Shown here: piece after piece, positions 1 through 64,000 of the stretch
Numbering within the stretch: position 1 is the first letter of the stretch
How the letters are laid out: each line of letters opens with the position of its first letter
Origin: Shigella phage vB_SflM_004
Sequence record: MK295205
Direction: 5' to 3' (one strand)
Length of the DNA: 64,000 nucleotides
The notes under the pieces: model-generated
Database searches by the model: none
Told to the model about the DNA's origin: nothing
The model's input: the letters and a program-made list of their open reading frames with translations, nothing else
Translations under genes and position numbers: made by a program

Positions 1-32
1 TACTGCTACACTACCAAGTGACAGCAAAATTT

Positions 33-368
33 CTATCCAATATGCTTGCATGACTCACCTCTCATATTCTTGTAAAGGATAAAGCTTCTGTCATGGACGA
101 TACTTGTAGACACTGCAAAGTTACTTTCAAGCATCTGTTTGTTTGGATTGTAGAAGCTCTCTTTAAACTCGTCAAGTGCAAATTGGTGATTGTCTGGAAG
201 ACCTTTTACACAGACCTTTATTGTGATTGCTGCTGCAATCTTACCAGTCAGTTCTTCTTTAGCTGCTACTAAAATTTTGTTAAGGAACTTATGACCATTT
301 TCAGGCTTCTTAATGTTCTCCCAACGCTCTTCTAAGACAATGTTGATATTCATCTCTTTGATTTTCAT
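33..368 (-). CDS. hypothetical protein
   Basis: 111-aa ORF from track; start overlaps stop of upstream ORF (coupled); no recognisable motif. Confidence 0.4.
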   Translation of the reverse strand: MKIKEMNINIVLEERWENIKKPENGHKFLNKILVAAKEELTGKIAAAITIKVCVKGLPDNHQFALDEFKESFYNPNKQMLESNFAVSTSIVHDRSFILYKNMRGESCKHIG

Positions 369-580
369 AATCTGTTAGTGCCTTTGCAGGTTTTACGCCA
401 CTCTCTCCGAAGCTTTCTAATCTGGCGTTTAGTAGGTTTTGCAGGGAACTTATAGTCCATTACAAAGACTTGTCTATCCTCTCTGTAATCTTCTGAAAAC
501 CATAACTGCCAAGATGCTACACAATATCCACCAAAAAATCCAGTGCTATCTGTATAAAATAAATCTGTATTAAATCTCAT
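365..580 (-). CDS. hypothetical protein
   Basis: 71-aa ORF; GGAGAG Shine-Dalgarno-like sequence about 8 nt upstream of ATG. Confidence 0.4.
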   Translation of the reverse strand: MRFNTDLFYTDSTGFFGGYCVASWQLWFSEDYREDRQVFVMDYKFPAKPTKRQIRKLRREWRKTCKGTNRL

Positions 581-591
581 AACACTCTCCA

Positions 592-620
592 GAAATTAAA
601 AAGGCTCCCGTAGGAGCCTC
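592..620 (-). terminator. rho-independent terminator after NAMPT-like gene
   Basis: minus-strand hairpin GAGGCTCC-TACG-GGAGCCTC followed by T-run (plus strand aaaaaggctcccgtaggagcctc). Confidence 0.6.
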
Positions 621-633
621 TTATCATATACTT

Positions 634-2448
634 TTAAAGCTGCTTGTCAATATTATTTCGAATATCACCAAGAGTCGTGTAGCCGAACTGCTCAGAGTCG
701 CTAAAGACTAGACGTAAAGCACAAGCTGGATGCTCAAGTGCATCTGCAAAACTCTGGAATCCATAGCCATCTACAGCTTTCAGGTTCTCACCATCCCACA
801 TAGGGGCTACACCACCAAAAGCAGACTTCTTAATACCACTATCTGTTTTAGGGTCTTTTGCAAGCATAATCTCTTTACCACCAATGCTTGCAAGAGTTGC
901 TTTGACAGCAAATGCAAAGGTGTCACGAGTCATGTACTGGTAAGTGTAAGAACCTACACCAAACACTACGTTAGAACTTGCAAAACCCATTTCATACAAA
1001 CGCTTCAGTATTTCGTTTGCACGTTCCAACGTGATAGAGTCACCATAAATAAGTCCGATATGCTCATCCAGTACTTTAAAACCTTTAGAGTTGATAGTTC
1101 CTCCAAAGATGTTATACAGTGTCTTGATAGCTCCATCAATCTCCGCCACAGGACGTGTTACAACGTTTGCAGAACCAACCATATAAGCGTTTTTCAACAG
1201 CACTGTATCAGCAACTTCAAAGTCTTCTCTGTCAACAACCATTTCGTAGCCTTCTGACAGTAGCCATCCAGCAATACCATAATTGATGTTTTCAAGCTTC
1301 ATGTTCAGAACAGCATTCAACATTGTGTCGCTGGCTTCCAGCTTGCTTAAGTGTTCGTAATAAGCCTTTTTAGCACACTCTAAATGGATTGCTTTGTATC
1401 CTGTGACAATATGTACAGGGTCTCCAGAATCAGGACGAATTACCAGTTTGCCATTGCGTTCCATAATCTCTTTACGGAGTTCTGGTAATATAACTGATAC
1501 AGTTCTCCAGAAGTTATAAGTATCTGAAACAACACTTGCAATACCAGTTGGGTAAGTTTCTGTTAAGAAACGACGGAAGGTTTGTAACTCACCTTTAAAG
1601 CGTCTTTCTTCTAGCAAGTTGTCAGACTGTAACAGATGCCAATCATCAATCAACTCATTACCACCTTCCCAAGCAATGTTTGCACACATTACAGAATGTT
1701 CAGTGGCTGGTACAGAACTACCAATATCAGAAATTGGGTAAGCCTGTCCATAGATGCGTTTAGCCGTGTATACAGCAGGGAAGCTATCAGTTCCTTTAAA
1801 GCTGGTTAAGTGGCCTACAGCGTTAAATGCGTCATCAGTAAAGCCAGACATACCACGCATAGCAAAGTCATGGCACTGATAAGGCAAATGTAAGTCGTTG
1901 TCACAAGTAAGGTCAGACCACTTCTTACAGATGCGTTTGTAGTGCAATGCAATAGTTGCAATGGTACAAGCCTTCCAAATCTCAGCAGAGAAAGCATCTT
2001 CCAGATACCCAGCTACCCAGTGGAAACCTGAAACAGTGTTCTGGAAGACAATCATTGGTACACGCATAGGGACAACTGTGCCTTCTTCTACAGCGTATAC
2101 TTCAACTGGCAGATAACCTAAGTCGTGAAGTGCTTCCCAATGCTCTCGACCAATAGCATCTTTACCCAGAACTCCGTTCATGACTTCTAAGATTTCATCA
2201 ATTGCTTCTTTTTTGTCACGTTCGAAGAAGGTGGCGTTCCAGTGGTCTATCAGGTAATCTTTAACGAAACGTTGAATACCAAAAGCAACTACACCATCAA
2301 TTGCTAAGGGGCTGTTAAACCATTTGTCACTACGTGGTGTCAGGTTCAACATAAGATATTGCGTAGCATCTGGATACTGATATATATGTGATGCCTTGTA
2401 AGCATCTGCATTAAGACCTGCTGGTACTGCGTAAAGTGACTTACTCAT
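634..2448 (-). CDS. nicotinamide phosphoribosyltransferase family protein (NadV/NAMPT-like; possibly Namat-type)
   Basis: 604-aa ORF with NAMPT-family motifs: HDFAMRG, FKGTD, SVPATEHS, VVSDTYN, IRPDSGDP, VFGVGS, AKDPKTDSGIKKSAFGG. Confidence 0.8.
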   Translation of the reverse strand: MSKSLYAVPAGLNADAYKASHIYQYPDATQYLMLNLTPRSDKWFNSPLAIDGVVAFGIQRFVKDYLIDHWNATFFERDKKEAIDEILEVMNGVLGKDAIGREHWEALHDLGYLPVEVYAVEEGTVVPMRVPMIVFQNTVSGFHWVAGYLEDAFSAEIWKACTIATIALHYKRICKKWSDLTCDNDLHLPYQCHDFAMRGMSGFTDDAFNAVGHLTSFKGTDSFPAVYTAKRIYGQAYPISDIGSSVPATEHSVMCANIAWEGGNELIDDWHLLQSDNLLEERRFKGELQTFRRFLTETYPTGIASVVSDTYNFWRTVSVILPELRKEIMERNGKLVIRPDSGDPVHIVTGYKAIHLECAKKAYYEHLSKLEASDTMLNAVLNMKLENINYGIAGWLLSEGYEMVVDREDFEVADTVLLKNAYMVGSANVVTRPVAEIDGAIKTLYNIFGGTINSKGFKVLDEHIGLIYGDSITLERANEILKRLYEMGFASSNVVFGVGSYTYQYMTRDTFAFAVKATLASIGGKEIMLAKDPKTDSGIKKSAFGGVAPMWDGENLKAVDGYGFQSFADALEHPACALRLVFSDSEQFGYTTLGDIRNNIDKQL

Positions 2449-2466
2449 ATTTTATCTCTCTCTCTC

Positions 2467-2958
2467 TTAGTTATGTCTTGCAAACTCACCATGAAGTTCT
2501 ATTCGCTTTTTAATTACAGCTTCTTTTGCTTCTTCTACCGTTTTAAATCTTCCACAAAAGTATTCTTTATGGTAAAGCATGACTCTTGCTTTGTAAAGAC
2601 CTGTTTGTTTACAAAAACTTACACCCTTCACACCAGTTTTATTATTCTTGTATATACCCCTATTCCTCTGATTTTGTGACTTTGTGCTAAGTCTTAAATT
2701 CTCCAACTTATTATTAGATTTATCAAGGTCTATGTGGTCTATCTCATATCCACTTGGTATCTCACCTCCAGACATAATCCATGCAATATTATGTGCATAG
2801 TACCTCTTCTTATTTATCTGGACTTGGATATAACCCTTCTTAGACCTTGTGCCAGCAACATTACCAGCAATAGCGGTATTGCAAAGGGTTACTTTCCAAA
2901 TTAGTAAACCTGTCTCCGGTTCGTATATTAGGTATTTTTCGAAGTAACCCTTATCCAT
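2467..2958 (-). CDS. HNH homing endonuclease with AP2 DNA-binding domain
   Basis: 163 aa; HNH motif (AHNIAW...IDHIDLDKSNNKLENLRL) followed by AP2-like segment (TGVKGVSF...YKARV); sits between two metabolic genes. Confidence 0.7.
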   Translation of the reverse strand: MDKGYFEKYLIYEPETGLLIWKVTLCNTAIAGNVAGTRSKKGYIQVQINKKRYYAHNIAWIMSGGEIPSGYEIDHIDLDKSNNKLENLRLSTKSQNQRNRGIYKNNKTGVKGVSFCKQTGLYKARVMLYHKEYFCGRFKTVEEAKEAVIKKRIELHGEFARHN

Positions 2959-2966
2959 TTTAATAC

Positions 2967-3848
2967 CTAATCCAAATTTGCTACAGTAACTTGACCATAA
3001 TGTGTTAAACCACGGTCTTTATCTTCCCCTAAAGAGTTTGTAGTGTAGATGTGGTCAATACCATTGTCAAGAAGGTTTTCAACACCTTTAGAAAAGATAC
3101 CATGTGTTACATAGAGTTCCACACGTTTTGCACCTGCTTCACGAAGATGTTTAGCTGCTTCTATGAAGGTTCGTCCTCCATCACAAATATCATCCAGAAT
3201 CATGACGGTTTTATCTGTCAAATCAACATCATCAAGGATTCGTATACCAGTAATTTCACCAGTCTTAAGGTTACGTACTTTAGACATTGTGATGTATGGC
3301 TTATCCACCTCTTTAGCAGTCTCTGCAATCTTCTTAGCAGCACCTGCATCTGGGGCTACTAAGTAATCAACCAGTGGGTCATTTGCATAGTGGACTGCAA
3401 TTTCCTTTTGAGGAATACTCTGGAAGCAGTTAAACAGGTTATCTGGTACATAACTGTGAGGGTCAACTGCACAGACTGCACCAAACCCCATTGCATTAAC
3501 CTGTTTAGCAAAAACCTTCAAAGCTGCTGCATCACCTTTAAACATGTGACGGTCATATCGTGCATTTGGTAAGTAGTAAAAAATGACAGTCTTTAAGGCA
3601 TAGTCATGAGGGACTAAATCATCAATTGCTTCTTTAGCAAGTGCCACAGCAAACAATGTGTCCTTATCATAACCTTTCACAATCATAATCACATTGTTGA
3701 TAGATGATGCTGCATAAGCAGTAAAATCAACAAGCTCTTGTGAAAAGTGTCCACCAATCTCACCAGAAGGGAATTGAATGATGTTAAACTCTTCTTCATG
3801 AGTCCCTTTAGTCGGTGAATGAACTGTAACACGGATAGATGTTTTCAT
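2967..3848 (-). CDS. ribose-phosphate pyrophosphokinase family protein (Prs/PRPP synthetase-like; possibly Adps-type)
   Basis: 293 aa; PRPP-binding motif MILDDICDGGRTF, VDPHSY; GAGAGAGA SD-like sequence upstream. Confidence 0.8.
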   Translation of the reverse strand: MKTSIRVTVHSPTKGTHEEEFNIIQFPSGEIGGHFSQELVDFTAYAASSINNVIMIVKGYDKDTLFAVALAKEAIDDLVPHDYALKTVIFYYLPNARYDRHMFKGDAAALKVFAKQVNAMGFGAVCAVDPHSYVPDNLFNCFQSIPQKEIAVHYANDPLVDYLVAPDAGAAKKIAETAKEVDKPYITMSKVRNLKTGEITGIRILDDVDLTDKTVMILDDICDGGRTFIEAAKHLREAGAKRVELYVTHGIFSKGVENLLDNGIDHIYTTNSLGEDKDRGLTHYGQVTVANLD

Positions 3849-3860
3849 AGTTTCTCTCTC

Positions 3861-4139
3861 TCAATCAAAAGTTACGTTTGTTACTGCCATTGCAGATTTG
3901 CATTTTGCAGGGTCTACAACGTGATAAAGTACACTACAGTTACCTGTGCTGTCTGGTACAGGTTTAACCCATTGTTGCTTGACAGTTGGTTCTCCTAAGT
4001 CTTTGTAAGAGCCATCTGTAAAATTGTTTACCATCTCAAGTGCAATTGGTTCTGGGACATGACCACGTATCATGTACATTTCACAACCATTACCACCCTC
4101 ACTGACTAGTGGTAAAATCTCCCACTTTTCTTTAGCCAT
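3861..4139 (-). CDS. hypothetical protein
   Basis: 92-aa ORF in operon context. Confidence 0.4.
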   Translation of the reverse strand: MAKEKWEILPLVSEGGNGCEMYMIRGHVPEPIALEMVNNFTDGSYKDLGEPTVKQQWVKPVPDSTGNCSVLYHVVDPAKCKSAMAVTNVTFD

Positions 4140-4647
4140 TGTAAGTTGCCCTATAAACTGTCTCGAACTTCAACAGGAGAGATATTGCCAAATATGTATA
4201 GTTGTTGTCAAGCACATCTGGCATATTATTTTTGATATATTTCTCTTGCTCTTCATAGGTCATCTTAGGGGTGCTTAAAAGACTATCGCCTTGCCTCTGG
4301 TTATCAAGTTTAGTCTGGATAAACCAGTTTGCACAGTGATGTTCACCACCTTTTGTAACGGGTTTGTGATGACCTAATGTGAAGGATTGATTACCTGTGT
4401 ATCTGCAAAGTTTATTGAGAACTGTAATAGTGTTCTTCACAACAAAACATTCATACAGGTTGTCTATAGTGTAGTGTGGGTAATAGCGGAATAGTGCTCT
4501 TTCACGAGTACTATCACGATTCCAGAGAATCATGTGATTAGAGTTAGAAGGGTCGTATTGGTGGGAGTCGATGAACTCTTGACGTTCCTCAAAGCTGAGT
4601 CTTAGAACTGACATTGCAACCGAACGTTTCAGGTTTGACAGATACAT
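4132..4647 (-). CDS. hypothetical protein
   Basis: 171-aa ORF; no recognised motif. Confidence 0.45.
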   Translation of the reverse strand: MYLSNLKRSVAMSVLRLSFEERQEFIDSHQYDPSNSNHMILWNRDSTRERALFRYYPHYTIDNLYECFVVKNTITVLNKLCRYTGNQSFTLGHHKPVTKGGEHHCANWFIQTKLDNQRQGDSLLSTPKMTYEEQEKYIKNNMPDVLDNNYTYLAISLLLKFETVYRATYNG

Positions 4648-4698
4648 TTTATCTCCAAAATAAAAAGGGAACCTTTACAGTCCCCTTATAGTATCTGT

Positions 4699-5019
4699 TT
4701 ACTGAGCTACTTTCAAGATGCTTGTGAATGAGATTTCACTCTCATCCATAAACTCTTTTGCTTCTCCAGTAACTTTTACAAAGTTATCTAGGCAGATAAT
4801 CTTCTTATCTTTCTTGCTGTAGGTTAACTTAACCTTTTCAATATCTTTCTTAGGGCTTACCTCTTCATTGAAGAGTTTTACAGCCTCTTTGAATGGTAGA
4901 TATGAGCCGTCATTGTCACTGATGAATCCTGTACCACAGTAGTAGTAGTTATACTCTTTAGCCATAAACTGGCACAGTACGAAAATCTGTAATTTACGAG
5001 TGTTATAAACTTTGCTCAT
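4699..5019 (-). CDS. hypothetical protein
   Basis: 106-aa ORF. Confidence 0.4.
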   Translation of the reverse strand: MSKVYNTRKLQIFVLCQFMAKEYNYYYCGTGFISDNDGSYLPFKEAVKLFNEEVSPKKDIEKVKLTYSKKDKKIICLDNFVKVTGEAKEFMDESEISFTSILKVAQ

Positions 5020-5021
5020 GA

Positions 5022-5279
5022 TTATTTAGCCTTCTTGTTACGTTTACGGTTACGAGCTTTCTTAGCTGCCCGTTTAATAGCTGCTGCACCAGTTGGTCGA
5101 TGCGCTTGTTTTTTACCACCTTTGCCACGGCCTACATAGATACTTTTCATAATCTCATTAGCCAGCTTCTCATCCATCTTGAAGTTTTGCATGAGATGAG
5201 TCACATCAACACCAGTGAGCATACCTAGTGATGCCAGTGCTGCTTTTACTTTTGATTTAAAACTGTTCCAGAGTCCCAT
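5022..5279 (-). CDS. hypothetical small basic protein
   Basis: 85-aa ORF, K/R-rich C-terminus; overlaps 3' end of nrdG-like ORF by about 34 nt. Confidence 0.4.
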   Translation of the reverse strand: MGLWNSFKSKVKAALASLGMLTGVDVTHLMQNFKMDEKLANEIMKSIYVGRGKGGKKQAHRPTGAAAIKRAAKKARNRKRNKKAK

Positions 5280-6034
5280 TTCGTATCTCTCTCAATCTTT
5301 TCACAAAATGTTTTAAGTTCTTCTTCAGTGACACCAACAATACTGTCACCGACATTTAAATTTGTCGCGTAAAAGTTTGAGAAATGTGCTTTGTATTTTA
5401 CTTTAAATACTCCGGCGTCCTCAATCTGCTTCAAGGCTGTCATTCCAGTGGAATCAAATAGGCTTTTTGTGTAGTTTCTCCACTCTTCAAGAGTTTCTGG
5501 ATTGACTTTATAGCTACCAAACAGTGACATGTTACAAGCTACCATAACAATCTCACCACGTTTGAATCCACCATTTTCTGCTCGCCATTGACAATCACCT
5601 TGCCACCCATACTCTTTTCTCCAGAGGTTTTGGTTATCAGAACCGCGATAAGGTTTAACTGTTGGTTTAGATGAATCATACTTGCCGTCAATCACCACGT
5701 CAACATATTTCATCACATCTAAGTGAATTTTTTCGTGTAACTGAAAACCTGTCCAAAGCCATATAGACTTCTCTGGGTAAACTGTCTTAATACGTTTGCA
5801 AATGTTGGTGACCTCTCGAATATTTCTATCATCCAGAGGTTCTCCACCAAGTATTGACAATCCACTAACGGCATTATCACCCATTAATTGGATGATTCCA
5901 TAAAGGTTTGCATAAGTAAACTCTTTACCAGCATTAAACTTCCAAGATTCCCTGTTAAAGCAGCCTTCACAGTGGTGCTTACAACCAGCTACAAAGAGGC
6001 TTACACGAACCCCTTCACCATTAGCGTGTGTCAA
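5246..6034 (-). CDS. nrdG: anaerobic ribonucleotide reductase activating protein (NrdG-like) with C-terminal extension
   Basis: radical-SAM type cluster CKHHCEGCFN, GLSILGGEPLD, IWLWTGF, VDVVIDGKYD, RGSDNQ in first ~150 aa; ~110 extra C-terminal residues of unknown function; TTG start in track. Confidence 0.65.
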   Translation of the reverse strand: MTHANGEGVRVSLFVAGCKHHCEGCFNRESWKFNAGKEFTYANLYGIIQLMGDNAVSGLSILGGEPLDDRNIREVTNICKRIKTVYPEKSIWLWTGFQLHEKIHLDVMKYVDVVIDGKYDSSKPTVKPYRGSDNQNLWRKEYGWQGDCQWRAENGGFKRGEIVMVACNMSLFGSYKVNPETLEEWRNYTKSLFDSTGMTALKQIEDAGVFKVKYKAHFSNFYATNLNVGDSIVGVTEEELKTFCEKIERDTKWDSGTVLNQK

Positions 6035-6094
6035 ATGGTCGAATCTCCATGTAATTCATCTAGTTACCTCACCAATATTATTTAATTGTTTTAC

Positions 6095-6490
6095 TCATTC
6101 AAACACTACCTGACAAGGAACCTGTTTAGTAATAAATTCTTCACAGTGTTCTTTAATGAAGTTTTGTAATGGCACACAGTCTTGTGCGCAAGTCATTAGC
6201 ATAATGTACTCTGGATTCATGATATTTTCAAGACTGTAGAAGACAACATCACCAGATAGTTCGTGACCATCTTCTTCAGACCAAGTTCCAGTGACTACAG
6301 CTAATTTGTCAAGCAATTCATTAGGCAATGCTACACCGTCTTCTACGGAGTCACTTAGAACGTTGTCGCTGATGTACAATGTGAAGACCGTGTGGAATGT
6401 TGAGTATCTTACGTGATTCTTTTCGCAAGAGCCACACTCTGAGGCATAATCTTTAATCCACTCTAACTGTTTTTGGTTCAACTTAATCAT
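6095..6490 (-). CDS. hypothetical protein
   Basis: 131-aa ORF, several Cys. Confidence 0.45.
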   Translation of the reverse strand: MIKLNQKQLEWIKDYASECGSCEKNHVRYSTFHTVFTLYISDNVLSDSVEDGVALPNELLDKLAVVTGTWSEEDGHELSGDVVFYSLENIMNPEYIMLMTCAQDCVPLQNFIKEHCEEFITKQVPCQVVFE

Positions 6491-6533
6491 AATTTCACCT
6501 TAGTTGGTAATGCACTGAATGCTATAGCTAACC

Positions 6534-6806
6534 CTAAGAATGGTTTGAAGCATGACCATAAATCCATATTGTTTGGTTGTTATCACAAACATACAGGTAC
6601 TCTGTCCCGATTTGTGGGACGATGATTGTAGTGTTGCCTGATATGACTGTCATATAGTATAGGTAATTTCTACTCTGTGACGTTTGCTGACCATGATATG
6701 AGAAACCCCATTGTGGGTCTGAAAAACCCCACACCATAACACTAGCCCCAAAGAAGAAGACTAGAATATGTAGTATGTATATCAACGTTTTTGGTATTTT
6801 AAACAT
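6534..6806 (-). CDS. hypothetical membrane protein
   Basis: 90 aa with hydrophobic N-terminal segment ILHILVFFFGASVMVWGF. Confidence 0.4.
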   Translation of the reverse strand: MFKIPKTLIYILHILVFFFGASVMVWGFSDPQWGFSYHGQQTSQSRNYLYYMTVISGNTTIIVPQIGTEYLYVCDNNQTIWIYGHASNHS

Positions 6807-6960
6807 TTTAACTTATCTCTCAATTCACAATAAGAGAGTCCTAAAAAGAACCCTAGTAAGACAGAACCTATGAACAATCCAATAATATTCTCTGCCATAT
6901 CTAACATCCAATAAAAAAGGTGATGTAAGCTTATCAAGACCCACATCACCTTGTCAAGTT

Positions 6961-9105
6961 TTACATAGAGATTCTGTCACGAATCTCAGCGATTTTTGCA
7001 TCGTTCATTCGGGATTCACCTTTAATCTTAGTCCATCCAAGATACCCACACACCCTGTTAATCACAGAGATATCATGTGAATGGCAAACCTCACATTCCT
7101 CAACATCAGCCTTTGGTCTGTTACCACAATGCTCACAGATTGCTAAGTCAAAGTTAAGCCCCTGATAAAAACCTTTCAACATCCCTCTTGTAATACAACT
7201 TTTAAGTGCTGGTAAGTTTTCTGGGTTAGCTACTCTTACATACTGGATTCTGCCACCTCTACAGATATGGAAGAATGGCTCTTCTAAGTCCTGCTTCTCA
7301 AATGGTGAGATGTCTGCTGCAACATTCATATGGAAACTGTTTGTAAAGTATTCTTTGTCAGAAACACCTTTAATAACACCAAACATATCTCTGAACTGTT
7401 TTAACTGAGTTCCACAAAGTGATTCTGCTGGAGTGCCATAGACTGCATATAAGAAACCATCTTCATTTTTAAACTCTTCAGTCTTCATGTTGATGTATGC
7501 CAGAACATCGTATGCAAAACTATAGCTTCCAACTTCATGAAGTCGTTTACCTTCAGCAAGAACAGATAACTCATCAAGTGCAGTAACCCCAAAAGAAGCT
7601 GTGAAGGACTTCACGATATCCCAACCAACCTTATCAGTAGGTTTCTTAGTGCCTTTGTACAGACCGCCTTGTGTGAATGCAAGAGGGTTAGAACTTGCTG
7701 GCATATTAGCAATCATTTCGTAGCGTTTCTTGTGGAAGCTGCGAATCATCTCTAGGTACTTATCAAGCTCTTTCCAGAAGTCTAAACCATTCTCTTTAGA
7801 ATACTGGTAAATCATTGGCAAGTTCAAAGATACAGCACCAATGTTAGCACGACCAACATAGAACTCTTCCCCATCCTCATTAAGATATGGAGATAAGAAG
7901 GCTCTGCAACCCATCGGTGAAATCACCTTGCCAGAACGCTCAAAAGCCTCTGCTACAGCACCGTGACCAGATACACTTAAGAAATCTGGATACATTGCTT
8001 TAGAGCAACACTCAATAGCTTTACTGTACAGGTGACCTTGACAGATATTTTCATCATGTCTCTTCTGGTCATAGATATAAACCAGTTTAGGGAATACAAC
8101 AGGTTTTTTGCTCTTACCTTGTCCATTCATACGAACATCTAAGAGAGTACTTGCAATCATGTATTGTAGTCGGTTGTCTTCATTAGACATATCTGAGTCA
8201 AGTAGTCCGAATGTCAAAGTTGTGAATGCAAAATCACCACGGCTGCAAGGTACAGTGTTCAGTTTCATTTCAAGTGACTGAAAACCTTGAGTTAATTCAA
8301 TCTGTAGCTGCTCCATGACATAATTATGGTAATGTTCTTTAGGAATACCATAAGATGCTGCTTTCTCAGCATGGTAGCGTAGAGACTTCTTAGCATACGG
8401 TACAAGTACCTTATCAATCTCTGCTAAAGTAAAGCCGCCAAATTGCTGTGCAGTTGCTGAAAGAACTACATCACCAATAACCTGTAAGGCTGACAGTACA
8501 GACTTCGGTTCACAGTATTCGATGCCAGACATTTCAAAGCCACCTTTCAGTACTTTACCAATGTCAAACAGACAACAGTTGATACCACCAAAAATTAGGT
8601 CTCTTAAGTCATGGATGTAGATAAACCCTTTTTCAATGGCTTCAAGTTCCTCTGGTGTTAAATGGTACTGTTTAAAGATTTCTTTAGTCAGATAACCACG
8701 AATAATTGAGCCTTTTGTGGAAATTAAACTGCTGTCAAAGTTAGCATTTTCACGGTCACCTAAGAAGAGTGTGTCTCTAGTCTTTTGGTAAAGCTCATCC
8801 CAATTTTGAGCAACCTCTTTACGGTAATTTCTATATGTTGAGTAAGACTCATAAATCTCGTGATTGACTTCTGCCAAAGCACCCTCAACAATACTGTGAA
8901 TATCATTTACCGAGATTAGCAAATTATTCTGCTTAGTGGACTTTACCAGAATCCTCATAAATGCTGACTCAAGAGCTTGGGTAACATCTGGTGGAAGTTC
9001 TTTATACCCAACCCTGTTAGCTGACTTAGTTACTGCTGCTAAAACTTTTTTGATATCAGGTTCTTCAAGTGAGCCATTCTTTTTAATAATCTGTACTTTG
9101 TTCAT
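6961..9105 (-). CDS. nrdD: anaerobic ribonucleoside-triphosphate reductase NrdD
   Basis: 714 aa; C-terminal glycyl-radical motif RVCGYLG and Zn-ribbon CEHCGN...CEVCHSHD; N-terminal ATP-cone-like segment. Confidence 0.85.
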   Translation of the reverse strand: MNKVQIIKKNGSLEEPDIKKVLAAVTKSANRVGYKELPPDVTQALESAFMRILVKSTKQNNLLISVNDIHSIVEGALAEVNHEIYESYSTYRNYRKEVAQNWDELYQKTRDTLFLGDRENANFDSSLISTKGSIIRGYLTKEIFKQYHLTPEELEAIEKGFIYIHDLRDLIFGGINCCLFDIGKVLKGGFEMSGIEYCEPKSVLSALQVIGDVVLSATAQQFGGFTLAEIDKVLVPYAKKSLRYHAEKAASYGIPKEHYHNYVMEQLQIELTQGFQSLEMKLNTVPCSRGDFAFTTLTFGLLDSDMSNEDNRLQYMIASTLLDVRMNGQGKSKKPVVFPKLVYIYDQKRHDENICQGHLYSKAIECCSKAMYPDFLSVSGHGAVAEAFERSGKVISPMGCRAFLSPYLNEDGEEFYVGRANIGAVSLNLPMIYQYSKENGLDFWKELDKYLEMIRSFHKKRYEMIANMPASSNPLAFTQGGLYKGTKKPTDKVGWDIVKSFTASFGVTALDELSVLAEGKRLHEVGSYSFAYDVLAYINMKTEEFKNEDGFLYAVYGTPAESLCGTQLKQFRDMFGVIKGVSDKEYFTNSFHMNVAADISPFEKQDLEEPFFHICRGGRIQYVRVANPENLPALKSCITRGMLKGFYQGLNFDLAICEHCGNRPKADVEECEVCHSHDISVINRVCGYLGWTKIKGESRMNDAKIAEIRDRISM

Positions 9106-9123
9106 TATTGCCCCTTTACATGC

Positions 9124-9148
9124 TAAAAAGGTCTCCGAAGAGACCCTT
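9124..9148 (-). terminator. rho-independent terminator
   Basis: hairpin GGTCTC-TTCG-GAGACC flanked by A/T runs between 9154 ORF and nrdD start. Confidence 0.55.
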
Positions 9149-9153
9149 TCATT

Positions 9154-9360
9154 TTAAATCTTTTTAGAAAACTTTGAAACGAGTTTTCTTAGTTTTTCAG
9201 TGATGCCTAGCTGTATCTCTAATATTTCAAAGATAACCCATAGTAACATGGCTCCAAACAATGAACCTTGTTCAAAATCAGTAAATAGGTTAACAATGAG
9301 CATACCAATCACAATGGCTGGTGCATCAACAACCAAGCCTTCCCAAAGGCGTTTAAGCAT
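9154..9360 (-). CDS. small hydrophobic protein
   Basis: 68 aa, mostly hydrophobic (LVVDAPAIVIGMLIVNLF). Confidence 0.4.
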   Translation of the reverse strand: MLKRLWEGLVVDAPAIVIGMLIVNLFTDFEQGSLFGAMLLWVIFEILEIQLGITEKLRKLVSKFSKKI

Positions 9361-9595
9361 TATTCACCTCTGCCATAAAATTCTGTAGCGTTCCAACAGG
9401 TTTTAGATTTTGACCATCAGTTTTCATGATGAATGGCATCTGACGAACTGGCATCTGTGCAATATCCATCAGGTCTGACAGTTCATAGTCCTGCCCTAAC
9501 ATTCTCACAACATGGTCAATACCACGAGCTTTTGCAAAATTCTTTGCAGTCTCACACTGAGGGCATCCAGTTTTGGAGTAAATTACATAAGTCAT
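9353..9595 (-). CDS. glutaredoxin/NrdH-like redoxin
   Basis: 80 aa with CPQC active-site motif near N-terminus, immediately upstream of nrdB/nrdA. Confidence 0.7.
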   Translation of the reverse strand: MTYVIYSKTGCPQCETAKNFAKARGIDHVVRMLGQDYELSDLMDIAQMPVRQMPFIMKTDGQNLKPVGTLQNFMAEVNNA

Positions 9596-10668
9596 TAAGG
9601 AACCTCTAAAAATCCACTATTCAAATCATCTACAACAGTATTCAATAAATACGCACCGTTTTGTTGCTCCTGATTAGCATTCTGCTCTTTATCAATTTCC
9701 ATCTTCTTAATCATATACTTCAAAGGTGGTTCTTTAGGAGCTACAAAATCTCTGGGAATGCCAAACATATCATACAGTGGGGCAGCATTATAGTAAACCC
9801 ACTCATGAAGAAGTTTTGTATTTAAACCAACTACAGCACGTCCTTCGGAGAAGATATAATACGACCATTTTTCTTCACTTTCAACTACTTCATCTAAGAT
9901 TACTTTAATCTCTGGAAGAATTTGTTGGAAAGCTTTTTGCCACTCATCATCTCTTAAAGTTTCTTTTAAAACTTCAATATCAATTTTAGTGTGAAGGATT
10001 TCATCAAGCATAATTTTCTGGACAGCTTGAGCAATACCCTGAAATTTATCTTGAGCATCAAGTGCAAAAGTACATGCAAAGGATGCCATAAAGGATATTC
10101 CTTCAAGTGCAGTCACTGCAAATAAACCTTTTAGAATCACTTTATGGAAGTGCAAAGGGTCTTTGTCCAGAAGTGAGTCACGTACATAACCCAGTCGATA
10201 GTTTATACCTTCATCCAGTAATTCTTCAAGAACACGATTTACAGTTTTTAATCGGTCTTGTACAGCAATGTTCTGGTTAATCTCATCTAAGATTGTTTCA
10301 GGGTTTTTAATACATTGCCTTACAATCTCCGAGTAAGTCAGAGCGTGTAGGTTTTCAATCTCAGACTGCTTCATAATTGCAGTTGCATAAATGTCATCAG
10401 AGATGAATGGTGCAAAAGCAAACGCTAAACTCTTAGCAACTTGGGTATCTGCTTCCCACTGCCACTTAAGAATCTCAAGCATTACACCTGACATTGATGC
10501 TGGTACACTCTCAAAATCAAGACGTGATTGTTCAAAAGGAAACTCATCTTCTGACCAGTCTTGTGCTTTTTGTTGTTTATATAGCTCAAAGATTTTTGGG
10601 TAGTGTTTGTTAAGTGAGTCGAATGTCTTTCTCTCACCACCTAAAAAGATTGGGTGTTGGTTAATCAT
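9595..10668 (-). CDS. nrdB: ribonucleotide reductase small subunit NrdB (class Ia)
   Basis: R2 di-iron helices (EIENLHALTYSEI, LDEILHTKID); likely true start MINQHP at 10668, overlapping upstream stop as ATGA; track ORF extends to 10728. Confidence 0.85.
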   Translation of the reverse strand: MINQHPIFLGGERKTFDSLNKHYPKIFELYKQQKAQDWSEDEFPFEQSRLDFESVPASMSGVMLEILKWQWEADTQVAKSLAFAFAPFISDDIYATAIMKQSEIENLHALTYSEIVRQCIKNPETILDEINQNIAVQDRLKTVNRVLEELLDEGINYRLGYVRDSLLDKDPLHFHKVILKGLFAVTALEGISFMASFACTFALDAQDKFQGIAQAVQKIMLDEILHTKIDIEVLKETLRDDEWQKAFQQILPEIKVILDEVVESEEKWSYYIFSEGRAVVGLNTKLLHEWVYYNAAPLYDMFGIPRDFVAPKEPPLKYMIKKMEIDKEQNANQEQQNGAYLLNTVVDDLNSGFLEVP

Positions 10669-10922
10669 AATGTGATTTCTCCTTTCTTTATCATCTCTAA
10701 GGCTTGTTTTCTGTCTAAAACTTCCCAATTTTCTTTATTAAACATGTCATAAGGTCTTGCATAGATTTTACCATCTGCTGTAGAGATGTAAGAGACACCA
10801 GCGACCCATGAATCATCAGCCTGTTTTATCATCATATCTGTGCTACTCACATAGTACAGTGTTTTTCGAGGTTTGTGGAGCAAGTATATAGGTCGCTCGT
10901 GATTTGCTATCAAATCTTTCAT
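10665..10922 (-). CDS. hypothetical protein between nrdA and nrdB
   Basis: internal ATG (MKDLIANH) preceded by GGAGAAACT SD and a hairpin (GAGGGTCGTAAAAGACCCTC); translationally coupled to nrdB. Confidence 0.4.
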   Translation of the reverse strand: MKDLIANHERPIYLLHKPRKTLYYVSSTDMMIKQADDSWVAGVSYISTADGKIYARPYDMFNKENWEVLDRKQALEMIKKGEITL

Positions 10923-10977
10923 AGTTTCTCCAAAGTTAATTTTAGAGGGTCTTTTACGACCCTCATAGTTATTAAAA

Positions 10978-13212
10978 CTAAACACCACAACCCTCGCAAT
11001 AAGCATCTTGCAGTGCAGATTTACCTACACCGATGCGACTGTTAAGGTAGTACATGGTTTTCATACCTACCGAGTTGGCATAAACCATATACTTCAAAGC
11101 TTGAGCCAATGATACCTTCTTAGACTTTGCATAGTCAACATAGAAATCTGAAGAGATAGCTTGACCAGTGAACTTTTGAACAATTGCATAACAATCAATC
11201 AGGTCAAAGGTATCAATATCCCAAGCAATTTCATAGACATACTTCAACTCTTCATAATCTGGAACAATAAACAGTACGTTACCAGTTGCAGACTTTTTAG
11301 TTAAAATAAAGTCACGAATTGGGTACAATCCATTTGTTGTATTAGTCGCCAGTGAAGAACTCTCGTTAGGCATGTAAGCTTCTAATACAGAGTTGCGGAT
11401 GCCACCATTTTCTTTGATACGTTGTGCTAAGTCATCCCAATCATATCTTAGTTTTGCATCATGCTTCTCATCAATCTTCTTGTTAGCTGTCTTCGGAGGA
11501 ACCCAACCTTCAGGATACTTAGTGAACTTCATGTATTCGGGTACACCACGCTCTTTAGCAAGTCTTAGAGAAGCTTCATGCAGATAGTAAGAGTGCATCT
11601 CTGCAAGTTCGTGAAGCTTTGTCTTACCTGCTCTTGAAGAGTAGTTCACATAGTTTTTCGCAAGGTAATGAGCCACATTTGTAAGGCCAATCCCAACAGA
11701 GCGACGCTTCTGAACATGGTTGCGCATCGACGGATACGGATAATCCATAAGGTCAATAACGGAGTCAACCATTGCAAGAGCATAATAAGCAACGTCAGCG
11801 TATTCATCTTCTGAAATTCTCCCTGCAACCAAACTAGCTAGGAAGCAAAGAGCTACCTCACCATCCTCTTTCACAGCATCATCTCTGTAAAGGTCTGTCT
11901 CTTTCTCAAATCCGTACACTGGCAACACAATTTCCATACAAAGATTTGACATCTTCAAAGGCTCTTTAAATGGTGTATGTGTGTTTGCATTATTTGTGAA
12001 GAATGGATACACACGACCTGTTGCATAACGCTGCTGGATAAACAGTTTAGCAATTTCACGAGCCTTGACTCGTCTGTGTTTAACACCAGAATGTACTGCG
12101 TGACCAACTGCCATAGCAAACTCATCAGCAGATGCAGTGTAGAACATATCATAAAGTTTTGGTGCATCCTTGTAAGAGAATAGCAACCAATCTGTATCAT
12201 ACTGAACACACTGCCAGAAATAATCATTTGTACCAAATGAGTAGTCCATCTCGTTAATACGTTTAGAAGGAACCGTTGTAGGGTGCTTCAAACGCAGTAA
12301 ATCTTCAATCTGCGGGTCTAGAGCAGTGTAGAAGTTGTTAGCTGAACCACCACGACTCTTCTGTTTATTTGCCTCTACAGATGAACGTACAAGCTTGTAA
12401 TAAGGCAGTTTACCCATGTGTTCGATAGTGTTTTGACGGATACCATCACCAATAGTCCGAGTCTCCATCAGCATACCGATACCAGCTTGCTTTGTAGTCA
12501 TGTCATAAGCAACCTTTGCAGCAATACCAAGAGATTCAGCAGTATCGTTTGCCTTAATCAAACAGCATGACGCATAACCTGACTTAGTAGCACGTAAGCC
12601 ATTCAGATAAGGCGTAGGTGCGTTAATCTTCAGGTCAGATAGGTAAGTGTACAGCTTAATAACATCTTGCAGTCTACGGTGCTTTGGTTGCTTCTCAAAG
12701 GCTTTCATAGCCATACCCATAAACATAAATTGTGGTGACTCAAAAAGTCTTCCCGTTTTAATATCACGGATACCATATTTATCTCTGAACTGTTTCAACA
12801 CTGCATAGCCGTAAGAGATATCTTTTGAGTGCACAATGTACCCTTGCAGATATTCAAGCTCTTCCTGAGAATAGTCCATCTTCTCCCAAAGTCCTGCTCT
12901 CTCCATATTTTTAACGAAGGTAACCAGTGTAGGAACCTTAGTAAAGCCCCCAAAGGCTTCTTTGTAGATAATCCCCAGAAGTAGCCGCCCAGCCATGTCT
13001 GAGTACTCTTGAGTTTGCTTATCAACACAAACATCAATCATGGCTTGGTGCATCTCTTTTGTAGTGCAACCCTCATAGACACGCTTCATGGCTTCCATAG
13101 TGACTTCTGACCAGATGATTCCACGCTTATCTGCCCATGATGCCCACTTATTCAATCTTTCTGGGTCAAAGCTTACTACTGTACCGTTTGATTTTTTAAT
13201 TGTCTTAATCAT
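10978..13212 (-). CDS. nrdA: ribonucleotide reductase large subunit NrdA (class Ia)
   Basis: 744 aa; active-site NLCMEIVLP, C-terminal CEGCGV tail. Confidence 0.85.
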   Translation of the reverse strand: MIKTIKKSNGTVVSFDPERLNKWASWADKRGIIWSEVTMEAMKRVYEGCTTKEMHQAMIDVCVDKQTQEYSDMAGRLLLGIIYKEAFGGFTKVPTLVTFVKNMERAGLWEKMDYSQEELEYLQGYIVHSKDISYGYAVLKQFRDKYGIRDIKTGRLFESPQFMFMGMAMKAFEKQPKHRRLQDVIKLYTYLSDLKINAPTPYLNGLRATKSGYASCCLIKANDTAESLGIAAKVAYDMTTKQAGIGMLMETRTIGDGIRQNTIEHMGKLPYYKLVRSSVEANKQKSRGGSANNFYTALDPQIEDLLRLKHPTTVPSKRINEMDYSFGTNDYFWQCVQYDTDWLLFSYKDAPKLYDMFYTASADEFAMAVGHAVHSGVKHRRVKAREIAKLFIQQRYATGRVYPFFTNNANTHTPFKEPLKMSNLCMEIVLPVYGFEKETDLYRDDAVKEDGEVALCFLASLVAGRISEDEYADVAYYALAMVDSVIDLMDYPYPSMRNHVQKRRSVGIGLTNVAHYLAKNYVNYSSRAGKTKLHELAEMHSYYLHEASLRLAKERGVPEYMKFTKYPEGWVPPKTANKKIDEKHDAKLRYDWDDLAQRIKENGGIRNSVLEAYMPNESSSLATNTTNGLYPIRDFILTKKSATGNVLFIVPDYEELKYVYEIAWDIDTFDLIDCYAIVQKFTGQAISSDFYVDYAKSKKVSLAQALKYMVYANSVGMKTMYYLNSRIGVGKSALQDAYCEGCGV

Positions 13213-13230
13213 TTTTGAATCCTACAGATG

Positions 13231-13253
13231 AAAAGAGCCTCCGAAGAGGCTCC
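13231..13253 (-). terminator. rho-independent terminator
   Basis: hairpin GAGCCTC-TTCG-GAGGCTC followed by T-run on minus strand. Confidence 0.55.
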
Positions 13254-13258
13254 CTAGT

Positions 13259-13597
13259 TTAAATCTTGAAAATTTGCTCGTTCTGCCACATATCGTAAAA
13301 CTTATCACTTACCTTTGTGACTGAAGAAGTGTGCATACAATTCAGGGAGAACCATGATGATGTATTATCATCCATAAGTGTTTCAAGTTTTTGTGTGATA
13401 TTCACATCCATGTCTGCAACAACGTAATTACCTCGCATCTTGCAAACAATTCTTCCAAACAAGATTGCACTTCTGCCTCTTCGGTCGTCACAGTACATGA
13501 CTGTGTCCCCGTGCTTAACGTCTTGTCCGATACTATCAACACCTAATTTAGCACCTGAGATAATGTCATCATAAGATAGCTTTTTTGCTTTAGACAT
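13259..13597 (-). CDS. hypothetical protein
   Basis: 112-aa ORF. Confidence 0.45.
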   Translation of the reverse strand: MSKAKKLSYDDIISGAKLGVDSIGQDVKHGDTVMYCDDRRGRSAILFGRIVCKMRGNYVVADMDVNITQKLETLMDDNTSSWFSLNCMHTSSVTKVSDKFYDMWQNEQIFKI

Positions 13598-13922
13598 GGT
13601 ATTTCTCCAAGTTTCTTTTTAGATATAACCAACCATAGTCAGTTCTTTCTACACCCATGAAGAGTGGAGCCATTACAACTTTACCAAAAGTATTCCTGTG
13701 TTGACAGATTTCAAAAGAATACTCTTTCTCAATATCAATCCCGTATTTGTACAGAACTGCTTTTAAAACTTGTTCATTATCCAGAAGTGTATCTGGAGTC
13801 TCACCATACTTCTCAAGTAACGGGTCATTCATAAACACCGTCATAGAGATATTGTAGTTTGAGAAGTGGCTCTTCTGAGCCACACCTTCTTTATTAATGT
13901 TCTGTGAATCCATTATAACCAA
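13590..13922 (-). CDS. hypothetical protein
   Basis: 110-aa ORF. Confidence 0.45.
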   Translation of the reverse strand: MVIMDSQNINKEGVAQKSHFSNYNISMTVFMNDPLLEKYGETPDTLLDNEQVLKAVLYKYGIDIEKEYSFEICQHRNTFGKVVMAPLFMGVERTDYGWLYLKRNLEKYHV

Positions 13923-14649
13923 CCCCTTTTAACCAGCACTTCAGGTTATTAGCATCATAATTCAGTTTTGGGTATGAGGTTACATGGAACTGCTCACCAT
14001 CATAGTAGACAATATCTGCAATCCATAGTCCATTCTCTTTACAGAAATCTTTATCTGCTTTAGAGGTAATTGGATTAACTTCTACAAAACCATCTACACC
14101 CAAATCCTTTAAGCTACATACAATACCTTTGCAGATAACGCATGTCTCAGATACTACCACAAAAAGTTCTTGGCTTTCAAGTTCTACAATGTATTCACCA
14201 AGCTGAACTTTAGGGAGATTAGATTGCTTCATAATCTTCCCATCGGCTGCACGAACAATTGCATACCATTCTTTGCCATCAACTACTGACATTCTGATGA
14301 TACACTCTTGACCAGTACGCTTCTCAATATCTGCAAGACGTTTTAAAGCTTCTTCATAGTCGTCTGTGTACTTCAGGTCATTATTATGGCAAACAGCTTC
14401 CATAGCACCATTATGGTCATGTTGTGACAGGTAAATCAAACCGTCAAGAACATATTGCAAATCTGCCTGAGCATCCAGTGCCTCAATGGGGTCTTTCTCT
14501 TCAATTGCTTTTACAAGCTCTTTTGCTTCTTCAAGCATACACAGGGACTGGGATTTCAAAGATTCCCAATACTCATCACTGTAAGGTTGCTTTTGGGTGT
14601 TTCCGCAACGAAGATTCCAGTTTTTTACTGATTCTCTTGAGTTAAACAT
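13894..14649 (-). CDS. putative nucleotide pyrophosphohydrolase (MazG-like N-terminal domain)
   Basis: EEAKELVKAIEE...DAQADLQYVLDGL resembles MazG EExxE...D motifs; C-terminal half unassigned. Confidence 0.4.
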   Translation of the reverse strand: MFNSRESVKNWNLRCGNTQKQPYSDEYWESLKSQSLCMLEEAKELVKAIEEKDPIEALDAQADLQYVLDGLIYLSQHDHNGAMEAVCHNNDLKYTDDYEEALKRLADIEKRTGQECIIRMSVVDGKEWYAIVRAADGKIMKQSNLPKVQLGEYIVELESQELFVVVSETCVICKGIVCSLKDLGVDGFVEVNPITSKADKDFCKENGLWIADIVYYDGEQFHVTSYPKLNYDANNLKCWLKGVGYNGFTEH

Positions 14650-14887
14650 TCGGACTCCTTAAAAATCTGTTAACTTTTAGCTCTCGTGTTTCAATATATT
14701 CCAGATGCTCACGTAACTCTTGACGTTTAAGCATTAGGTGCTGCATTTGAGATTCAACAGCTTCAACCTCTTTAATTATTGACTCTCTGGCATTTGCAAG
14801 AATGCGCTCAAGTTCTTCAATCTTGCTGTCAACTTTTGCTACATGACTCACAGCTTTACTTTTGTTAAACATTTTATTCTCTCTCAA
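14642..14887 (-). CDS. hypothetical coiled-coil protein
   Basis: 81 aa, heptad-like charged sequence. Confidence 0.4.
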   Translation of the reverse strand: MRENKMFNKSKAVSHVAKVDSKIEELERILANARESIIKEVEAVESQMQHLMLKRQELREHLEYIETRELKVNRFLRSPNV

Positions 14888-14893
14888 TAGTTA

Positions 14894-15391
14894 TCAAGCA
14901 CAGTTTGCTTTCATTACCTTATGGATTCTTTTTTCAGCATCTTCATAAGTTTCTTTAGTAATAAACTTAATTGCTGCAATATTGGCATTGTAGAAGAGTC
15001 TGAGCTTAGAGTCAATCCTTTTTGTCATTACATCGAATTTATGTTGAAGGTTTGCTTCACCATAAACTAGACCACCTTTTGTGTAGTAGGTTTGAATAAT
15101 GTAAAAGTCAAAAAACTCTTTTCCAAAACTCTCAATATCTTTTTTAATATACTCAGAAGAAGTCTCATAAGTCATCCAATCACTTTCCTTAGTGACTACC
15201 TTCTTCCGAGTCTTACCAGCAACTTTTCTTTTGGTCACACTATTAAGCTGTTTCTTTCCAATATAGTATTGTCCGGTTTTCTTACAGTGTACTAAATAGA
15301 CAAAACCAAAATGTTTAGTGGGGTCAACTTCCCCACATAAAGATACCCAATGACCATAGGTGGGACAATTGCCAAATCCTTTAATCTTCAT
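14894..15391 (-). CDS. putative GIY-YIG-like nuclease
   Basis: FGFVYLVHCKKTGQYYIGKK resembles GIY...YIG motif; weak. Confidence 0.35.
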   Translation of the reverse strand: MKIKGFGNCPTYGHWVSLCGEVDPTKHFGFVYLVHCKKTGQYYIGKKQLNSVTKRKVAGKTRKKVVTKESDWMTYETSSEYIKKDIESFGKEFFDFYIIQTYYTKGGLVYGEANLQHKFDVMTKRIDSKLRLFYNANIAAIKFITKETYEDAEKRIHKVMKANCA

Positions 15392-15887
15392 TCATACACG
15401 GCTCCTGATTTGTGAACTCTCTGTGAAGTTCTTCTCTTTTCTTTCTAATTGCTTCTTTGGCATCATCAACGTTATCAAACAGACCAAGGAAATGTGTTAC
15501 ACCGTGAACCATAATCCTTGCTCTCCACTTCTGTGAAGCTTTGTTGAATGATACACCTTTTACACCAGATGTATTGTTGGAGTGTATTTTTCTATTCCAA
15601 CAATTTTCAGCTTGAGTGCAAACTCTCAAGTTCATTCTTCGGTTGTCATCAGTAATTCCGTTACGATGGTCTACACGGTCTGGTAAGAACCCCTCTGTGT
15701 AAAGAATGGCTAAATCATGAGCCATGTATGATTTTCTCTTTATGGTAATCCTGATATAACCCCTTTTATGGGGTGTTCCAGCAACTGAACCAATGACTGT
15801 CCTATTAGCCGATTTCTTCAACCAAGTAAAGACCCCTGTTTCGGGGTCATAATGAAGATACTCTTTAAGTGTCTGCTGAGTCAACAT
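15381..15887 (-). CDS. HNH homing endonuclease with AP2 domain (second copy)
   Basis: MAHDLAILYTEGFLPDRVDHRNGITDDNRRMNLRV (HNH) plus TSGVKGVSFNKASQKWRARI (AP2-like); paralogous to 2467-2958. Confidence 0.7.
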   Translation of the reverse strand: MLTQQTLKEYLHYDPETGVFTWLKKSANRTVIGSVAGTPHKRGYIRITIKRKSYMAHDLAILYTEGFLPDRVDHRNGITDDNRRMNLRVCTQAENCWNRKIHSNNTSGVKGVSFNKASQKWRARIMVHGVTHFLGLFDNVDDAKEAIRKKREELHREFTNQEPCMNED

Positions 15888-16911
15888 TTGGAGTCCAATT
15901 ATATTTCTTAAAAGAGAAATTATCTTTTGGATTTCTCTCTTGATATGCTATCCAGAAATGCTGTTCCATTAGTTCTAATGGTGTCTTTGTGACAGTCTGT
16001 CCATCCCATGACACATAGGTGTAAGACTCTTTTTTAGCATAGAGTTCATAGATAGCGTCAAGACACTCTTTATAGGTCTCTTTACCATCTAAAGCATTCA
16101 TCACAGCTACTTTGCCAGCACCTTTAAGGCCGAAGTAGTTGTCTGCATTATCTCCAGCAACAGCCTGATAACACAAAAATTTAAAACCTACACCAACAGT
16201 TTTTGCAGCTTTTGGTTTTGATTTGATAGGACAATCCCAGATATCACCAACATTATTATCAGCAATAAAAATTAGTGGTGACTTTTCATAAGTCATATCA
16301 ATACAATAAGTCCCTTCAGCTTGTCGAAGGTCTTTGTCAATACTCATAAGAGCAGCCTTCTTACCCATCTTTTCAGCTTTAGCAATTACGATGGAATCGG
16401 CTTCGAAGCCTCCCTTTAAGAGCTTGAACTCTGGTCTTGATAGAAGATATTCACGACAAGCAACTAAGTGTGTTGGTGTGACAGCCTCTTTACGGTTACC
16501 TTGATATTGGTGCTCAAGACCTTTAATGTCTTTATGTTTATGTACACCCTTCTCTGTTAAATAACCTACCCAAGTTCTTTCTTTACCAACAACCTTAAGC
16601 CATTCCTGAAGAACCTGCTGAGTAGCCATGATAGCTTCTTTTTCACTCTTAGCTTCTTTCCAAGTCTGTCTTTCCCATTCATCTTCATCAAATGTCAGGC
16701 CAAGTTCTTCCACAAGGATTCTCTGGTCTGCTAACCATCTTGCAGCATCTTTTGCATTATCAAATGGTTCAGATTCTTCTGCTGTGAGTTTATTGACATA
16801 TTTATATTTTGCTTTCTCAACTACACAAGCACCTTTATAGGCAATACTGTCAGAGTCAATAAAGACATGTGTAACTGAATCGGGAAGTTTTTTTAATGTG
16901 TACTTCTCCAT
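15865..16911 (-). CDS. 5'-3' exonuclease (T7 gp6-like, FEN family)
   Basis: colinear similarity to T7 gene 6 protein: FIDSDSIAYKGA, YQGNRK, SIDKDLRQ, AGDNADNYFGLKGAGK. Confidence 0.6.
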   Translation of the reverse strand: MEKYTLKKLPDSVTHVFIDSDSIAYKGACVVEKAKYKYVNKLTAEESEPFDNAKDAARWLADQRILVEELGLTFDEDEWERQTWKEAKSEKEAIMATQQVLQEWLKVVGKERTWVGYLTEKGVHKHKDIKGLEHQYQGNRKEAVTPTHLVACREYLLSRPEFKLLKGGFEADSIVIAKAEKMGKKAALMSIDKDLRQAEGTYCIDMTYEKSPLIFIADNNVGDIWDCPIKSKPKAAKTVGVGFKFLCYQAVAGDNADNYFGLKGAGKVAVMNALDGKETYKECLDAIYELYAKKESYTYVSWDGQTVTKTPLELMEQHFWIAYQERNPKDNFSFKKYNWTPNVDSADT

Positions 16912-16973
16912 TGTGACTCTCCATATGAAAAAGCCCCATACTAAGTACAGGGCTTTAAAGTAACTTTTAGATA

Positions 16974-17831
16974 TTAGTCTTCTGTATCGAAGTCTTCATC
17001 TTCTTCGTCATCTGGGTCTGGCAAGTCTTCATCGTCACCATCATCAGAATTATTCGAAGGTTTGTGGTCTGTTGCGTCTTCTTCAGTGATTTCACCGTTA
17101 TCTTCAACGCCGTCAAGACCAAGCATAGCCAGTTCGTCTTCATCCAGTTCAGGTTCACCGTTAGCACCATTACCGTCAGTGTAAGGCACAAGAGTATCAA
17201 TGATAAACTGTTCCTGAATAGGTTTTGTCAGGACATTGTTCTCAAAAGTGTAGAAGTGAGTAGAAAGAATCACACTACCAAAAGAACCGTTACCAACTGC
17301 AATATCTGGATGAATTACATCATAGTTTTTGTCATCTTCATGTTTGTCAGATGCTTGAGCTTTGATTTTCTTCATCGGTTGTTTAACAGCTACACGCTTA
17401 CCATTTACTTCTTCAATCAGCATTACAGGGAATGACTGTTTAGCTGTCCACACAGCACCATCTTTATAAGCTGCTGCACGACTTACTTTCAAGATGTAGT
17501 AAGTGTCTGCTTCAAATGGTGGTTTGCAACCAAACTTCTCTTCGAAGTCATCTGCATCAACTGCTTCAGTAGTAACTTTATCCCAACCTTCTGGGTTTTT
17601 CTTAGACTTAGTAAACTCTTTAAACAGCTTGTTACCATCTTCTGCCAGAATTGAAACACTGTAGTTACAGTCTTTGCCTGGGAATTTCTTATCAATGGAT
17701 TTACCTTTTCCCGGACGTGGTGAAGTGTTCAGGTAATAAAACCAGACATCTTTCAGAAGGTAACGCAGAGTTTGACGTTCAGTACCGTTGTACTTCTCTA
17801 CCGGAGCTTTCATTTTAACAACTTTAGACAT
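16974..17831 (-). CDS. putative single-stranded DNA-binding protein
   Basis: 285 aa with strongly acidic C-terminal tail (DDGDDEDLPDPDDEEDEDFDTED), position in replication module. Confidence 0.5.
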   Translation of the reverse strand: MSKVVKMKAPVEKYNGTERQTLRYLLKDVWFYYLNTSPRPGKGKSIDKKFPGKDCNYSVSILAEDGNKLFKEFTKSKKNPEGWDKVTTEAVDADDFEEKFGCKPPFEADTYYILKVSRAAAYKDGAVWTAKQSFPVMLIEEVNGKRVAVKQPMKKIKAQASDKHEDDKNYDVIHPDIAVGNGSFGSVILSTHFYTFENNVLTKPIQEQFIIDTLVPYTDGNGANGEPELDEDELAMLGLDGVEDNGEITEEDATDHKPSNNSDDGDDEDLPDPDDEEDEDFDTED

Positions 17832-18049
17832 TATTTAAACCTCTATCTCAATTTATGAAGAGTACCAATTCTAATTTGTTGATACTCTATTGTCAAACAT
17901 TAATTACTGGAAGTTGTGCTTATCTTTAGAAGCTGCTTTACGTGCAGTTTTTCCAGTTCTTACACGCTTCTCTTCATAGTATTTTGCTGGTTTACCAGCA
18001 GTGGCTTTTAAGGAATCCCCAAAAACTTGTTCAAATGCTTTAGAGTGTT

Positions 18050-18343
18050 TCATGATATTCTCCGATATACTTGATATTCAAACACATTTTCTTTAATTAT
18101 AAACAGCCAACCAATATTATGTTTAGGTATAGTAATGGTGACTGTGATTATGCTGTGATGGAACTTTTCCTCTACCTCAACGCCTCCATCACATTTCATG
18201 TAGAGCATTCTATAGAACCTATCAACCTTTGTCAAACACTCTTCCTGAAATTCATTTAAACTTTTTTCTTCAAAGAAGGGTATGAAACCCTCTCTTTTGT
18301 AACTATCACTCAGTTTCAAACGGGCAGTCATCTGCATCCTCAC
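18050..18343 (-). CDS. hypothetical protein
   Basis: 97-aa ORF; a further ~50-aa basic ORF (about 17893-18050) lies just downstream. Confidence 0.3.
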   Translation of the reverse strand: MRMQMTARLKLSDSYKREGFIPFFEEKSLNEFQEECLTKVDRFYRMLYMKCDGGVEVEEKFHHSIITVTITIPKHNIGWLFIIKENVFEYQVYRRIS

Positions 18344-20297
18344 TTAATACAGGTGGAATCGTTGAGCTTTGACGCTGTTCTTCAGTATAGACTTCACCAG
18401 TCTCACGGTCAAACACTTCATCCTCATAATGAGGTAAAGAGTCGTCATAATGGTCTTCAGCTTCACCAATACCAAACTGTTGACGAATATTTTCTGCTGC
18501 ACCATCAATGTCAACACCACATCCAGAAGCTTTGATAAGACGTCCTGTGTCTGGATTGTACCAAGTATGACCAGCAATACCTGTTGACTTACCATGACGA
18601 CGACACTTAGTTAACTTGATTTTTGTCAAGTTTTTCTTAACAGGGTCTGGGTCAACCTTATTACGCATTAACAGAATGTTGTTCATGGAAATCTGGAAAT
18701 ACGCACCAGAACCCTTAATATCTTCTTCAGAGATATCTCCACCTTCAGAGTTAGCTTTCTGACCACCTGCACTCTTACGAACGTGACAGACGTTTACCTG
18801 TGCATACTGGTAGCGTTTGCAACGACGCAATAGTTCAGACAAGACTTCCTCTTCATCCGTATCAGAACGTGACAGAGCCAATGTAATAGGGTCAAGAATA
18901 ATAATCTTACAGTCTAAACTGTTAACAAGATAGTCAACAAACTCCAGCAGGTTATCTTGGTCAATCGCCCCTTGATGGTCAACGATATGGATGCGACGAC
19001 CTTTTGAAAGCTCGGCGTGTGCTCCCTTTAATTCATCCCAATCTCGTTCATCATAAGGAATCTCAGAAATCTGCTTGCTCAGGTGGATTGCACAGAGCAT
19101 CTCCATCAACTCTTCATAGGTATCTTCTACAGGAATTACACCGATATTATAATCAGTTTCTTTCCAAGCTGAATAAATCATCTCACGAGTGTAAGCTGAC
19201 TTACCTACTGAAGATGGTGCTGCAATAGTCGTAATCTCACCTAAACCGTAACCACCGTAAGTTAGCCTGTTCAAGTCTCCGAAAGATTCTGGAAAAGGAA
19301 TCAATGGAATCTGACCACGATTCTTCATTGCCTCGAAACCATCTGCAAAGTTCTTGATACCAGCAGGGCAATAACGAGGTGCGTTGTAGATACGCTGCTT
19401 AAATCCTTCCAGAACTGTATCTTTCTCTTTATAGAACTTTGTCCACCATTCATTAAGGTCTTTTACACCTTCTGGATACTGGAATAAACGAACCTTCTCA
19501 ATAGGTAGGATGCCAGCAGCCTCTTTTGTTGCTTTAGCACCTGCTTCATCGTTATCAAAGCACAAGTAAATCTCATCAAATGATGTAATGTACTGATAGT
19601 TGTCTTTGATAGACTTAATGTTTGCACCTGATGGAACAGATACGTGACAGTAGTTCTTACGACGAGACTTGTCTTTAATTGCCAGAGAAGTCATGTAGAT
19701 TGCTGTAGCACACTCCATCTCACCTTCCCAGATGAATAGACGGTTGCCACCTTCTGGAGCAATCCATGAACCGAACATTGCCAGTTCACCTTTAATGTCT
19801 CCAACACCACCTGAAAAGTCTTTTAACTTACCACGTAGGTGTTCTTTTGGATGGTCTTCTGGGTAACGGTGACGAACACGGTAGCCAACATGTTCTAGCT
19901 TGCCATCTTCATTACGCTTGTAAGTCGGATAGAAATGTGCATCAATTTCACCATCACTGTCAATGTCAACCTTGATACCTAAGCGTTCAAGAACTTTTGC
20001 AGGAATCTTCCTGTCTTTCAAGTCCATTGCTTCAAGGTTTTCTTTTACATCGTCTAAATCCATTCCACGGAAAGTACGGTTTTTATTATCTGAACCAGTA
20101 GAATAAGTGCTCACAATCTGTCCTTTATCAAAATCCCACTCTGGGAAACCTTTATTACAACTAAAGCAAGTCATCGAATAAGAATCATCGTCGTGATGGT
20201 AGATTGAACCAGCATCTGATGAACCACAACGTGGACATGCACAATGACCAACAAACTGACCAGCCTCTTTCAATTTACGACCTTTAGACATTAGCAC
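18306..20297 (-). CDS. DNA primase-helicase (T7 gp4-like)
   Basis: N-terminal Zn-ribbon CPRCGSSD...CFSCNKG, TOPRIM-like centre, Walker A GLGEITTIAAPSSVGKSAYT. Confidence 0.85.
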   Translation of the reverse strand: MLMSKGRKLKEAGQFVGHCACPRCGSSDAGSIYHHDDDSYSMTCFSCNKGFPEWDFDKGQIVSTYSTGSDNKNRTFRGMDLDDVKENLEAMDLKDRKIPAKVLERLGIKVDIDSDGEIDAHFYPTYKRNEDGKLEHVGYRVRHRYPEDHPKEHLRGKLKDFSGGVGDIKGELAMFGSWIAPEGGNRLFIWEGEMECATAIYMTSLAIKDKSRRKNYCHVSVPSGANIKSIKDNYQYITSFDEIYLCFDNDEAGAKATKEAAGILPIEKVRLFQYPEGVKDLNEWWTKFYKEKDTVLEGFKQRIYNAPRYCPAGIKNFADGFEAMKNRGQIPLIPFPESFGDLNRLTYGGYGLGEITTIAAPSSVGKSAYTREMIYSAWKETDYNIGVIPVEDTYEELMEMLCAIHLSKQISEIPYDERDWDELKGAHAELSKGRRIHIVDHQGAIDQDNLLEFVDYLVNSLDCKIIILDPITLALSRSDTDEEEVLSELLRRCKRYQYAQVNVCHVRKSAGGQKANSEGGDISEEDIKGSGAYFQISMNNILLMRNKVDPDPVKKNLTKIKLTKCRRHGKSTGIAGHTWYNPDTGRLIKASGCGVDIDGAAENIRQQFGIGEAEDHYDDSLPHYEDEVFDRETGEVYTEEQRQSSTIPPVLSEDADDCPFETE

Positions 20298-20484
20298 CTC
20301 TTCGTTGTAGTTCTGCCTTCAATCCATTTTCAATCTTGTCAAGTTCATGGACTTCATCTGCAATCTCTTTCCTTCGTGATTCAACTCTCTTAAGACGTTC
20401 AATCATTACCTCATTGGAAAGAGATGAGAGTTCCACTAAACGATGGTCAATAACTTTGAAATTATCTTTTACTCTCATCTTCAT
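20284..20484 (-). CDS. hypothetical protein
   Basis: 66-aa ORF. Confidence 0.4.
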   Translation of the reverse strand: MKMRVKDNFKVIDHRLVELSSLSNEVMIERLKRVESRRKEIADEVHELDKIENGLKAELQRRGANV

Positions 20485-20492
20485 TCTCTCTT

Positions 20493-21236
20493 TTAAATTT
20501 TAAGGATAGCTCTTAGCTTGCTTTCAAGGTCTGCAAGAGTACCATTATTATGAATAATGTCACGCGCATATTTGGTAGAAATCCCATTTTCTGAAACATG
20601 TGACGAAACCTTATCCACATTGTCTCTTTTTACTTCAATAATTTGGTGTGCAAATCTGCTCAGCCACTCAGCTTCAGAGTCAAACCTTAAGTCACTGATT
20701 AAAACAACACCATCTTGATTCTTAAGTGAGCAAACGTCAAAGAAATTTGCCATTCGTTTTTCGAGGTCTTTAGCCCAGAATTTGTCACCCATAACTTTAC
20801 GGATAACTTCAGTGCCCCAAATCTGTTGAATCTGTCTTGATGAGAATTTATACTTTTTACTAAATCCCAGACGTGTTAATAGAGTCGGTTTAGCAACCTT
20901 CTTTAGTTCCATAATTAGTCGTCCGGTCAACTCTGACATGAGTTTGAAGTCATTATGGTAACTTTCACCTCTGAAGGTAAACTCCATAGCTTCTTTGACT
21001 TTGAACATCAGTTCATGGTATGATAAATCAAAAACCTGTGGAGTCTCTTTAGTTTCACCGTACAGGTCATTCCATGTCAAGTCAAATATCTTTGACGCAG
21101 ATAGCTTAAGATTGTCTGCATAGGCCATTACTGCAACATTGTATCCGTACTCATCCTCTAAGATGTTCTTCACAATAGAACATGAGGTATCTTTTCCAGA
21201 ACGTGCCTTTCCAGTAAATGCGATAATATTACTCAT
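20493..21236 (-). CDS. deoxynucleoside monophosphate kinase
   Basis: P-loop FTGKARSGKDT near N-terminus, resembling T4 gp1 dNMP kinase. Confidence 0.6.
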   Translation of the reverse strand: MSNIIAFTGKARSGKDTSCSIVKNILEDEYGYNVAVMAYADNLKLSASKIFDLTWNDLYGETKETPQVFDLSYHELMFKVKEAMEFTFRGESYHNDFKLMSELTGRLIMELKKVAKPTLLTRLGFSKKYKFSSRQIQQIWGTEVIRKVMGDKFWAKDLEKRMANFFDVCSLKNQDGVVLISDLRFDSEAEWLSRFAHQIIEVKRDNVDKVSSHVSENGISTKYARDIIHNNGTLADLESKLRAILKI

Positions 21237-21297
21237 TCTATCTCCCTTAATTACTAAAAAGCCCCCAACTAAGGAGGCTTGTAAGGTTTATAAAGAC

Positions 21298-22110
21298 TTA
21301 GTGCAGTTGGTCAGTATTAATCTGTGAATACTCTTTTTCAGCCATAGCCGAGATTTGCTTCACAAAATCATCGCCAAAGTTAATGCGAAGCTTCTCTTCA
21401 ATGATTGAAGCACCAATGTTCACCAAAACATCGTTGATTGCTTGCATACTTACACCACCAGTCATGCTCTCAATGAACTCAATGCTTGTACCCATCATCT
21501 GTGAAAGCTGGATTAGTGCAACGATATTCATCATCGTAGAGATGGCTGGAACCATCAATGCAACTTTCACCTGAAGTGGCTCTATGTCAGCTACAGAATC
21601 ATTTTTTACAGCTTCTTCCAAAGAATCTTTGGTTTGCTGGATAATCTCTTTGATTCGTGGGTTTAATTCCTCTACACCCCAATCAAGCTTTTCATATCGT
21701 GACAGCTTCTCTTCCATTCGTTTCTCAAGAGCAGCCATAACAGCACTCGTTGACGAAATTAATAGGTCAATTAGCTCATTATAATCTAAGAGCAGCAGTG
21801 AGTCTTTTTCTTCAGAGGTCATGGCAATATAGTCATTTTTCTGCATCTCATAAAAAATGAACTCTGCAAGGGCATCAACACCTACAACAATAGATGCTAA
21901 AGCAAGTGTTTTGTCACACAGCATCATGTTAACCTGTTCTGCAAAAGCACCGTTATCAGACTTGTCTTTAGGCATGTTATAGCTTGCAGGCATAAACTGT
22001 TCTGTGTAGTTATTTCCACGAAGAATCATAGCCATGCTTTCTACGGCATTGATTAAGAATGCTTCGTCAATACCTTTTTCTTCAAGCATTTGTTCTACAT
22101 TGATATTCAT
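21298..22110 (-). CDS. hypothetical protein
   Basis: 270-aa ORF. Confidence 0.45.
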   Translation of the reverse strand: MNINVEQMLEEKGIDEAFLINAVESMAMILRGNNYTEQFMPASYNMPKDKSDNGAFAEQVNMMLCDKTLALASIVVGVDALAEFIFYEMQKNDYIAMTSEEKDSLLLLDYNELIDLLISSTSAVMAALEKRMEEKLSRYEKLDWGVEELNPRIKEIIQQTKDSLEEAVKNDSVADIEPLQVKVALMVPAISTMMNIVALIQLSQMMGTSIEFIESMTGGVSMQAINDVLVNIGASIIEEKLRINFGDDFVKQISAMAEKEYSQINTDQLH

Positions 22111-22111
22111 A

Positions 22112-22534
22112 TTATTTCTCTCTCAGTTGGTTAAGTTTCTTTCTAGAACATTTTAAGTTTTCGGATGAAGAAAAGTCAAGTGTCTTTTCAGAACGTGGAT
22201 AGTAATGTCTATCCCAAGAAGTTTCAACATCATTAATCAGTGACGCTAGATTACACAGGTCTGTACCACTTTGCAACCTCTTTTTAAGAGAATCTAGTAA
22301 AGCAACTGTGTCTTTAGCTTTACGTCTCGCTGTAGCAACATCTTTCATATGCTCAAATACAGAGCATTTTAAGTCATCTTCATAGTTTTCAGACAACTCT
22401 ATTTCATGTTGTATATCAACCATTCTCCTGTGATGGTGAGCATATTCCCGTTGAGCAGCAATGTCAAGTTCTTCCAACTTCTGCAAAGCTCTAACAAAGT
22501 CAGCTATGTCTGGGTGAACAAACATTTTCTGCAT
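22112..22534 (-). CDS. hypothetical protein
   Basis: 140-aa ORF, first gene of leftward operon. Confidence 0.45.
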   Translation of the reverse strand: MQKMFVHPDIADFVRALQKLEELDIAAQREYAHHHRRMVDIQHEIELSENYEDDLKCSVFEHMKDVATARRKAKDTVALLDSLKKRLQSGTDLCNLASLINDVETSWDRHYYPRSEKTLDFSSSENLKCSRKKLNQLREK

Positions 22535-22791
22535 GTAAGCCTCTTTTAAGTAACTATTAAGTTTTAATCTTTTATCTTAACGTATTCTATACGTTATACT
22601 TTAAAGCTTTTTAAAAGCTATTAAATAATCTTTTAAGAGTTTTAAAGTATCTGTATAGTTAAACTGTTAAGTAACCTTTTAAGTAAAAACCCACTTCGCA
22701 AAGATTAACACCTTGTCAAGTACATTGTCAACTTGCTTTTTATAATTTTTTGCAGTAATGTATGAGGTTAATGATTTTAGAGGGAGTAAAA
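22535..22791. promoter_or_regulatory. AT-rich divergent intergenic region with TTGACA/TTGTCA boxes
   Basis: 257-bp non-coding gap between divergently oriented operons; contains CCTTGTCAAG and TTGTCAA motifs and TATAAT-like hexamers; exact promoters not resolved. Confidence 0.45.
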
Positions 22792-25491
22792 ATGGAAAAC
22801 GTAGATTTTAAAAACTTACATTTAGTTGGTGATACAGAAACTGATGGTTTACTCCTTGAGTTCACTAAAGTGCACGTAATGGCTTTCGCAGACTATAAAT
22901 CTGACGATGAAGAGCCACCTGTATGGGTCTTTACAGATGAGCCTATCCTCGGTCACAAATACACTAAGTACATCAAAGGTGGTTTACGTGAAGGTATTGA
23001 GTTTGCGTTAAAGGCAAAACGACTTTGCATCCACAATGGTCTAGGGTATGACTGGTGGGTTTTCAATCACATTGCACCTGATTTGTGGAACTTTGATAAT
23101 CCAAAGTGTAAGCCGTGGAGTAACTTCTTTCAGGATTCTCTTATCCAGTCTCGTGTTCAGTGGATGGATAGACCAACTCCAAAAGGTTATAAAGGTGCTC
23201 ATGGCTTGGCAGCATGGGGTGCTCGTGTTGGTGTCCGTAAACCAGAGATTGAGCATTGGGGTGTGTGGAATGCAGAAATCTTCACTCGTGTTGTAGAAGA
23301 TATCCGTATTAACGCCAAAACTAAACGTGCACTGGATAATGAATATCTGAAGCTAAAGAAGTGTGGTATAGACACTTATGAAACCTATATGCGAGCTAAA
23401 GAAACATCTTTCTGGATGAGTCAACAAGCTATCAATGGTTGGAAAGCTGATAAAGAGCTTATGGAGTTCCATGTAAAGGAACTTGACAAGTTGACCAATG
23501 AGCTTGCTTCAGAAGTTGAACCACATCTTCCTCCAACTATTAAGACTAAAGGTAAAGTTACTGGAGAAGAGTTTGCAAAAGCTTGGAATGAGTATGTTGA
23601 AACATTCGGTCATGCAGATGGACTGAAGAGAATTACCAAGTACCCTAAGACGAAGTACCGTCAGCAGGTACGTAACGGTGAGATGCAGACATATGAAATC
23701 AAGCCATTTGGTAAACCAACTACAAAGATTTTTAACATTGAAAAGAGAAATTGCTATACACCAACCAACTCTGTAACTGGTGAAGAGTACAAGGAAGGTT
23801 TTGTAGCAATGAAGGATGCTCGTGCAATTTGCAATGAGTTGAATGCAAAGATTGGTAAGAAATGCAAAGACTGGAAGCCAGTAAAAACAGTTAAAACTGT
23901 GAAGTACTATAATAGTCATGTTGTTAATCACTTTGAACTGGAGTCAAGTCGCTACACAGGATTGATTGATGCACCATATACACCAATTGAGTTTGAAGTT
24001 TCTCGTATGACTCAGGTAGCAGTTGTTAAAGACTACTTAAAATCAGTTGGTTGGATTCCAGATGACTGGAACTACAAGAAAGACTCAGATGGTCGCCCTG
24101 TAAAAGTTTGCCGTTTCAAAGACAACAAAAAGATGATTACAAAACATCCTAAGTGGCAGGAGATGGTTGAACGGTGTGGCTTGAGTTATGTTGAACATGA
24201 AGGTGTCCAGTACATTGAACATAACTGGTCTGTGAAGAAGTACACAGATTTGCTTGAGCCTTGCTTAATCCGTACTTCACCAAAACTTACTGAATCATCT
24301 TATGATACGATTGAAGGTGAGCTTGGACAGAAGATTGCTAAATACTATACTTTGATGCACCGACGCAGAACTATTGAGAACTCAAAGGATGATGAGAAAG
24401 GTTGGCTAAACCAGATTCGTCCAGATGGTCGCCTTAGTGCTGGTGCAATGGTGTTTGGTACTTCAACTGGACGTATGACACAATACGGTATTGTAAACGT
24501 ACCGTCTGGTGCTGCTGTCTATGGGGAACCAATGAGGGCAGTGTGGATTTGTGAAGAAGGTACTAACGTTGTCTCTGTAGACATGAACTCAGCCCAGCTA
24601 GTTCTCCTTTGTAACTTTATGGGTGACAAAGACTTCACCAAAGCGGTAACGCAAGGTAAAGAAGAGATTGAGTTTATTCGTCAAGAAGATGGACGCTATT
24701 ACTGCAAACACTTTGATGAGTACCTCAATCCAGATATTGATAAGTACCTTCGCTATGACTCTGAGAATGACCTGTACGTTGTCTATTCAGGGACTGATGC
24801 ACACACACTGAACAGTATTTACTTTAGCTTGAATGATGAGCAGGATATCTTGACTTGTCGAGCTACTCAGGATGAGAACCTTCTCCATGAGATTAGCAAG
24901 GGTCGTAAGAAAGCTAAGAATGGTATCTATGCACTGCTGTTCGGTGCAGGTGATGAGAAGTTTGCTAAGACAATTAAAGCTGCAACTACTCAGGAAGGTG
25001 CACTGACTAAACAGACTTACTTTATTCGTTTGCCTAAAATTAAGAAGCTGCTGGATGACTTGGAAGCTGACTACAAAGCAACTAAAAAGGCACTTGAAGA
25101 GGTATTTGGTAAGACTGCTGCAATATCTAAAGGGGGTTTTGTAAAGGTTGCTGGAGCTTGGTTGTGGTGTAAATCTCCACATAAGTTGTTGAATTATTTG
25201 CTCATGGGTTCAGAGGCTCAGATTCAAAATGAGGCAATTAACCTTGCTTGTAGAAGAGCATGTGAAGAAGGGTTGACAAAATTAAATGGACGAAAACCAG
25301 CAATTGGTGCTAGGCTTTTGCTGGCATACCACGATGAAAACAGTTGGGAATGCCCAGAAAGTATGACTCAAGAAGTTAAAGCCATAACTGACTGGATGTA
25401 TGGTCAGGCATCTAAGAATTTAGGTTTGAAGAGTGAGACGCTTGTAACTGGCACAGGTAAGGTTGGTAAGAGCTGGTTGGAAGTACATTGA
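22792..25491 (+). CDS. DNA polymerase, family A (T7 gp5-like)
   Basis: ATG at 22792 preceded by AGAGGGAG SD; motifs GDTETDGL (exo), RPDGRLSAGAMVFGTSTGRMT, KNGIYALLFGAGDEK, LLLAYHDENSWEC, C-terminal W..H. Confidence 0.9.
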   Translation: MENVDFKNLHLVGDTETDGLLLEFTKVHVMAFADYKSDDEEPPVWVFTDEPILGHKYTKYIKGGLREGIEFALKAKRLCIHNGLGYDWWVFNHIAPDLWNFDNPKCKPWSNFFQDSLIQSRVQWMDRPTPKGYKGAHGLAAWGARVGVRKPEIEHWGVWNAEIFTRVVEDIRINAKTKRALDNEYLKLKKCGIDTYETYMRAKETSFWMSQQAINGWKADKELMEFHVKELDKLTNELASEVEPHLPPTIKTKGKVTGEEFAKAWNEYVETFGHADGLKRITKYPKTKYRQQVRNGEMQTYEIKPFGKPTTKIFNIEKRNCYTPTNSVTGEEYKEGFVAMKDARAICNELNAKIGKKCKDWKPVKTVKTVKYYNSHVVNHFELESSRYTGLIDAPYTPIEFEVSRMTQVAVVKDYLKSVGWIPDDWNYKKDSDGRPVKVCRFKDNKKMITKHPKWQEMVERCGLSYVEHEGVQYIEHNWSVKKYTDLLEPCLIRTSPKLTESSYDTIEGELGQKIAKYYTLMHRRRTIENSKDDEKGWLNQIRPDGRLSAGAMVFGTSTGRMTQYGIVNVPSGAAVYGEPMRAVWICEEGTNVVSVDMNSAQLVLLCNFMGDKDFTKAVTQGKEEIEFIRQEDGRYYCKHFDEYLNPDIDKYLRYDSENDLYVVYSGTDAHTLNSIYFSLNDEQDILTCRATQDENLLHEISKGRKKAKNGIYALLFGAGDEKFAKTIKAATTQEGALTKQTYFIRLPKIKKLLDDLEADYKATKKALEEVFGKTAAISKGGFVKVAGAWLWCKSPHKLLNYLLMGSEAQIQNEAINLACRRACEEGLTKLNGRKPAIGARLLLAYHDENSWECPESMTQEVKAITDWMYGQASKNLGLKSETLVTGTGKVGKSWLEVH

Positions 25492-25568
25492 TGGTGTTGA
25501 AATGATGCTCATGGAAGAGTACCTTATACTATATATTGTATAGGAGACTTGTATGACTATTTCAGAAA

Positions 25569-25751
25569 TTGAAGTTCAACTGCAATGTGCTGGATATTCT
25601 CAAAGTGAGATTGAGGCTATGTGCATCATCATTTGCAGTAGCCATAAGCACCTCAAGCTTTCCAGAAATTCGTCTTAAGGTTGATATTTTTATTGCTGGA
25701 GGTAAGATTATCAAGGATAAGACAGGCTACCTTAAAGGTGAACGTCTATGA
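25569..25751 (+). CDS. hypothetical small protein
   Basis: 60-aa ORF (TTG start in track), stop overlaps next ATG (ATGA); C-terminal KIIKDKTGYLKGERL recurs in diverged copies at 40650 and 45830. Confidence 0.35.
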   Translation: MKFNCNVLDILKVRLRLCASSFAVAISTSSFPEIRLKVDIFIAGGKIIKDKTGYLKGERL

Positions 25752-25957
25752 GCCATCGTGGAAGAACTCATCTTGCCATGATGCAAGGTGCTTCAAAAGA
25801 GACTATCAAGAATCGGAAGAAAACTCTTTTTGACAGAATGAATAGACTCATTGATAATGCAAGCCTACCTAACTCTGAAAAGGTTTTCTTGAAAGGGAAT
25901 CTGAAGAGTATTGCACAGGAACTTATTGACATTGAATTTTGGAGACACCAAAAATGA
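25748..25957 (+). CDS. hypothetical small protein
   Basis: 69 aa; diverged copies of its 5' end with its RBS occur at 36520 and 40265. Confidence 0.45.
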   Translation: MSHRGRTHLAMMQGASKETIKNRKKTLFDRMNRLIDNASLPNSEKVFLKGNLKSIAQELIDIEFWRHQK

Positions 25958-26205
25958 CATACGCAGACGTTATTCAGCAACTTCACGACAACTGCTATAC
26001 CCCAGAGTTGATTCAGGAGATGTGTATTGTAGTGATGCCTAGCAAGTTCGTAAAAGCCTTTAGAAATGAAAATTTCACATCTGATGAGTTCTTTGAAATA
26101 AAAGACGGAAAGGTTGTATGTGAAATGGGTTACCCAATGGCTGCATGGTACAAGGGGGAACCTTGGCAGAAAACTGGATGGAGTATCTTTAATGAAACTT
26201 TATAG
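25954..26205 (+). CDS. hypothetical small protein
   Basis: ATG with GGAGACA SD, ATGA overlap with upstream stop; contains [11 protein letters not shown] segment repeated at 39573 and 40571. Confidence 0.45.
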   Translation: MTYADVIQQLHDNCYTPELIQEMCIVVMPSKFVKAFRNENFTSDEFFEIKDGKVVCEMGYPMAAWYKGEPWQKTGWSIFNETL

Positions 26206-26335
26206 CATTTGGGGAAGAGTTGGTGAAGGTTATGACTGGACTCTTCTTAAAACAAATGTTAAAAGTAACGAGATAGCTTACTACAAAATCTATTACCATA
26301 AAACTTTTAGAGAGGTAGAGTATCGTGAGCAATAA
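26192..26335 (+). CDS. hypothetical small protein
   Basis: internal ATG (MKLYSIWGRVGEGYDW) with GGATGGAG SD. Confidence 0.3.
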   Translation: MKLYSIWGRVGEGYDWTLLKTNVKSNEIAYYKIYYHKTFREVEYREQ

Positions 26336-26589
26336 AGAGCAAGAAGCTTTAGCAATCTTCAAGAGCGAAGACAAATCAATAGCTATTGGACTACGACCCC
26401 GAAACAGGGGTCAGACTATCAATGGTACTTAGATTTGTGTAAAATGAAATCTGTAGAGCCAGTTGATGAAACCCGATTCAAAGAACTGTATAATATCTGC
26501 CAAGAGGGTTATGAAGAACATTACGAAGGTTCTTTGAATCCTGTAAATTCAAAAGCTTCAGACTTATTTTACTTGGAAGTTTAGAGAGA

Positions 26590-26763
26590 GTAGTCCTACT
26601 GGTTGGATGTAACCCTTCTTATGAGAATAAGGATGCTTCTTACAGACTTCCTCCGGTATCACGAGGCAATAAGAACTTCAACTCTCGTGCCATTAGCAGG
26701 GATGTTATTGTAGTTCGCTGCCCAAATTCTCAAGACTACTACTTCTTACAAGTATGGAAAGAA
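26590..26763 (+). pseudogene. fragment of lipoprotein gene (paralog of 45889-46158) lacking a start codon
   Basis: translates to LLVGCNPSYENKDASY...IVVVRCPNSQ..., matching the 45889 lipoprotein; no in-frame start upstream. Confidence 0.4.
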
Positions 26764-26804
26764 TAGTCAGTCACATACTACTGTTTTTGATTGAGGATAT
26801 TAAT

Positions 26805-27011
26805 ATGCAGGTTCTTGTAAATTTTATCTATAAGTATGAAAACATCTTCAGTAACATGACTGTAGCACAACGTAATCCTGTTATACCACGAGAAGGAAAA
26901 AAGGCAGGAAATTATAGTTGGAACTACAAAGTTGAAGAAGTCAAACACAAATTCAAAGATGGTTATGACCACCAAGTTGTAAATGTGTATTTAAAAGGTA
27001 AGTGGCAATGA
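26805..27011 (+). CDS. hypothetical protein
   Basis: ATG (MQVLVNF) with GAGGAT SD. Confidence 0.4.
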   Translation: MQVLVNFIYKYENIFSNMTVAQRNPVIPREGKKAGNYSWNYKVEEVKHKFKDGYDHQVVNVYLKGKWQ

Positions 27012-27397
27012 GTGAAAAAAGGTTATTCAAAGAGTCCTACAGTAATCTGAAGATGGGTTATCAAGGCTACTCAATACCTTGGTATGAAGATAAGAAAAAA
27101 CAGTATTCAAACCCTTTTATATATCAACCTGTAAAACTCTCTGTACTGGAGTTTTGGCATGAAACTGGAGCTACGCCATACCAATTTGACAACATGGAAT
27201 ATGCGCGTATTTGTAAAAGTCTTGGTGCAAGACAAGTTGATAATATCATTGAACATTTGAAGGATTTGTATAAAGATTTTGCTGGATACTTATACGAGAA
27301 ACAGTTTGGGGAGTGCTTAAAATACCCAGATGGGCACTCGTTTTTCACAAAAGGTTGTCTTAATGGTAACATAAAAATTGCATACAAAGGCTTGTGA
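27008..27397 (+). CDS. hypothetical protein
   Basis: ATGA start/stop overlap with upstream ORF; 129 aa. Confidence 0.45.
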   Translation: MSEKRLFKESYSNLKMGYQGYSIPWYEDKKKQYSNPFIYQPVKLSVLEFWHETGATPYQFDNMEYARICKSLGARQVDNIIEHLKDLYKDFAGYLYEKQFGECLKYPDGHSFFTKGCLNGNIKIAYKGL

Positions 27398-27507
27398 GGC
27401 ACGTAATATGATTTTTATACTAGATTGAGACTACCATACCCAGATAGCTCCTTTTCCTTATCTAGCAATGCAATGACGCACTCTGGGAATATTGTTTCTG
27501 TTGAAAA

Positions 27508-28114
27508 ATGATAAACACAGATGGTCACAAGTCTGTTCAGTTATTGCTTGATGGTAAAGGCTACCAAGCTAACCGTCTAGCAATACTATATGTGGATGGA
27601 TACCTGCCTGATAAAACCTTAGAGCGTAATGCTGAACAGCAAGCTCCAGGTTGACCATAAGAATGGAGATGGTTGGGACAATAGGTCCAAGATAAGTCAT
27701 AAGAAATATTTGAAGTTCCCTGCTGACGCTCAACTTAAATTTAAGGGTTTCGTTGCAGGATTTCAAGAGATGCTGACTCAGAAAGCTTTTACAGCATATT
27801 CTCGTGAGAACACGGTATACAACATTCCTATAGAGTTGATTCCTGATGTTCTTCTTATGCTGAAACTGCACAAAGATGTTGAGGATTTCGATGGTGAGAT
27901 TTATGCTCATGGTTGGGACTTAGAAGATATTGTTTCGATGATTAAGAATGCTGACAATCCAGACCGTCACCTTCTTAAATTCTACTGGTATGATATCTGT
28001 GACAAGACTAAATCTTGGCCTGAGCGTCGTGAAGTTTCACCATTGTACAGCTTCACAAAACTCTTGCAATCGGTCAAGAAAGAAAACTCCTTCAACGAGT
28101 GTTGTCACCGTTAA
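27508..28114 (+). pseudogene. disrupted HNH-type endonuclease
   Basis: N-terminal fragment (GYQANRLAILYVDGYLPDKT) in one frame and HNH motif VDHKNGDGWDNR in another; junction coincides with a 25-bp fragment also present near 45760. Confidence 0.4.
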
Positions 28115-28137
28115 TACTCCGGGATTAAGCAAGATGC

Positions 28138-28147
28138 ACGGGGGGGG
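28138..28147. repeat. G10 homopolymer
   Basis: cacggggggggggtt; ten consecutive G in an otherwise AT-rich intergenic stretch. Confidence 0.8.
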
Positions 28148-28494
28148 GGTTAAATTAAAGTAACTGGTGTCAAAACTGATAAACGTGGTCATGGTAAGTT
28201 CGTTGTAGAGACTCTTCCTAACGTCCCTATCTGGGTTGCCAAAAGGTGTACAGAAGATAAGTAAAAGCCCTGAAGAGTTTATCGGGAAACCTTTAACTGT
28301 TCAGTTCCAGAAGATGAGTTTCGAGCAATGATACGTTTATTATCATTGGCTTACTTCACAAGTAAACTCTTAAGTATAACATACAAAGCCAAGGTAAAAA
28401 CTATCATCTTGGTATGTTTGACACACCGTAACTGACTTAGAAAATTTGGTGAGTATACTGAGCATCATAAACCAACGGGTACTCACCAACATCA

Positions 28495-28810
28495 CTTAAG
28501 AGTCTTTCTAAGGGGTTTTTAAGTGATGCTCGGTAAGGTTCGGTTCGGTTGGGTGTGGTATGGTGGTGTAAGGTGGTGTAAGGTGGTGTCAGGTGTAGTA
28601 TGGTGCGGTGAGGTTCGGTATGGGTAGTTAGTCTCAGCTACATTAAAATGAGACTTACCTTTTTAAAAGGTCTTTAATAGGGTCTTTTAATAAGGTGATG
28701 TGAGGTGGGGTCTGGTCTGGTTTGGTAAGGCGCGGTCTGGTTTGGTAAGGTAAGGCTCGGTAGGATGTATGGTAGTAGCCACGTTAAAAATCTACAGGCA
28801 TCTAAGAAAT
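28495..28810. repeat. array of two ~150-bp composite repeat units with GGT-periodic tracts
   Basis: units share an AT-rich leader (aaaaggtctttaa.agggtcttttaat), a 60-70 nt tract of GGT-containing ~7-nt periods and a 3' hairpin motif (agtctcagctacattaaaatgagact). Confidence 0.7.
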
Positions 28811-28853
28811 CTTCTGTTGAGGGTTCTTTACAAACAACTTAACAATTAACTAA

Positions 28854-29453
<600 letters not shown>

Positions 29454-29455
29454 TT

Positions 29456-29896
29456 ATGAATACAAAAGCATTAGCAGCAAAATTTAGTTACGGTGATACT
29501 GTATCACACTCTGAGATGGACACCTTCTTAGGTATTGTGAAGCCGACTTATCAAGGTGACATTGTTAAGTACGAAGATGAAATGAAAGCTTACGCACTTA
29601 CACGTCTAAACCGACTTGAGAAGTTTATTGAGAAGCTTCTTAAAGAAGAGAAGATTTATCTGGTCACTTCAATGGGTGTTGGTTATCGTGTGGTGGAACC
29701 TAAGCATCAAGCAACTATTGCAAAACGTAAAATGTCTGGTAAGATTGGTCGTGCTTTAAAACAAGCCACTCAAGCGATTGAGAATGTGAACACTATGGTA
29801 CTTAGCCATCAAGAACGTTCACGACTGATTGAACAGCAAAACCACTTAGCTGCTATGAAAGCTAACATTAATAAGCAACGTAGAAAACCTTTCTAA
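29456..29896 (+). CDS. hypothetical protein
   Basis: 146 aa, basic C-terminus; followed by a terminator. Confidence 0.5.
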   Translation: MNTKALAAKFSYGDTVSHSEMDTFLGIVKPTYQGDIVKYEDEMKAYALTRLNRLEKFIEKLLKEEKIYLVTSMGVGYRVVEPKHQATIAKRKMSGKIGRALKQATQAIENVNTMVLSHQERSRLIEQQNHLAAMKANINKQRRKPF

Positions 29897-29906
29897 GTTG
29901 ACTAGG

Positions 29907-29931
29907 TAGCCTCTTCGGAGGCTCCTTTTTA
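29907..29931 (+). terminator. rho-independent terminator
   Basis: hairpin GTAGCCTC-TTCG-GAGGCTCC followed by TTTTT. Confidence 0.65.
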
Positions 29932-30355
29932 AAAGGTCTTTAAACAGGGTCTTTTAATGAGGTAGTGTTCGGTCTGGTTAGGTCTGGTCTAGTTCGGTTT
30001 GGCAAGGTGGGGTTAGGTATGGGTAGTTAATCGGAGCTACATAAAAATTCGATTGCACCACTTAAGAGTCTTTAAATTATATTCGAAAGAGTATCTCATA
30101 GGGTTTTTAAGTGTTGTTTGGTATGGTACGGTTCAGTGGTGTATGGTTTGGTTCGGTGGTGTAAGGTGTGGTCCGGTAAGGTATGGGTAGTTAGTCTCAG
30201 CTACATTAAAATGAGACTTATCTTTTTAAAAGGTCTTTAAACAGGGTCTTTTAATGAGGCTGTGCTCGGTACGATTCGGTTGGGTCAGGTAAGGTTGGCG
30301 AGGTCAGGTCGGGTGCGGAAGGATGGCAGTAGCCTTATAAAAAATCTGCCAAATA
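29926..30355. repeat. array of three ~130-160-bp composite repeat units with GGT-periodic tracts
   Basis: same unit architecture as 28495-28810; both flavours of leader and 3' motif present. Confidence 0.7.
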
Positions 30356-30369
30356 AGCTATAAAATCTG

Positions 30370-30398
30370 TTGACAAGTCAGGTGTTATAGCTTATTTT
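30370..30398 (+). promoter_or_regulatory. sigma70-like promoter
   Basis: TTGACA, 17-nt spacer, TATTTT; about 45 nt upstream of the 30443 ORF. Confidence 0.4.
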
Positions 30399-30442
30399 TA
30401 TACTCAATGTAATACAAAATTTAATATAACTTTGAGGTCATT

Positions 30443-30826
30443 ATGAAAAAGATTTTATTAGCTTCTGCAATGGTTATGGCAATGAATTTACCAGTCAAGG
30501 CTATGAAGATGCCTGAAGCAAACTTTAACGGTGTTGCTTTAGAATCTTGTAAGATTGTACAGAAAATTGCTTCAAATGCTGGAGAGTTGACGAAACCATT
30601 ATCTGCTCCAACTGTTCAAGAAATGACTGATAAGATGGTTGACTACAACTACCATTTTATGGGAGATTACTATGACAGATTGGCAGATGAGATGGTTACC
30701 CAGAATGTTGATGTTCTTGACAGCAAAGGTATCGAAGCTGTAGAAGATGTGAAAGATAATTTTATGCGTGAGTCTTTCAAAGGTGTCCAATATTTTATTG
30801 AAAATCGTAACTGCATAGGTTTATAA
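30443..30826 (+). CDS. secreted/periplasmic protein of unknown function
   Basis: N-terminal signal peptide MKKILLASAMVMAMNLPVKA; TGAGGT SD; a start-less ~65-codon ORF follows in the +1 frame. Confidence 0.5.
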   Translation: MKKILLASAMVMAMNLPVKAMKMPEANFNGVALESCKIVQKIASNAGELTKPLSAPTVQEMTDKMVDYNYHFMGDYYDRLADEMVTQNVDVLDSKGIEAVEDVKDNFMRESFKGVQYFIENRNCIGL

Positions 30827-31026
30827 TCATGAAGAAGAACATCCCAGAAGCGGTTATGGTAAGATAATTGACGATACAGACGGCTTTACAGTTTACAGAG
30901 TTTGGGCTAATGATTTTTCAACCGTTGTAGAGTCTTTAGATAACTACATCAACGGGACTCGTGAAAACGTCAGAGCAACTAATCTTGATTCGTTAATAGA
31001 CACTTCTCGAAAGCGGAGAAAGAAAG

Positions 31027-31326
31027 ATGAATGAAGTCTTTGACCCTTATGCACCTCAAGATTCTTGGGAGGCTGATAGTGAGGCTGAAATGGAGAGTTA
31101 TATCTATCCAATGGATATTGAAGAGATGAAGGACTTTGTAGCCTTCCGATTCTCTAAAGAGGTTGAGAATCAGAAACTTTCTCAGGCTCAGGCAGCAATT
31201 ATTTGTGAAATCTCACAGAGTCGTGTTTCAAATATCATTAACGACCCTCAAAAGATTTCTTTAGAGTACATGCTTAATGCTTGTGCAAAACTTGGTGTAA
31301 ACTTTAACTTAAGGCTGGCAGATTAA
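31027..31326 (+). CDS. putative HTH DNA-binding protein
   Basis: LSQAQAAIICEISQSRVSNIIN resembles an XRE/Cro-type helix-turn-helix. Confidence 0.45.
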   Translation: MNEVFDPYAPQDSWEADSEAEMESYIYPMDIEEMKDFVAFRFSKEVENQKLSQAQAAIICEISQSRVSNIINDPQKISLEYMLNACAKLGVNFNLRLAD

Positions 31327-31452
31327 TATGAAACGTGAAAATGCAATCTTTAACGATAACTTTGCAATTGGCTTCTATGGTAAACCAACTCCGGCAGAGA
31401 AGCTTTATGGTAATGCAATTCTGGAGACCTTGAAAGAGGTTTAAGAGCTGGT

Positions 31453-31683
31453 ATGAGGTACATTGATGCAAACCGTGTAAGAGGTTATATGGCAATTGGC
31501 TCTGCAATCTCTAACATTAAGCTGGAGACTACCAGTGCTAAGAAGGTACGAGACCACTTCATCAAAGAGTTGTCAGAGATTGTGGATGGTGTTGATATCA
31601 AGGCTGTCTGGTTAGATGTTGAAGGTCACAACTACACCACTTTTGTATTTAAAAATGAGGATATCAAATGTCTCTTCCCTTAA
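31453..31683 (+). CDS. hypothetical protein
   Basis: 76-aa ORF; a 38-codon ORF at about 31327-31443 might be its frameshifted N-terminus. Confidence 0.35.
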   Translation: MRYIDANRVRGYMAIGSAISNIKLETTSAKKVRDHFIKELSEIVDGVDIKAVWLDVEGHNYTTFVFKNEDIKCLFP

Positions 31684-32060
31684 AACTTGATTTATACTTT
31701 GGTTACAGTGTATTACAGGGTAGCATACTTTCACTACCAAAGTCAGATTACCGTTGTGATTTAGGTTCTGTGAAACGTGCATCACACATGAACAGCAACA
31801 TTTTAGGCTTGCAGACACTTCACAGGTGGCTTGAGGAAGATGGGCATTTGAATGAGTATCTTCACCAACTCGAACTAGCCAAAGAAGAAGGGCATATGGG
31901 TTGGGATTTACTACCCCATCTGTACAAACCTGCAAGCCCTATGGAGATACGCTATAACGAACAAGCGATTGATAGTTATAACAAATATAATATAACTATT
32001 GGCTTAAAATCTTGGTTAGATTATGACAAATCATTATACAGACCATTGGAAAGCGTGTAG
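31668..32060 (+). CDS. hypothetical protein
   Basis: 130 aa; GAGGA SD upstream of ATG. Confidence 0.45.
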   Translation: MSLPLKLDLYFGYSVLQGSILSLPKSDYRCDLGSVKRASHMNSNILGLQTLHRWLEEDGHLNEYLHQLELAKEEGHMGWDLLPHLYKPASPMEIRYNEQAIDSYNKYNITIGLKSWLDYDKSLYRPLESV

Positions 32061-32212
32061 CAAAAGGTATTGCTTATGATGAAAAGGTTGACTGGAATAC
32101 ACAAAAGTGTATAAAATTCTTCAAGTACGATAATGACAAAGATACTTTTGTAGAGGTTTAACATGAAAATTGGAATTACCCTTTGCCAGCCCGAAACAGG
32201 GGTCTTAACATT

Positions 32213-32494
32213 ATGAAAGCTACAAATCATACTGAGAAGACATTCTTGATTGATACAAACTATGATGCAGGAACTATTGAGTTCATTGATGAAGACACTG
32301 CTGATTCCTTGTGTGTTCTTCCTGCTCACTTATTTACTCCAGAGCTACGTGAGAGTCGTTCTATTGAAGTTAATCTTGAGCCAAGTATTGAACTGTACTC
32401 AGATACACAGTATCCAAGAAGTTTTAAAGGATTGGCAGACCTCCACATAGTAGTAGGATGGTTATTGGAAGCCAAGCCGGAGGTGGTCATGTAG
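32213..32494 (+). CDS. hypothetical protein
   Basis: internal ATG (MKATNH) with AGGGG SD; upstream hairpin cccgaaacaggggtc. Confidence 0.4.
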   Translation: MKATNHTEKTFLIDTNYDAGTIEFIDEDTADSLCVLPAHLFTPELRESRSIEVNLEPSIELYSDTQYPRSFKGLADLHIVVGWLLEAKPEVVM

Positions 32495-32661
32495 TAACTG
32501 CTGAGTGTGAACAAGGCACTATCAAGCTGACAGGTGATTTTGGTTCTATGAGTTTCTTAGACTTTGTTCCAAAACACTTTGAAGACTTCCTGTCAAGTGA
32601 AGTTGATGACCTTGATTTCATACTAAAATTTGAACGCACTTTTAAGGTAAACAAAAAATGA
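32458..32661 (+). CDS. hypothetical protein
   Basis: 67-aa ORF; followed by a 41-codon Cys-rich ORF (about 32659-32784). Confidence 0.35.
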   Translation: MVIGSQAGGGHVVTAECEQGTIKLTGDFGSMSFLDFVPKHFEDFLSSEVDDLDFILKFERTFKVNKK

Positions 32662-32926
32662 AAATCTTAAGCGGAGTATCACAGTGTTACATGAATGATG
32701 GTGAGCCAGTTAAATGCTGCCATTGTGGAGGTGAGAACTTCCAAGGTGAAGTTTCAGAGATTGTCTCTGGCAATATCAATTAAGCGCACAAGGTCTGGTG
32801 TGTATATGCACACATTTTATCTTTTTGGGCTTATGGAAGTTATGAACCACAACCCCACCTTATTTACCATCCAAACAGGATTGTGAAGCGTGTTCTGAAC
32901 TGGTTCATTATCAAAGGATTTACAAA

Positions 32927-33366
32927 ATGATTAAGTTAATTTTTGCAAGTGGTATTAACGGGGAGTTTGGCACAGCTACTGGAATGCCTTGGCCTCGTAA
33001 TAAACAGATTTTAGGAAGCAGACTGTTAACCAGTTAGTCTTGATGGGTAGCGAAACTTGGAAGACTCTTGGGAGCAAGCCTTTGCCAAACCGTGAGAACA
33101 TTGTCTTGACAAACTCTCTTGACTTTTATGGTCTGGATTTTAAAGATGACTCTCATTGTAAAGCAAGAGTTAAGCCTGAAGCTTTTGGGGCTTTCCTGAA
33201 GTATATTGATAGCTCTATTGATGAAGATGTTTTAGTAATCGGTGGAGCCAATATCTTAATCTCAGCTTTGCCGTATGCTGACGTAGTTTTCCACAGCGTC
33301 ATTCAGGAAGTTACAGGACAGGTAATCACCGAATTGCTTGGTGGGTTTCTTCCAGTACTTGTATGA
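32927..33366 (+). pseudogene. dihydrofolate reductase, frameshifted
   Basis: N-terminus MIKLIFASGINGEFGTATGMPWPRNKQ in one frame stops at 33035; DHFR continues in the next frame from 33004 (DFRKQTVNQLVLMGSETWKTLGSKPLPNRENIVLT...VIGGANIL...LPYAD); one-base shift near 33000-33008. Confidence 0.6.
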
Positions 33367-33461
33367 CACAGATTTATTTGCTAAAGTACAGTCCAAACCT
33401 CTGGATGACAGGTAAGTGGCCTGACAAACACATTGACCACAAAGAAGAGGGCTTTTCTAAT

Positions 33462-34350
33462 ATGTCACAAGCAGATGTAAGCTACAAAGCTATTTTAAAC
33501 CATGTTTTATCAGTTGGTGAGTTGCGTAAAACCAGAACTGGCTCAGTGATTTCTACCTTTGCTCCACCTGAGTTCCGTTTTGATATGCGTAGTGGATTTC
33601 CATTAATCACCTCAAAACAAACGTTTATGCGTCAAGTCCTCGGTGAAGCATTATGGTTTATGAACGGTGAAAACCAACTAGGCCATTTGCGTTACAGAAC
33701 TTGGGGGGAGAATGACGGAGAGCGTTGGACTATCTGGACAGATGATTTTAAACGTTGGTTGAAAACAACCTATGCTACAGAGAATGATTGGCTGGAGGAC
33801 GCTGGAGGAAGAATCTATGGAGTCCAATGGAGAGCCTACGAAGGTCATGGTGGAGTTGTTGGAGATGGTTTGAATAACGCTTGGGACAATCTAAGAGAGG
33901 CCACAAAAGAACAGAACATGTCTAATAACGCATGGAATGCAGCAGATATATCAAGTAACTCTATGGCATTAGCACCTTGCCATGTACTTTTTCAGATTTA
34001 CATCTCGAACACTAATGAGGTAGATTTGAAATGGTATCAGCGCTCTTGTGATACGTTCTTAGGATTACCATTTAACATTGCTTCCTATGCCTTTATCTTG
34101 GAAGTGTTGTGTAAACTGACGGGGTATACACCGCGATATCTGATTGGTACTTATGGTGATACTCAAATCTATCAGAACCATATGTCGCAGGTTTTTCAGC
34201 TTCTTGGTAATGGAGACAACCTAGAACATCAATCAAGATTTGAAGTCTCTTGAAGACTTGAGACATATGACAGCAGATGACTTCCTAGGTGGGTTGAAAG
34301 GGTATAAACATGCTGGTAAGATTGAAGCACCTTTATCAGTAGGTAAGTAA
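33462..34350 (+). CDS. thymidylate synthase (apparent frameshift near 3' end)
   Basis: ThyA motifs RTGSVISTFAP, YGVQWRAY, catalytic ALAPCH, YQRSCDTFLGLPFNIASYA, GDTQIYQNH; conserved C-terminus (DDFLGGLKGYKHAGKIEAPLSV) is in a different frame after about 34240. Confidence 0.65.
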
Positions 34351-34447
34351 AAACTTAAAAGGTACAAGTAGAAGCAAGTCTGGTAAGTTGTTCTGTAATT
34401 GCTTGCAAAGCTGATATGGATAGCCCAGATTAACCATAACGGCAAGA

Positions 34448-34735
34448 CTATACATATAGGAACATACACAACTTTGCGTTCTCACCCTTAACATTCTCTA
34501 GCTGAACTTTCTGGTTCTCCATCCCTAATTGTAGGAGCTTCATATCAGATTGTAAATCACGAATAGCTGAATAGTTACCTTTTGAGTAACTATCCAACTG
34601 TTGTAACTTTGTGTTGATAGAAACTTCTTGCTTTCCGTCAGAGACCTGCATCGTAGTGTACATACCAATTACACTGAAAATACCTACAACGATTGCACCA
34701 ATATTGTTCTTGAAAGCATCTTCTAACCACTTCAT
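34448..34735 (-). CDS. hypothetical membrane protein
   Basis: 95 aa with one hydrophobic helix (IGAIVVGIFSVIGMY). Confidence 0.4.
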   Translation of the reverse strand: MKWLEDAFKNNIGAIVVGIFSVIGMYTTMQVSDGKQEVSINTKLQQLDSYSKGNYSAIRDLQSDMKLLQLGMENQKVQLENVKGENAKLCMFLYV

Positions 34736-34740
34736 TATTT

Positions 34741-34913
34741 CTCACCTTTAAAAGCCTTTTCCAAGGTATCAACAAATTCATCATCAATAGGTGTATCTGT
34801 TTTACTCGCAAGGTATCTTGCAAGCTTAAAGAACACTTTTTCAATCATGTATTCACTGAGAAGAGGAAGAAGAAGCCCATAAAGTTTCATGAGGATTGCT
34901 AGAATGGTCGGCA
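34741..34913 (-). CDS. small hydrophobic protein (below track size cut-off)
   Basis: 57-codon ORF MPTILAILMKLYGLLLPLL... read by eye; stop adjacent to next ATG. Confidence 0.3.
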
Positions 34914-34963
34914 TTTAATCACCTTACTTCTTGAGCCAAGATGGTGAGAATACCTATTAAGAA

Positions 34964-34992
34964 ATATTAACACCATCTTGTCAGTTAGTCAA
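34964..34992 (-). promoter_or_regulatory. sigma70-like promoter (leftward)
   Basis: minus-strand TTGACT, 17-nt spacer, TAATAT. Confidence 0.5.
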
Positions 34993-35000
34993 CAAGGTAA

Positions 35001-35957
35001 TTAAGCAGTTTTTACCCAAGCCATTAATTTAATAAAGGCGTTAGTAACATCAAATGCTGCACCAGAACCTGTACCACCAGTTGTACCACTTAATGTGTGG
35101 GCATGAGCACCAATTGTCACAGTGTGTGTATGGTCACCTACCCAACTTGTTCTCCCTGTCCAAGTTCTTGATGCGTAGAAGTTAACTGGTGTACCATAAG
35201 TGAACTGTGAACCAGTATAACCTCTAGAGGCTTGCGATGACATCTTACTACCACCTGCACCAGTCCCGTTCCATCTTACTGTGAAGCTGCTATTTGCAAC
35301 ATTATGGGCGTGACCACCCGCACCAGAGATTTCCATGTTACCTCTGTCATGGTCGTGAGCACCTTGAGCGTCTGTGTACTTAGTACCATAATCAAAGGTA
35401 GTGGTTGTTCCAGAGAAGCTGTGAGTATGACTTGGAAGATGACCTACAGCAATACTCTTAGAGTCTGAGCCACCTACAGAACCAACATCCTCACCAGTTG
35501 AAGAGGCAATTCTAATAGTTCTGAACTGACCATTTGATAGGTAAGCCCAAGTAGTTCCTGCAAATGCTGTATTAGGGTTTACATTCGATGCAAAGAACGT
35601 TACCATACCAACTGGATAGATTTTGTTAAGGTCTGTTGAGTTAGAAATAGCTGTTGCAATCTTCTGGTCAGTCTCTGCTTTAGTGTAAGCTCCAACATCT
35701 CCAGCAGAAGGTTTCTGTGCTTCCGTGAAAGTGTTGTAATCAATTACCACATAACCATCAACCGCATTAGCTGGCTTAGTAGATGACACAGTAGGAGCAG
35801 AATGGACAGTAATAACTGCACCATTGTTGTAGTTAAATTTAAACTGTGCAGTCGGTGTAGATGTACAAACTCCACGCATCATAGTTATCTCCACCAACTG
35901 AAACAGTACATACATCAACACCAACACCACTATCTGTACTTCTGTAAAGAACAGCAT
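35001..35957 (-). CDS. tail fibre protein, C-terminal His-rich domain
   Basis: repeated HxH motifs (HTHSFSG, HDHDRG, HAHNV, GDHTHTVTIGAHAHTLSG) as in long/short tail-fibre tips; N-terminal part of track ORF looks like out-of-frame read-in. Confidence 0.6.
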   Translation of the reverse strand: MLFFTEVQIVVLVLMYVLFQLVEITMMRGVCTSTPTAQFKFNYNNGAVITVHSAPTVSSTKPANAVDGYVVIDYNTFTEAQKPSAGDVGAYTKAETDQKIATAISNSTDLNKIYPVGMVTFFASNVNPNTAFAGTTWAYLSNGQFRTIRIASSTGEDVGSVGGSDSKSIAVGHLPSHTHSFSGTTTTFDYGTKYTDAQGAHDHDRGNMEISGAGGHAHNVANSSFTVRWNGTGAGGSKMSSQASRGYTGSQFTYGTPVNFYASRTWTGRTSWVGDHTHTVTIGAHAHTLSGTTGGTGSGAAFDVTNAFIKLMAWVKTA

Positions 35958-37553
35958 TTAGACCCGATGGGTTTGCATTTCCACTTCTCAATACTAGTTC
36001 ATTTTTGCAAAACTAAGTTGAACCAACGTTGAAACCTGTACCACCATAGAGTCTTAAAGTTGCTGTTGATGGTGTTTGTGGCATTGTTACAGTAGCAATT
36101 TTCACCCAACCACTGTCATAAGTTGTTGCATTCATAGCAGTAGCTCTTGAGAATACAGTATTAGCAACACTTTGTGTGTAGTACCTTGCATCAAAGTTAG
36201 ATACATCTGTAGGGATAACTTGACCTTCAACTCTTAAAGGTTTATTGAGATAAGCTACATCCCTTAACTCTAGATATGTATTCACTGACAAGGTGCTCAG
36301 GGAAGAGTACCTTAGTCTGCTACCTTCACCGTTACCAACATACCAACGTCGCATCAGTACTATCTTTTGCAATAACCCCGTTGCTATTCATTGGCTGGGT
36401 AGCTGTCCCACTTTGCAATGTGAAAGCAGCATCTGTAGTAACAATAGTTTGAGCACCTGTGAAAGTGTTTGCAGAGTTATTTCTTGCAAGACTACTTAAT
36501 AAAGAGCTTACAATATCTTATATAGGAGGACTTATGAGCCACCGTGGAAGAACCCATGCAGCGATGATGAAAGGTGCTTCAAAGGAGACACCAGATGAGT
36601 AGAGTCTCATAGTTGCACCTGTCATCTGGTTAAACAAGTTAACATCCTGCTTAGTCCCATCAGGTTGACCAAGATACCAAGACTCTGAACCAGAACCTGC
36701 GTAGGCTTGAACAAATACTGCACCGTTTGCTGTAGCTGGTTTCAATCTAAGCAAAGACCCATCAGAAATAATTGTCTGATAGTTTGTGAAGTTGTTTGCA
36801 CCTGAGAAGGTATTATTTTCAGTTAGTCTTGCAAATCTTTGGTCAGCAGCTATCAAAAATCGTAAGCAGAAGTTGTTTGAGAGAATGAACAGGTTAATTG
36901 ACAATTCATCTCTTTCAGGTTCTGAGAAGGTTTTTAACTAGGGAACCGGTCTTGTTGTTGTAGAAAATAACATCGTCACTTCCGAATCATTACCTACATA
37001 CCACCTATTAGCTCCAGTACTATCCTGGCTACAATAGCGGAGTATGCCTCACTTGCACCAGCAGGGGTCTTCAGTGTCATAGCTTCACCATTTGCTTGAA
37101 TAACTTGTTGGGAGGTAAAGATGTTATTTGCAGCTAGTCTTGAGTATCTTGCATCATTTTCCTCATTTGTTCTCATACCTAATTCATTAGGAGATGGTTT
37201 ATTAAGTGTGTGATAAACTGTTGCAGACCTTGAAGCATCTGCAATAGTTAGTCTAAGACCGTTTGAGTTAATTTTAAATCTTGAAAGGTAATCTGAAAAG
37301 CATTGCACAAGAACTTGTAGAATAAATCTTTTCCACCGTAAGTTAACTTAACAATACCCAGATTACCTGTCATATTCCCGCCAGCTAATTGCAAGAATCT
37401 TTCAAGTCTGAATGAAGCTAAGAAATTTGCATAGGTCATTTTACGGTCTTCATCACCTAGCATATCAGACCTTTTAATTACTCTCAAATGTAATAGGTCG
37501 TCTGAGCGAACTGTATCAATTGTGTTTAGTTCACTTAGTTTGTATTCAGCCAT
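35958..37553 (-). pseudogene. tail fibre gene N-terminal and central portions, fragmented
   Basis: N-terminus MAEYKLSELNTIDTV...LAGGNMTGNLGIVKL at 37553, then pieces in different frames (36994-37308, 36518-36904, 36013-36372) interleaved with three foreign fragments at about 36520-36595, 36840-36935, 37275-37315. Confidence 0.5.
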
Positions 37554-37598
37554 TTATCAATCCTCTTTATAGGGGCTGTGTAGCCCCTTTATAAATTT

Positions 37599-38788
37599 TT
37601 AAGCAACTCTCTTCCACACATAAACAACATAAGATGGTTGTTCAACACTGAAAGCTTGTCCACCACCAGATGCACCAGTTGTACCTGAGTGAGTGTGCTC
37701 AGAAGATTGAACTGTCACAGTACCACTGTGTGTATGTGAACCAATACCGACTGTGTGGCTGTGAGCACCAATACCGACTGTGTGGCTGTGGTCACCGGAT
37801 GCACCAGATGTAACATCTCCAATCGTCACAACGTGAGAGTGGTCACCTGCCCCATAAGTTGGTTGTGACGCATTACCAACACCTGCATCAGCCGTTGCCG
37901 TAATAGCATTCACACCACGTCCACCAACGTTCTGTACAAGAGCTTGGTGAGTGTGATTGCCAGAGTTGTTTGTATTCCTTGAACCATAGTCAAAAGTACT
38001 GGTATACTTAGTTCCATAGTCAAAGTCACTTGTAGATTTTGTACCATAATCAAACACACTCGTTGTCTTATTTCCGTGGTCGAAACTTGAAGCTGACGCA
38101 CTATTACCATGCGTGTGTCCACCACCAGTTAACAATACAGAGTGTGTGTGACTTGGAATGTTATTTTGAGAAAGTGCTACAGATGCACTACCAAAATTAG
38201 TTTCAACTGGTCTTGTGTCAGAATCATAACCAACTAATGCTCTACCTTTAGAGACAAGTTCCCAAGTACCACCACAAAGTAAATATGTAGATGGGTTTGC
38301 AGGGTTAACTGACAAATGGATAGTACCAATTGGGTAACTATTCTGGATAGCTCTATAAAGAGCATTCACAGCTTTTGCAGTAGCATACTTATCAGCATCT
38401 TCAGAGTAAGAGTTTGAATAAGTCCAGTATTGAATATTGGAGACATCTACCTGAATCTTGTTAGTATTGTGAGGGTTGTTCTTATCATTGATGTGGTTCT
38501 GAATAAGAGTATTAACTTCATCACTTGATAGAATATTAAGGTTCTGCCTAGCCTCTTCAACACTAACCACGTCTGACAAGTTATTAGCAGCCATTAATTG
38601 GAGTGCGTTAACAACATTACCAAGTTCTACGTGAACCTTTGTAACGCCGTGTGGGTTATTTCTTAAAGATGCGTGTGGAGCAAGTAATTGCTCAAGTGTG
38701 CAACGCTTATCCTCAAAAAAATGACACTTGTGTCAATAGGTAAAGAGGCTTGAGGCAATGCACTAATTTGAATTTCACCAACTGCCAT
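37599..38788 (-). CDS. tail fibre protein (frameshift at A7 tract)
   Basis: N-terminus from ATG at 38788 (MAVGEIQISALPQASLPIDTSVIF) continues in +1 frame after plus-strand A7 run at 38715-38721 into ...NNLSDVVSVEEARQNLN... and His-rich C-terminus; track reports only 37599-38594. Confidence 0.6.
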
Positions 38789-38790
38789 TA

Positions 38791-39189
38791 TTAGCTCCCT
38801 TTATATTCGTATGTGTAAAGGTTAGTCGTGCTAGTGGGTGCAGTTCCTGTTACTGTGTCAATTAATTCCCAACCATTGGAAACTAAATCAGGTTGCTCCG
38901 TAGCAAATGAACGAACCTCTCCAACCGTACCATTTACTTTGTTAAGCAAATAGTTAATAATATAGTTAAACCACTGGCGACCCATAGGCTCTCCCCTTAA
39001 TAGGCCAGTGGCTTGAATTTCTGGAGGTGGTAATACTTTAAGCTGGTTACTCCCTTCTTGTTGTGATTTATCTTTTCTACCTTTGACGATTTGAGCAACT
39101 TCTGCCATAATACCATAATCGCCACCAGTTACCATTTCTTTACCAGCAATAAAATAGTCACTGCTATTGTTTGTCTTGCTGACTTTCAT
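38791..39189 (-). CDS. hypothetical structural protein
   Basis: 132-aa ORF directly upstream of tail fibre gene. Confidence 0.4.
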
Positions 39190-39601
39190 ATAATCTTTAC
39201 TGGTACTTCCACCAGTTTTGTCAACTCTAAAGTAACCATCCCTAATACCAGCATCTGCAAAGCTACCAAGCTTGTTAGCCTCCAGAGAACCACCTGTGTT
39301 GTTCGTAATAAGACCCTTGTTAGTGTCTGTAACAAACCAGTTGTTGTTCTCATCAGTAATTGCCAGACGTTATTCAGCAACTTCTACAGGAGTCCACGCA
39401 GTACCATTTAGCGTAATATCTCTTATGATAACTGCTACACTAATAGTTGCCAGAGTTAATTCAGGAGATGTGTATGCTGTATCTACAACGTTGTTTCGAG
39501 TGTTTACACGAACAACAATACCACCCGTCATAGGTGTGATATGTTCAAAGATTTGACTAAACGTTGCATTGTAGTGATGCCTAGCAAGTTCGTAAAAGCC
39601 T

Positions 39602-40174
39602 TTAACAGTGACACTTTAAGGTCTGCACCAAATGCACGAATACCAGCAGGTTTTGTGTCCCAGATTGCTTGTGCGATGTTAACATTCTTATTGTTGAAAG
39701 AAGAAGCCCATAAAGCTTACTGTGAAGCCCATCATAATTTGTAGTCTCTGTGTCGTTCTCTACACCAGAAGCATCAGATACACCTTGAACCCTCTTGACA
39801 GCAGCTACAATAGCATCTAAAGTACCTACACCAGTAACGGCTAAGGATTCTAGATAACGCTGTCTAAGTTCTGTATCAGTTTCTTCGTTACGACCTGCTG
39901 TTAAATCGTATCTGTTAAATACCCCATCAAGACCATCTACAGTCGTTTCAATCTCAATAAAAACTCCACGGAGAGTTTGCAAAACTCCAGTTTCTTCAGC
40001 TACAACGTCACTAATTGATACAATCTTTGTAAATGTTAGGAAGGTCGTTGCAGTTACAACCATAGGGTTTGTTCTTGCAATGATATCTCCAGTATCTTTA
40101 TAGATTCTCAGAAGAGAACCGTCATTGATGACTTCAGCTTTTGCTGCAATACCACCATTGATAGAGTCTGCCAA
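39602..40174 (-). CDS. putative tail/baseplate protein, 3' end disrupted
   Basis: 190-aa ORF; C-terminal ~45 codons read through an inserted fragment (39565-39740) homologous to the 25954 gene. Confidence 0.35.
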
Positions 40175-40244
40175 GTGTTGTAACAGAGTCGTAATGGTAT
40201 CTGAGCTTGTAGGATGGTAAGAGTACTAAGTTGACAAGGTGCCC

Positions 40245-40750
40245 TTATACAATATCTTATATAGGAGGGCTTATGAGCCACCGTGGAAGAACCCATGCAG
40301 CGATGATGAAAGGTGCTTCAAAGGAGACTATCAAGAATCGTAAGCAGAAGTATTTCAAATGTGGTGTCATCTGTTGTTACTTTATTCTTTTGAGATGTTT
40401 GAGAGAATGAACAGGCTAATTGACAATTCATCTCTTTCAGGTTCTGAGAAGGTTTTCTTGAAAGGTAATCTGAAAAGCATTGCACAAGAACTTATTGACA
40501 TTGAGTATTGGAGACATCAAAAATGACACTTGCAGACGTTATTCAGCTCCAGAGTTAATTCAGGAATGTCCATTGTAGTCATGCCTAGCAAGTTCGTAAA
40601 AACCTTTAACAACGACGCTTTAAGGTCTACACACATCCTTATCGTGATTGCAAAAGACCGTACTGGAGTACTCAAAGGTGAACGTATTGATATTCTGGAG
40701 TCTGGGGAAGTGTTGGTAAAGGTTTTGACTGGACACTTCTTCGTGATTCC
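40245..40750. repeat. degraded mosaic copy of the small-gene cassette at 25700-26260
   Basis: colinear ~85 percent identical segments including the RBS and start of the 25748 gene, the SEKVFLKGNLKSIAQELIDIE segment, VVMPSKFVK segment and KDRTGVLKGERI segment, with internal indels. Confidence 0.7.
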
Positions 40751-40852
40751 TTAAAAGTTCTGGTATAAAAACACAAAAGGGGAAGACCTTTTACAGTCTC
40801 CCCCTTATTAGGATTTGTCAAACGTTAAACGTAGTGATTGTTGAAGTGTAGT

Positions 40853-41257
40853 CTAACTTCTCACAACCAAAAATCCAAGTTTTAGAGTTCTGGTCACGTC
40901 CAAGTTCAATCTGTGGAAGCTCTTGCAACCAAGCATTATTACCAGAACTGAACCGGATGGGTCATAAATTACGAAGTTAGATGAAATGTCTTCTTCAAGT
41001 TCCATGTCATCTTGTTTAGCTTGAATTGCAGAAAGCATCTGGTTAGATAGAGAAGTCTGCATTAGCTCAATCTCAATCGTACCTGTTTTATCTGCGTTTC
41101 TTGTCAGAGCTACTTGACCACCTGCACCTACAACTGGCGTAACAAGTGGAGAAGTTCTCTGAAGACGTAAGAATGAGTCTGGTGCAAAACCTTCAATGGC
41201 AATGCCATTCCAGCTACAAACTACATCTTTAGGGGAATATTGCTGATACATAGCCAT
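40853..41257 (-). CDS. hypothetical structural protein
   Basis: 134-aa ORF in tail module; 3' end possibly frameshifted. Confidence 0.4.
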   Translation of the reverse strand: MAMYQQYSPKDVVCSWNGIAIEGFAPDSFLRLQRTSPLVTPVVGAGGQVALTRNADKTGTIEIELMQTSLSNQMLSAIQAKQDDMELEEDISSNFVIYDPSGSVLVIMLGCKSFHRLNLDVTRTLKLGFLVVRS

Positions 41258-41272
41258 TCCTATTTACTCCTA

Positions 41273-41581
41273 TTATTCGTAAGCCACTGTGCCTTTCAAG
41301 TCCACATCCAAGATTGCCCCTGCTAAGATACCGTGGAAGGTAATGTCTTTCAGGATACGAGCTTTCTTATCTGCAAGTGATACTTGTGAGGCTTTAGGAA
41401 CAGTAACGGTATAAGTAGACAAAAAGTTTCTGTTAACTGCTCTCTGAAGAGATGTTTCAATGACCTGACGAACACGAGTAATACCTGTATCATCATAAGT
41501 AATCTTACCACCCTTCTGATTAATTAGCAAGTCTCTTAGAGAAGTTTTCAAGTCTGATTCAAGCCAATCGACATCACTCAT
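41273..41581 (-). CDS. hypothetical structural protein
   Basis: 102-aa ORF. Confidence 0.4.
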   Translation of the reverse strand: MSDVDWLESDLKTSLRDLLINQKGGKITYDDTGITRVRQVIETSLQRAVNRNFLSTYTVTVPKASQVSLADKKARILKDITFHGILAGAILDVDLKGTVAYE

Positions 41582-41584
41582 TAT

Positions 41585-41929
41585 TTAAAAACATACACCA
41601 CCAGAAGTGATACCTCTACGCACTACGAGAGGTAGACTATCGTGAACAATAAGGTTACAGCTACGTGCATCAAGTGCTGACTTCTGAATGCTTGTCAGAG
41701 GTCTCTTGTTAGCTGGCTGCATAGATGCTGCTACACCAGTTAACTGAGCATTACCCCAAGCAATAGAACCTGCATCGTATGGAGCACCATAAGCAATGTA
41801 AGCCATTTCTGGGTAGTCAAAGCTTGCTGTGTGATGCCATAGACATACTGTACGAGTGTACTTACTCTTAGAGAGTTGTGTGAAAGCAATGGTTGCAGAA
41901 GCCAGTTCAGTTCCTTGCAGAGCTTTCAT
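41585..41929 (-). CDS. hypothetical structural protein
   Basis: 114-aa ORF. Confidence 0.4.
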   Translation of the reverse strand: MKALQGTELASATIAFTQLSKSKYTRTVCLWHHTASFDYPEMAYIAYGAPYDAGSIAWGNAQLTGVAASMQPANKRPLTSIQKSALDARSCNLIVHDSLPLVVRRGITSGGVCF

Positions 41930-42129
41930 GTCATTGCTTGCCTTGGAGTAATTTTTCTATCTGGCTGTAATCCCTCATTGCAGTAACGAACTGTGAAGTT
42001 CTGTCTTCAGTTGCAATAAAGTACCAATCAGTTGAGTACGTTTCAATTGCAGCCAGAGCTACAGAAGCACTATCAGCAGTTGTTGCAGAGATTGAAAGAG
42101 TCTGTGCAGTTGTTGTAACTCTTACGAGG

Positions 42130-42375
42130 ACAAAAACGCTTCTTATAGCCTCCCACCAGAGATGCAAGATTGCAGAGTCTATAAGTTACATGGTGATGCC
42201 ATAAGCAATAGCCCCTGTATCAAGCACCGAGACATTGTTGTTGTCAGGTGTCCAAACTGTGGTACTCATCTCTAACCTTTGTTTTAGCTCAAGCATAATG
42301 CTGTGAGCACCTTTACCATTTACAGTAATTAATACTGGAATCTGAAAAGCAATTCAAACAACAACATCTTACACG
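42130..42375. repeat. diverged fragment of the lipoprotein gene (45990-46090) between structural genes
   Basis: shared strings cctcccaccagagatgcaagattgcagagt and ttacatggtgatgc.ataagca. Confidence 0.6.
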
Positions 42376-42381
42376 AATTTA

Positions 42382-42669
42382 TCAAGAACCCAACCATAAG
42401 GTGTGACAGCATCTTGACAGTAAACTGTAATAAACGGTTGGTCTGGTTGCTATGGCAAAAATGATTCTTGTATCTGTTAGTCTGATACCTTCAGGTAAAA
42501 CAATCTGTGTACCATTCTTTACAGAACCCTTAATATAAGGTTGAATATTACCTTTGCAGGGAATGTCAACAATATCTTCAGAAGCTACCCAATCACCATC
42601 GTTATTGTAATAACCATCTTCAGATACTTTGCGTTTCACTACAAAGCTGTGTCTGTTTAAGAGTCTCAT
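42382..42669 (-). CDS. hypothetical head-tail protein, 3' end disrupted
   Basis: 95-aa ORF whose last ~20 codons run into the inserted fragment. Confidence 0.35.
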   Translation of the reverse strand: MRLLNRHSFVVKRKVSEDGYYNNDGDWVASEDIVDIPCKGNIQPYIKGSVKNGTQIVLPEGIRLTDTRIIFAIATRPTVYYSLLSRCCHTLWLGS

Positions 42670-42953
42670 TTTTTAATACCTTTCTTAGTAGAAATTTTAT
42701 AAGCAAGGTTATCTCGTAAATCCCCAGTTTCTACAAGAGGTGCGTTGAAACCTTTTTGTTTAATTGTAGAAGGAGCGTTAGGAGGGAGGATAGCAGTATT
42801 ACCAAAGCCTCTCTTAATTGCCTTTTGAGCATTCTTTGCAAATGCCTCTAAAGTTTCTGAGGGGTCTGTATTAAGACTATTTAGTTGCTTATAGAGATTC
42901 TTCTTAGTCTGCTCTAACAAGGTCTGTCTGTGTAACATCATAGTAATTAGCAA
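42666..42953 (-). CDS. hypothetical structural protein
   Basis: 95-aa ORF. Confidence 0.4.
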   Translation of the reverse strand: MLITMMLHRQTLLEQTKKNLYKQLNSLNTDPSETLEAFAKNAQKAIKRGFGNTAILPPNAPSTIKQKGFNAPLVETGDLRDNLAYKISTKKGIKK

Positions 42954-42971
42954 GGATTACGACGACGCATG

Positions 42972-43283
42972 TCAATCACACACTGCATAAGGGAGGCCAC
43001 TAACAGAGCTTTTAACTAGGTCGTCATATACAGCTTTAAGAGATTTGAATCTGGAAGAGTTACGTAAGTAAACACCACCAACCTTCTCATCTCCCATCTT
43101 GGCTACTTGAAAGAGTAAATATTTAAGAGCTTTGATGGCTGCTTTCTTTTCATCCTTTCCAGATTCTTGGTAGAACCACTCTAGCACCGATTGGTCAATG
43201 AGGATTTCACTGTTATTGAGTGAGGTGCTCAAGATGGAAGTCCTAGTAAAAGGGTTATTAGCGGGGTCGCCTGTATAACACAT
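42972..43283 (-). CDS. hypothetical structural protein
   Basis: 103-aa ORF downstream of capsid gene. Confidence 0.4.
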   Translation of the reverse strand: MCYTGDPANNPFTRTSILSTSLNNSEILIDQSVLEWFYQESGKDEKKAAIKALKYLLFQVAKMGDEKVGGVYLRNSSRFKSLKAVYDDLVKSSVSGLPYAVCD

Positions 43284-43304
43284 TATAACCCTCCTTTCAA
43301 GTTA

Positions 43305-44447
43305 TTACTCAGCGTCTGAACGAACGTCAACAAGCAGTTGAGGACGTGTGCAGTATGGCAGCATGTAAGAGTGAGCTTCGAAGTCAATACCTTCGTCACG
43401 GTCTTTCTCATATTCGAACACATACAGTTCCTGACCCAGAGTGTTTGCATAACCCATCTTAGGACATGGAGCTATATCTACTGTTATGATGTTGTTCACT
43501 CCACTCAACATTGCTACGTTAGGGAATGCGTGACCTACACCTACAGTTGAAGCATCAACACCATCGATGCTAACCAGAGTATGAGTCTTACCACGCTTAT
43601 CTTTGAACTTACCGTTGTACTGTACGAATACACAACCGTAGTAGAAACGGTTCATGTGAGCCTGAACACCGTCAGTTCCACCAGTTCTCAGAGAACCAGT
43701 AATCTGTTGCCAAGCAAGCGGAGTCTGCTGTGCAAGGTATGCGTCACGAATCTTAGGATGCTTGATAAGCTTGCTGAAGAAAGTTCTGTCAACAACGATG
43801 TGAATTTCTTCACCGTTGATTACAGTACCTCAACGTAATCCAATAGTTCCACGAGAAGGTTCGATATCAGAGTTCGGGTTGTCCAAGTCGAAGTAGATAG
43901 TCTTCTTAGTTACGTCGAACTGCTTGTACAGGTCTGCGTACAGAACACCGTTAGCATCGATAACTTTACCCTTCAGAGCTTGCATGAACAGGAACTCACG
44001 AGTAATATCGGAGTTGGTTCGAATCGTCATCAGCTTCTTAGCACGTACAACTGCTTCAGTAGTCAGTTCATTTGCAGTGCCTGGCTGACGAACACCCTGA
44101 ATCTCATCAGGAGTGATGCTTTCAACTTCCTTGAAGTACATCATTGGGAAGCTAATCTGACGAACACGCTCAGGAGCGCTAGTCTCAGCTTTACGGCTAG
44201 TACGGTCTAGATAAGACAGTTGCAGGTCTGCGTAGAAGTTAACGATACATACAGAGTCTGCCTGAGCTTCTTCACCTGCTGCGACCTTAGTACCATCAGC
44301 TTTCAGGGTTGGACTTACACTGTATTCTGTGCTGGCTACTGGAGCGTACTCTTTACGAGAGTGACCAGTTGGGGTGATTTCTTCCCAAAGGAAAGCATCA
44401 TTCATAAGTTCTCTGTTACCTAAATGTGTAAAACCTTGATATGCCAT
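43305..44447 (-). CDS. major capsid protein (lambda gpE-like) with in-frame TGA
   Basis: track ORFs 43830-44447 and 43305-43655 are in the same frame, separated only by TGA at 43830-43832 and 58 stop-free codons; combined ~380 aa with E-like C-terminal pattern. Confidence 0.55.
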
Positions 44448-44459
44448 TATTTGTGTTCC

Positions 44460-45407
44460 TTATTTCTTGATAAGAGTATTCAAAGCATTCTGGAGAGCCA
44501 GTTTGCGTTGGTCAGCGTTAGCATTAGCACTTGCTTCTGGAGCGGTATCTTTACCGTCATCCACTTCTGCTTCGCCGTTATTGCCAAGTTCTTCCATAGC
44601 GTTTGAGTGTTCCAGAACAGCACCAGCCGCTTCTTTCAGCTTAGTGATTTCAGAATCCTTCTCAGACATGGCAGAAGCATGGGACGCGATAGTTTCATTA
44701 AGTTTCTGGTTAGCACCTTCCATAACATTCATAAACAGAACACTCAGAGGGTTATCAAGACCAGCACCTAAAATAGCTGTTGCAGCTTCTTTTGCGTCAA
44801 ATCCAAAAGCTTCAGCAGATGCAGAAATCTTACCAGTTAAATCTGTAAGTGCTGCTTCCTGTTCCTTAGCTTTCATTTGAGCAACCTGAAGACGCAGAGC
44901 TTCTAGTTCTTGCTTTTCTTGTTCAGTCATTTCTTCACCTGAATTGTTTGTGTTTAAACTTACAGGAGCTTCTTCAGAACCTTGTAAGTAATTTAAGAAA
45001 TCATCTTGAGACATGATAGAATTAATTAAACCAAGTTCAAGAGCTTCCTGAGCAGAATAAACATTTGCCTCAGTATTCTTTACAGCTTCTTCAGAGATAT
45101 TACGTGAGTCTGCAACAAAACTAGTAAAAGTTTCGTAGGTGTCATCAATTCTCTTTTGAAGTCTATTCTTGCTTTCTTCTGATATTGCTGGTGATGGAGA
45201 ACCCATACCTTTAAATTCACCAGCCTTAATAACGTTAATTGTAACGCCATTCTTTTCAAGTGATTGACGTAGAGATTGGTGGACCATAATTACACCGATT
45301 GAACCAACATCTGCATCTGGTGATGCAATAATTTCTTCAGCAGAAGATGCAAGAGCATATGCAGCAGAGCAAGCAAACTCATCTACATAAGCAATAATTT
45401 TCTTTTT
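44460..45407 (-). CDS. prohead protease (S49/SppA-like) fused to scaffold-like domain, 5'-truncated
   Basis: protease-like sequence KKIIAYVDEFACSAAYALASSAEEIIASPDADVGSIGV...NVIKAGEFKGMGSP runs upstream of first ATG (45287) without a start codon and is cut by a stop at about 45480; C-terminal half is Ala/Glu/Lys-rich coiled coil. Confidence 0.55.
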   Translation of the reverse strand, partial: KKKIIAYVDEFACSAAYALASSAEEIIASPDADVGSIGVIMVHQSLRQSLEKNGVTINVIKAGEFKGMGSPSPAISEESKNRLQKRIDDTYETFTSFVADSRNISEEAVKNTEANVYSAQEALELGLINSIMSQDDFLNYLQGSEEAPVSLNTNNSGEEMTEQEKQELEALRLQVAQMKAKEQEAALTDLTGKISASAEAFGFDAKEAATAILGAGLDNPLSVLFMNVMEGANQKLNETIASHASAMSEKDSEITKLKEAAGAVLEHSNAMEELGNNGEAEVDDGKDTAPEASANANADQRKLALQNALNTLIKK

Positions 45408-45418
45408 GCTAAGAGAAA

Positions 45419-45610
45419 ATGAACAAAGAAGATAAGCATAAAAATGCTGTACGAACTCCTGATGGAAAGGTTCAATCCTTCATCCTGACAGTTGGTGGAA
45501 AACCGTTTCGTTGCCACTGCGGAGCAAACTGTTTTCATAAACCAGATAAAAATGATTTAGAGCTTTACGCATGTAATGCTTGCAATACTTGGTATCACTC
45601 AGAGGAATAA
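45419..45610 (+). CDS. hypothetical Cys-rich small protein
   Basis: 63 aa, CHCGANCF...CNACNTW; its 3' part recurs at 49420-49470. Confidence 0.35.
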   Translation: MNKEDKHKNAVRTPDGKVQSFILTVGGKPFRCHCGANCFHKPDKNDLELYACNACNTWYHSEE

Positions 45611-45885
45611 AATGACAATACTGTACAAACAAAATAAAGATGGCTCTTTTAACATCTGGTCATGTACTGCTGTAGGTGACAAGGTTATTACAACCTCGGT
45701 AAAGAAAATGGCAAGATGAAGAGTATACAGCAGAACCTAAAAACATCGGTAAAAAGAATGAGCGTAACGCTGAACAGCAAGCTCTCTTTGAAGTTGCTGC
45801 TAAGTATAAAAAGCAGGTTGACCGCTAAGATTGCAAAAGACCGTACTGGAGTACTCAAAGGTGAACGTATTGATATTCTGGAGTT
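45540..45885. repeat. chain of short fragments copied in order from loci at 49420-51960 and 40640
   Basis: exact or near-exact 23-50-nt matches to 49420-49470, 49725-49750, 50105-50135, 51185-51235, 51428-51455, 51925-51958, 40640-40695, in the same order. Confidence 0.7.
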
Positions 45886-45888
45886 GCT

Positions 45889-46158
45889 ATGAAGAAAATG
45901 TACAGTCTCTGGGGAAGTATTATGTGGAAAGCAGTAATTGCGCTTGGTGTTGTTTTTCTATCTGGCTGCAACCCTTCTTATGAAGATAAAAATGCTTCTT
46001 ACAGTCTCCCACCAGAGATGCAAGATTGCAGAGTATACAAGTTACATGGTGATGCTATAAGCAGAGATATTGTTGTTGTCAGATGTCCAAACTCCCAAAC
46101 AACAACATCTTATAGCTATGGCAAAAATGGTCAATCACACACTACGGTTATTGAGTGA
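45889..46158 (+). CDS. putative lipoprotein
   Basis: signal peptide with lipobox VFLSGC; 89 aa; degraded paralog at 26590-26763. Confidence 0.5.
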   Translation: MKKMYSLWGSIMWKAVIALGVVFLSGCNPSYEDKNASYSLPPEMQDCRVYKLHGDAISRDIVVVRCPNSQTTTSYSYGKNGQSHTTVIE

Positions 46159-46699
46159 GGTTTTTTCTATCAAGAACTCGATACTGCTTCTCTGAAAGAT
46201 TTGCAAACTTACAGAAACGACGAACAAAACGCATGTGTCGTGATTTTACTCGTGGTAACCATTTTGCTGCCAGAGCAGACGTGTTAGGGTCTAACAGTGC
46301 AGCTTCTAAATGCTTGAAAGCATCTGTTTCGTAACGTGTACCAACAAAGATTTTGAAGTCGTCGTAACGACCTAAGTCAGAAATCTTATCCATGATACGC
46401 AATACTTGGAACTCATCAAGTATACCATCAGAGATTGCCTTGGTAAGAGTATAACGGAACGCTTTGCGCTCTCCCATACCTTCTCGTGCATCTCGCATGT
46501 GTAACAGGATTCGAACTGCTACATCAATGTCTTCTCGCATAGCCTTGTAAAACAAGTTTGGAAGACTCTCTACATTTGACCTGCTTGAACCAGCAGCTTT
46601 GTAGAAATCTACCAGTGCAGACATTGAAGAGGTGTGGTTAACAGCACCGTTTTCAGTTAAACCTGCATGTAGATGCGAGTGTTTAAATAATTCGCTCAT
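46148..46699 (-). CDS. hypothetical protein (possibly N-terminal fragment of a larger gene)
   Basis: 183 aa; GLTENGAV...RILLHMRDAREGMGERKAFR is reminiscent of TROVE/DUF2828-type N-termini (weak, from memory); ORF ends where the lipoprotein block begins. Confidence 0.35.
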   Translation of the reverse strand: MSELFKHSHLHAGLTENGAVNHTSSMSALVDFYKAAGSSRSNVESLPNLFYKAMREDIDVAVRILLHMRDAREGMGERKAFRYTLTKAISDGILDEFQVLRIMDKISDLGRYDDFKIFVGTRYETDAFKHLEAALLDPNTSALAAKWLPRVKSRHMRFVRRFCKFANLSEKQYRVLDRKNLTQ

Positions 46700-46951
46700 A
46701 TTAATTCTCTCTCGTTAGAATGTTTTGGTGAGACAGACTCTAACGTTTGATTCAGAACCTGTCAACACCTTTTTATTATTTTTTCAGAGTTGCTACAGCA
46801 GAGAACGTTGGTTTGTTTTCCTGTGGCTTATCTCCACCTTTCTCACCGCTATTCTTACTGTCTGCTGCAATGGCTTTCATCTCACCTGCTGAGTGAGTCA
46901 TGATAGTCTTACCAGCTTCCATCATTGACTTCAGGTTTACGTTATCAACCG

Positions 46952-47146
46952 TCAAACCAAACTCTTGAGCTTGTTCGCATTGCTGGTAACAACTGCCTCA
47001 AACAGCTTTGCAGCATACTCTGCTGAGTTGTCAATAGTCAACTGTGCCTTGACCAGTGAACTTTTGTTACGAGAACCCTTTGGTCTTCCAGATGGGTTAC
47101 CTGATTGGCCTTTCTTGAACTGGCCTTTGTTAGTTCGTTTAGTCAT
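46952..47146 (-). CDS. hypothetical protein with GNPxGRPKG N-terminal motif
   Basis: KGQFKKGQSGNPSGRPKGSRNK; reading frame appears to shift downstream (46760-46950). Confidence 0.35.
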   Translation of the reverse strand: MTKRTNKGQFKKGQSGNPSGRPKGSRNKSSLVKAQLTIDNSAEYAAKLFEAVVTSNANKLKSLV

Positions 47147-47322
47147 TTCTTCACCTCTTTTAAGACTTCTTAAAAGGCTTTTAAGATAAGAGATAGATAT
47201 CCAGAAAGATATCTGTTTAAATAGCCTTTTTAGAAGAGTCTTTTAAGTAATCTTCTAAGTGTTTTATTAGGCTACACGTTGTCAAGAGGAATGTCAAGTA
47301 AATTTTTTAGTTGCAATACTTC

Positions 47323-47351
47323 TTGACTTGTTGTATGGATTACTGTACCAT
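47323..47351 (+). promoter_or_regulatory. sigma70-like promoter
   Basis: TTGACT, 17-nt spacer, TACCAT; precedes AAGGAGA SD and ATG at 47396. Confidence 0.4.
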
Positions 47352-47395
47352 CTTACTAAAGCTGTAGGTCTGCCTTTATCTACAAAGGAGACTTA

Positions 47396-47557
47396 ATGAG
47401 AAACAACACGAAATCGAAGACAGGTAATAATACCAATCACTGTAAGGAATCAAAGCGGGTAGAATTACTCTATTACAAATCCTCTGAAATTGGTTTGTAC
47501 CTATACTTTCAAAATTATAGACGACAAGAGGATTATTTATGTGTAGCTCCCAACTAG
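47396..47557 (+). CDS. hypothetical small protein (below track cut-off)
   Basis: 53 codons, strong SD AAGGAGA 7 nt upstream. Confidence 0.35.
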   Translation: MRNNTKSKTGNNTNHCKESKRVELLYYKSSEIGLYLYFQNYRRQEDYLCVAPN

Positions 47558-47772
47558 AAATCACAGATATTATTGATTTATACCAAACTGCAAAGAGTCA
47601 TGGGTATATCACTTCAATTGGAAAGAATAAGCACTATGATGCACTAACTGGTATGTATTTCAGAGCAATAGCTCAATCTAGTGAACAGGTTCTAATGGTT
47701 TCTTCCAGTGAATTTGCTTCATTTCTCTATTGCAGCAAGATTATCAATCGTAGGAGAACTGATAAATGTTAA
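47539..47772 (+). CDS. hypothetical protein
   Basis: 77-aa ORF. Confidence 0.4.
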   Translation: MCSSQLEITDIIDLYQTAKSHGYITSIGKNKHYDALTGMYFRAIAQSSEQVLMVSSSEFASFLYCSKIINRRRTDKC

Positions 47773-48134
47773 ACGTGAGTTTTAATTATAATGGTGATGG
47801 GTCTGTATCAATCACTTCACCATATTCTGATGACCTTCTTAAATGGTTGGACTTACACTGTGGAAGAGGTATGCACTACGTACCTAATTCATTTAAACAG
47901 AAAACAATTGCAAATAACTTGATGCGTGTTACTGTTCAGTCAATGAACCCAGATTATAACATTGATGGTGAAAGCCCATATTCACTTATGGCTTTAGGTG
48001 CTAATAGTGAATTTAAACTGGTGTGTCATGATTCAGAAACATTCTTCAAAGTATTCTCAAATCTTATCCACAATGCTAAATACAGTTATGTAGCTGGTTC
48101 AGCATCATTCCAGCAAACTACACATGTGTTATGA
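47766..48134 (+). CDS. hypothetical protein
   Basis: 122-aa ORF. Confidence 0.45.
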   Translation: MLNVSFNYNGDGSVSITSPYSDDLLKWLDLHCGRGMHYVPNSFKQKTIANNLMRVTVQSMNPDYNIDGESPYSLMALGANSEFKLVCHDSETFFKVFSNLIHNAKYSYVAGSASFQQTTHVL

Positions 48135-48352
48135 TTGATAACCTCAGAGAGTCTGAAGATACTTCCACAGAGATTTCTTTCGATGTGAACACCTCTCCAG
48201 AGTCCACTCCAAGTAATGACTTCGACATGAACTATGCGTTATCTCTGAGTAAGAAATCTGATTTCATTGAGTACGTCAATGGATTTGGATTTAAGTTGGA
48301 TGAGACAATGAATCTCAAAAAACTTAAAAACATGCTTAAGACTATGGCTTAA
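48131..48352 (+). CDS. hypothetical acidic protein
   Basis: 73-aa ORF. Confidence 0.4.
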   Translation: MIDNLRESEDTSTEISFDVNTSPESTPSNDFDMNYALSLSKKSDFIEYVNGFGFKLDETMNLKKLKNMLKTMA

Positions 48353-48360
48353 GTTTTATA

Positions 48361-48381
48361 GGGGCTGATGCCCCTTTAATT
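48361..48381 (+). terminator. putative terminator
   Basis: hairpin GGGGC-TGAT-GCCCC followed by TTTAATT. Confidence 0.45.
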
Positions 48382-48398
48382 ATTTATAAGGATATTTA

Positions 48399-48743
48399 AT
48401 GAAAGCTAAGAGTGGAAAAGACTTTTATTGCTTCCTACAATCTTATGTCCAAAGTGTTCAAGAAGGTGACAGGTATAATCTTGATGATGTACTTCCGACA
48501 CCCTTAACATGGCGTGATAGCAAATGGCCTGAGAAGGATATCAACCCTACCGAAACATATTCCGAATACACACCTAAAATTCCTCTACCAGATACTGAAG
48601 AACTTCTTTACCCAATGTTTCATATCGTTGGTCTTGGTACATTTTTGATGGATATTCATAAGTTTGATGTTGCTGGCGATGTTTCTCCGCATCACAAAGG
48701 CTATTTTAGACTAAACGCACATTTAGAGGCTAAAAAGAAATGA
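48399..48743 (+). CDS. hypothetical protein (tandem paralog A)
   Basis: 114 aa; shares RY(N/D)...LP(T/L)..WPE.DI...YTP...EELLY with next gene. Confidence 0.45.
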   Translation: MKAKSGKDFYCFLQSYVQSVQEGDRYNLDDVLPTPLTWRDSKWPEKDINPTETYSEYTPKIPLPDTEELLYPMFHIVGLGTFLMDIHKFDVAGDVSPHHKGYFRLNAHLEAKKK

Positions 48744-48994
48744 TTAAAGCAAAGACTTACCCAGACTTCAAAGAGTTTGTTAAAGACTTTGTAGCGAATG
48801 TTAAAGCTGGCAAAAGATACGACTTCAGAAAGTATCAAGAGGCCGTTCTGCCTCTGACATATAGCTCACCGTGGCCTGAGTCTGATATCCCTGAAGTCTA
48901 CACACCAGATTATACAGTTCCATTTAGTGAAGAACTTTTATATTCAGTTGGTGCTCAGATGAGGACTGCTGACTTCTTCATGGATTGGTGGTAA
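48740..48994 (+). CDS. hypothetical protein (tandem paralog B)
   Basis: 84 aa; ATGA overlap with paralog A. Confidence 0.45.
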   Translation: MIKAKTYPDFKEFVKDFVANVKAGKRYDFRKYQEAVLPLTYSSPWPESDIPEVYTPDYTVPFSEELLYSVGAQMRTADFFMDWW

Positions 48995-49139
48995 GAGAAA
49001 ATGACTGTAGAAGATGACACAGTTTATTGTGAATGGTTGGCAAGGGTTAAACCTTTCTCCATGCTTAATGCAAAATTTAAGAACGCAATCACACCTCCAG
49101 TTCTTACAGAACAACTGACCAAACTGATGGTGAGCTTGA

Positions 49140-49470
49140 AACATTCATTCTTCGTGTTGATGGTACTGGTGCAACTGGTTATCAGTGGAAGAAAGGTGCA
49201 TCAAACATCTCTGGAGCAACCTCTGCAACATATACTAAGAATGGCGTAGTCCCTACTGATAGCTATTCCGGTGTCGTTGTGGGTCAAACTGTTTCTCCAA
49301 CACTGCTACAGTAACTGTGAATGCACTGCCTGTGATTACACAGCAACTAACCAAGAGATTACAGAGGGAGATACACTTACCCTTAGTATTGTAGCAACTG
49401 GTGCAACTGGTCACAAACCAGATAAAAATGACTTAGAGCTTTACGCATGTAATGCTTGCAATACTTGCAT
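49140..49470 (+). pseudogene. fragments of an Ig-like domain protein
   Basis: out-of-frame pieces DGTGATGYQWKKGASNISGATSATYTKNG and TVNALPVITQQLTNQEITEGDTLTLSIVATGATG typical of bacterial Ig-like repeats; no intact ORF. Confidence 0.4.
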
Positions 49471-49512
49471 CTCAATCTTCCAAGGTAGTTATTAATGCAG
49501 TAGGAGCATAAA

Positions 49513-49957
49513 ATGCAACTCTCAAGTAAAGGCTTAGAAGCCATTAAGTTCTTTGAAGGGTATCACTCAGAGGTTAAAAATGACAATTCTGTAATCCCTA
49601 CAATTGGTTATGGTACAATTCGTATCAACGGAAGACCTGTTACGATGGGGATGAAGATTACTGCCGAGCAAGCTGAACAATATCTCCTTGCAGATGTTGA
49701 GAACTATGTAGGTGCACAAACAAAATAAAGACGGCTCTTTTAACGTAGAATGAGTTTGATGCACTTGTTGTAGAGACTTACAACATTGGCATCGGTGCTA
49801 TGCAGGATTCAACTTTTATCAAGCGTCATAATGCTGGTAACAAAGCTGGTCATGCGCAGTGGTGGAACAAGATTACAGTGAATGGTCAAAAAGTAACTTC
49901 CAAGGGTCTACAAAATAGACGTAGTTTGGAAGCCAAGATTTACCTTGACGCTGTTTA
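49513..49957 (+). pseudogene. lysozyme (GH24 type) interrupted at 49720-49750
   Basis: N-terminus LEAIKFFEGY...PTIGYGT...ITAEQAEQYLL in frame 1; conserved C-terminus (NEFDALVVETYNIGIGAMQDSTFIKRHNAGN...) resumes in another frame after a ~27-nt foreign segment that recurs near 45630. Confidence 0.55.
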
Positions 49958-49974
49958 TCCAAAATAGTAGATTA

Positions 49975-49999
49975 AGAGGCTCCTTCGGGAGCCTTTTTT
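49975..49999 (+). terminator. rho-independent terminator
   Basis: hairpin GAGGCTCC-TTCG-GGAGCC followed by TTTTTT. Confidence 0.65.
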
Positions 50000-50005
50000 A
50001 TTTCT

Positions 50006-50416
50006 ATGGAGAAAACTATGAAACTTTGGGCTGATGATGTTGGGACTTTTAAGTACACAAGAAGTGGTATGAAGGTTCGTATTGCAGGAACCAAGTTGAT
50101 TGCTGTAGGTGACAAAGTTATTACAACCTTTACTGTAGAGCTTGTTGAGCTGTCGCCTATCACAATGGCTAACAAAGGCTTCTTTGCTGGTGAACTGTAC
50201 AACGTGGATGACAATGGTATGTTCTCACCTTTAGGTGAAAGTTCTCTTGATATTATTTCAGAACACCCCTTGACAAGAGAGCAGTTATCAGGTTACTATA
50301 AATTTCTACTTGAGAAGCAGAAGGAAGTACACAATCGTGAGGCTATTTACCATAACAATGAGTGTATCAAACTTCTGGATAAAATTGAGAAAGCTGAGAG
50401 AGGTTTTTATGAATAA
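50006..50416 (+). CDS. hypothetical protein
   Basis: 136-aa ORF. Confidence 0.45.
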   Translation: MEKTMKLWADDVGTFKYTRSGMKVRIAGTKLIAVGDKVITTFTVELVELSPITMANKGFFAGELYNVDDNGMFSPLGESSLDIISEHPLTREQLSGYYKFLLEKQKEVHNREAIYHNNECIKLLDKIEKAERGFYE

Positions 50417-50738
50417 CGAGATTCAAGTAAAGGTTGACACATTTGGTCATGATGGCGATGTATATCGTGGCTTGGCAAAAGCAATCATCTTCCAAGAAGA
50501 CGGGAGACTGAAGTTGCAGTTTGAATCAGGAAGCATCTTAGAACACAGTGGCGATGATGCAGATGGTTGTCCAATTTTTGGATGGTTTGACCTGAATTTT
50601 CATCTTTATGCAATCCACTACCCAGATGGTGGAGAAGACTGGACAACTCAATCTATCTTTGATGAACTGAATGGTGTACCTTGTTTCAGAACCAACCCTT
50701 CTAACTTTCACCTTCATCAAAGAAGAAAAAGTTGGTGA
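50409..50738 (+). CDS. hypothetical protein
   Basis: internal ATG (MNNEIQVKV) overlapping upstream stop. Confidence 0.4.
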   Translation: MNNEIQVKVDTFGHDGDVYRGLAKAIIFQEDGRLKLQFESGSILEHSGDDADGCPIFGWFDLNFHLYAIHYPDGGEDWTTQSIFDELNGVPCFRTNPSNFHLHQRRKSW

Positions 50739-50783
50739 TATCTCCGTAACAGAAGCTTTGCAAGTTACACAGGTAATCTGATA

Positions 50784-51077
50784 ATGAGTAAAGTACAGGT
50801 TATTTTCCCTATTTGTGACTTCTCACTAGAGCCTGAGTTTGACCTGTACGAAGAACTTACTGATGATGTTATCTGGGGTGTAGTATCAAAGGCCATTAAG
50901 AAACTCTATGGTGGCCTTTTAAACCCAAACAATGCAAAGGTATCTACAAAGCAAGTATCTGAACCGTACACCAGTTATGATGCTGAGAAACGTAAGTTTG
51001 AGATTACTTGCTATGACCTTCTTGTTTCTGAGAACAAAATCAACTACTTCTTCGTCAGAGAATATGCAGATGCTTAA
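50784..51077 (+). CDS. hypothetical protein
   Basis: 97-aa ORF. Confidence 0.4.
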   Translation: MSKVQVIFPICDFSLEPEFDLYEELTDDVIWGVVSKAIKKLYGGLLNPNNAKVSTKQVSEPYTSYDAEKRKFEITCYDLLVSENKINYFFVREYADA

Positions 51078-51414
51078 GCTCCACATCGTTGTTTATAAGA
51101 ATTTCGCAGATATACAAGAAGCCCTGTCATCAAAACTTGACAGGTCTTATCAAAGACTCTTTGTGATGTTTGACATGGTTGACGGTAAAGAAAATGGCAA
51201 GATGATGTTTGAAGAGTATACAGCAGAACCTAAAAGCCAAGACTCGGTGACAATCTTCGTAAAACATGATTTGTCATCTAAGAACATTGGTCTGCTGGAG
51301 TTCTATATCTTTAAAGCTACAGGTATGCGTGGCGAAAACATAAAAGTGGACTCTATAGAGGTTTTTGAGAAACCTAACACACCACTTAAAAAGTATTTAG
51401 TGAGGAAGTTATAG
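51064..51414 (+). CDS. hypothetical protein
   Basis: internal ATG (MQMLKLHIVV). Confidence 0.4.
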   Translation: MQMLKLHIVVYKNFADIQEALSSKLDRSYQRLFVMFDMVDGKENGKMMFEEYTAEPKSQDSVTIFVKHDLSSKNIGLLEFYIFKATGMRGENIKVDSIEVFEKPNTPLKKYLVRKL

Positions 51415-51557
51415 TATGAGTGTACACATCGGTAAAAAGAATGAGCGTAATGCTCCACAAGTAACACTGGTACAACACTTTGGAAACATTCAAGGTGTAC
51501 TGGCTGCATTTCAACCATCTATCACATCACCTGCAAAAGTTGCCAAATTGACTATGG

Positions 51558-51896
51558 ATGGAACAGCATATTGAAGAAGTTCAATACTTTAAATTCACAG
51601 ATAAAGAGGTTGATGAGGCACTTCTGAAGTACCGTTTAGACCTTGAGAAAGACATTAACCACCAAGAGCTTGTAACACTGTTTGGTGACCTTCACAAGCT
51701 TCTTGAAAAGGTTATGAAGCGCACATACTACATGAATAATGGTTCAATCGTCACCACTCTGATTTCACCGTTCACTGATGAGGTGATTTTGACAGATGAT
51801 AAGCAGTTCTTTGTCATGACTGCCTCAAGCTCAGATTGGTGGATGAAGAACACAGGTATGAAGACGATACTGCTTCAAGCTCAGATTGGTGGATGA
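51558..51896 (+). CDS. hypothetical protein
   Basis: 112-aa ORF; 3' end lies in a tandem duplication. Confidence 0.4.
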   Translation: MEQHIEEVQYFKFTDKEVDEALLKYRLDLEKDINHQELVTLFGDLHKLLEKVMKRTYYMNNGSIVTTLISPFTDEVILTDDKQFFVMTASSSDWWMKNTGMKTILLQAQIGG

Positions 51897-51920
51897 AGAA
51901 CACAGGAATGAAGACGATAG
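51828..51920. repeat. tandem direct duplication of ~46 bp
   Basis: ctcaagctcagattggtggatgaagaacacagg.atgaagacgata occurs twice back to back. Confidence 0.8.
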
Positions 51921-51975
51921 CTCTCTTTGAAGTTGCTGCTAAGTATAAAAAGCAAGTTGCTGCCTAGAAAATATG

Positions 51976-52004
51976 CTTGACAGTAATATCTAGAATTTTG
52001 TATG
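51976..52004 (+). promoter_or_regulatory. sigma70-like promoter
   Basis: TTGACA, 17-nt spacer, TATGAT. Confidence 0.55.
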
Positions 52005-52081
52005 ATGGGAGCTATCGAAAGGTAGTTCCCTTTTTTATTGGAGAGATAAAACCGTCAAAGTTAAAGAGTCAGATAAAGGTT

Positions 52082-52471
52082 ATGCTTACACAAAAGAGTC
52101 CAGCCCAAAGAACTAAGGCATTTGTTACGTATGTGTCTGATAGCGGGGTAGTATACTTTAGACCTGTGAAGAATATGCACTTCAAGTTGTACCCAGATTC
52201 ACCAAATCCCTTAGAAGGTCACTTGTGGGCTGGTAAAATCTATTCAACTGCTGATATTGAAAACTTAACCTTCACAGGAAGCTTCAGAAAGATTCTGGGT
52301 ATTGCCTTGGCAGACACTGGTATCGTTAAAGATGAAGATGCACAGAATACTGAGAAGGTAACTTTTGAGGCAACTCCGACTCTGAAGAAAGAGGCAACTC
52401 CAAAGGTTAGAACGATTGATGTTACTATAGAGGCTCCTACACACAGACTTTCAAACTCACGTTGTAGATAA
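52082..52471 (+). CDS. hypothetical protein
   Basis: internal ATG (MLTQKS) downstream of the promoter; track ORF starts inside the promoter. Confidence 0.4.
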   Translation: MLTQKSPAQRTKAFVTYVSDSGVVYFRPVKNMHFKLYPDSPNPLEGHLWAGKIYSTADIENLTFTGSFRKILGIALADTGIVKDEDAQNTEKVTFEATPTLKKEATPKVRTIDVTIEAPTHRLSNSRCR

Positions 52472-52523
52472 TGCTGAGGAGTACTTTAAACAGTTCTGTA
52501 ATCCTAATCCACACCACCATAAC

Positions 52524-52748
52524 TTGATTCCACCACAAAAGAAATTCAACTCAATGTTGACTAGTACTTGTGAAGATGCTAAAAAGAATGTGGAAGAACT
52601 AAAAGAAGCAATCAGTGTCACAGACCATGTGGTTAATAAGAATGACATTGAGTACACAGTAAGAATGATGTTAAAAGCTGGTTTCACACCTTATCAGATT
52701 GCTGAAGAGATTCAAAGGCAATTCTACAACGCAATGGTGAAAGAATGA
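52524..52748 (+). CDS. hypothetical protein
   Basis: 74-aa ORF. Confidence 0.4.
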   Translation: MIPPQKKFNSMLTSTCEDAKKNVEELKEAISVTDHVVNKNDIEYTVRMMLKAGFTPYQIAEEIQRQFYNAMVKE

Positions 52749-52922
52749 AAAGATGTACAGCTTCAGACGAGCTAAGAAGACTAAACAGTGTTATGGCAAA
52801 ATTGCCAGAGGTGATATCTTAGTATGTACTGAAGAATCACTTAAGAACGTTACTCCCAGAGGTAAAGTCCTGCAAAGACTTGTTGACCTTGAGTGGAACA
52901 AAAGATTGAGAGGGATTGAACA

Positions 52923-53309
52923 ATGATTTACGAAGATTCAAGAGACCAGATTTCTTATGAGAAATCAAGACACCATGTATCTTTCAAGATTGTGAAAGCA
53001 AATGGTGAAGAAGGAACTATTTCACACTTCGGAGGTGAAAATTGGTTTGCGCATGATGCTGCAAAGGTTAGCCATGCAAAGTATCTGAAGGCTTTCTACA
53101 GAGACTTCCCTGCTGATTACAACGAGCTTATCAATCTGGAAAATAAATGTAGAAGTGCTGAGCATAATACAAGAGGGTGGGCAGGGATAGCAATCATGTT
53201 ATCTGTATTCCTTGCTATGATTTGTGTAATCTCCTTCGGTGGCATGTACATGCAGGATTTAACGTTTAATCAAGCTCAACCGAAACTTGATGGTGTCCGA
53301 TTCCAATAG
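52923..53309 (+). CDS. hypothetical membrane protein
   Basis: 128 aa with C-terminal transmembrane segment GWAGIAIMLSVFLAMICVISFGGMYM. Confidence 0.45.
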   Translation: MIYEDSRDQISYEKSRHHVSFKIVKANGEEGTISHFGGENWFAHDAAKVSHAKYLKAFYRDFPADYNELINLENKCRSAEHNTRGWAGIAIMLSVFLAMICVISFGGMYMQDLTFNQAQPKLDGVRFQ

Positions 53310-53491
53310 TTGGTATCAGCCTCTCGTGTTGGAGAATGACGACTTACAAGAAGAGAATTGTAGGATTTCAAGGCAATTTTGAAGAGGTCAGTAGAGAATG
53401 CAACCTTGAGTATTGGCAGTGTATTTACAGCATATTCTCGTGAAAATACTAACAAGGCAATCTTAAAAGATGCCTATGGAGAAACTAAGTA

Positions 53492-53722
53492 ATGATTAGA
53501 ACACCTGTCAAGCCTTTTGGCTTTAACACTCTGGAAGAGTTTACAAAATCCCTACTGAAAGGCTTCTACAACGAACAGCCAGTAACAGTGATTAAGTCTG
53601 ACTTGTCAGAACTTCTTGATATGGTTATCAAGGCAACTTCTGAGAAGGAACCTGAGCAGGAACCTAAGAAGAAAGATAAAAAGGCTTCTTCAAAGAAAGA
53701 TAAAGAATCTGTTGAAGAGTAA
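53492..53722 (+). CDS. hypothetical protein
   Basis: 76 aa, Lys/Glu-rich tail. Confidence 0.4.
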   Translation: MIRTPVKPFGFNTLEEFTKSLLKGFYNEQPVTVIKSDLSELLDMVIKATSEKEPEQEPKKKDKKASSKKDKESVEE

Positions 53723-53765
53723 TCTGTCAAGGGGTGTAAAAGCCCCTGTTTAGAGGTAGCGAAAA

Positions 53766-54209
53766 ATGGAACTAAAGAAATTTGAAATTGTGTCTCTTGT
53801 CAATTATACAACAAGAGAACGTGTAGCCCTAGGTACAGTCAGAGAGATTGACCACAGCCGTTACCCATTTTCAATAGAACTTGCTAATGATTTCAAAATT
53901 GGAGAGGGTGATGATGAAATGTCCTTTAAGTGTGGAGAGATTATCACTTTTGATAATGACCTTCTCTACAGAGGTATAGCACATGCTGACCACAAAGGTT
54001 TTGATATCCAGATTGCAATGTTTGATGAGAAAGATGTAAGTGGGGTTTGCACATATAGTATCCTTCAAGAAGATATTGCTAAAGAAATCTTAGAAATGTC
54101 TGTTAAGATTGATAATGCACTGGAGCCGTTGCTTCCATACTTAAAATCTGGTAAGTTATCTAGACAAGCACTTTTGAATATCATTGATATAAAAATTTCT
54201 AAAGGTTGA
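53766..54209 (+). CDS. hypothetical protein
   Basis: 147-aa ORF. Confidence 0.45.
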   Translation: MELKKFEIVSLVNYTTRERVALGTVREIDHSRYPFSIELANDFKIGEGDDEMSFKCGEIITFDNDLLYRGIAHADHKGFDIQIAMFDEKDVSGVCTYSILQEDIAKEILEMSVKIDNALEPLLPYLKSGKLSRQALLNIIDIKISKG

Positions 54210-54313
54210 CTAATACCTGACATTATGGCAATGTTAAAGGTATCCATCCTCCAAAGGGTGGTTGGAAAGATAACACTTTCTACATCGTTGAAGTTGCTTA
54301 CAAGCCACTTAAC

Positions 54314-54508
54314 ATGATTCATAAAGCAATGTTCTACACAGGGCTCCACAAAGATGTTGATGAATTTGATGGTTACAACTGGCTTATGAATGGTGGTTAT
54401 GAAGAACTTTGCAATATTCAAGAAGCTTATTACTTGAAAGCTATTGCAGAGTTACCTGACGAGTTTCAAATTGAGAGAGATGAGGATTGGAAAGATGAAG
54501 AATGTTAA
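54314..54508 (+). CDS. hypothetical protein
   Basis: 64-aa ORF. Confidence 0.35.
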   Translation: MIHKAMFYTGLHKDVDEFDGYNWLMNGGYEELCNIQEAYYLKAIAELPDEFQIERDEDWKDEEC

Positions 54509-54959
54509 AGAGGTAGTGCGTAAAGCTTTGCTTAACAACGGAACTAAAGATGATATGTACAAAGATATCGTTGCAGAATTTGGTTGTTCAAGACATGCTG
54601 CAAAGGTTCTTCTTCATAGCTTTATCTGGGAGTGTTCAGAAGCTTACATGGTTCATGCAGCTTTTTCAGAATCTCACTTACAAGCCGATAAAGACTTGTT
54701 AGCACCATATGACTTACGTGAACAAGAGCATGAAAGTGCCATTAAAACAAACACTGTGTACATGATTAGAGACACTCATACAGATTTGGTAGTAGCAACT
54801 ATCAAGATTGAGAGGGAAGTTCCTGATTGTGGTTTTGAAGGTGATATTAATAGTGCAGATTTAGACACGGTATTCAGTCGTGGTGGAAGATGGTTGGTAG
54901 GTTATGATGGTTATATCACAGTTGATTACCAACGTTCAAAGTATCAGATTAAAGTGTGA
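54495..54959 (+). CDS. hypothetical protein
   Basis: internal ATG (MKNVKEV) overlapping upstream stop. Confidence 0.4.
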   Translation: MKNVKEVVRKALLNNGTKDDMYKDIVAEFGCSRHAAKVLLHSFIWECSEAYMVHAAFSESHLQADKDLLAPYDLREQEHESAIKTNTVYMIRDTHTDLVVATIKIEREVPDCGFEGDINSADLDTVFSRGGRWLVGYDGYITVDYQRSKYQIKV

Positions 54960-55327
54960 TTATGGGACACCTACTGAAGAAGAGTTGGAAGAACTTAACA
55001 GATATGGTTCCCCATCTGAAGAGGAAGAGAAAGAACTCCGAAGAATGGGAAGCAATTACTAAGAAATGTTTTAAGGATTTGATAGAGATGAAAAAGTTTA
55101 ACTTAAAAGAAGTTGAAGGTAACTACTTAGTACTTGACTGGGGTGATATTCGGGAAGCACTCTCCGAAGAAAATCTTGACTGGTTCGAACAAATTATCGT
55201 TAATCGACTTAAGATGGAACGAGAAGATTCAGGTAAAGAGCCACTTGAAGGTATCTTTGTCAAGAAATCTTATCCGTTCTTTGAAGATACTTTGAAGAGA
55301 GATTTATGCTCATGGGTGGGACTGTAA
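54956..55327 (+). CDS. hypothetical protein
   Basis: 123-aa ORF. Confidence 0.4.
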   Translation: MIMGHLLKKSWKNLTDMVPHLKRKRKNSEEWEAITKKCFKDLIEMKKFNLKEVEGNYLVLDWGDIREALSEENLDWFEQIIVNRLKMEREDSGKEPLEGIFVKKSYPFFEDTLKRDLCSWVGL

Positions 55328-55679
55328 AGAGTTCTCTATGATTTCTCTTGGTGGACAACAAATGCTGGTTATAGAAGATATTGTCTCTAAACCAACAAAG
55401 GTGTTTGTATCAAGGTCACAGGTAAAGAAGAATTTGTTGAATATGACATACTCAGACACATTATAGATGGTTTGGGTGTTGTACAAAAATGAAGACAATT
55501 CTGACAGACACTTGCTCAAGTTTTACGATTCAGGTAAGAGAACGTCATAGTGGGTTCACACACTTCTTCCAGACTTCTAAAACTTCATTGCAAGCCATGC
55601 TTAGTGAATTGATGTAAGACTATACAGCCCCTTAAAATGGATTCGATAGAATCTATCTCATAGGGGCTTTTTATTGAGT

Positions 55680-57300
55680 AAATTTACGAAATTTATAATT
55701 TTTATAAAATTTGGGATTCACTCCGTTCATCTTGGGTCACCATGATATTGGTACGATATCTGTGACAGTACTAAGACATGGCCTGAGCGTAGTCTCTATA
55801 TAGTATTATATAGTATCTATATACTAAACACTCTTCTAACAAGCCCTCTTAACAACCTATACAATCACCTTAATAACCTCTTCCTAGCCCCTTAGAAGCC
55901 CCTATACTCATCTTAATCTCTAGGTAAACGATAGTACCCTATATAGCAGAATCACTAGATATTATTGAGACTTATATAGACTGTTATATAGCACTAAACA
56001 GGTATTCCCTGTAAAGGCTTATCCTACAAGGTCTAACACGGTACTAACAAGGTCTCTTATAAGCCTGTTAATTCCTGTTTTATATAAGATAGTGTATAGA
56101 TAGTTATTCAGAATTATAAAATTTTTATAAAATAGACTAGGTAGGTCACCATTGAATGACTTTAGAGACGGGAAAAATATCTGTCTAGTTGATTCGGTAG
56201 AATCTACCTCATGATGTATATCTGCTTGGTAGCCCTTAACAGCCCTGTAAAGTTGTTCCTGTTAAGTCTCGAAATATCATTAACAATCTCTTAACAACTC
56301 TTCCAAGTTCGTTCAGAGTTCTTAACAGTCTCTTAACAGAACTAACAAGAGCTTAACAAGTCCTTAACAGTCAATACATAGTCTTTACAGAGGCTTAACA
56401 GATGACTAACAAGTTGCTAAATAGTAAATTCTTGGGAAGAGTTTGATGAAGCTCATGATAAGTGGGTTAACAAGTTCTAAACCTTTTTAACAAGCTATTA
56501 ACATGGTCACTATCTCTTGGTCTATAGTTCCCTTCCCTTCTTAGTGATTCTCTATAAAGCCCTCTTAAAAGCTCTCTGTAGCTCTGTATAGCCTCTTCTA
56601 AGATTCTCCCTAGTAACTACACCCCAACTACCTGTATAGCTCTTTATAGGGCTTTCTAGAGGCTAAGTTTGAAGGTGCAATGTACCGTTCAATCTCTGAA
56701 GAATCTTTCTACGAGGATTTAACAAGGGGCTAACAAGTCTCTAATAAGCATAACTATGTTGTCACCGTTCATACTTCTTGATTAAACACAAGAAGATGCA
56801 CACTTTTACGTTACTTTTAAGCATCTTTTACGTTACTTTTAAGCTCTTTTTAGACTCCATAGAAGAGTTTAAAGTGACTATCAAGCCCCTGTTTAACCAT
56901 TCACAAGATTCTATCCAGCTTATAAGCTTATACCCTTATAAGATTCTTTTAAGGCTCTAGAAAGCTCTATAAAGGGCTTTTAAGAGTAGGTTAATATGAT
57001 TGCTTAAGATGAGATGATAAGCCCGTATAGAGCGTTATAGAGCGTTTTAGAGATTGCCCTTCCCTTTCGGGTTATGGGCTTATATTTAAGTTGATTTGAT
57101 AAGAGGATATAGAGTAAGCTATAGAGTTATTGTTCTAAATGTATGAGATAGGTTCTATCAAGGTAACTCATTACCTGAATCACTATCGAATCAATGGTAT
57201 GAGTCTAACTTGTTAGATGAATCGTTCAAGATTCTAGGAAGGGTTTAGATAGACGTTAAAAAGCCCCATCTAAGGGGCTGTAAAGGTGTCAAGACCGATA
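55680..57300. repeat. 1.6-kb non-coding region dense in short repeated words
   Basis: no ORF of 60 codons or more on either strand for ~1.2 kb; more than 15 copies of CTTAACA(A/G)-type words, clusters of TATATAG/TATAAAG, 20-bp direct repeat ttacgttacttttaagc x2, paired aatttataatttttataaaat motifs about 420 bp apart. Confidence 0.7.
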
Positions 57301-57318
57301 AGCCGTTGCGGCGACTTG

Positions 57319-57570
57319 TTAGTTATTGAAGCCGTCAACTTCATAGTAAAGCGTGATAAGAGAATCACCCCAATAGTAAGAGGATTTGCCATCCTTTAAG
57401 ACTTCTTGTTTTACTTCTTTCCAGAACCACTCAGATTGATTGTGGTCATGGCAAGTTCGTTGTAGAGACATATCAACCATGCCAAAAACATCGCCAGTTC
57501 CAACCATATCAAATTTAACATCTAATACATGGAAGCCAAAATTGTTAACAGTTGCGTGGATAGTAGCCAT
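57319..57570 (-). CDS. hypothetical small protein
   Basis: 83 aa; preceded by conserved leader element. Confidence 0.45.
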   Translation of the reverse strand: MATIHATVNNFGFHVLDVKFDMVGTGDVFGMVDMSLQRTCHDHNQSEWFWKEVKQEVLKDGKSSYYWGDSLITLYYEVDGFNN

Positions 57571-57640
57571 TTTCAGATTCTCCAGTTTAGGATTGTTTAG
57601 GTTCTAAATAGTAGGGGCTTTTACACCCCTTGTCAACACT
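57571..57640 (-). promoter_or_regulatory. conserved leader element (SD-containing), copy 1
   Basis: minus-strand ...AACAATCCTAAACTGGAGAATCTGAAAATG. Confidence 0.55.
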
Positions 57641-57936
57641 TATTAGATAACTTTCTTATAAGAGTTACCAGATAAGATATAGTTAGTAACTGAGTGATTT
57701 AGTAAGTCTACACCAGTGATAACTACCGTTTCTTCATTTTTTCTTTCTTCGTGCTCTTTTTTCATCTCTTCCTAACGTCTAGCACCAAATTTACTAATCA
57801 TACGCTGTTCAAAATTCATCTTTCTAGTCTCCAGTTTAGGAATTTAGGTTAGTGGGGAAGTCTCCCTCCCCGTTGAAAGTAATATTAATTCATTGCGGCG
57901 TATGTTGCAAGTCTTTTGTAGATGTCTCATGGAAGA

Positions 57937-58149
57937 CTACTCATGAGAAGAAACAGTATACTTTACAATTGCTTCAGATTTAGTTAGACCAAAATGGCTT
58001 ACGATTTCACCATTCATGAATCCAACTACCTCATAAGATTCTGCGATGATTTCCCCGTTAAACCAGTCACTTTCTATACGTTTGCAAAGTTGGATATCTT
58101 CTTTGTCAGTACCAATCTGTAACAGGATAGTGATTTCTGCGTTATTCAT
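57937..58149 (-). CDS. hypothetical small protein
   Basis: 70 aa. Confidence 0.45.
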   Translation of the reverse strand: MNNAEITILLQIGTDKEDIQLCKRIESDWFNGEIIAESYEVVGFMNGEIVSHFGLTKSEAIVKYTVSSHE

Positions 58150-58214
58150 TTCATAACTCCAGTTTAGGACTTTATTTAGTGGGGAAGGTTATTCCCTCCC
58201 CGTTGATGAGTACT
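58150..58214 (-). promoter_or_regulatory. conserved promoter/leader element, copy
   Basis: minus strand: TTGACG, 17 nt, TAAAGT, then hairpin CGGGGAGGGA..TCCCC, then CCTAAACTGGAG SD region and ATG. Confidence 0.55.
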
Positions 58215-58742
58215 TTATAGAGTTCTGATGATTTCGTCAAGCTCTTTTTCCATATCTTTTACAGATTTTTCGTGTAGTTTAATCATATCATTCAATGCTT
58301 GCCCTAACTGTAAGTTAAAATCACTGTCTTTTGTCTCGCTTAGATAGATGTTTTCTACGTCGTAAAGCTTGCAAGGGTGGCAACCTGTACCCATCGCCAT
58401 AATCCCATGTGCCAACGGCATGATATACATGTTATGGGACTTGATAGAGCGCTCATAAGCCATTTTAAAGCGGTTTAACTCTTCTTTTGATGATTTGATG
58501 CAATGTTCACAAAGTTCTGCGACTAGTGCCATAAAATCAGGGAGGATTGTTGCAACAGCTTGCATAAAGTTTTCTGCTGTTACTACCTTAACGTTTTGGC
58601 GATGTACATAATACTTTTTATCTTGTCCCTTAGTGACAACAGCAAACAATTTATCGTTGCAACGAAATTCGAAAGTGTCTTTTACAGGTTTAGTCATTAC
58701 AGCATTAGAGCGGATATGGTTGATTGCTTGAAACTTATTCAT
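58215..58742 (-). CDS. hypothetical protein
   Basis: 175-aa ORF. Confidence 0.45.
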   Translation of the reverse strand: MNKFQAINHIRSNAVMTKPVKDTFEFRCNDKLFAVVTKGQDKKYYVHRQNVKVVTAENFMQAVATILPDFMALVAELCEHCIKSSKEELNRFKMAYERSIKSHNMYIMPLAHGIMAMGTGCHPCKLYDVENIYLSETKDSDFNLQLGQALNDMIKLHEKSVKDMEKELDEIIRTL

Positions 58743-58807
58743 TTTAGATTCTCCAGTTTAGGAATTTTGTTTTAGTGGGGAAGTCTCCCTCCCCGTTGAT
58801 GAATACT
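58743..58807 (-). promoter_or_regulatory. conserved promoter/leader element, copy
   Basis: minus strand: TTGCAA, 17 nt, TAAAGT, hairpin GGGGAGGGAGACTTCCCC, CCTAAACTGGAGAATCTAAAATG. Confidence 0.55.
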
Positions 58808-58948
58808 TTACTTGTTTTGATTCTGTATTGCAAGTAGTTTTTTATCAAAAAGTTTATCTGAGATTTCACCAATGGTGAGCATTGCTAATGGCAACACAAC
58901 AGAAACAATCATACCGCAAAGGATAGGGTTTTTAATGATATCTAACAT
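58808..58948 (-). CDS. small hydrophobic protein (below track cut-off)
   Basis: 46 codons MLDIIKNPILCGMIVSVVLPLAML...; ATG immediately follows the conserved leader. Confidence 0.35.
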   Translation of the reverse strand: MLDIIKNPILCGMIVSVVLPLAMLTIGEISDKLFDKKLLAIQNQNK

Positions 58949-59144
58949 TTAGTGATTCTCCAGTTTAGGAAGTTGCCTTTTGAAGATACTATATAGAATT
59001 GCTTAGTGTCTTGCAAGTACTTTTTTCGCTTATCTATAAAGAATCTTTTAAGTGAATCCCTTTTAGATAAACCCCCTCGAACAAATCTATCAATGTCAAG
59101 GGGTATTGTCAACAGTTTTTTCAAAGATTTTTGTAAGTCATTGA

Positions 59145-59486
59145 TTAGCTTATAAAGATTTTTTCTGGCTTAACGTAGGTTAATGCTTGTTTTTTAAGCA
59201 AATCAGACCAAATCAAAGCGGCAATGTGACTATAGCCCTTTTCTCTTAGTTCCCGCATAGCTTCTTTGCGAGTCTCAAAACGTGTAGCATAGTGTTCAGT
59301 GTTAAGGGTAGTTTTGTTGCCGTCATTGTCAACATGTACAACCTGCATTACTTGGAAAGGGCTTACATCTTCCCCCCTGTTCCATTGCTCAAAGTATTTG
59401 AGGCACTGCATAGGTGTCATTTTGTCGCTAACCTGAGTAGACCAAGACGAATTTTCTTTATCGGTGATAATTGTTACATAGGCCAT
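59145..59486 (-). CDS. hypothetical protein
   Basis: 113 aa. Confidence 0.45.
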   Translation of the reverse strand: MAYVTIITDKENSSWSTQVSDKMTPMQCLKYFEQWNRGEDVSPFQVMQVVHVDNDGNKTTLNTEHYATRFETRKEAMRELREKGYSHIAALIWSDLLKKQALTYVKPEKIFIS

Positions 59487-59571
59487 TTTCAGATTCTCCA
59501 GTTTAGGATTGTTGGTAAAGCTCTTTATCTGGGGCTTAAGATACTAGCTTTTAAACCCCATGTAAAGCACT
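59487..59571 (-). promoter_or_regulatory. conserved leader element, copy
   Basis: CCAACAATCCTAAACTGGAGAATCTGAAAATG with upstream hairpin GGGGTTT..AAGCCCC. Confidence 0.5.
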
Positions 59572-59769
59572 TTAATAAATTCTATCCATCAGATTATTCA
59601 CGGCCATAATTGCATTATCTTTGAAGTGTGGATGACTGCTATTCTGTGAGAATAGTATTTCTCCATTGTATACTATTTTTAGGTCTATCTTTGAACCTTC
59701 CATGTTAAGGTTACACTCTACACCTTTTAAACACCACAAGGTAGAAAGTTTTTGCATCAGTGATAACAT
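59572..59769 (-). CDS. hypothetical small protein
   Basis: 65 aa. Confidence 0.4.
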   Translation of the reverse strand: MLSLMQKLSTLWCLKGVECNLNMEGSKIDLKIVYNGEILFSQNSSHPHFKDNAIMAVNNLMDRIY

Positions 59770-59860
59770 TTTAGATTCTCCAGTTTAGGATTGTTGGTAA
59801 AGCTCTTTATCTGGGGCTTATCTTATCTAACTATAAACCCCATGTAAAGTACTTTATTAG
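59770..59860 (-). promoter_or_regulatory. conserved leader element, copy
   Basis: near-identical to the 59487-59571 copy. Confidence 0.5.
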
Positions 59861-60397
59861 TTATTTGTAGTAATAATATGTAAACTCATTTATCAGGCTT
59901 CCATCCTCATCATTATACTGCTTATGACTAGCCAGATAACCGCCATTAGCTAGAATTTCATCAATCAACTTTTTAGCGTCATCGTTGGGAATCCTAACAG
60001 GTTTACTAAACGGCTGTAAATAGGTACGACGAACATTTGAGAATTTAAAATCAATGGTTTTTACGTTAAGAACTTGCAACATTTTTTGAATCTCCAGTTT
60101 AGGATTGTTGGGATGTTTCCCGTTGATGAATACTTTACTTTCTTGCGCAGTCTTCAAGTGATTCTGGAAAACACCATAATCATGAGTCCTTTTATTTTCT
60201 AACATGACACCTAATTGTGACTCTTGTAAGGCTATAGCTGCTAAAGGGATTCCCCAACCTTTTCCCATCTGTCCTTCGCCATAGTTATATGCTTTTAACA
60301 TATTTACTTTCTGACTGATTGTAAGTTCTGGACAGTCAGATGCTGTAGCTAAATGTGCTGTAAAGAATAAGCACAAACCTAAAACAAATTTCTTCAT
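59861..60397 (-). CDS. secreted protein with lytic transglycosylase-like motif
   Basis: signal peptide MKKFVLGLCLFFTAHLATA; AIALQES...GVFQ resembles SLT-domain catalytic motif; a copy of the conserved leader lies in frame inside the ORF at about 60083-60130. Confidence 0.45.
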   Translation of the reverse strand: MKKFVLGLCLFFTAHLATASDCPELTISQKVNMLKAYNYGEGQMGKGWGIPLAAIALQESQLGVMLENKRTHDYGVFQNHLKTAQESKVFINGKHPNNPKLEIQKMLQVLNVKTIDFKFSNVRRTYLQPFSKPVRIPNDDAKKLIDEILANGGYLASHKQYNDEDGSLINEFTYYYYK

Positions 60398-60458
60398 TTG
60401 CACTCCTATTTTGTTAAACATGCAGACAATTATACATCATCCTGCACATTTTTCAAAT

Positions 60459-60481
60459 AAAAAAGGCTGCCGAAGCAGCCC
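60459..60481 (-). terminator. rho-independent terminator after rIIB
   Basis: minus-strand hairpin GGGCTGC-TTCG-GCAGCC followed by TTTTTT. Confidence 0.65.
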
Positions 60482-60497
60482 TTTAGGAATTTACTTA

Positions 60498-61619
60498 TTA
60501 TACTTCACGTTTACGCTGAGAAATCAGTTCACCAGCAGTCCCTACAACTACATGAAGTGCTTCTGAACCATCCCACTCTTTGATGACTTCACGGCGACTA
60601 TTCACAATCGCTGCAACTTCATAACGTGAAGCTCGCATTTTCATATCGTTGTAGTCAGTTGGTACTGAAACAACATCACGAGGATGAACACGAACTTTCA
60701 GGATAGTGTCACCAGAGAAGCTAGTTACATAGTCCCAAGCCCCAACATGCAGACCCTGAGAGCATGTTACATGACGGTTATTATCAACCATCCAACGTGG
60801 CATCTCAACAATGTTACCCAAATCGTTTGGAACTTTGCAGGTACGAGAGTCAAACAGTTTATCACTACGAGTTGTGACTTTCTTCCAACCGATGATATAA
60901 CCTTCTTCATCAATTTCAACATCAAGGTGTGATACAAAGCCCCAAAGCTGTTCTACAGAGTCTTTTGATGGGTTTTCCATCAGTTTTTCGAAGAATGCAA
61001 TCAGACGGGTAAAGCCTTCATCACCTTTCTTCATCATGTCCAGAATACGGTCTACCAGAGTTGAACGCATTTGAACAGCACCGTAGTACAGGTTATCACC
61101 TTTAATGGTCACAGCACCCTGAGTAAAGTTCTCAATGGATTTGCGAATATTCATCAGTTCAAAGGCTTTCTTGTACTCACCTGATACAACAGCCATAACA
61201 ATTTCAGTGTAGTTAGGGTGAGTTGATTCAACAATCTCTGACTCTGCACCGAAAGTCATGATAACCGAGTCACCAGTAATCATGTATTCAATCTGACTAT
61301 TATTCTGCATTGCTTCGTGCAGAGCATTTACAGGTTCTGCTTTGACTGCTTCTTTAACAGCTTTTGCAACAGGTTTCTGAGTAGCTACCTTTTTAGTTGC
61401 TTTAGCTTTCTTAGCACCCTTTGCAATATCTTTCAAAGTCTTCGCAGGTTTTGCTTTGGTTTTCCCTGTCAGTAAAGTTGCTTCATGACGCTCTACAGCA
61501 CGACCTACAGAACGAGTTGAAGTATTGTACTTCAGAGCAATTGCAGTTTTGGTAAGTTTACCTTCTTTAACCAGTGCGTAGATTTCTGCGTCGATTTGTG
61601 CTTTAGTCTTAGTAGTCAT
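60498..61619 (-). CDS. rIIB: rIIB-like protein
   Basis: colinear similarity to T4 rIIB as recalled: LVDRILDMMKKGDEGF, PRWMVDNNRHVTCSQGLHV, VRVHPRDVVSVPTDYNDMKMR; Lys/Ala-rich linker after N-terminal domain. Confidence 0.8.
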   Translation of the reverse strand: MTTKTKAQIDAEIYALVKEGKLTKTAIALKYNTSTRSVGRAVERHEATLLTGKTKAKPAKTLKDIAKGAKKAKATKKVATQKPVAKAVKEAVKAEPVNALHEAMQNNSQIEYMITGDSVIMTFGAESEIVESTHPNYTEIVMAVVSGEYKKAFELMNIRKSIENFTQGAVTIKGDNLYYGAVQMRSTLVDRILDMMKKGDEGFTRLIAFFEKLMENPSKDSVEQLWGFVSHLDVEIDEEGYIIGWKKVTTRSDKLFDSRTCKVPNDLGNIVEMPRWMVDNNRHVTCSQGLHVGAWDYVTSFSGDTILKVRVHPRDVVSVPTDYNDMKMRASRYEVAAIVNSRREVIKEWDGSEALHVVVGTAGELISQRKREV

Positions 61620-61662
61620 TTTAATATCTCTCTTTGTTGTTTAAAGTTACTTAGTGGTTCGT

Positions 61663-61691
61663 ATTCTAAGGGGCTTTTCAGCCCCTGTCAA
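61663..61691 (-). promoter_or_regulatory. sigma70-like promoter for rIIB
   Basis: minus strand TTGACA, 17-nt spacer (itself a hairpin GGGGCT-GAAA-AGCCCC), TAGAAT; about 40 nt upstream of rIIB ATG. Confidence 0.55.
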
Positions 61692-61708
61692 ACTCCTTGT
61701 CAAATACT

Positions 61709-64000
61709 TTAATCGTAAATTGTAGTCCCTTCTGGAACACACTTCACATCAAAGCCTAAGAACTTACTCACTTCGATGGGTGACACTTTATTCCAATCTA
61801 AATGAGAAAGCAAGAAGTTTTCTTGTTTTCTTTTTGAAAGGTAGTTTGTCACCTTAATAACCATACGGTCACCAGCTTTCTTAATTTTCTTGTACAGCTT
61901 TGTATCATTGTCAAGGCACTCTTTCAAAGTTTGCAACCGACTAATAGTGTAAGTGTATGCAAACTGTGCAGCAACGTATTGGATTTTACCGAACATTGCC
62001 TCTACAGCCTCTTCATTACCTTCTAGGAAGATAGTTTTGTTTGTATCCCGTGAATAGCAATAACCACGAGAAATCTTCCTATTATTGAATGTAAAGTTTC
62101 TGGCAATAATCCAGCTACTTGTAAGGTCAAGAACACCATTCATGTAGATGCGTGTCATATACCTGTTATGATTAATCCAATGAACATCAGTTAAGCTGTC
62201 GTTCAAGAGCTTCTCATCTACTTCAATCCAGTCTTCTGGTATCTTTTTCCAATTTGCTTTTCGGAAAACATAGACTGTCTTCCCAATAACATTAGCAACT
62301 GACTTAGCTACATCCTCTGGAGATGAGCAAAAACATCTACCATCAACTGTGTCACCTACTGCCTTAATATAAAGCTGAGACTCTTCAATTGTGTCTAAGT
62401 CCTCTGACACCTCTTTGTAGGAGGCTACACCTTCTGCTGGAACAGCTTTCCAGAGTTTTACAACACCTCTTACAGCTTCTTTACGCTGGTAATGGTGTTC
62501 CTTATCAGACATTTTCACAATCTTTAACAAGCTTTTATCAAGTTTGTGCAGATTGATTAAGTCATCTAACTCTTTTTCAGTCGAGAATACAAACACAATA
62601 CCATTGTATCTGTGAAACAGGCTTGACTCACTGGCGTAGTCTCGACATGCACCACGCAGAATCTGATTGCGGCCTACAGTCTTCTCAGTTCCGTTTTTAT
62701 TGCGACGGTCATTAATCACAAACAAAAACTGTTCAATTTGGCTTTTACGCATTGCACCAAAGATATTGAACATGCTCGCCTCTTGAGTGTAGGAAAGTGC
62801 TGTTGCACGAATCTTACTCTCTAAAGAGTTGAACTTAACATAAGCAACTGGATTGTATAGGTAGTCCACTTTAGGAATGTTGTTTCCTTTACTGTCAACC
62901 TTAATATTACCTTTGCCGTCACGTTCATAGATGACTGAGCCGTCTTCTGCGTAGATAATTCCACGACGAATGTTTAACAATTCTTCTTCCAGAGAGTCAA
63001 GCTTAACACCTCCCCACTCTAGCTTTGGACACACAGCATTAAACATCTCTCGTGAGTTCAAACGTAACTCTGCATAAGCCTGTGCAGCATCCATAAGTGT
63101 AGGTTGGCTATTAACTCCCTTAATAACATCCCTTGTAATTGCTTCAGTTATCTTTTTGGTAGCCTCAATGATGACATTTTTTGTCGTGTCATTCATCTGC
63201 AATGCTTCACGAGAAGCTGCAATAGCGACTGAACCAATAGGCATGTAGATGTTTACAAGGTCTACGCTCCTACGGAAAAATTCTGGCAAGATTTTGAAGA
63301 AATCATCACCAAGTAATGCTTCCATGTTAACAGGGTAGGCAATGTTACCCATCACCACATTAAATTCTGTCCTGTTACCACTAGAACGCCAGCTTTGCTT
63401 ATGAATCATGGCATCATAAACACCCTCTTCACGGGCAATGACGTTCATATCTGCTAATACATCGTCGTACACAATATTACTTTCTGGTTTTACAGCAAAG
63501 TATGAGTACACATTCCCAGCTTCTTCAAAGAACTTTGAGATACGGTGGTCAGCAACTGCCACACGTACAGCTAAACCATTAGGTTCTTTTGTTGGGTTAG
63601 TTGTCAGCTTAGTTACTTGAGGAATACCATTCTCAAGATAAACAGAGTACTTATTAACAACACCATCAACATAGCTAGATACTGTGAATGACTGAGCAAT
63701 TGCAAATGGTGACTTTGAGCCGATACCCATTGCACCAATGTAATCATTAGAGTCATTCTTCGTAGAAGCTCCGTAGTTCAGATACAAACTCATAACTTTA
63801 TCATGAGTCAATCCAGTTCCAAAATCACGAACTTCGAAGTAAGGCTCAAAACGAGTAGGTAAATGCACATGGAATGGGATGTTCTCTTTTCCAGCTTCTT
63901 TCTGAGCATCTACTGCGTTACATGACAGTTCACGAATCACTGCTCGCTCTTTAAATGTATATACACCAGAACTCAGAAGGCTGAACATTTCAGGTGTCAT
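61709..64000 (-). CDS. rIIA: rIIA-like protein (N-terminus beyond window edge)
   Basis: GHKL-type ATPase motifs near the N-terminal end (ELSCNAVDA, VRDFGTGL, GAMGIGSKS) as in T4 rIIA; ORF is open to the window boundary. Confidence 0.75.
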   Translation of the reverse strand: MTPEMFSLLSSGVYTFKERAVIRELSCNAVDAQKEAGKENIPFHVHLPTRFEPYFEVRDFGTGLTHDKVMSLYLNYGASTKNDSNDYIGAMGIGSKSPFAIAQSFTVSSYVDGVVNKYSVYLENGIPQVTKLTTNPTKEPNGLAVRVAVADHRISKFFEEAGNVYSYFAVKPESNIVYDDVLADMNVIAREEGVYDAMIHKQSWRSSGNRTEFNVVMGNIAYPVNMEALLGDDFFKILPEFFRRSVDLVNIYMPIGSVAIAASREALQMNDTTKNVIIEATKKITEAITRDVIKGVNSQPTLMDAAQAYAELRLNSREMFNAVCPKLEWGGVKLDSLEEELLNIRRGIIYAEDGSVIYERDGKGNIKVDSKGNNIPKVDYLYNPVAYVKFNSLESKIRATALSYTQEASMFNIFGAMRKSQIEQFLFVINDRRNKNGTEKTVGRNQILRGACRDYASESSLFHRYNGIVFVFSTEKELDDLINLHKLDKSLLKIVKMSDKEHHYQRKEAVRGVVKLWKAVPAEGVASYKEVSEDLDTIEESQLYIKAVGDTVDGRCFCSSPEDVAKSVANVIGKTVYVFRKANWKKIPEDWIEVDEKLLNDSLTDVHWINHNRYMTRIYMNGVLDLTSSWIIARNFTFNNRKISRGYCYSRDTNKTIFLEGNEEAVEAMFGKIQYVAAQFAYTYTISRLQTLKECLDNDTKLYKKIKKAGDRMVIKVTNYLSKRKQENFLLSHLDWNKVSPIEVSKFLGFDVKCVPEGTTIYD

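Follow-up and report, generated by a model that had tools for sequence, protein, structure and literature searches.

The lysozyme gene at positions 49513-49967 of the window, that is, the whole stretch of 64,000 nucleotides analyzed here, is broken into two halves that lie in different reading frames. The window is very probably a chimera that was put together computationally from several real genomes of Felix-O1-like phages (Ounavirinae), with the broken lysozyme gene as a by-product. The evidence comprises three lesions in this gene that come from one donor region, an ordered series of similar overwrites that extends well beyond it, and the mosaic state of the sequence in which they lie.

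The split endolysin gene and its donor

The window is Felix-O1-like phage sequence (Ounavirinae), and around the lysozyme gene the nearest public genomes are those of Mooglevirus phages, for example Shigella phage Sf17. The gene at 49513-49967 (plus strand) is a split GH24 endolysin gene that is homologous to Sf17 gp017, which is annotated as an endolysin. In the relatives this gene is 465 nt long and codes for 154 amino acids, and an alignment shows it at 465 nt and free of indels in four of four relatives from two genera. The Sf17 gene aligns with the window gene from end to end, with 362 of 366 positions (98.9%) identical outside of the three lesions. The features of the gene, and of the stretches that share its donor, are as follows:

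49415-49467, plus strand: preceding donor tile (ULIM8 38087-38139), in the 3' portion of the gene for the Ig-like tail protein, where about 70 nt are lost
49513-49728, plus strand: N-terminal open reading frame of 71 codons, with a premature TAA at 49726-49728
49559-49593, plus strand: first overwrite, 35 nt for 35 nt, in frame (ULIM8 38139-38173)
49716-49744, plus strand: second overwrite, 29 nt for 30 nt, a -1 frameshift (ULIM8 38173-38201)
49746-49748, plus strand: TAG in the C-terminal frame, at a conserved Gln codon (CAG or CAA in all relatives)
49749-49967, plus strand: C-terminal half in the other frame (NEFDALVV...YPK, then a stop)
49851-49856, plus strand: third lesion, TG to CA at 49851-49852 and a 9-nt deletion between 49855 and 49856
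50101-50129, plus strand: next donor tile (ULIM8 38216-38244), within the gene that follows the endolysin
45625-45653, plus strand: second copy of the 29-mer of the second overwrite (28/29), in its native reading context, the ligase N-terminus MTILYKQNKDGSFNIW

An earlier note on this DNA had proposed that the N-terminus and the conserved C-terminus of a GH24 lysozyme are both present, and the family profile PF00959 (Phage_lysozyme) bears this out. Specifically, the open reading frame at 49513-49728 matches profile positions 2-52 (37.9 bits, E 2.5e-09) and the frame at 49749-49964 matches positions 66-125 (46.2 bits, E 6.8e-12), so that both halves pass the gathering cut-off of 22.3 bits. Profile positions 53-65 are lost from the window gene. 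The intact Sf17 homologue scores 135.4 bits on the same profile, and the closest solved structure to it is PDB 7m5i, entitled 'Endolysin' (E 8.5e-86). GH24 enzymes carry their catalytic Glu, Asp and Thr in the N-terminal lobe with the spacing E-x8-D-x5-T, by analogy with the T4 and P22 lysozymes. Direct reading of the N-terminal open reading frame places E15, D24 and T30 in FFEGYHSEVKNDNSVIPT, though residues 17-27 have been overwritten and D24 is kept by coincidence only. The note was also right that the frame is shifted and a stop introduced, as the N-terminal half ends at the TAA and the C-terminal half lies in another frame behind the TAG. No single open reading frame in the window covers both lobes (TAA at 49726, -1 frame change, TAG at 49746) and the gene as written is unable to yield a full-length enzyme.

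The first overwrite changes LRLEAYKDSAG to YHSEVKNDNSV, and when the patch is anchored on Sf17 it spans 36 nt in the window and 36 nt in Sf17, a difference of 0. The 35-mer consists of the end of a zinc-ribbon gene plus the start codon of a DNA ligase gene, and it also matches 45591-45625 of the window (31/35). The 29-mer of the second overwrite corresponds to codons 5-14 (YKQNKDGSFN) of the Felixounavirus DNA ligase gene, and the two oligomers are contiguous in phages VpaE1 and ULIM8. At the third lesion the substitutions are consistent with ULIM8 at about 38204-38212 and the deletion removes the codons for AEA. Thus, the donor coordinates of the three lesions are consecutive (ULIM8 38139-38173, 38173-38201 and about 38204-38212), and the donor of all three is the junction between the zinc-ribbon and DNA ligase genes of Felixounavirus (ULIM8 38139-38212).

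These results change how the segment between the two lysozyme halves is to be described. It had been taken as about 27 nt that separate them and recur near 45630, but 29 nt in fact replace 30 nt, a net change of -1 nt. The recurrence holds for the 29-mer at 49716-49744, which is found again at 45625-45653 in 28 of 29 positions against a chance expectation of 0. It does not hold for the 27-mer proposed (49722-49748), which is displaced 6 nt from the true repeat and is unique in exact form and with three mismatches allowed. The segment is foreign as claimed, coming from a DNA ligase gene, yet it is a same-length overwrite rather than an insertion and it is not specific to this locus. The count of lesions was likewise incomplete, with the second overwrite seen and the overwrite at 49559-49593 and the substitutions plus 9-nt deletion from 49851 onward missed. 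Overall, the earlier observation is partly confirmed and its interpretation partly supported; the interruption of the endolysin is not a real biological feature.

The gene is the same one that codes for other GH24 endolysins of the Felix-O1 type (Sf17 gp017 'endolysin', ULIM8 'lysin', PDB 7m5i), and like them it is located downstream of an Ig-like tail protein gene and has the same flanking terminator. In the window copy, by contrast, 11 residues close to the catalytic Glu have been replaced, the region of the inter-lobe helix carries a frameshift together with the TAA and TAG, and three codons are deleted. Group I introns and other mobile insertions interrupt some lysin genes of Staphylococcus and Streptococcus phages, and two conserved halves parted by unrelated sequence give the window gene a superficial likeness to these. 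However, an intron, intein or mobile element would leave net extra sequence relative to uninterrupted homologues, and here 29 nt take the place of 30 nt; the segment is also far too short for an intron or IS element and is coding sequence of another gene.

The earlier note further claimed that the only lysozyme in the window appears inactive. The endolysin indeed lacks a single open reading frame and no second muralytic gene in the window is demonstrably intact, although there is a gp050-like open reading frame at 59861-60421. This minus-strand frame has 62% amino acid identity over 85% coverage to Sf17 gp050, a 'putative lysin, lysozyme-like domain', and the homology stops where the base track of the window jumps, at 60148.

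A track of ordered overwrites in a mosaic sequence

When ULIM8 36.7-39.4 kb was searched against the window, matches of 16-90 nt were recovered that together form a donor track:

36291-57959, plus strand: extent of the donor track, about 50 short patches spelling ULIM8 36672-39143 in order
45410-45824, plus strand: longest donor piece (ULIM8 37958-38380, 97%)

Many of the patches are 100% identical to ULIM8, all are on the plus strand, and each starts at the ULIM8 position where the previous patch stopped. The track restarts at window positions 40249/40272, 45826 and 47845, and about 30% of it was not recovered as detectable patches. The longest piece holds the zinc-ribbon gene (45419-45610) and the first 70 or so codons of the DNA ligase (from 45612), and is flanked by a head-protease gene and an RNA-binding-protein gene, both of them truncated. 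It begins a module at 45410-46161 in which the ligase part is followed by a condensed second copy of the upstream small genes (ULIM8 37299-37390 and 37550-37756).

The patches replace sequence rather than add to it. Among the 39 patches that could be anchored on Sf17, 30 are equal in length to what they replace within 3 nt (24 of them exactly) and none is a net insertion. Patch and replaced sequence are 58.5% identical without gaps, as compared to 26% at random positions. At 40-45 kb these plus-strand patches cross capsid, sheath and protease genes that are on the minus strand. No off-diagonal donor patches occur in window 0-24 kb, and a search for further donor tracks found none beyond ULIM8 36-40 kb, with the remaining off-diagonal matches belonging to a natural intergenic repeat family. 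An origin of the patches within the window, from the copy of the region that precedes them there (25746-26335), was rejected given that this copy is only 87-92% identical as compared to the 98-100% identity of the patches to ULIM8.

Two of the restarts share a leader. An identical 20-mer, ACAATATCTTATATAGGAGG, that resembles a promoter or RBS is present at 36510-36529 and at 40249-40268, in both cases directly 5' of a donor-track restart and of the same ATG (MSHRGRTH...). ULIM8 carries only a 17/20 version of this 20-mer, at 36702, before a different gene that is located just after the DNA polymerase gene.

The sequence that underlies the patches is itself a composite. Its intact parts are limited to 1-25.5 kb and 60-64 kb. 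Positions 2-26335 run colinearly with ULIM8 11731-37508 at about 95% identity, and about 72-75% of the substitutions there affect the third position of a codon. Of the 31 genes in the first 25.5 kb, about 30 are intact, with 96-100% amino acid identity. The parent then switches, with Felixounavirus-like ends (1-25500 and 61700-64000; ULIM8/ULIM3, 95-96%) surrounding a Mooglevirus-like middle (25500-61700) whose relatives are Sf17, Sf15 and Moogle. At 25.56-26.5 kb, stretches that are 98-100% identical to Sf17 enclose a 120-nt island that is ULIM8-like. Between about 25.5 and 61.7 kb, the base sequence breaks up into at least 20 pieces relative to any real genome, and the base track switches among at least four real Ounavirinae relatives every 50-500 nt. 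Exact runs with Sf17 reach 586 nt in this track. In places where identity to the best relative is no more than 83-84%, perfect runs of at least 50 nt still hold 47-59% of the bases, a share that is expected to be about 0% if divergence is evenly spread; the low-identity blocks between the perfect runs are matched at homologous positions by other relatives (ULIM8, Sf17).

Large blocks are also absent. These correspond to Sf17 35464-28957 (baseplate and tape measure), 22664-11804 (head genes, portal, terminase and the tRNA cluster) and 87868-79158 (spanins and early genes), with block junctions at window positions of about 40240, 45409, 46170 and 60148. Thus, terminase, portal, tape measure, baseplate and spanins are missing from the window, and ARAGORN found no tRNA in it where relatives carry 20-26. 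Most genes of more than 150 amino acids at 26-60 kb are split over two to eight pieces in two or three frames, or are truncated, as scored per gene by tblastn. (Gap runs from blastn together with codon positions were merely suggestive, with compensating gaps adding noise.) The whole window nevertheless circles the Sf17/ULIM8 map once and ends about 230 nt short of its start. A natural Ounavirinae genome has a complete colinear gene set with intact open reading frames, and the window has neither. Its sequence does not appear to be that of a faithful natural genome, as far as this can be judged from the letters. The fine mosaic that it forms, drawn from at least four real genomes, does not make a viable phage, as no phage can propagate if it lacks terminase and portal.

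Origin of the overwrites

It is highly likely that the lysozyme lesion does not record a biological event at that locus. The comparisons show a base layer of Mooglevirus-type sequence at 25.5-61.7 kb, switching among relatives and lacking large blocks, and a second template that is written over it in short consecutive pieces. The second template is the part of the Felixounavirus genome that comes directly after the DNA polymerase gene, with its small genes, zinc-ribbon gene and DNA ligase, and each piece covers an equal length of base where the two sequences are about 58% alike. Three consecutive pieces lie in the endolysin gene, of which one is a base short and gives rise to the frameshift and TAA, and the edge of this second overwrite turns the Gln codon into TAG. 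Such a pattern may come from merging a poor global alignment column by column, or from taking its consensus, when the tail of a short sequence has been spread over a long partner to which it is not homologous. The smeared tail would form islands of 55-60% identity, and the merged output would take the smeared residues wherever they are present.

We infer that overwriting which is of equal length, guided by similarity and strictly ordered would match the output of such an alignment merge. Reference-imputed or consensus artefacts, as well as sequences from generative models, resemble the window in their column-wise, ordered substitutions of equal length placed by similarity, and also in being a fine mosaic of real relatives in which frames and whole blocks are lost. 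However, the restarts and shared leader are not obviously predicted by a simple merge of two sequences, and a pure alignment merge alone explains neither the small deletions, that of 9 nt among them, nor the three restarts, nor the leader ACAATATCTTATATAGGAGG. An alternative in-silico source is a generative sequence model that blends memorised relatives, which would more easily explain the small deletions and the repeated restarts, with the same leader, at the sequence that comes after the polymerase gene.

A chimera that arose at the bench or during assembly is unlikely as the source. In this case a Felixounavirus and at least one Mooglevirus would have been sequenced together and stitched by template-switching amplification or by a graph or long-read assembler. 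The blend of at least four real relatives fits with such an origin, as do the missing large blocks, which could be produced by concatenated contigs. However, de Bruijn and overlap assemblers switch at shared k-mers or overlaps and do not generate equal-length overwrites of 16-90 nt that lack long shared junctions, and chimeric amplification joins fragments with no return to the register of the first template. Note that this explanation overlaps with the computational chimera in that the feature is non-biological in both.

It is quite improbable that the gene is a genuine pseudogene, formed by ectopic gene conversion or replication template switching in a real Felix-O1-like element that is decaying or defective. 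In its favor, real phages are the source of donor and recipient sequence alike, the window has a copy of the donor 4 kb upstream, and the patches are at sites where donor and recipient have some similarity. However, homologous or homeologous conversion uses extended identity far above the 58.5% over 20-50 nt that is observed here, and independent conversions would not produce about 50 events in strict donor order that each resume at the end of the last. Essential genes on either coding strand are struck, terminase and portal are absent, and there is no decay between the patches, where exact runs extend to 586 nt. Felix-O1-like phages are also strictly lytic, and no resident degenerate copy is expected in them. 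Extremely unlikely is a real defective or engineered Felix-O1-like element in which some templated process copies the post-polymerase/ligase module piecewise and in order over similar sites across 22 kb; if true, this would constitute an ordered, register-preserving replacement of patches that is without known precedent.

Finally, programmed recoding, in which the endolysin would be made through a frameshift near A-AAA-TAA plus read-through or Gln reassignment of the TAG, can point to a third frame (...NKIKTALLT*NEFDAL...) that has the TAG exactly on the conserved Gln codon and keeps the overall length, but it has next to no probability and is effectively refuted, in that the ten intervening codons are ligase sequence unrelated to the VNRAIKVPTT conserved in all relatives, profile positions 53-65 are lost, every relative has a plain open reading frame with no frameshift or stop here, neither a suppressor tRNA nor any other tRNA is present in the window, and residues 17-27 and three more codons are also changed or deleted. 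The related possibility, that the segment codes for a true part of the lysozyme in a different frame and its TAG stands for Gln, was rejected by the alignment with the relatives and ULIM8, which identifies the segment as ligase sequence.

As regards the public record, the lysozyme junction is absent from the phage, viral-contig, metagenome and genome collections that were searched, an absence that does not prove a synthetic origin. As a positive control, an unaltered 51-mer of the endolysin gene retrieved two Mooglevirus genomes. When the assembly index was searched for exact products, neither the 71-amino-acid lysozyme frame nor the DNA polymerase of the window was on record.

The second overwrite is one of about 50 ordered tiles over 22 kb, within a frame-broken stretch of 35 kb, and we therefore draw no biological conclusion that a gene has been inactivated by a foreign insert. 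The endolysin locus likewise supports no inference on loss of a lysis gene, pseudogenisation or mobile DNA. The other anomalies at about 25.5-61.7 kb, which include frameshifts, short repeats that distant genes have in common, truncations, 'missing' essential genes and duplicated ligase fragments, most likely have the same origin, and they should be disregarded as long as the source of the sequence is not validated.

Neighboring and accessory regions

Directly upstream of the endolysin, the Ig-like tail protein gene at 49001-49512 (homologue of Sf17 gp018) is also frame-broken. It has deletions of 4, 6 and 10 nt in addition to the 53-nt patch at 49415-49467 and the loss of about 70 nt, and lies in four to six pieces in three frames.

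The window's own ligase at 27686-28354 is fragmentary as well, with 68-70% coverage and 53-56% amino acid identity. Adjoining it is a stretch at 26955-27686 that is absent from both Sf17 and ULIM8. The possibility that 27.0-27.7 kb is invented sequence was rejected upon finding a 96% match to two hypothetical genes of Sf15, 3HA14, ESh20 and SFPB. After this stretch there is a piece that resembles a homing endonuclease gene, which is on the opposite strand in some Felixounaviruses. The 26955-27686 stretch, adjacent to the ligase, is probably a site where accessory or mobile genes naturally occur. Pfam gave no match for the two open reading frames at 27.0-28.1 kb, for the zinc-ribbon open reading frame or for the one at 59861-60421.

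Lastly, the region at about 57800-60150 contains a family of intergenic repeats of about 60-100 nt (for example 59484-59575 and 59767-59866), which have numerous matches in the early-gene regions at the genome ends of Sf17 (83-90 kb and 0-1 kb) and of ULIM8. The family appears to be genuine to these phages and to lie outside of the artefact.

Follow-up and report, generated by a model that had tools for sequence, protein, structure and literature searches.

A putative packaging-signal region around an inferred direct terminal repeat in a Felix O1-type Shigella phage sequence

Introduction

Phages of the Felix O1 type are in wide use in Salmonella and E. coli typing, biocontrol and therapy, and several of their chromosomes carry short direct terminal repeats (DTRs). 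In the Felixounavirus UAB_Phi87, a 608-bp DTR was established by Bal31 digestion and run-off sequencing (PMC4837284), and in the Felixounavirus Pr103Blw, a 581-bp "short direct terminal repeat", annotated at both ends of the record, is backed by PhageTerm (PMC8303462). The record of the Mooglevirus HP1 likewise has identical 570-bp repeats at both ends, and the Erwinia phage M7 (Kolesnikvirus) has an exact DTR of 444 bp. The accessible papers give no account of how the DNA of these phages is recognized and cut for packaging, reporting only the short terminal repeat; the literature that we found on their DTRs gives the repeat length, with no word lattice and no inverted terminal words, and a search reaching only a minority of subscription journals returned no description of word arrays in the Ounavirinae.

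In other systems, repeated short words are a known companion of DNA ends. The concatemer junction of the podovirus T7 contains a short exact repeat of 160 bp in a gene-free stretch, flanked and partly filled by the 7-nt word CCTAAAG in one orientation (we checked these arrays, which Dunn and Studier are said to have named SRL and SRR). At lambda cosB (R-sites, with IHF), at the hexamers of P1 pac and at the pacL and pacR boxes of SPP1, the small terminase binds repeated words by the cleavage site and bends or wraps the DNA, and the type II centromere of plasmid R1, parC, consists of ten 11-bp iterons bound by ParR.

Here, we describe a non-coding region of Shigella phage vB_SflM_004 (MK295205), as contained in a stretch of 64,000 nucleotides that we refer to as the window. 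The initial annotation had described this region as packed with short repeated words, and had offered a replication origin, a packaging site, or a cluster of phage promoters as explanations. Based on sequence comparison, we put the probability at roughly 0.8 that it is the genome-end or concatemer-junction region of a myovirus of the Felix O1 type (Ounavirinae, nearest to Mooglevirus), with the words as putative sites for a packaging protein. The second of the three suggestions is thus supported, in that relatives have their physical genome ends within this region, while the promoter cluster is not. The Felix O1-type DTR is known as an element; for the word lattice and the boundary words described below, we found no earlier description in the accessible papers.

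Results and Discussion

A gene-free gap between convergent gene blocks

Listing ORFs on both strands leaves positions 55618-57318 without a credible gene, between the last plus-strand gene, which ends at 55617, and the first minus-strand gene, at 57319-57570. The earlier statement that some 1.2 kb lack any ORF of 60 codons or more is borne out (about 1.16 kb), and the full list of ORFs of at least 30 aa in the gap consists of 55711-55803 (30 aa), 56778-56960 (60 aa, with a TTG start) and two short ORFs at the right edge. The 3-nt coding periodicity is missing from the gap (lag-3 z = -2.5), and its G+C content is the lowest of the neighbourhood (0.35 vs 0.39). The genes beside it are small and hypothetical, with annotations that match no known initiators, and the equivalent position in Felix O1 is the gap between gp23 and gp24. 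The features of the region are collected in Table 1. We note that a simple terminator rule missed two long-loop hairpins that relatives annotate.

Table 1. Features of the region, in window coordinates
Feature	Position	Strand	Remarks
Terminator hairpin, end of plus-strand gene block	55626-55674	+	Stem AGCCCCT/AGGGGCT, then T run; annotated terminator in Moogle and Michonne
Palindromic mini-element, 22 nt, within the loop of this terminator	55640-55661		Loop insert missing in Sf17 and SUSP1
AT-rich near-palindrome GAAATTTATAATTTTTATAAAAT, copy 1	55688-55710	none	Core ATTTTTATAAAAT invariant in 12/12 aligned phages
Foreign ligase fragment YWYDICDSTKTWPER, residues 198-212	55746-55790	+	Overwrites array sequence conserved in relatives
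Left-flank word arrays	55790-56110	+	CTATATAG, CTTCTAACAAG, CCTTAGAAG and CTTATAAG units at 10-11 bp
AT-rich near-palindrome, copy 2	56111-56133	none	About 95 nt before left DTR cut site
Mini-element GATTCGGTAGAATCTACCTCAT	56191-56212	+	At that site only in window and Moogle
Left cut site	56227/56228		Between GTATATCTGCTT and GGTAGCCCTTAACA; placed by homology
Inferred DTR, about 572 bp	56228-56799	none	Homology to annotated DTRs and record ends
(C)TTAACA(A/G) array, left half of DTR	56234-56505	+	Spacings mostly 11 nt; lag-11 identity 0.453
Foreign ligase fragment CKVVPVKS, residues 227-234	56246-56269	+	Alignment
Foreign ligase fragment VNSWEEFDEAHDKWV, residues 238-252	56424-56470	+	Replaces block conserved in all relatives
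Foreign ligase fragment KFEGAMYRSISEESFYE, residues 255-271	56665-56715	+	Replaces three TAACA units of relatives; homology matches fall in ligase genes
Foreign ligase fragment CCHRSYFLIKHKKMHT, residues 272-287	56757-56804	+	Overwrites right DTR end (last ~40 nt)
Right cut site	about 56799/56800		Placed by alignment only
22-bp tandem repeat CTTTTACGTTACTTTTAAGCAT, 2.2 copies	56803-56850	+	Begins at right DTR boundary
Right-flank arrays	56851-57134	+	CTTATAAG, CTTTTAAG, CTCTATAAAG, and TATAGAGCGT x 2.7
Mini-element, inverted copy with internal insert	57142-57200	-	Only in window and Moogle
Terminator hairpin, end of minus-strand gene block	57257-57279	-	Sequence; Moogle and Michonne annotations
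Foreign ligase fragment GVKTDK, residues 293-298	57285-57302	+	Alignment

This arrangement bears directly on a promoter or regulatory cluster, in which TATATAG and TATAAAG would be late-promoter-like boxes. The TATA-rich words do resemble the T4 late promoter core, and one weak sigma-70-like site (55683-55710) overlaps a conserved AT-rich motif. However, sigma-70-like sites are not in excess (7, compared to 6.2 ± 2.4 expected), one word per 11 bp is far too dense for promoters, and, because both gene blocks face inward and stop at terminators, there is nothing downstream to transcribe, such that we consider this explanation highly improbable.

Enrichment and spacing of the words

The enrichment of short words in the region is real, both by comparison with the remainder of the window and against simulated sequence. 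Against the other 62 kb, the region contains 8 vs 5 copies of CTTAACA[AG], 13 vs 39 of TTAACA, 17 vs 45 of TAACA[AG], 14 vs 54 of TATAG and 5 vs 5 of TATATAG, and first-order Markov simulations of the region (n = 2000) yielded TAACA[AG] 1.25 times on average and at most 7 times, with none reaching the observed 17. The count of more than 15 CTTAACA(A/G)-type words given previously therefore applies to the loose form TAACA[AG] but not to the strict CTTAACA[AG], and the outcome is not the ordinary intergenic decay without enrichment that had been named as the contrary case. TAACA[AG] is also biased in orientation, with 17 copies on the plus strand vs 4 reverse complements.

The units are spaced by 10-11 bp, with a lag-11 identity of 0.361 compared to 0.271 ± 0.012 (maximum 0.309) in simulated sequence (z = 7.6). 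Tandem Repeats Finder (TRF) resolves about ten micro-arrays of period 10-11, and altogether there are more than 100 array units of 6-9 bp over 1.5 kb. We also considered a single, continuously wrapped 1.4-kb superstructure, for which the Fourier power of G/C, TA, AA/TT and CC/GG did not exceed the genome background; because the region-wide coherent phase is no stronger than background, local arrays are preferred. The paired AT-rich motifs of the initial annotation were recovered at 87% identity, and its tandem repeat is present (96% match), although with a unit of 22 rather than 20 bp.

These elements are also those that a replication origin would offer, with the words as initiator iterons and the AT-rich ATTTTTATAAAAT cores as unwinding sites, and such an origin could coexist with genome ends. 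Tandem short repeats, including the 22-bp unit, two invariant AT-rich near-palindromes and the low G+C content of the gap are all in keeping with this. Classical origins such as those of lambda, P1 and R6K, however, have 3-7 iterons of 17-22 bp, unlike the dense array of much shorter units here, the region contains no DnaA boxes, nothing resembling an initiator gene lies next to it (its neighbours being small hypothetical genes that point inward), and the conservation of the region is already accounted for by the mapped chromosome ends. The two AT-rich motifs and the 22-bp repeat stand about 700 nt apart. GC skew, calculated for the natural relative Sf15, is uninformative on this point because it mirrors the direction of transcription only. 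Taking these points together, we regard an origin as unlikely. No IHF, Fis, DnaA or Chi consensus sites were found in the region, in either the window or Sf15.

Placement of the terminal repeat

Between 265 and 283 Ounavirinae records match the region, with 191 reaching a coverage of 80% or more at identities of 72-88%, and many of these records begin or stop exactly at the DTR boundaries. The breaks lie at position 549 of the query and around 1080-1120, corresponding to window positions 56228 and about 56760-56800. Placement of the DTR is based on the record ends or annotated DTRs of Pr103Blw, HP1, pEP20, CRP22 and MET-P1-301, with the repeats of Pr103Blw and HP1 aligning over 56228-~56799. 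The record of UAB_Phi87 was not used for the boundaries, since it does not start at the terminal repeat.

The two boundaries differ in how well they can be located. At the left, the sequence across the cut is the same, to the base, in the window and 11 relatives. At the right, the boundary was placed by alignment only, because the local sequence of the window is overwritten: the cut-site sequence of relatives (..TGTTAAGGGGGC followed across the cut by TAG..TTTACGT) is missing, and only its outer side, TTTTACGTTAC, is kept. In relatives, this end of the DTR carries three inverted TGTTAAG words and then GGGGGC. Natural relatives have inverted terminal words at both cut sites, with both ends reading inward as ..GCCC(C)CTTAACA.... 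The length inferred for the window is similar to that of the described Felix O1-type DTRs, with which it also shares homology and a convergent-gene setting; it differs from them in that ligase fragments have replaced its right end and three blocks in its interior, as discussed below.

Conservation among relatives

The same layout is common to 11 natural relatives and Erwinia phage M7, namely a DTR in a convergent-gene gap of 1.6-1.9 kb, with TTAACA/TGTTAAG arrays at 11-bp spacing. In the 11 natural relatives, the lag-11 z-score is 7.7-11.9, compared to a maximum of 2.6 over the rest of the Sf15 genome, and in the Sf15 region CTTAACA[AG] is enriched 54-fold and TATAG 16-fold. M7, which shares no alignable DNA with the region, has its DTR in a gene-free convergent gap of 1.9 kb, with a lag-11 z-score of 9.2; within the repeat, the left half carries TTAACA words and the right half TGTTAAG words.

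Between genera, the non-coding DNA is 72-76% identical, whereas identity in the neighbouring protein drops to 40-58%. Within the alignment, words score 0.96 in conservation and spacers 0.80, and the spectrum of this profile peaks at 10.5 bp. Two left-flank blocks (55950-55990 and 56018-56072) are nearly invariant between genera, and a G+C-rich block in the right flank (57052-57103) is strongly conserved. We note that the conservation of the words could come in part from repeat homogenization instead of protein binding.

These data also weigh on two further explanations. Decaying pseudogenes or functionless intergenic sequence might be suggested by the ligase coding fragments in the region and by the inconsistent small ORFs that some relatives annotate there, but the fragments are peculiar to the window, the non-coding sequence is better kept between genera than the neighbouring proteins, and the words are conserved above the spacers, leaving decay with very little likelihood. 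The length of the conserved non-coding region, and a small hairpin that the G+C-rich block could form, might instead indicate one or more structured non-coding RNAs. Here, however, conservation tracks the 11-bp word lattice and not paired helices, on each side a terminator stands upstream of the region, and scans returned neither an Rfam match (55400-57500, both strands, E <= 1) nor, in the whole window, any tRNA; we therefore hold a structured RNA to be very improbable as well.

Foreign ligase fragments and the state of this copy

A match between 55745-55790 and 27990-28035, which had been taken for the remnant of an HNH gene 3′ end, is real (36 of 42 positions identical), but what it encodes is residues 198-212 of a DNA ligase. 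The donor ORF (27629-28114) gives an HNH_3 hit of 16 residues only, at 15.4 bits compared to a cut-off of 24.8. It belongs to a colinear series of about 20 ligase fragments that overwrite native sequence from 45.6 to 58 kb, another example being at 57442-57469, and the DTR has lost its right boundary and three blocks within it to such fragments. None is present in 11 relatives or in the rest of the Sf15 genome. Alignment did not bear out a further suspected fragment, at 56143-56170.

No intron-like boundary signals were found around the fragments, an exact-match search of IMG/VR and JGI metagenome contigs with a fragment junction returned nothing, and an exact-protein look-up of two fragment-bearing ORFs found no record. 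In addition, the TerL and portal proteins of Sf15 have no tblastn match in the whole 64-kb window; because the two ends of the window abut in Sf15 coordinates, these genes are probably truly absent rather than located outside it. With the right cut-site sequence, the large terminase and the portal all missing, this copy may not function.

The window sequence is probably not a faithful natural genome, and, because of the fragment overwrites and large deletions (junctions at about 45.4-46.2 kb and at 60147/60148), it is unsafe as evidence of natural biology. We see only a slight chance, far below that of the packaging-signal reading, that the colinear ligase fragments stem from real biological template-patch writing and are not an artefact.

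A possible packaging signal and its comparison with known systems

The data show homology to relatives whose ends have been mapped here, and words that are enriched, spaced by 10-11 bp and conserved over their spacers; from these we infer protein binding, the likely binder and a role in the positioning of cleavage. In replicating head-to-tail DNA, the two convergent gene blocks would end at terminators around the ~1.7-kb non-coding stretch, the middle ~572 bp of which would be the DTR, carried at both ends of each packaged chromosome, and the packaging nuclease would have to cut at both boundaries of the repeat. The DTR and about 0.5 kb on each side comprise CTTAACAAG, CTATATAG, CTTATAAG and CTTCTAAG-type words in local tandem runs 10-11 bp apart, or about one helical turn, and we propose that a phage protein recognizes them, the most plausible binders being the small terminase and an accessory protein that binds DNA ends. 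By lining one face of the helix, such a protein could assemble into a nucleoprotein complex that tags the junction and directs where cleavage occurs. As candidates for the small terminase, we considered the short ORFs that precede TerL in relatives (in Sf15, gp101, an ORF of 60-70 aa), which match only PHROG families of unknown function.

Because the ends of relatives both read inward from the same word, the data suggest that one word, in opposite orientations, defines both cut sites. More tentatively, and with the balance of probability somewhat against it, the 1.5-kb one-turn word lattice may serve phages of the Felix O1 type as a conserved packaging signal in its own right, in which a single TTAACA-recognizing protein coats the junction and sets both cuts through the inverted CCCTTAACA boundary words. 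If true, this recognition system would be much larger than, and organized differently from, the known cos, pac and T7 sites.

Like the region described here, the T7 concatemer junction has a short word that recurs in many copies, mainly of a single orientation, around and inside the terminal repeat. The resemblance is one of analogy only; both the word (CCTAAAG compared to CTTAACA and others) and the spacing (13 bp compared to 10-11 bp) differ. T7 has about 16 words of one class over 0.6 kb, whereas several classes make up the array here; early promoters at its left end drive transcription outward, whereas here transcription comes to a stop on both flanks; and it is a podovirus unrelated to the myovirus studied here. 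The lambda cosB, P1 pac and SPP1 sites share with this region the flanking of a cleavage site by repeated short words, but have 3-7 words over 100-200 bp and serve cohesive-end or headful packaging rather than exact terminal repeats, and cosB makes use of IHF, the consensus for which is absent here. As in R1 parC, a small DNA-binding protein might use the tandem 11-bp units to cover one side of the helix and assemble into a higher-order filament; parC, however, functions in segregation, its array is far shorter, and no ParR- or ParM-like genes were seen near the region.

With the repeat placed, its boundary words identified, and the 11-bp lattice kept between genera that share no alignable sequence, the packaging signal proposed here becomes a testable picture. 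The boundary words also provide a practical rule by which deposited genomes, now cut at arbitrary points, can be oriented and opened. Finally, the copy number of the 22-bp repeat differs between relatives, with many more copies in FO1a.

Terminal Repeats and the Concatemer Junction

Judged by its sequence, the window is an Ounavirinae (Felix O1-type) genome, in which the gene-free region shows 84–88% identity to Mooglevirus phages and 72–76% identity, over >80% of its length, to ~190 Felixounavirus and Suspvirus records. Many deposited genomes start or stop within this region, always at two points, corresponding to window positions 56228 and ~56760–56800. The record of E. coli phage Pr103Blw is annotated with a 581-bp "short direct terminal repeat" at each end, derived with PhageTerm (PMC8303462), and the two ends of Citrobacter phage HP1 (Mooglevirus) share an identical repeat of 570 bp. 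Bal31 digestion and run-off sequencing demonstrated a 608-bp repeat in Felixounavirus UAB_Phi87 (PMC4837284), and the genome size of Felix O1 had earlier led to the inference of short terminal repeats (PMC3185647). Alignment places the left boundary at 56227/56228, where the sequence GTATATCTGCTT/GGTAGCCCTTAACA is identical in the relatives, and the right boundary at about 56799/56800.

As the repeat boundaries and record ends of the relatives map here, we read the region as a concatemer junction, corresponding in Felix O1 to the gene 23–gene 24 gap, where one of the two convergent junctions in that genome lies. Thus, of the functions proposed in the initial annotation (origin, packaging site, or promoter cluster), the packaging site, or terminal repeat, was the right one. 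By homology, the region belongs to the Ounavirinae terminal-repeat regions; the right cut-site sequence, one of their defining features, is absent from the window copy.

Coordinates of features in and around the junction (window positions unless Sf15 is named)
Feature	Position	Strand	Remark
Last plus-strand gene block	ends 55617	+	then terminator hairpin 55626–55674
Minus-strand gene block	starts 57570, down to 57319	−	terminator hairpin 57257–57279
Left flank of junction	55.68–56.23 kb		
Terminal repeat	56228–~56799		~572 bp
Right flank of junction	56.80–57.30 kb		
Sole 60-aa ORF between gene blocks	56778–56960		TTG start; crosses repeat boundary
Tandem repeat	56803–56850		
G+C-rich block	57052–57103		GATTGCCCTTCCCTTTCGGGTTATGGGCTTATA...
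Mini-element GGATTCGATAGAATCTATCTCAT	55640–55661, 56191–56212, 57142–57200 (inverted); Sf15 84340–84361		~22–25 nt
Ligase pieces, all	45612–57959	+	residues 1–74, 30–47, 60–72, 113–123, 134–143, 160–212, 227–287, 293–328; spread over 12 kb
Ligase pieces inside region, starts	55746, 56246, 56424, 56665, 56757, 57285	+	
Stray small-gene copies	36533–36589, 40272–40528, 42114–42207, 45963–46154		inside decayed structural module
Sf15 segments missing from window	49.8–56.4 kb; 62.6–73.1 kb; 87.0–88.5 + 1–7.7 kb		second segment: large terminase, portal, all tRNAs

Both flanking hairpins are annotated terminators in Moogle and Michonne, with no consistent CDS between them there. The sole 60-aa ORF has no Pfam match, and coding-type 3-nt periodicity is absent from the region. 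A structured RNA is likewise not supported, there being no Rfam match, and neither is the proposed promoter cluster, with 7 sites versus 6.2 expected and both flanks transcribed inward.

Repeated Words and Their 11-bp Spacing

The enrichment of short words noted in the initial annotation is borne out and lies far above chance: CTTAACA[AG] occurs 8 times in the region versus 5 across the other 62 kb, and TAACA[AG] 17 times versus the 1.25 expected from the dinucleotide content of the region itself, with 0/2000 simulations as high. The chief regularity, which had gone unstated, is a unit spacing of 10–11 bp, with base identity at an 11-nt offset (lag-11) of 0.361 versus 0.271 (z = 7.6), echoes at lags 21, 32, and 42, and ~10 micro-arrays of period 10–11 detected by Tandem Repeats Finder. 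This periodicity is local, without coherence over the full 1.4 kb, which favors several distinct arrays rather than one wrapped superstructure. The same program recovers the tandem repeat reported earlier, although with a length of 22 rather than 20 bp. This repeat adjoins the outer side of the terminal repeat's right end, and its copy number differs between relatives (~2 in the window, ~2 or fewer in most relatives, and many more in the aligned stretch of Salmonella phage FO1a).

Both the 22-bp repeat and the invariant AT-rich near-palindromes at 55688–55710 and 56111–56133 would suit a replication origin, but we consider this unlikely, as the region holds no DnaA boxes and has no initiator gene in its vicinity; GC skew gives no information on this point.

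Conservation of the Lattice across Relatives

The lattice formed by these words is a natural, constrained feature. Lag-11 z scores reach 7.7–11.9 in 11/11 natural relatives tested, compared to ≤2.6 in all 1.5-kb stretches elsewhere in Sf15, and word enrichment in Sf15 is comparable to that in the window (CTTAACA[AG] 54-fold, TATAG 16-fold). In the left half of the repeat, conservation across relatives is 0.96 for words versus 0.80 for spacers, and the conservation profile has a 10.5-bp spectral component. Between genera, the noncoding DNA is 72–76% identical versus 40–58% for the neighboring protein, and the best-conserved blocks are both boundaries plus one block per flank. This conservation pattern, together with the word enrichment, contradicts a reading of the region as junk or ordinary intergenic decay.

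Erwinia phage M7 (Kolesnikvirus) makes the strongest case. It has no DNA alignable to the region and nonetheless shares its design: the M7 record opens and closes with an exact 444-bp repeat, a gene-free gap of 1.9 kb has convergent genes on either side, the lag-11 z is 9.2, and one flank carries CTTCTAAG arrays. TTAACA words occupy the left half of the M7 repeat, and inverted TGTTAAG words its right half and right flank. Read inward, one chromosome end of the enterobacterial relatives is ..gctt/GGTAGCCCTTAACA.. and the other ..gcta/GCCCCCTTAACA.., which places one word at both cut sites as an imperfect inverted pair.

Functionally, the nearest counterpart is the concatemer junction of T7; in its sequence, which we checked, CCTAAAG words spaced 13 bp apart and sharing one orientation lie on both sides of the 160-bp repeat and extend into it. 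In comparison, the Ounavirinae lattice is several times larger, comprises several word classes, follows the helical repeat in its spacing, and has inverted words at its ends. Our literature search, for which subscription journals were mostly out of reach, found no description of the lattice, which is a weak negative. We consider the conserved 11-bp lattice with inverted boundary words moderately interesting, tempered by the poor integrity of the window.

Close relatives have their genome ends here, and the words, which are constrained, recur at intervals of roughly one DNA turn. We infer that a phage protein, for which the small terminase is the obvious candidate, recognizes the words and may bind side by side on runs of 3–8 units, building a complex over the junction; the large terminase would then cleave at the two oppositely oriented boundary words. 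The repeat would have to be duplicated, as in other exact-repeat phages, so that each chromosome has both end copies. The 60–68 aa ORFs directly upstream of TerL in Sf15 and M7, as candidates for the binding protein, match only PHROG families of unknown function.

We note two further elements. The G+C-rich block, ~250 nt outside the right repeat boundary, differs from the surrounding AT-rich arrays, is almost invariant in Mooglevirus, Suspvirus, and Felixounavirus, and is a candidate recognition site. The mini-element, with overlapping palindromes, is also found in several relatives, and the sites it occupies vary from phage to phage, the loops of both flanking terminators being among them. 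It has no further copies in the window or in Sf15, and its behavior is that of a small insertion particular to the genome-end region.

Integrity of the Window and Ligase Fragments

Compared with Sf15 (MF158041), the window resembles a shrunken, closed 64-kb form of an 88-kb genome, its ends abutting in Sf15 coordinates (end at 11596, start at 11868). Two stretches of the structural module, ~6.5 kb and 10.5 kb long, are missing, and with them the tape measure, large terminase, portal, and all tRNAs (ARAGORN finds no tRNAs in the window); so is a further ~9 kb. The major capsid, sheath, baseplate, lysozyme, and tail-fiber genes of the window are truncated or stop-bearing. The best-matching genus changes along the window, giving a mosaic (60148–61599; 1–6000; 61700–64000): Felixounavirus phages come closest to the first 6 kb and to the rIIA gene (91–94%), Mooglevirus comes closest to the terminal region (84–88%), and 60148–61599 (1452 nt), which immediately follows an ~8-kb deletion junction, matches Citrobacter phage Mijalis at 100.000% identity. 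We do not think that the window is a faithful natural genome; it may be a chimeric assembly, a genome that is defective, or a sequence generated or edited by computer. The natural family genuinely possesses the word lattice and terminal repeat, whereas the ligase fragments and the loss of the right boundary belong to this sequence alone.

The match between 55745–55790 and 27990–28035, reported initially as an HNH remnant, is real but mislabeled: both stretches encode DNA ligase residues 198–212, and the HNH match of ORF 27629–28114 is sub-threshold and covers only 16 residues. The first ~19 codons of this ORF (MLNSKLQVDHKNGDGWDNR, 27629–27685) resemble a piece of an HNH endonuclease fused to ligase residue 99, apparently a further foreign patch in place of the N-terminal third of the ligase. 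The stretch at 55745–55790 is one of ~20 short, abutting, colinear ligase pieces, of a kind that is absent from the natural Sf15 genome outside its own ligase gene. At its normal place (27.6–28.4 kb, 27629–28354), the ligase is degraded, with its KxDG active-site motif lost.

Native sequence is overwritten by the pieces base for base, with neither the best-conserved blocks nor the right cut site spared, and this extends even into a minus-strand gene; the pieces account for every block of the region in which the window differs from all relatives, bar one matching the Felixounavirus form. They also explain all amino-acid differences between ORF 57319–57570 and its Sf15 counterpart. The homologue of Moogle gp102 and Sf15 gp124 (221 aa; 54956–55617) is split by stop codons into three ORFs, and these stops coincide exactly with ligase fragments 55299–55323, 55372–55384, and 55482–55526. 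Searches of public collections returned neither fragment junctions, in IMG/VR and JGI metagenome contigs, nor the fragment-bearing proteins, whereas a fragment-free neighbor has an identical protein match in Mijalis. Finally, there are stray extra copies of two small genes (Sf15 36327–36539 and 37148–37339) that normally lie directly upstream of the ligase, in roughly the same order as the ligase fragments.
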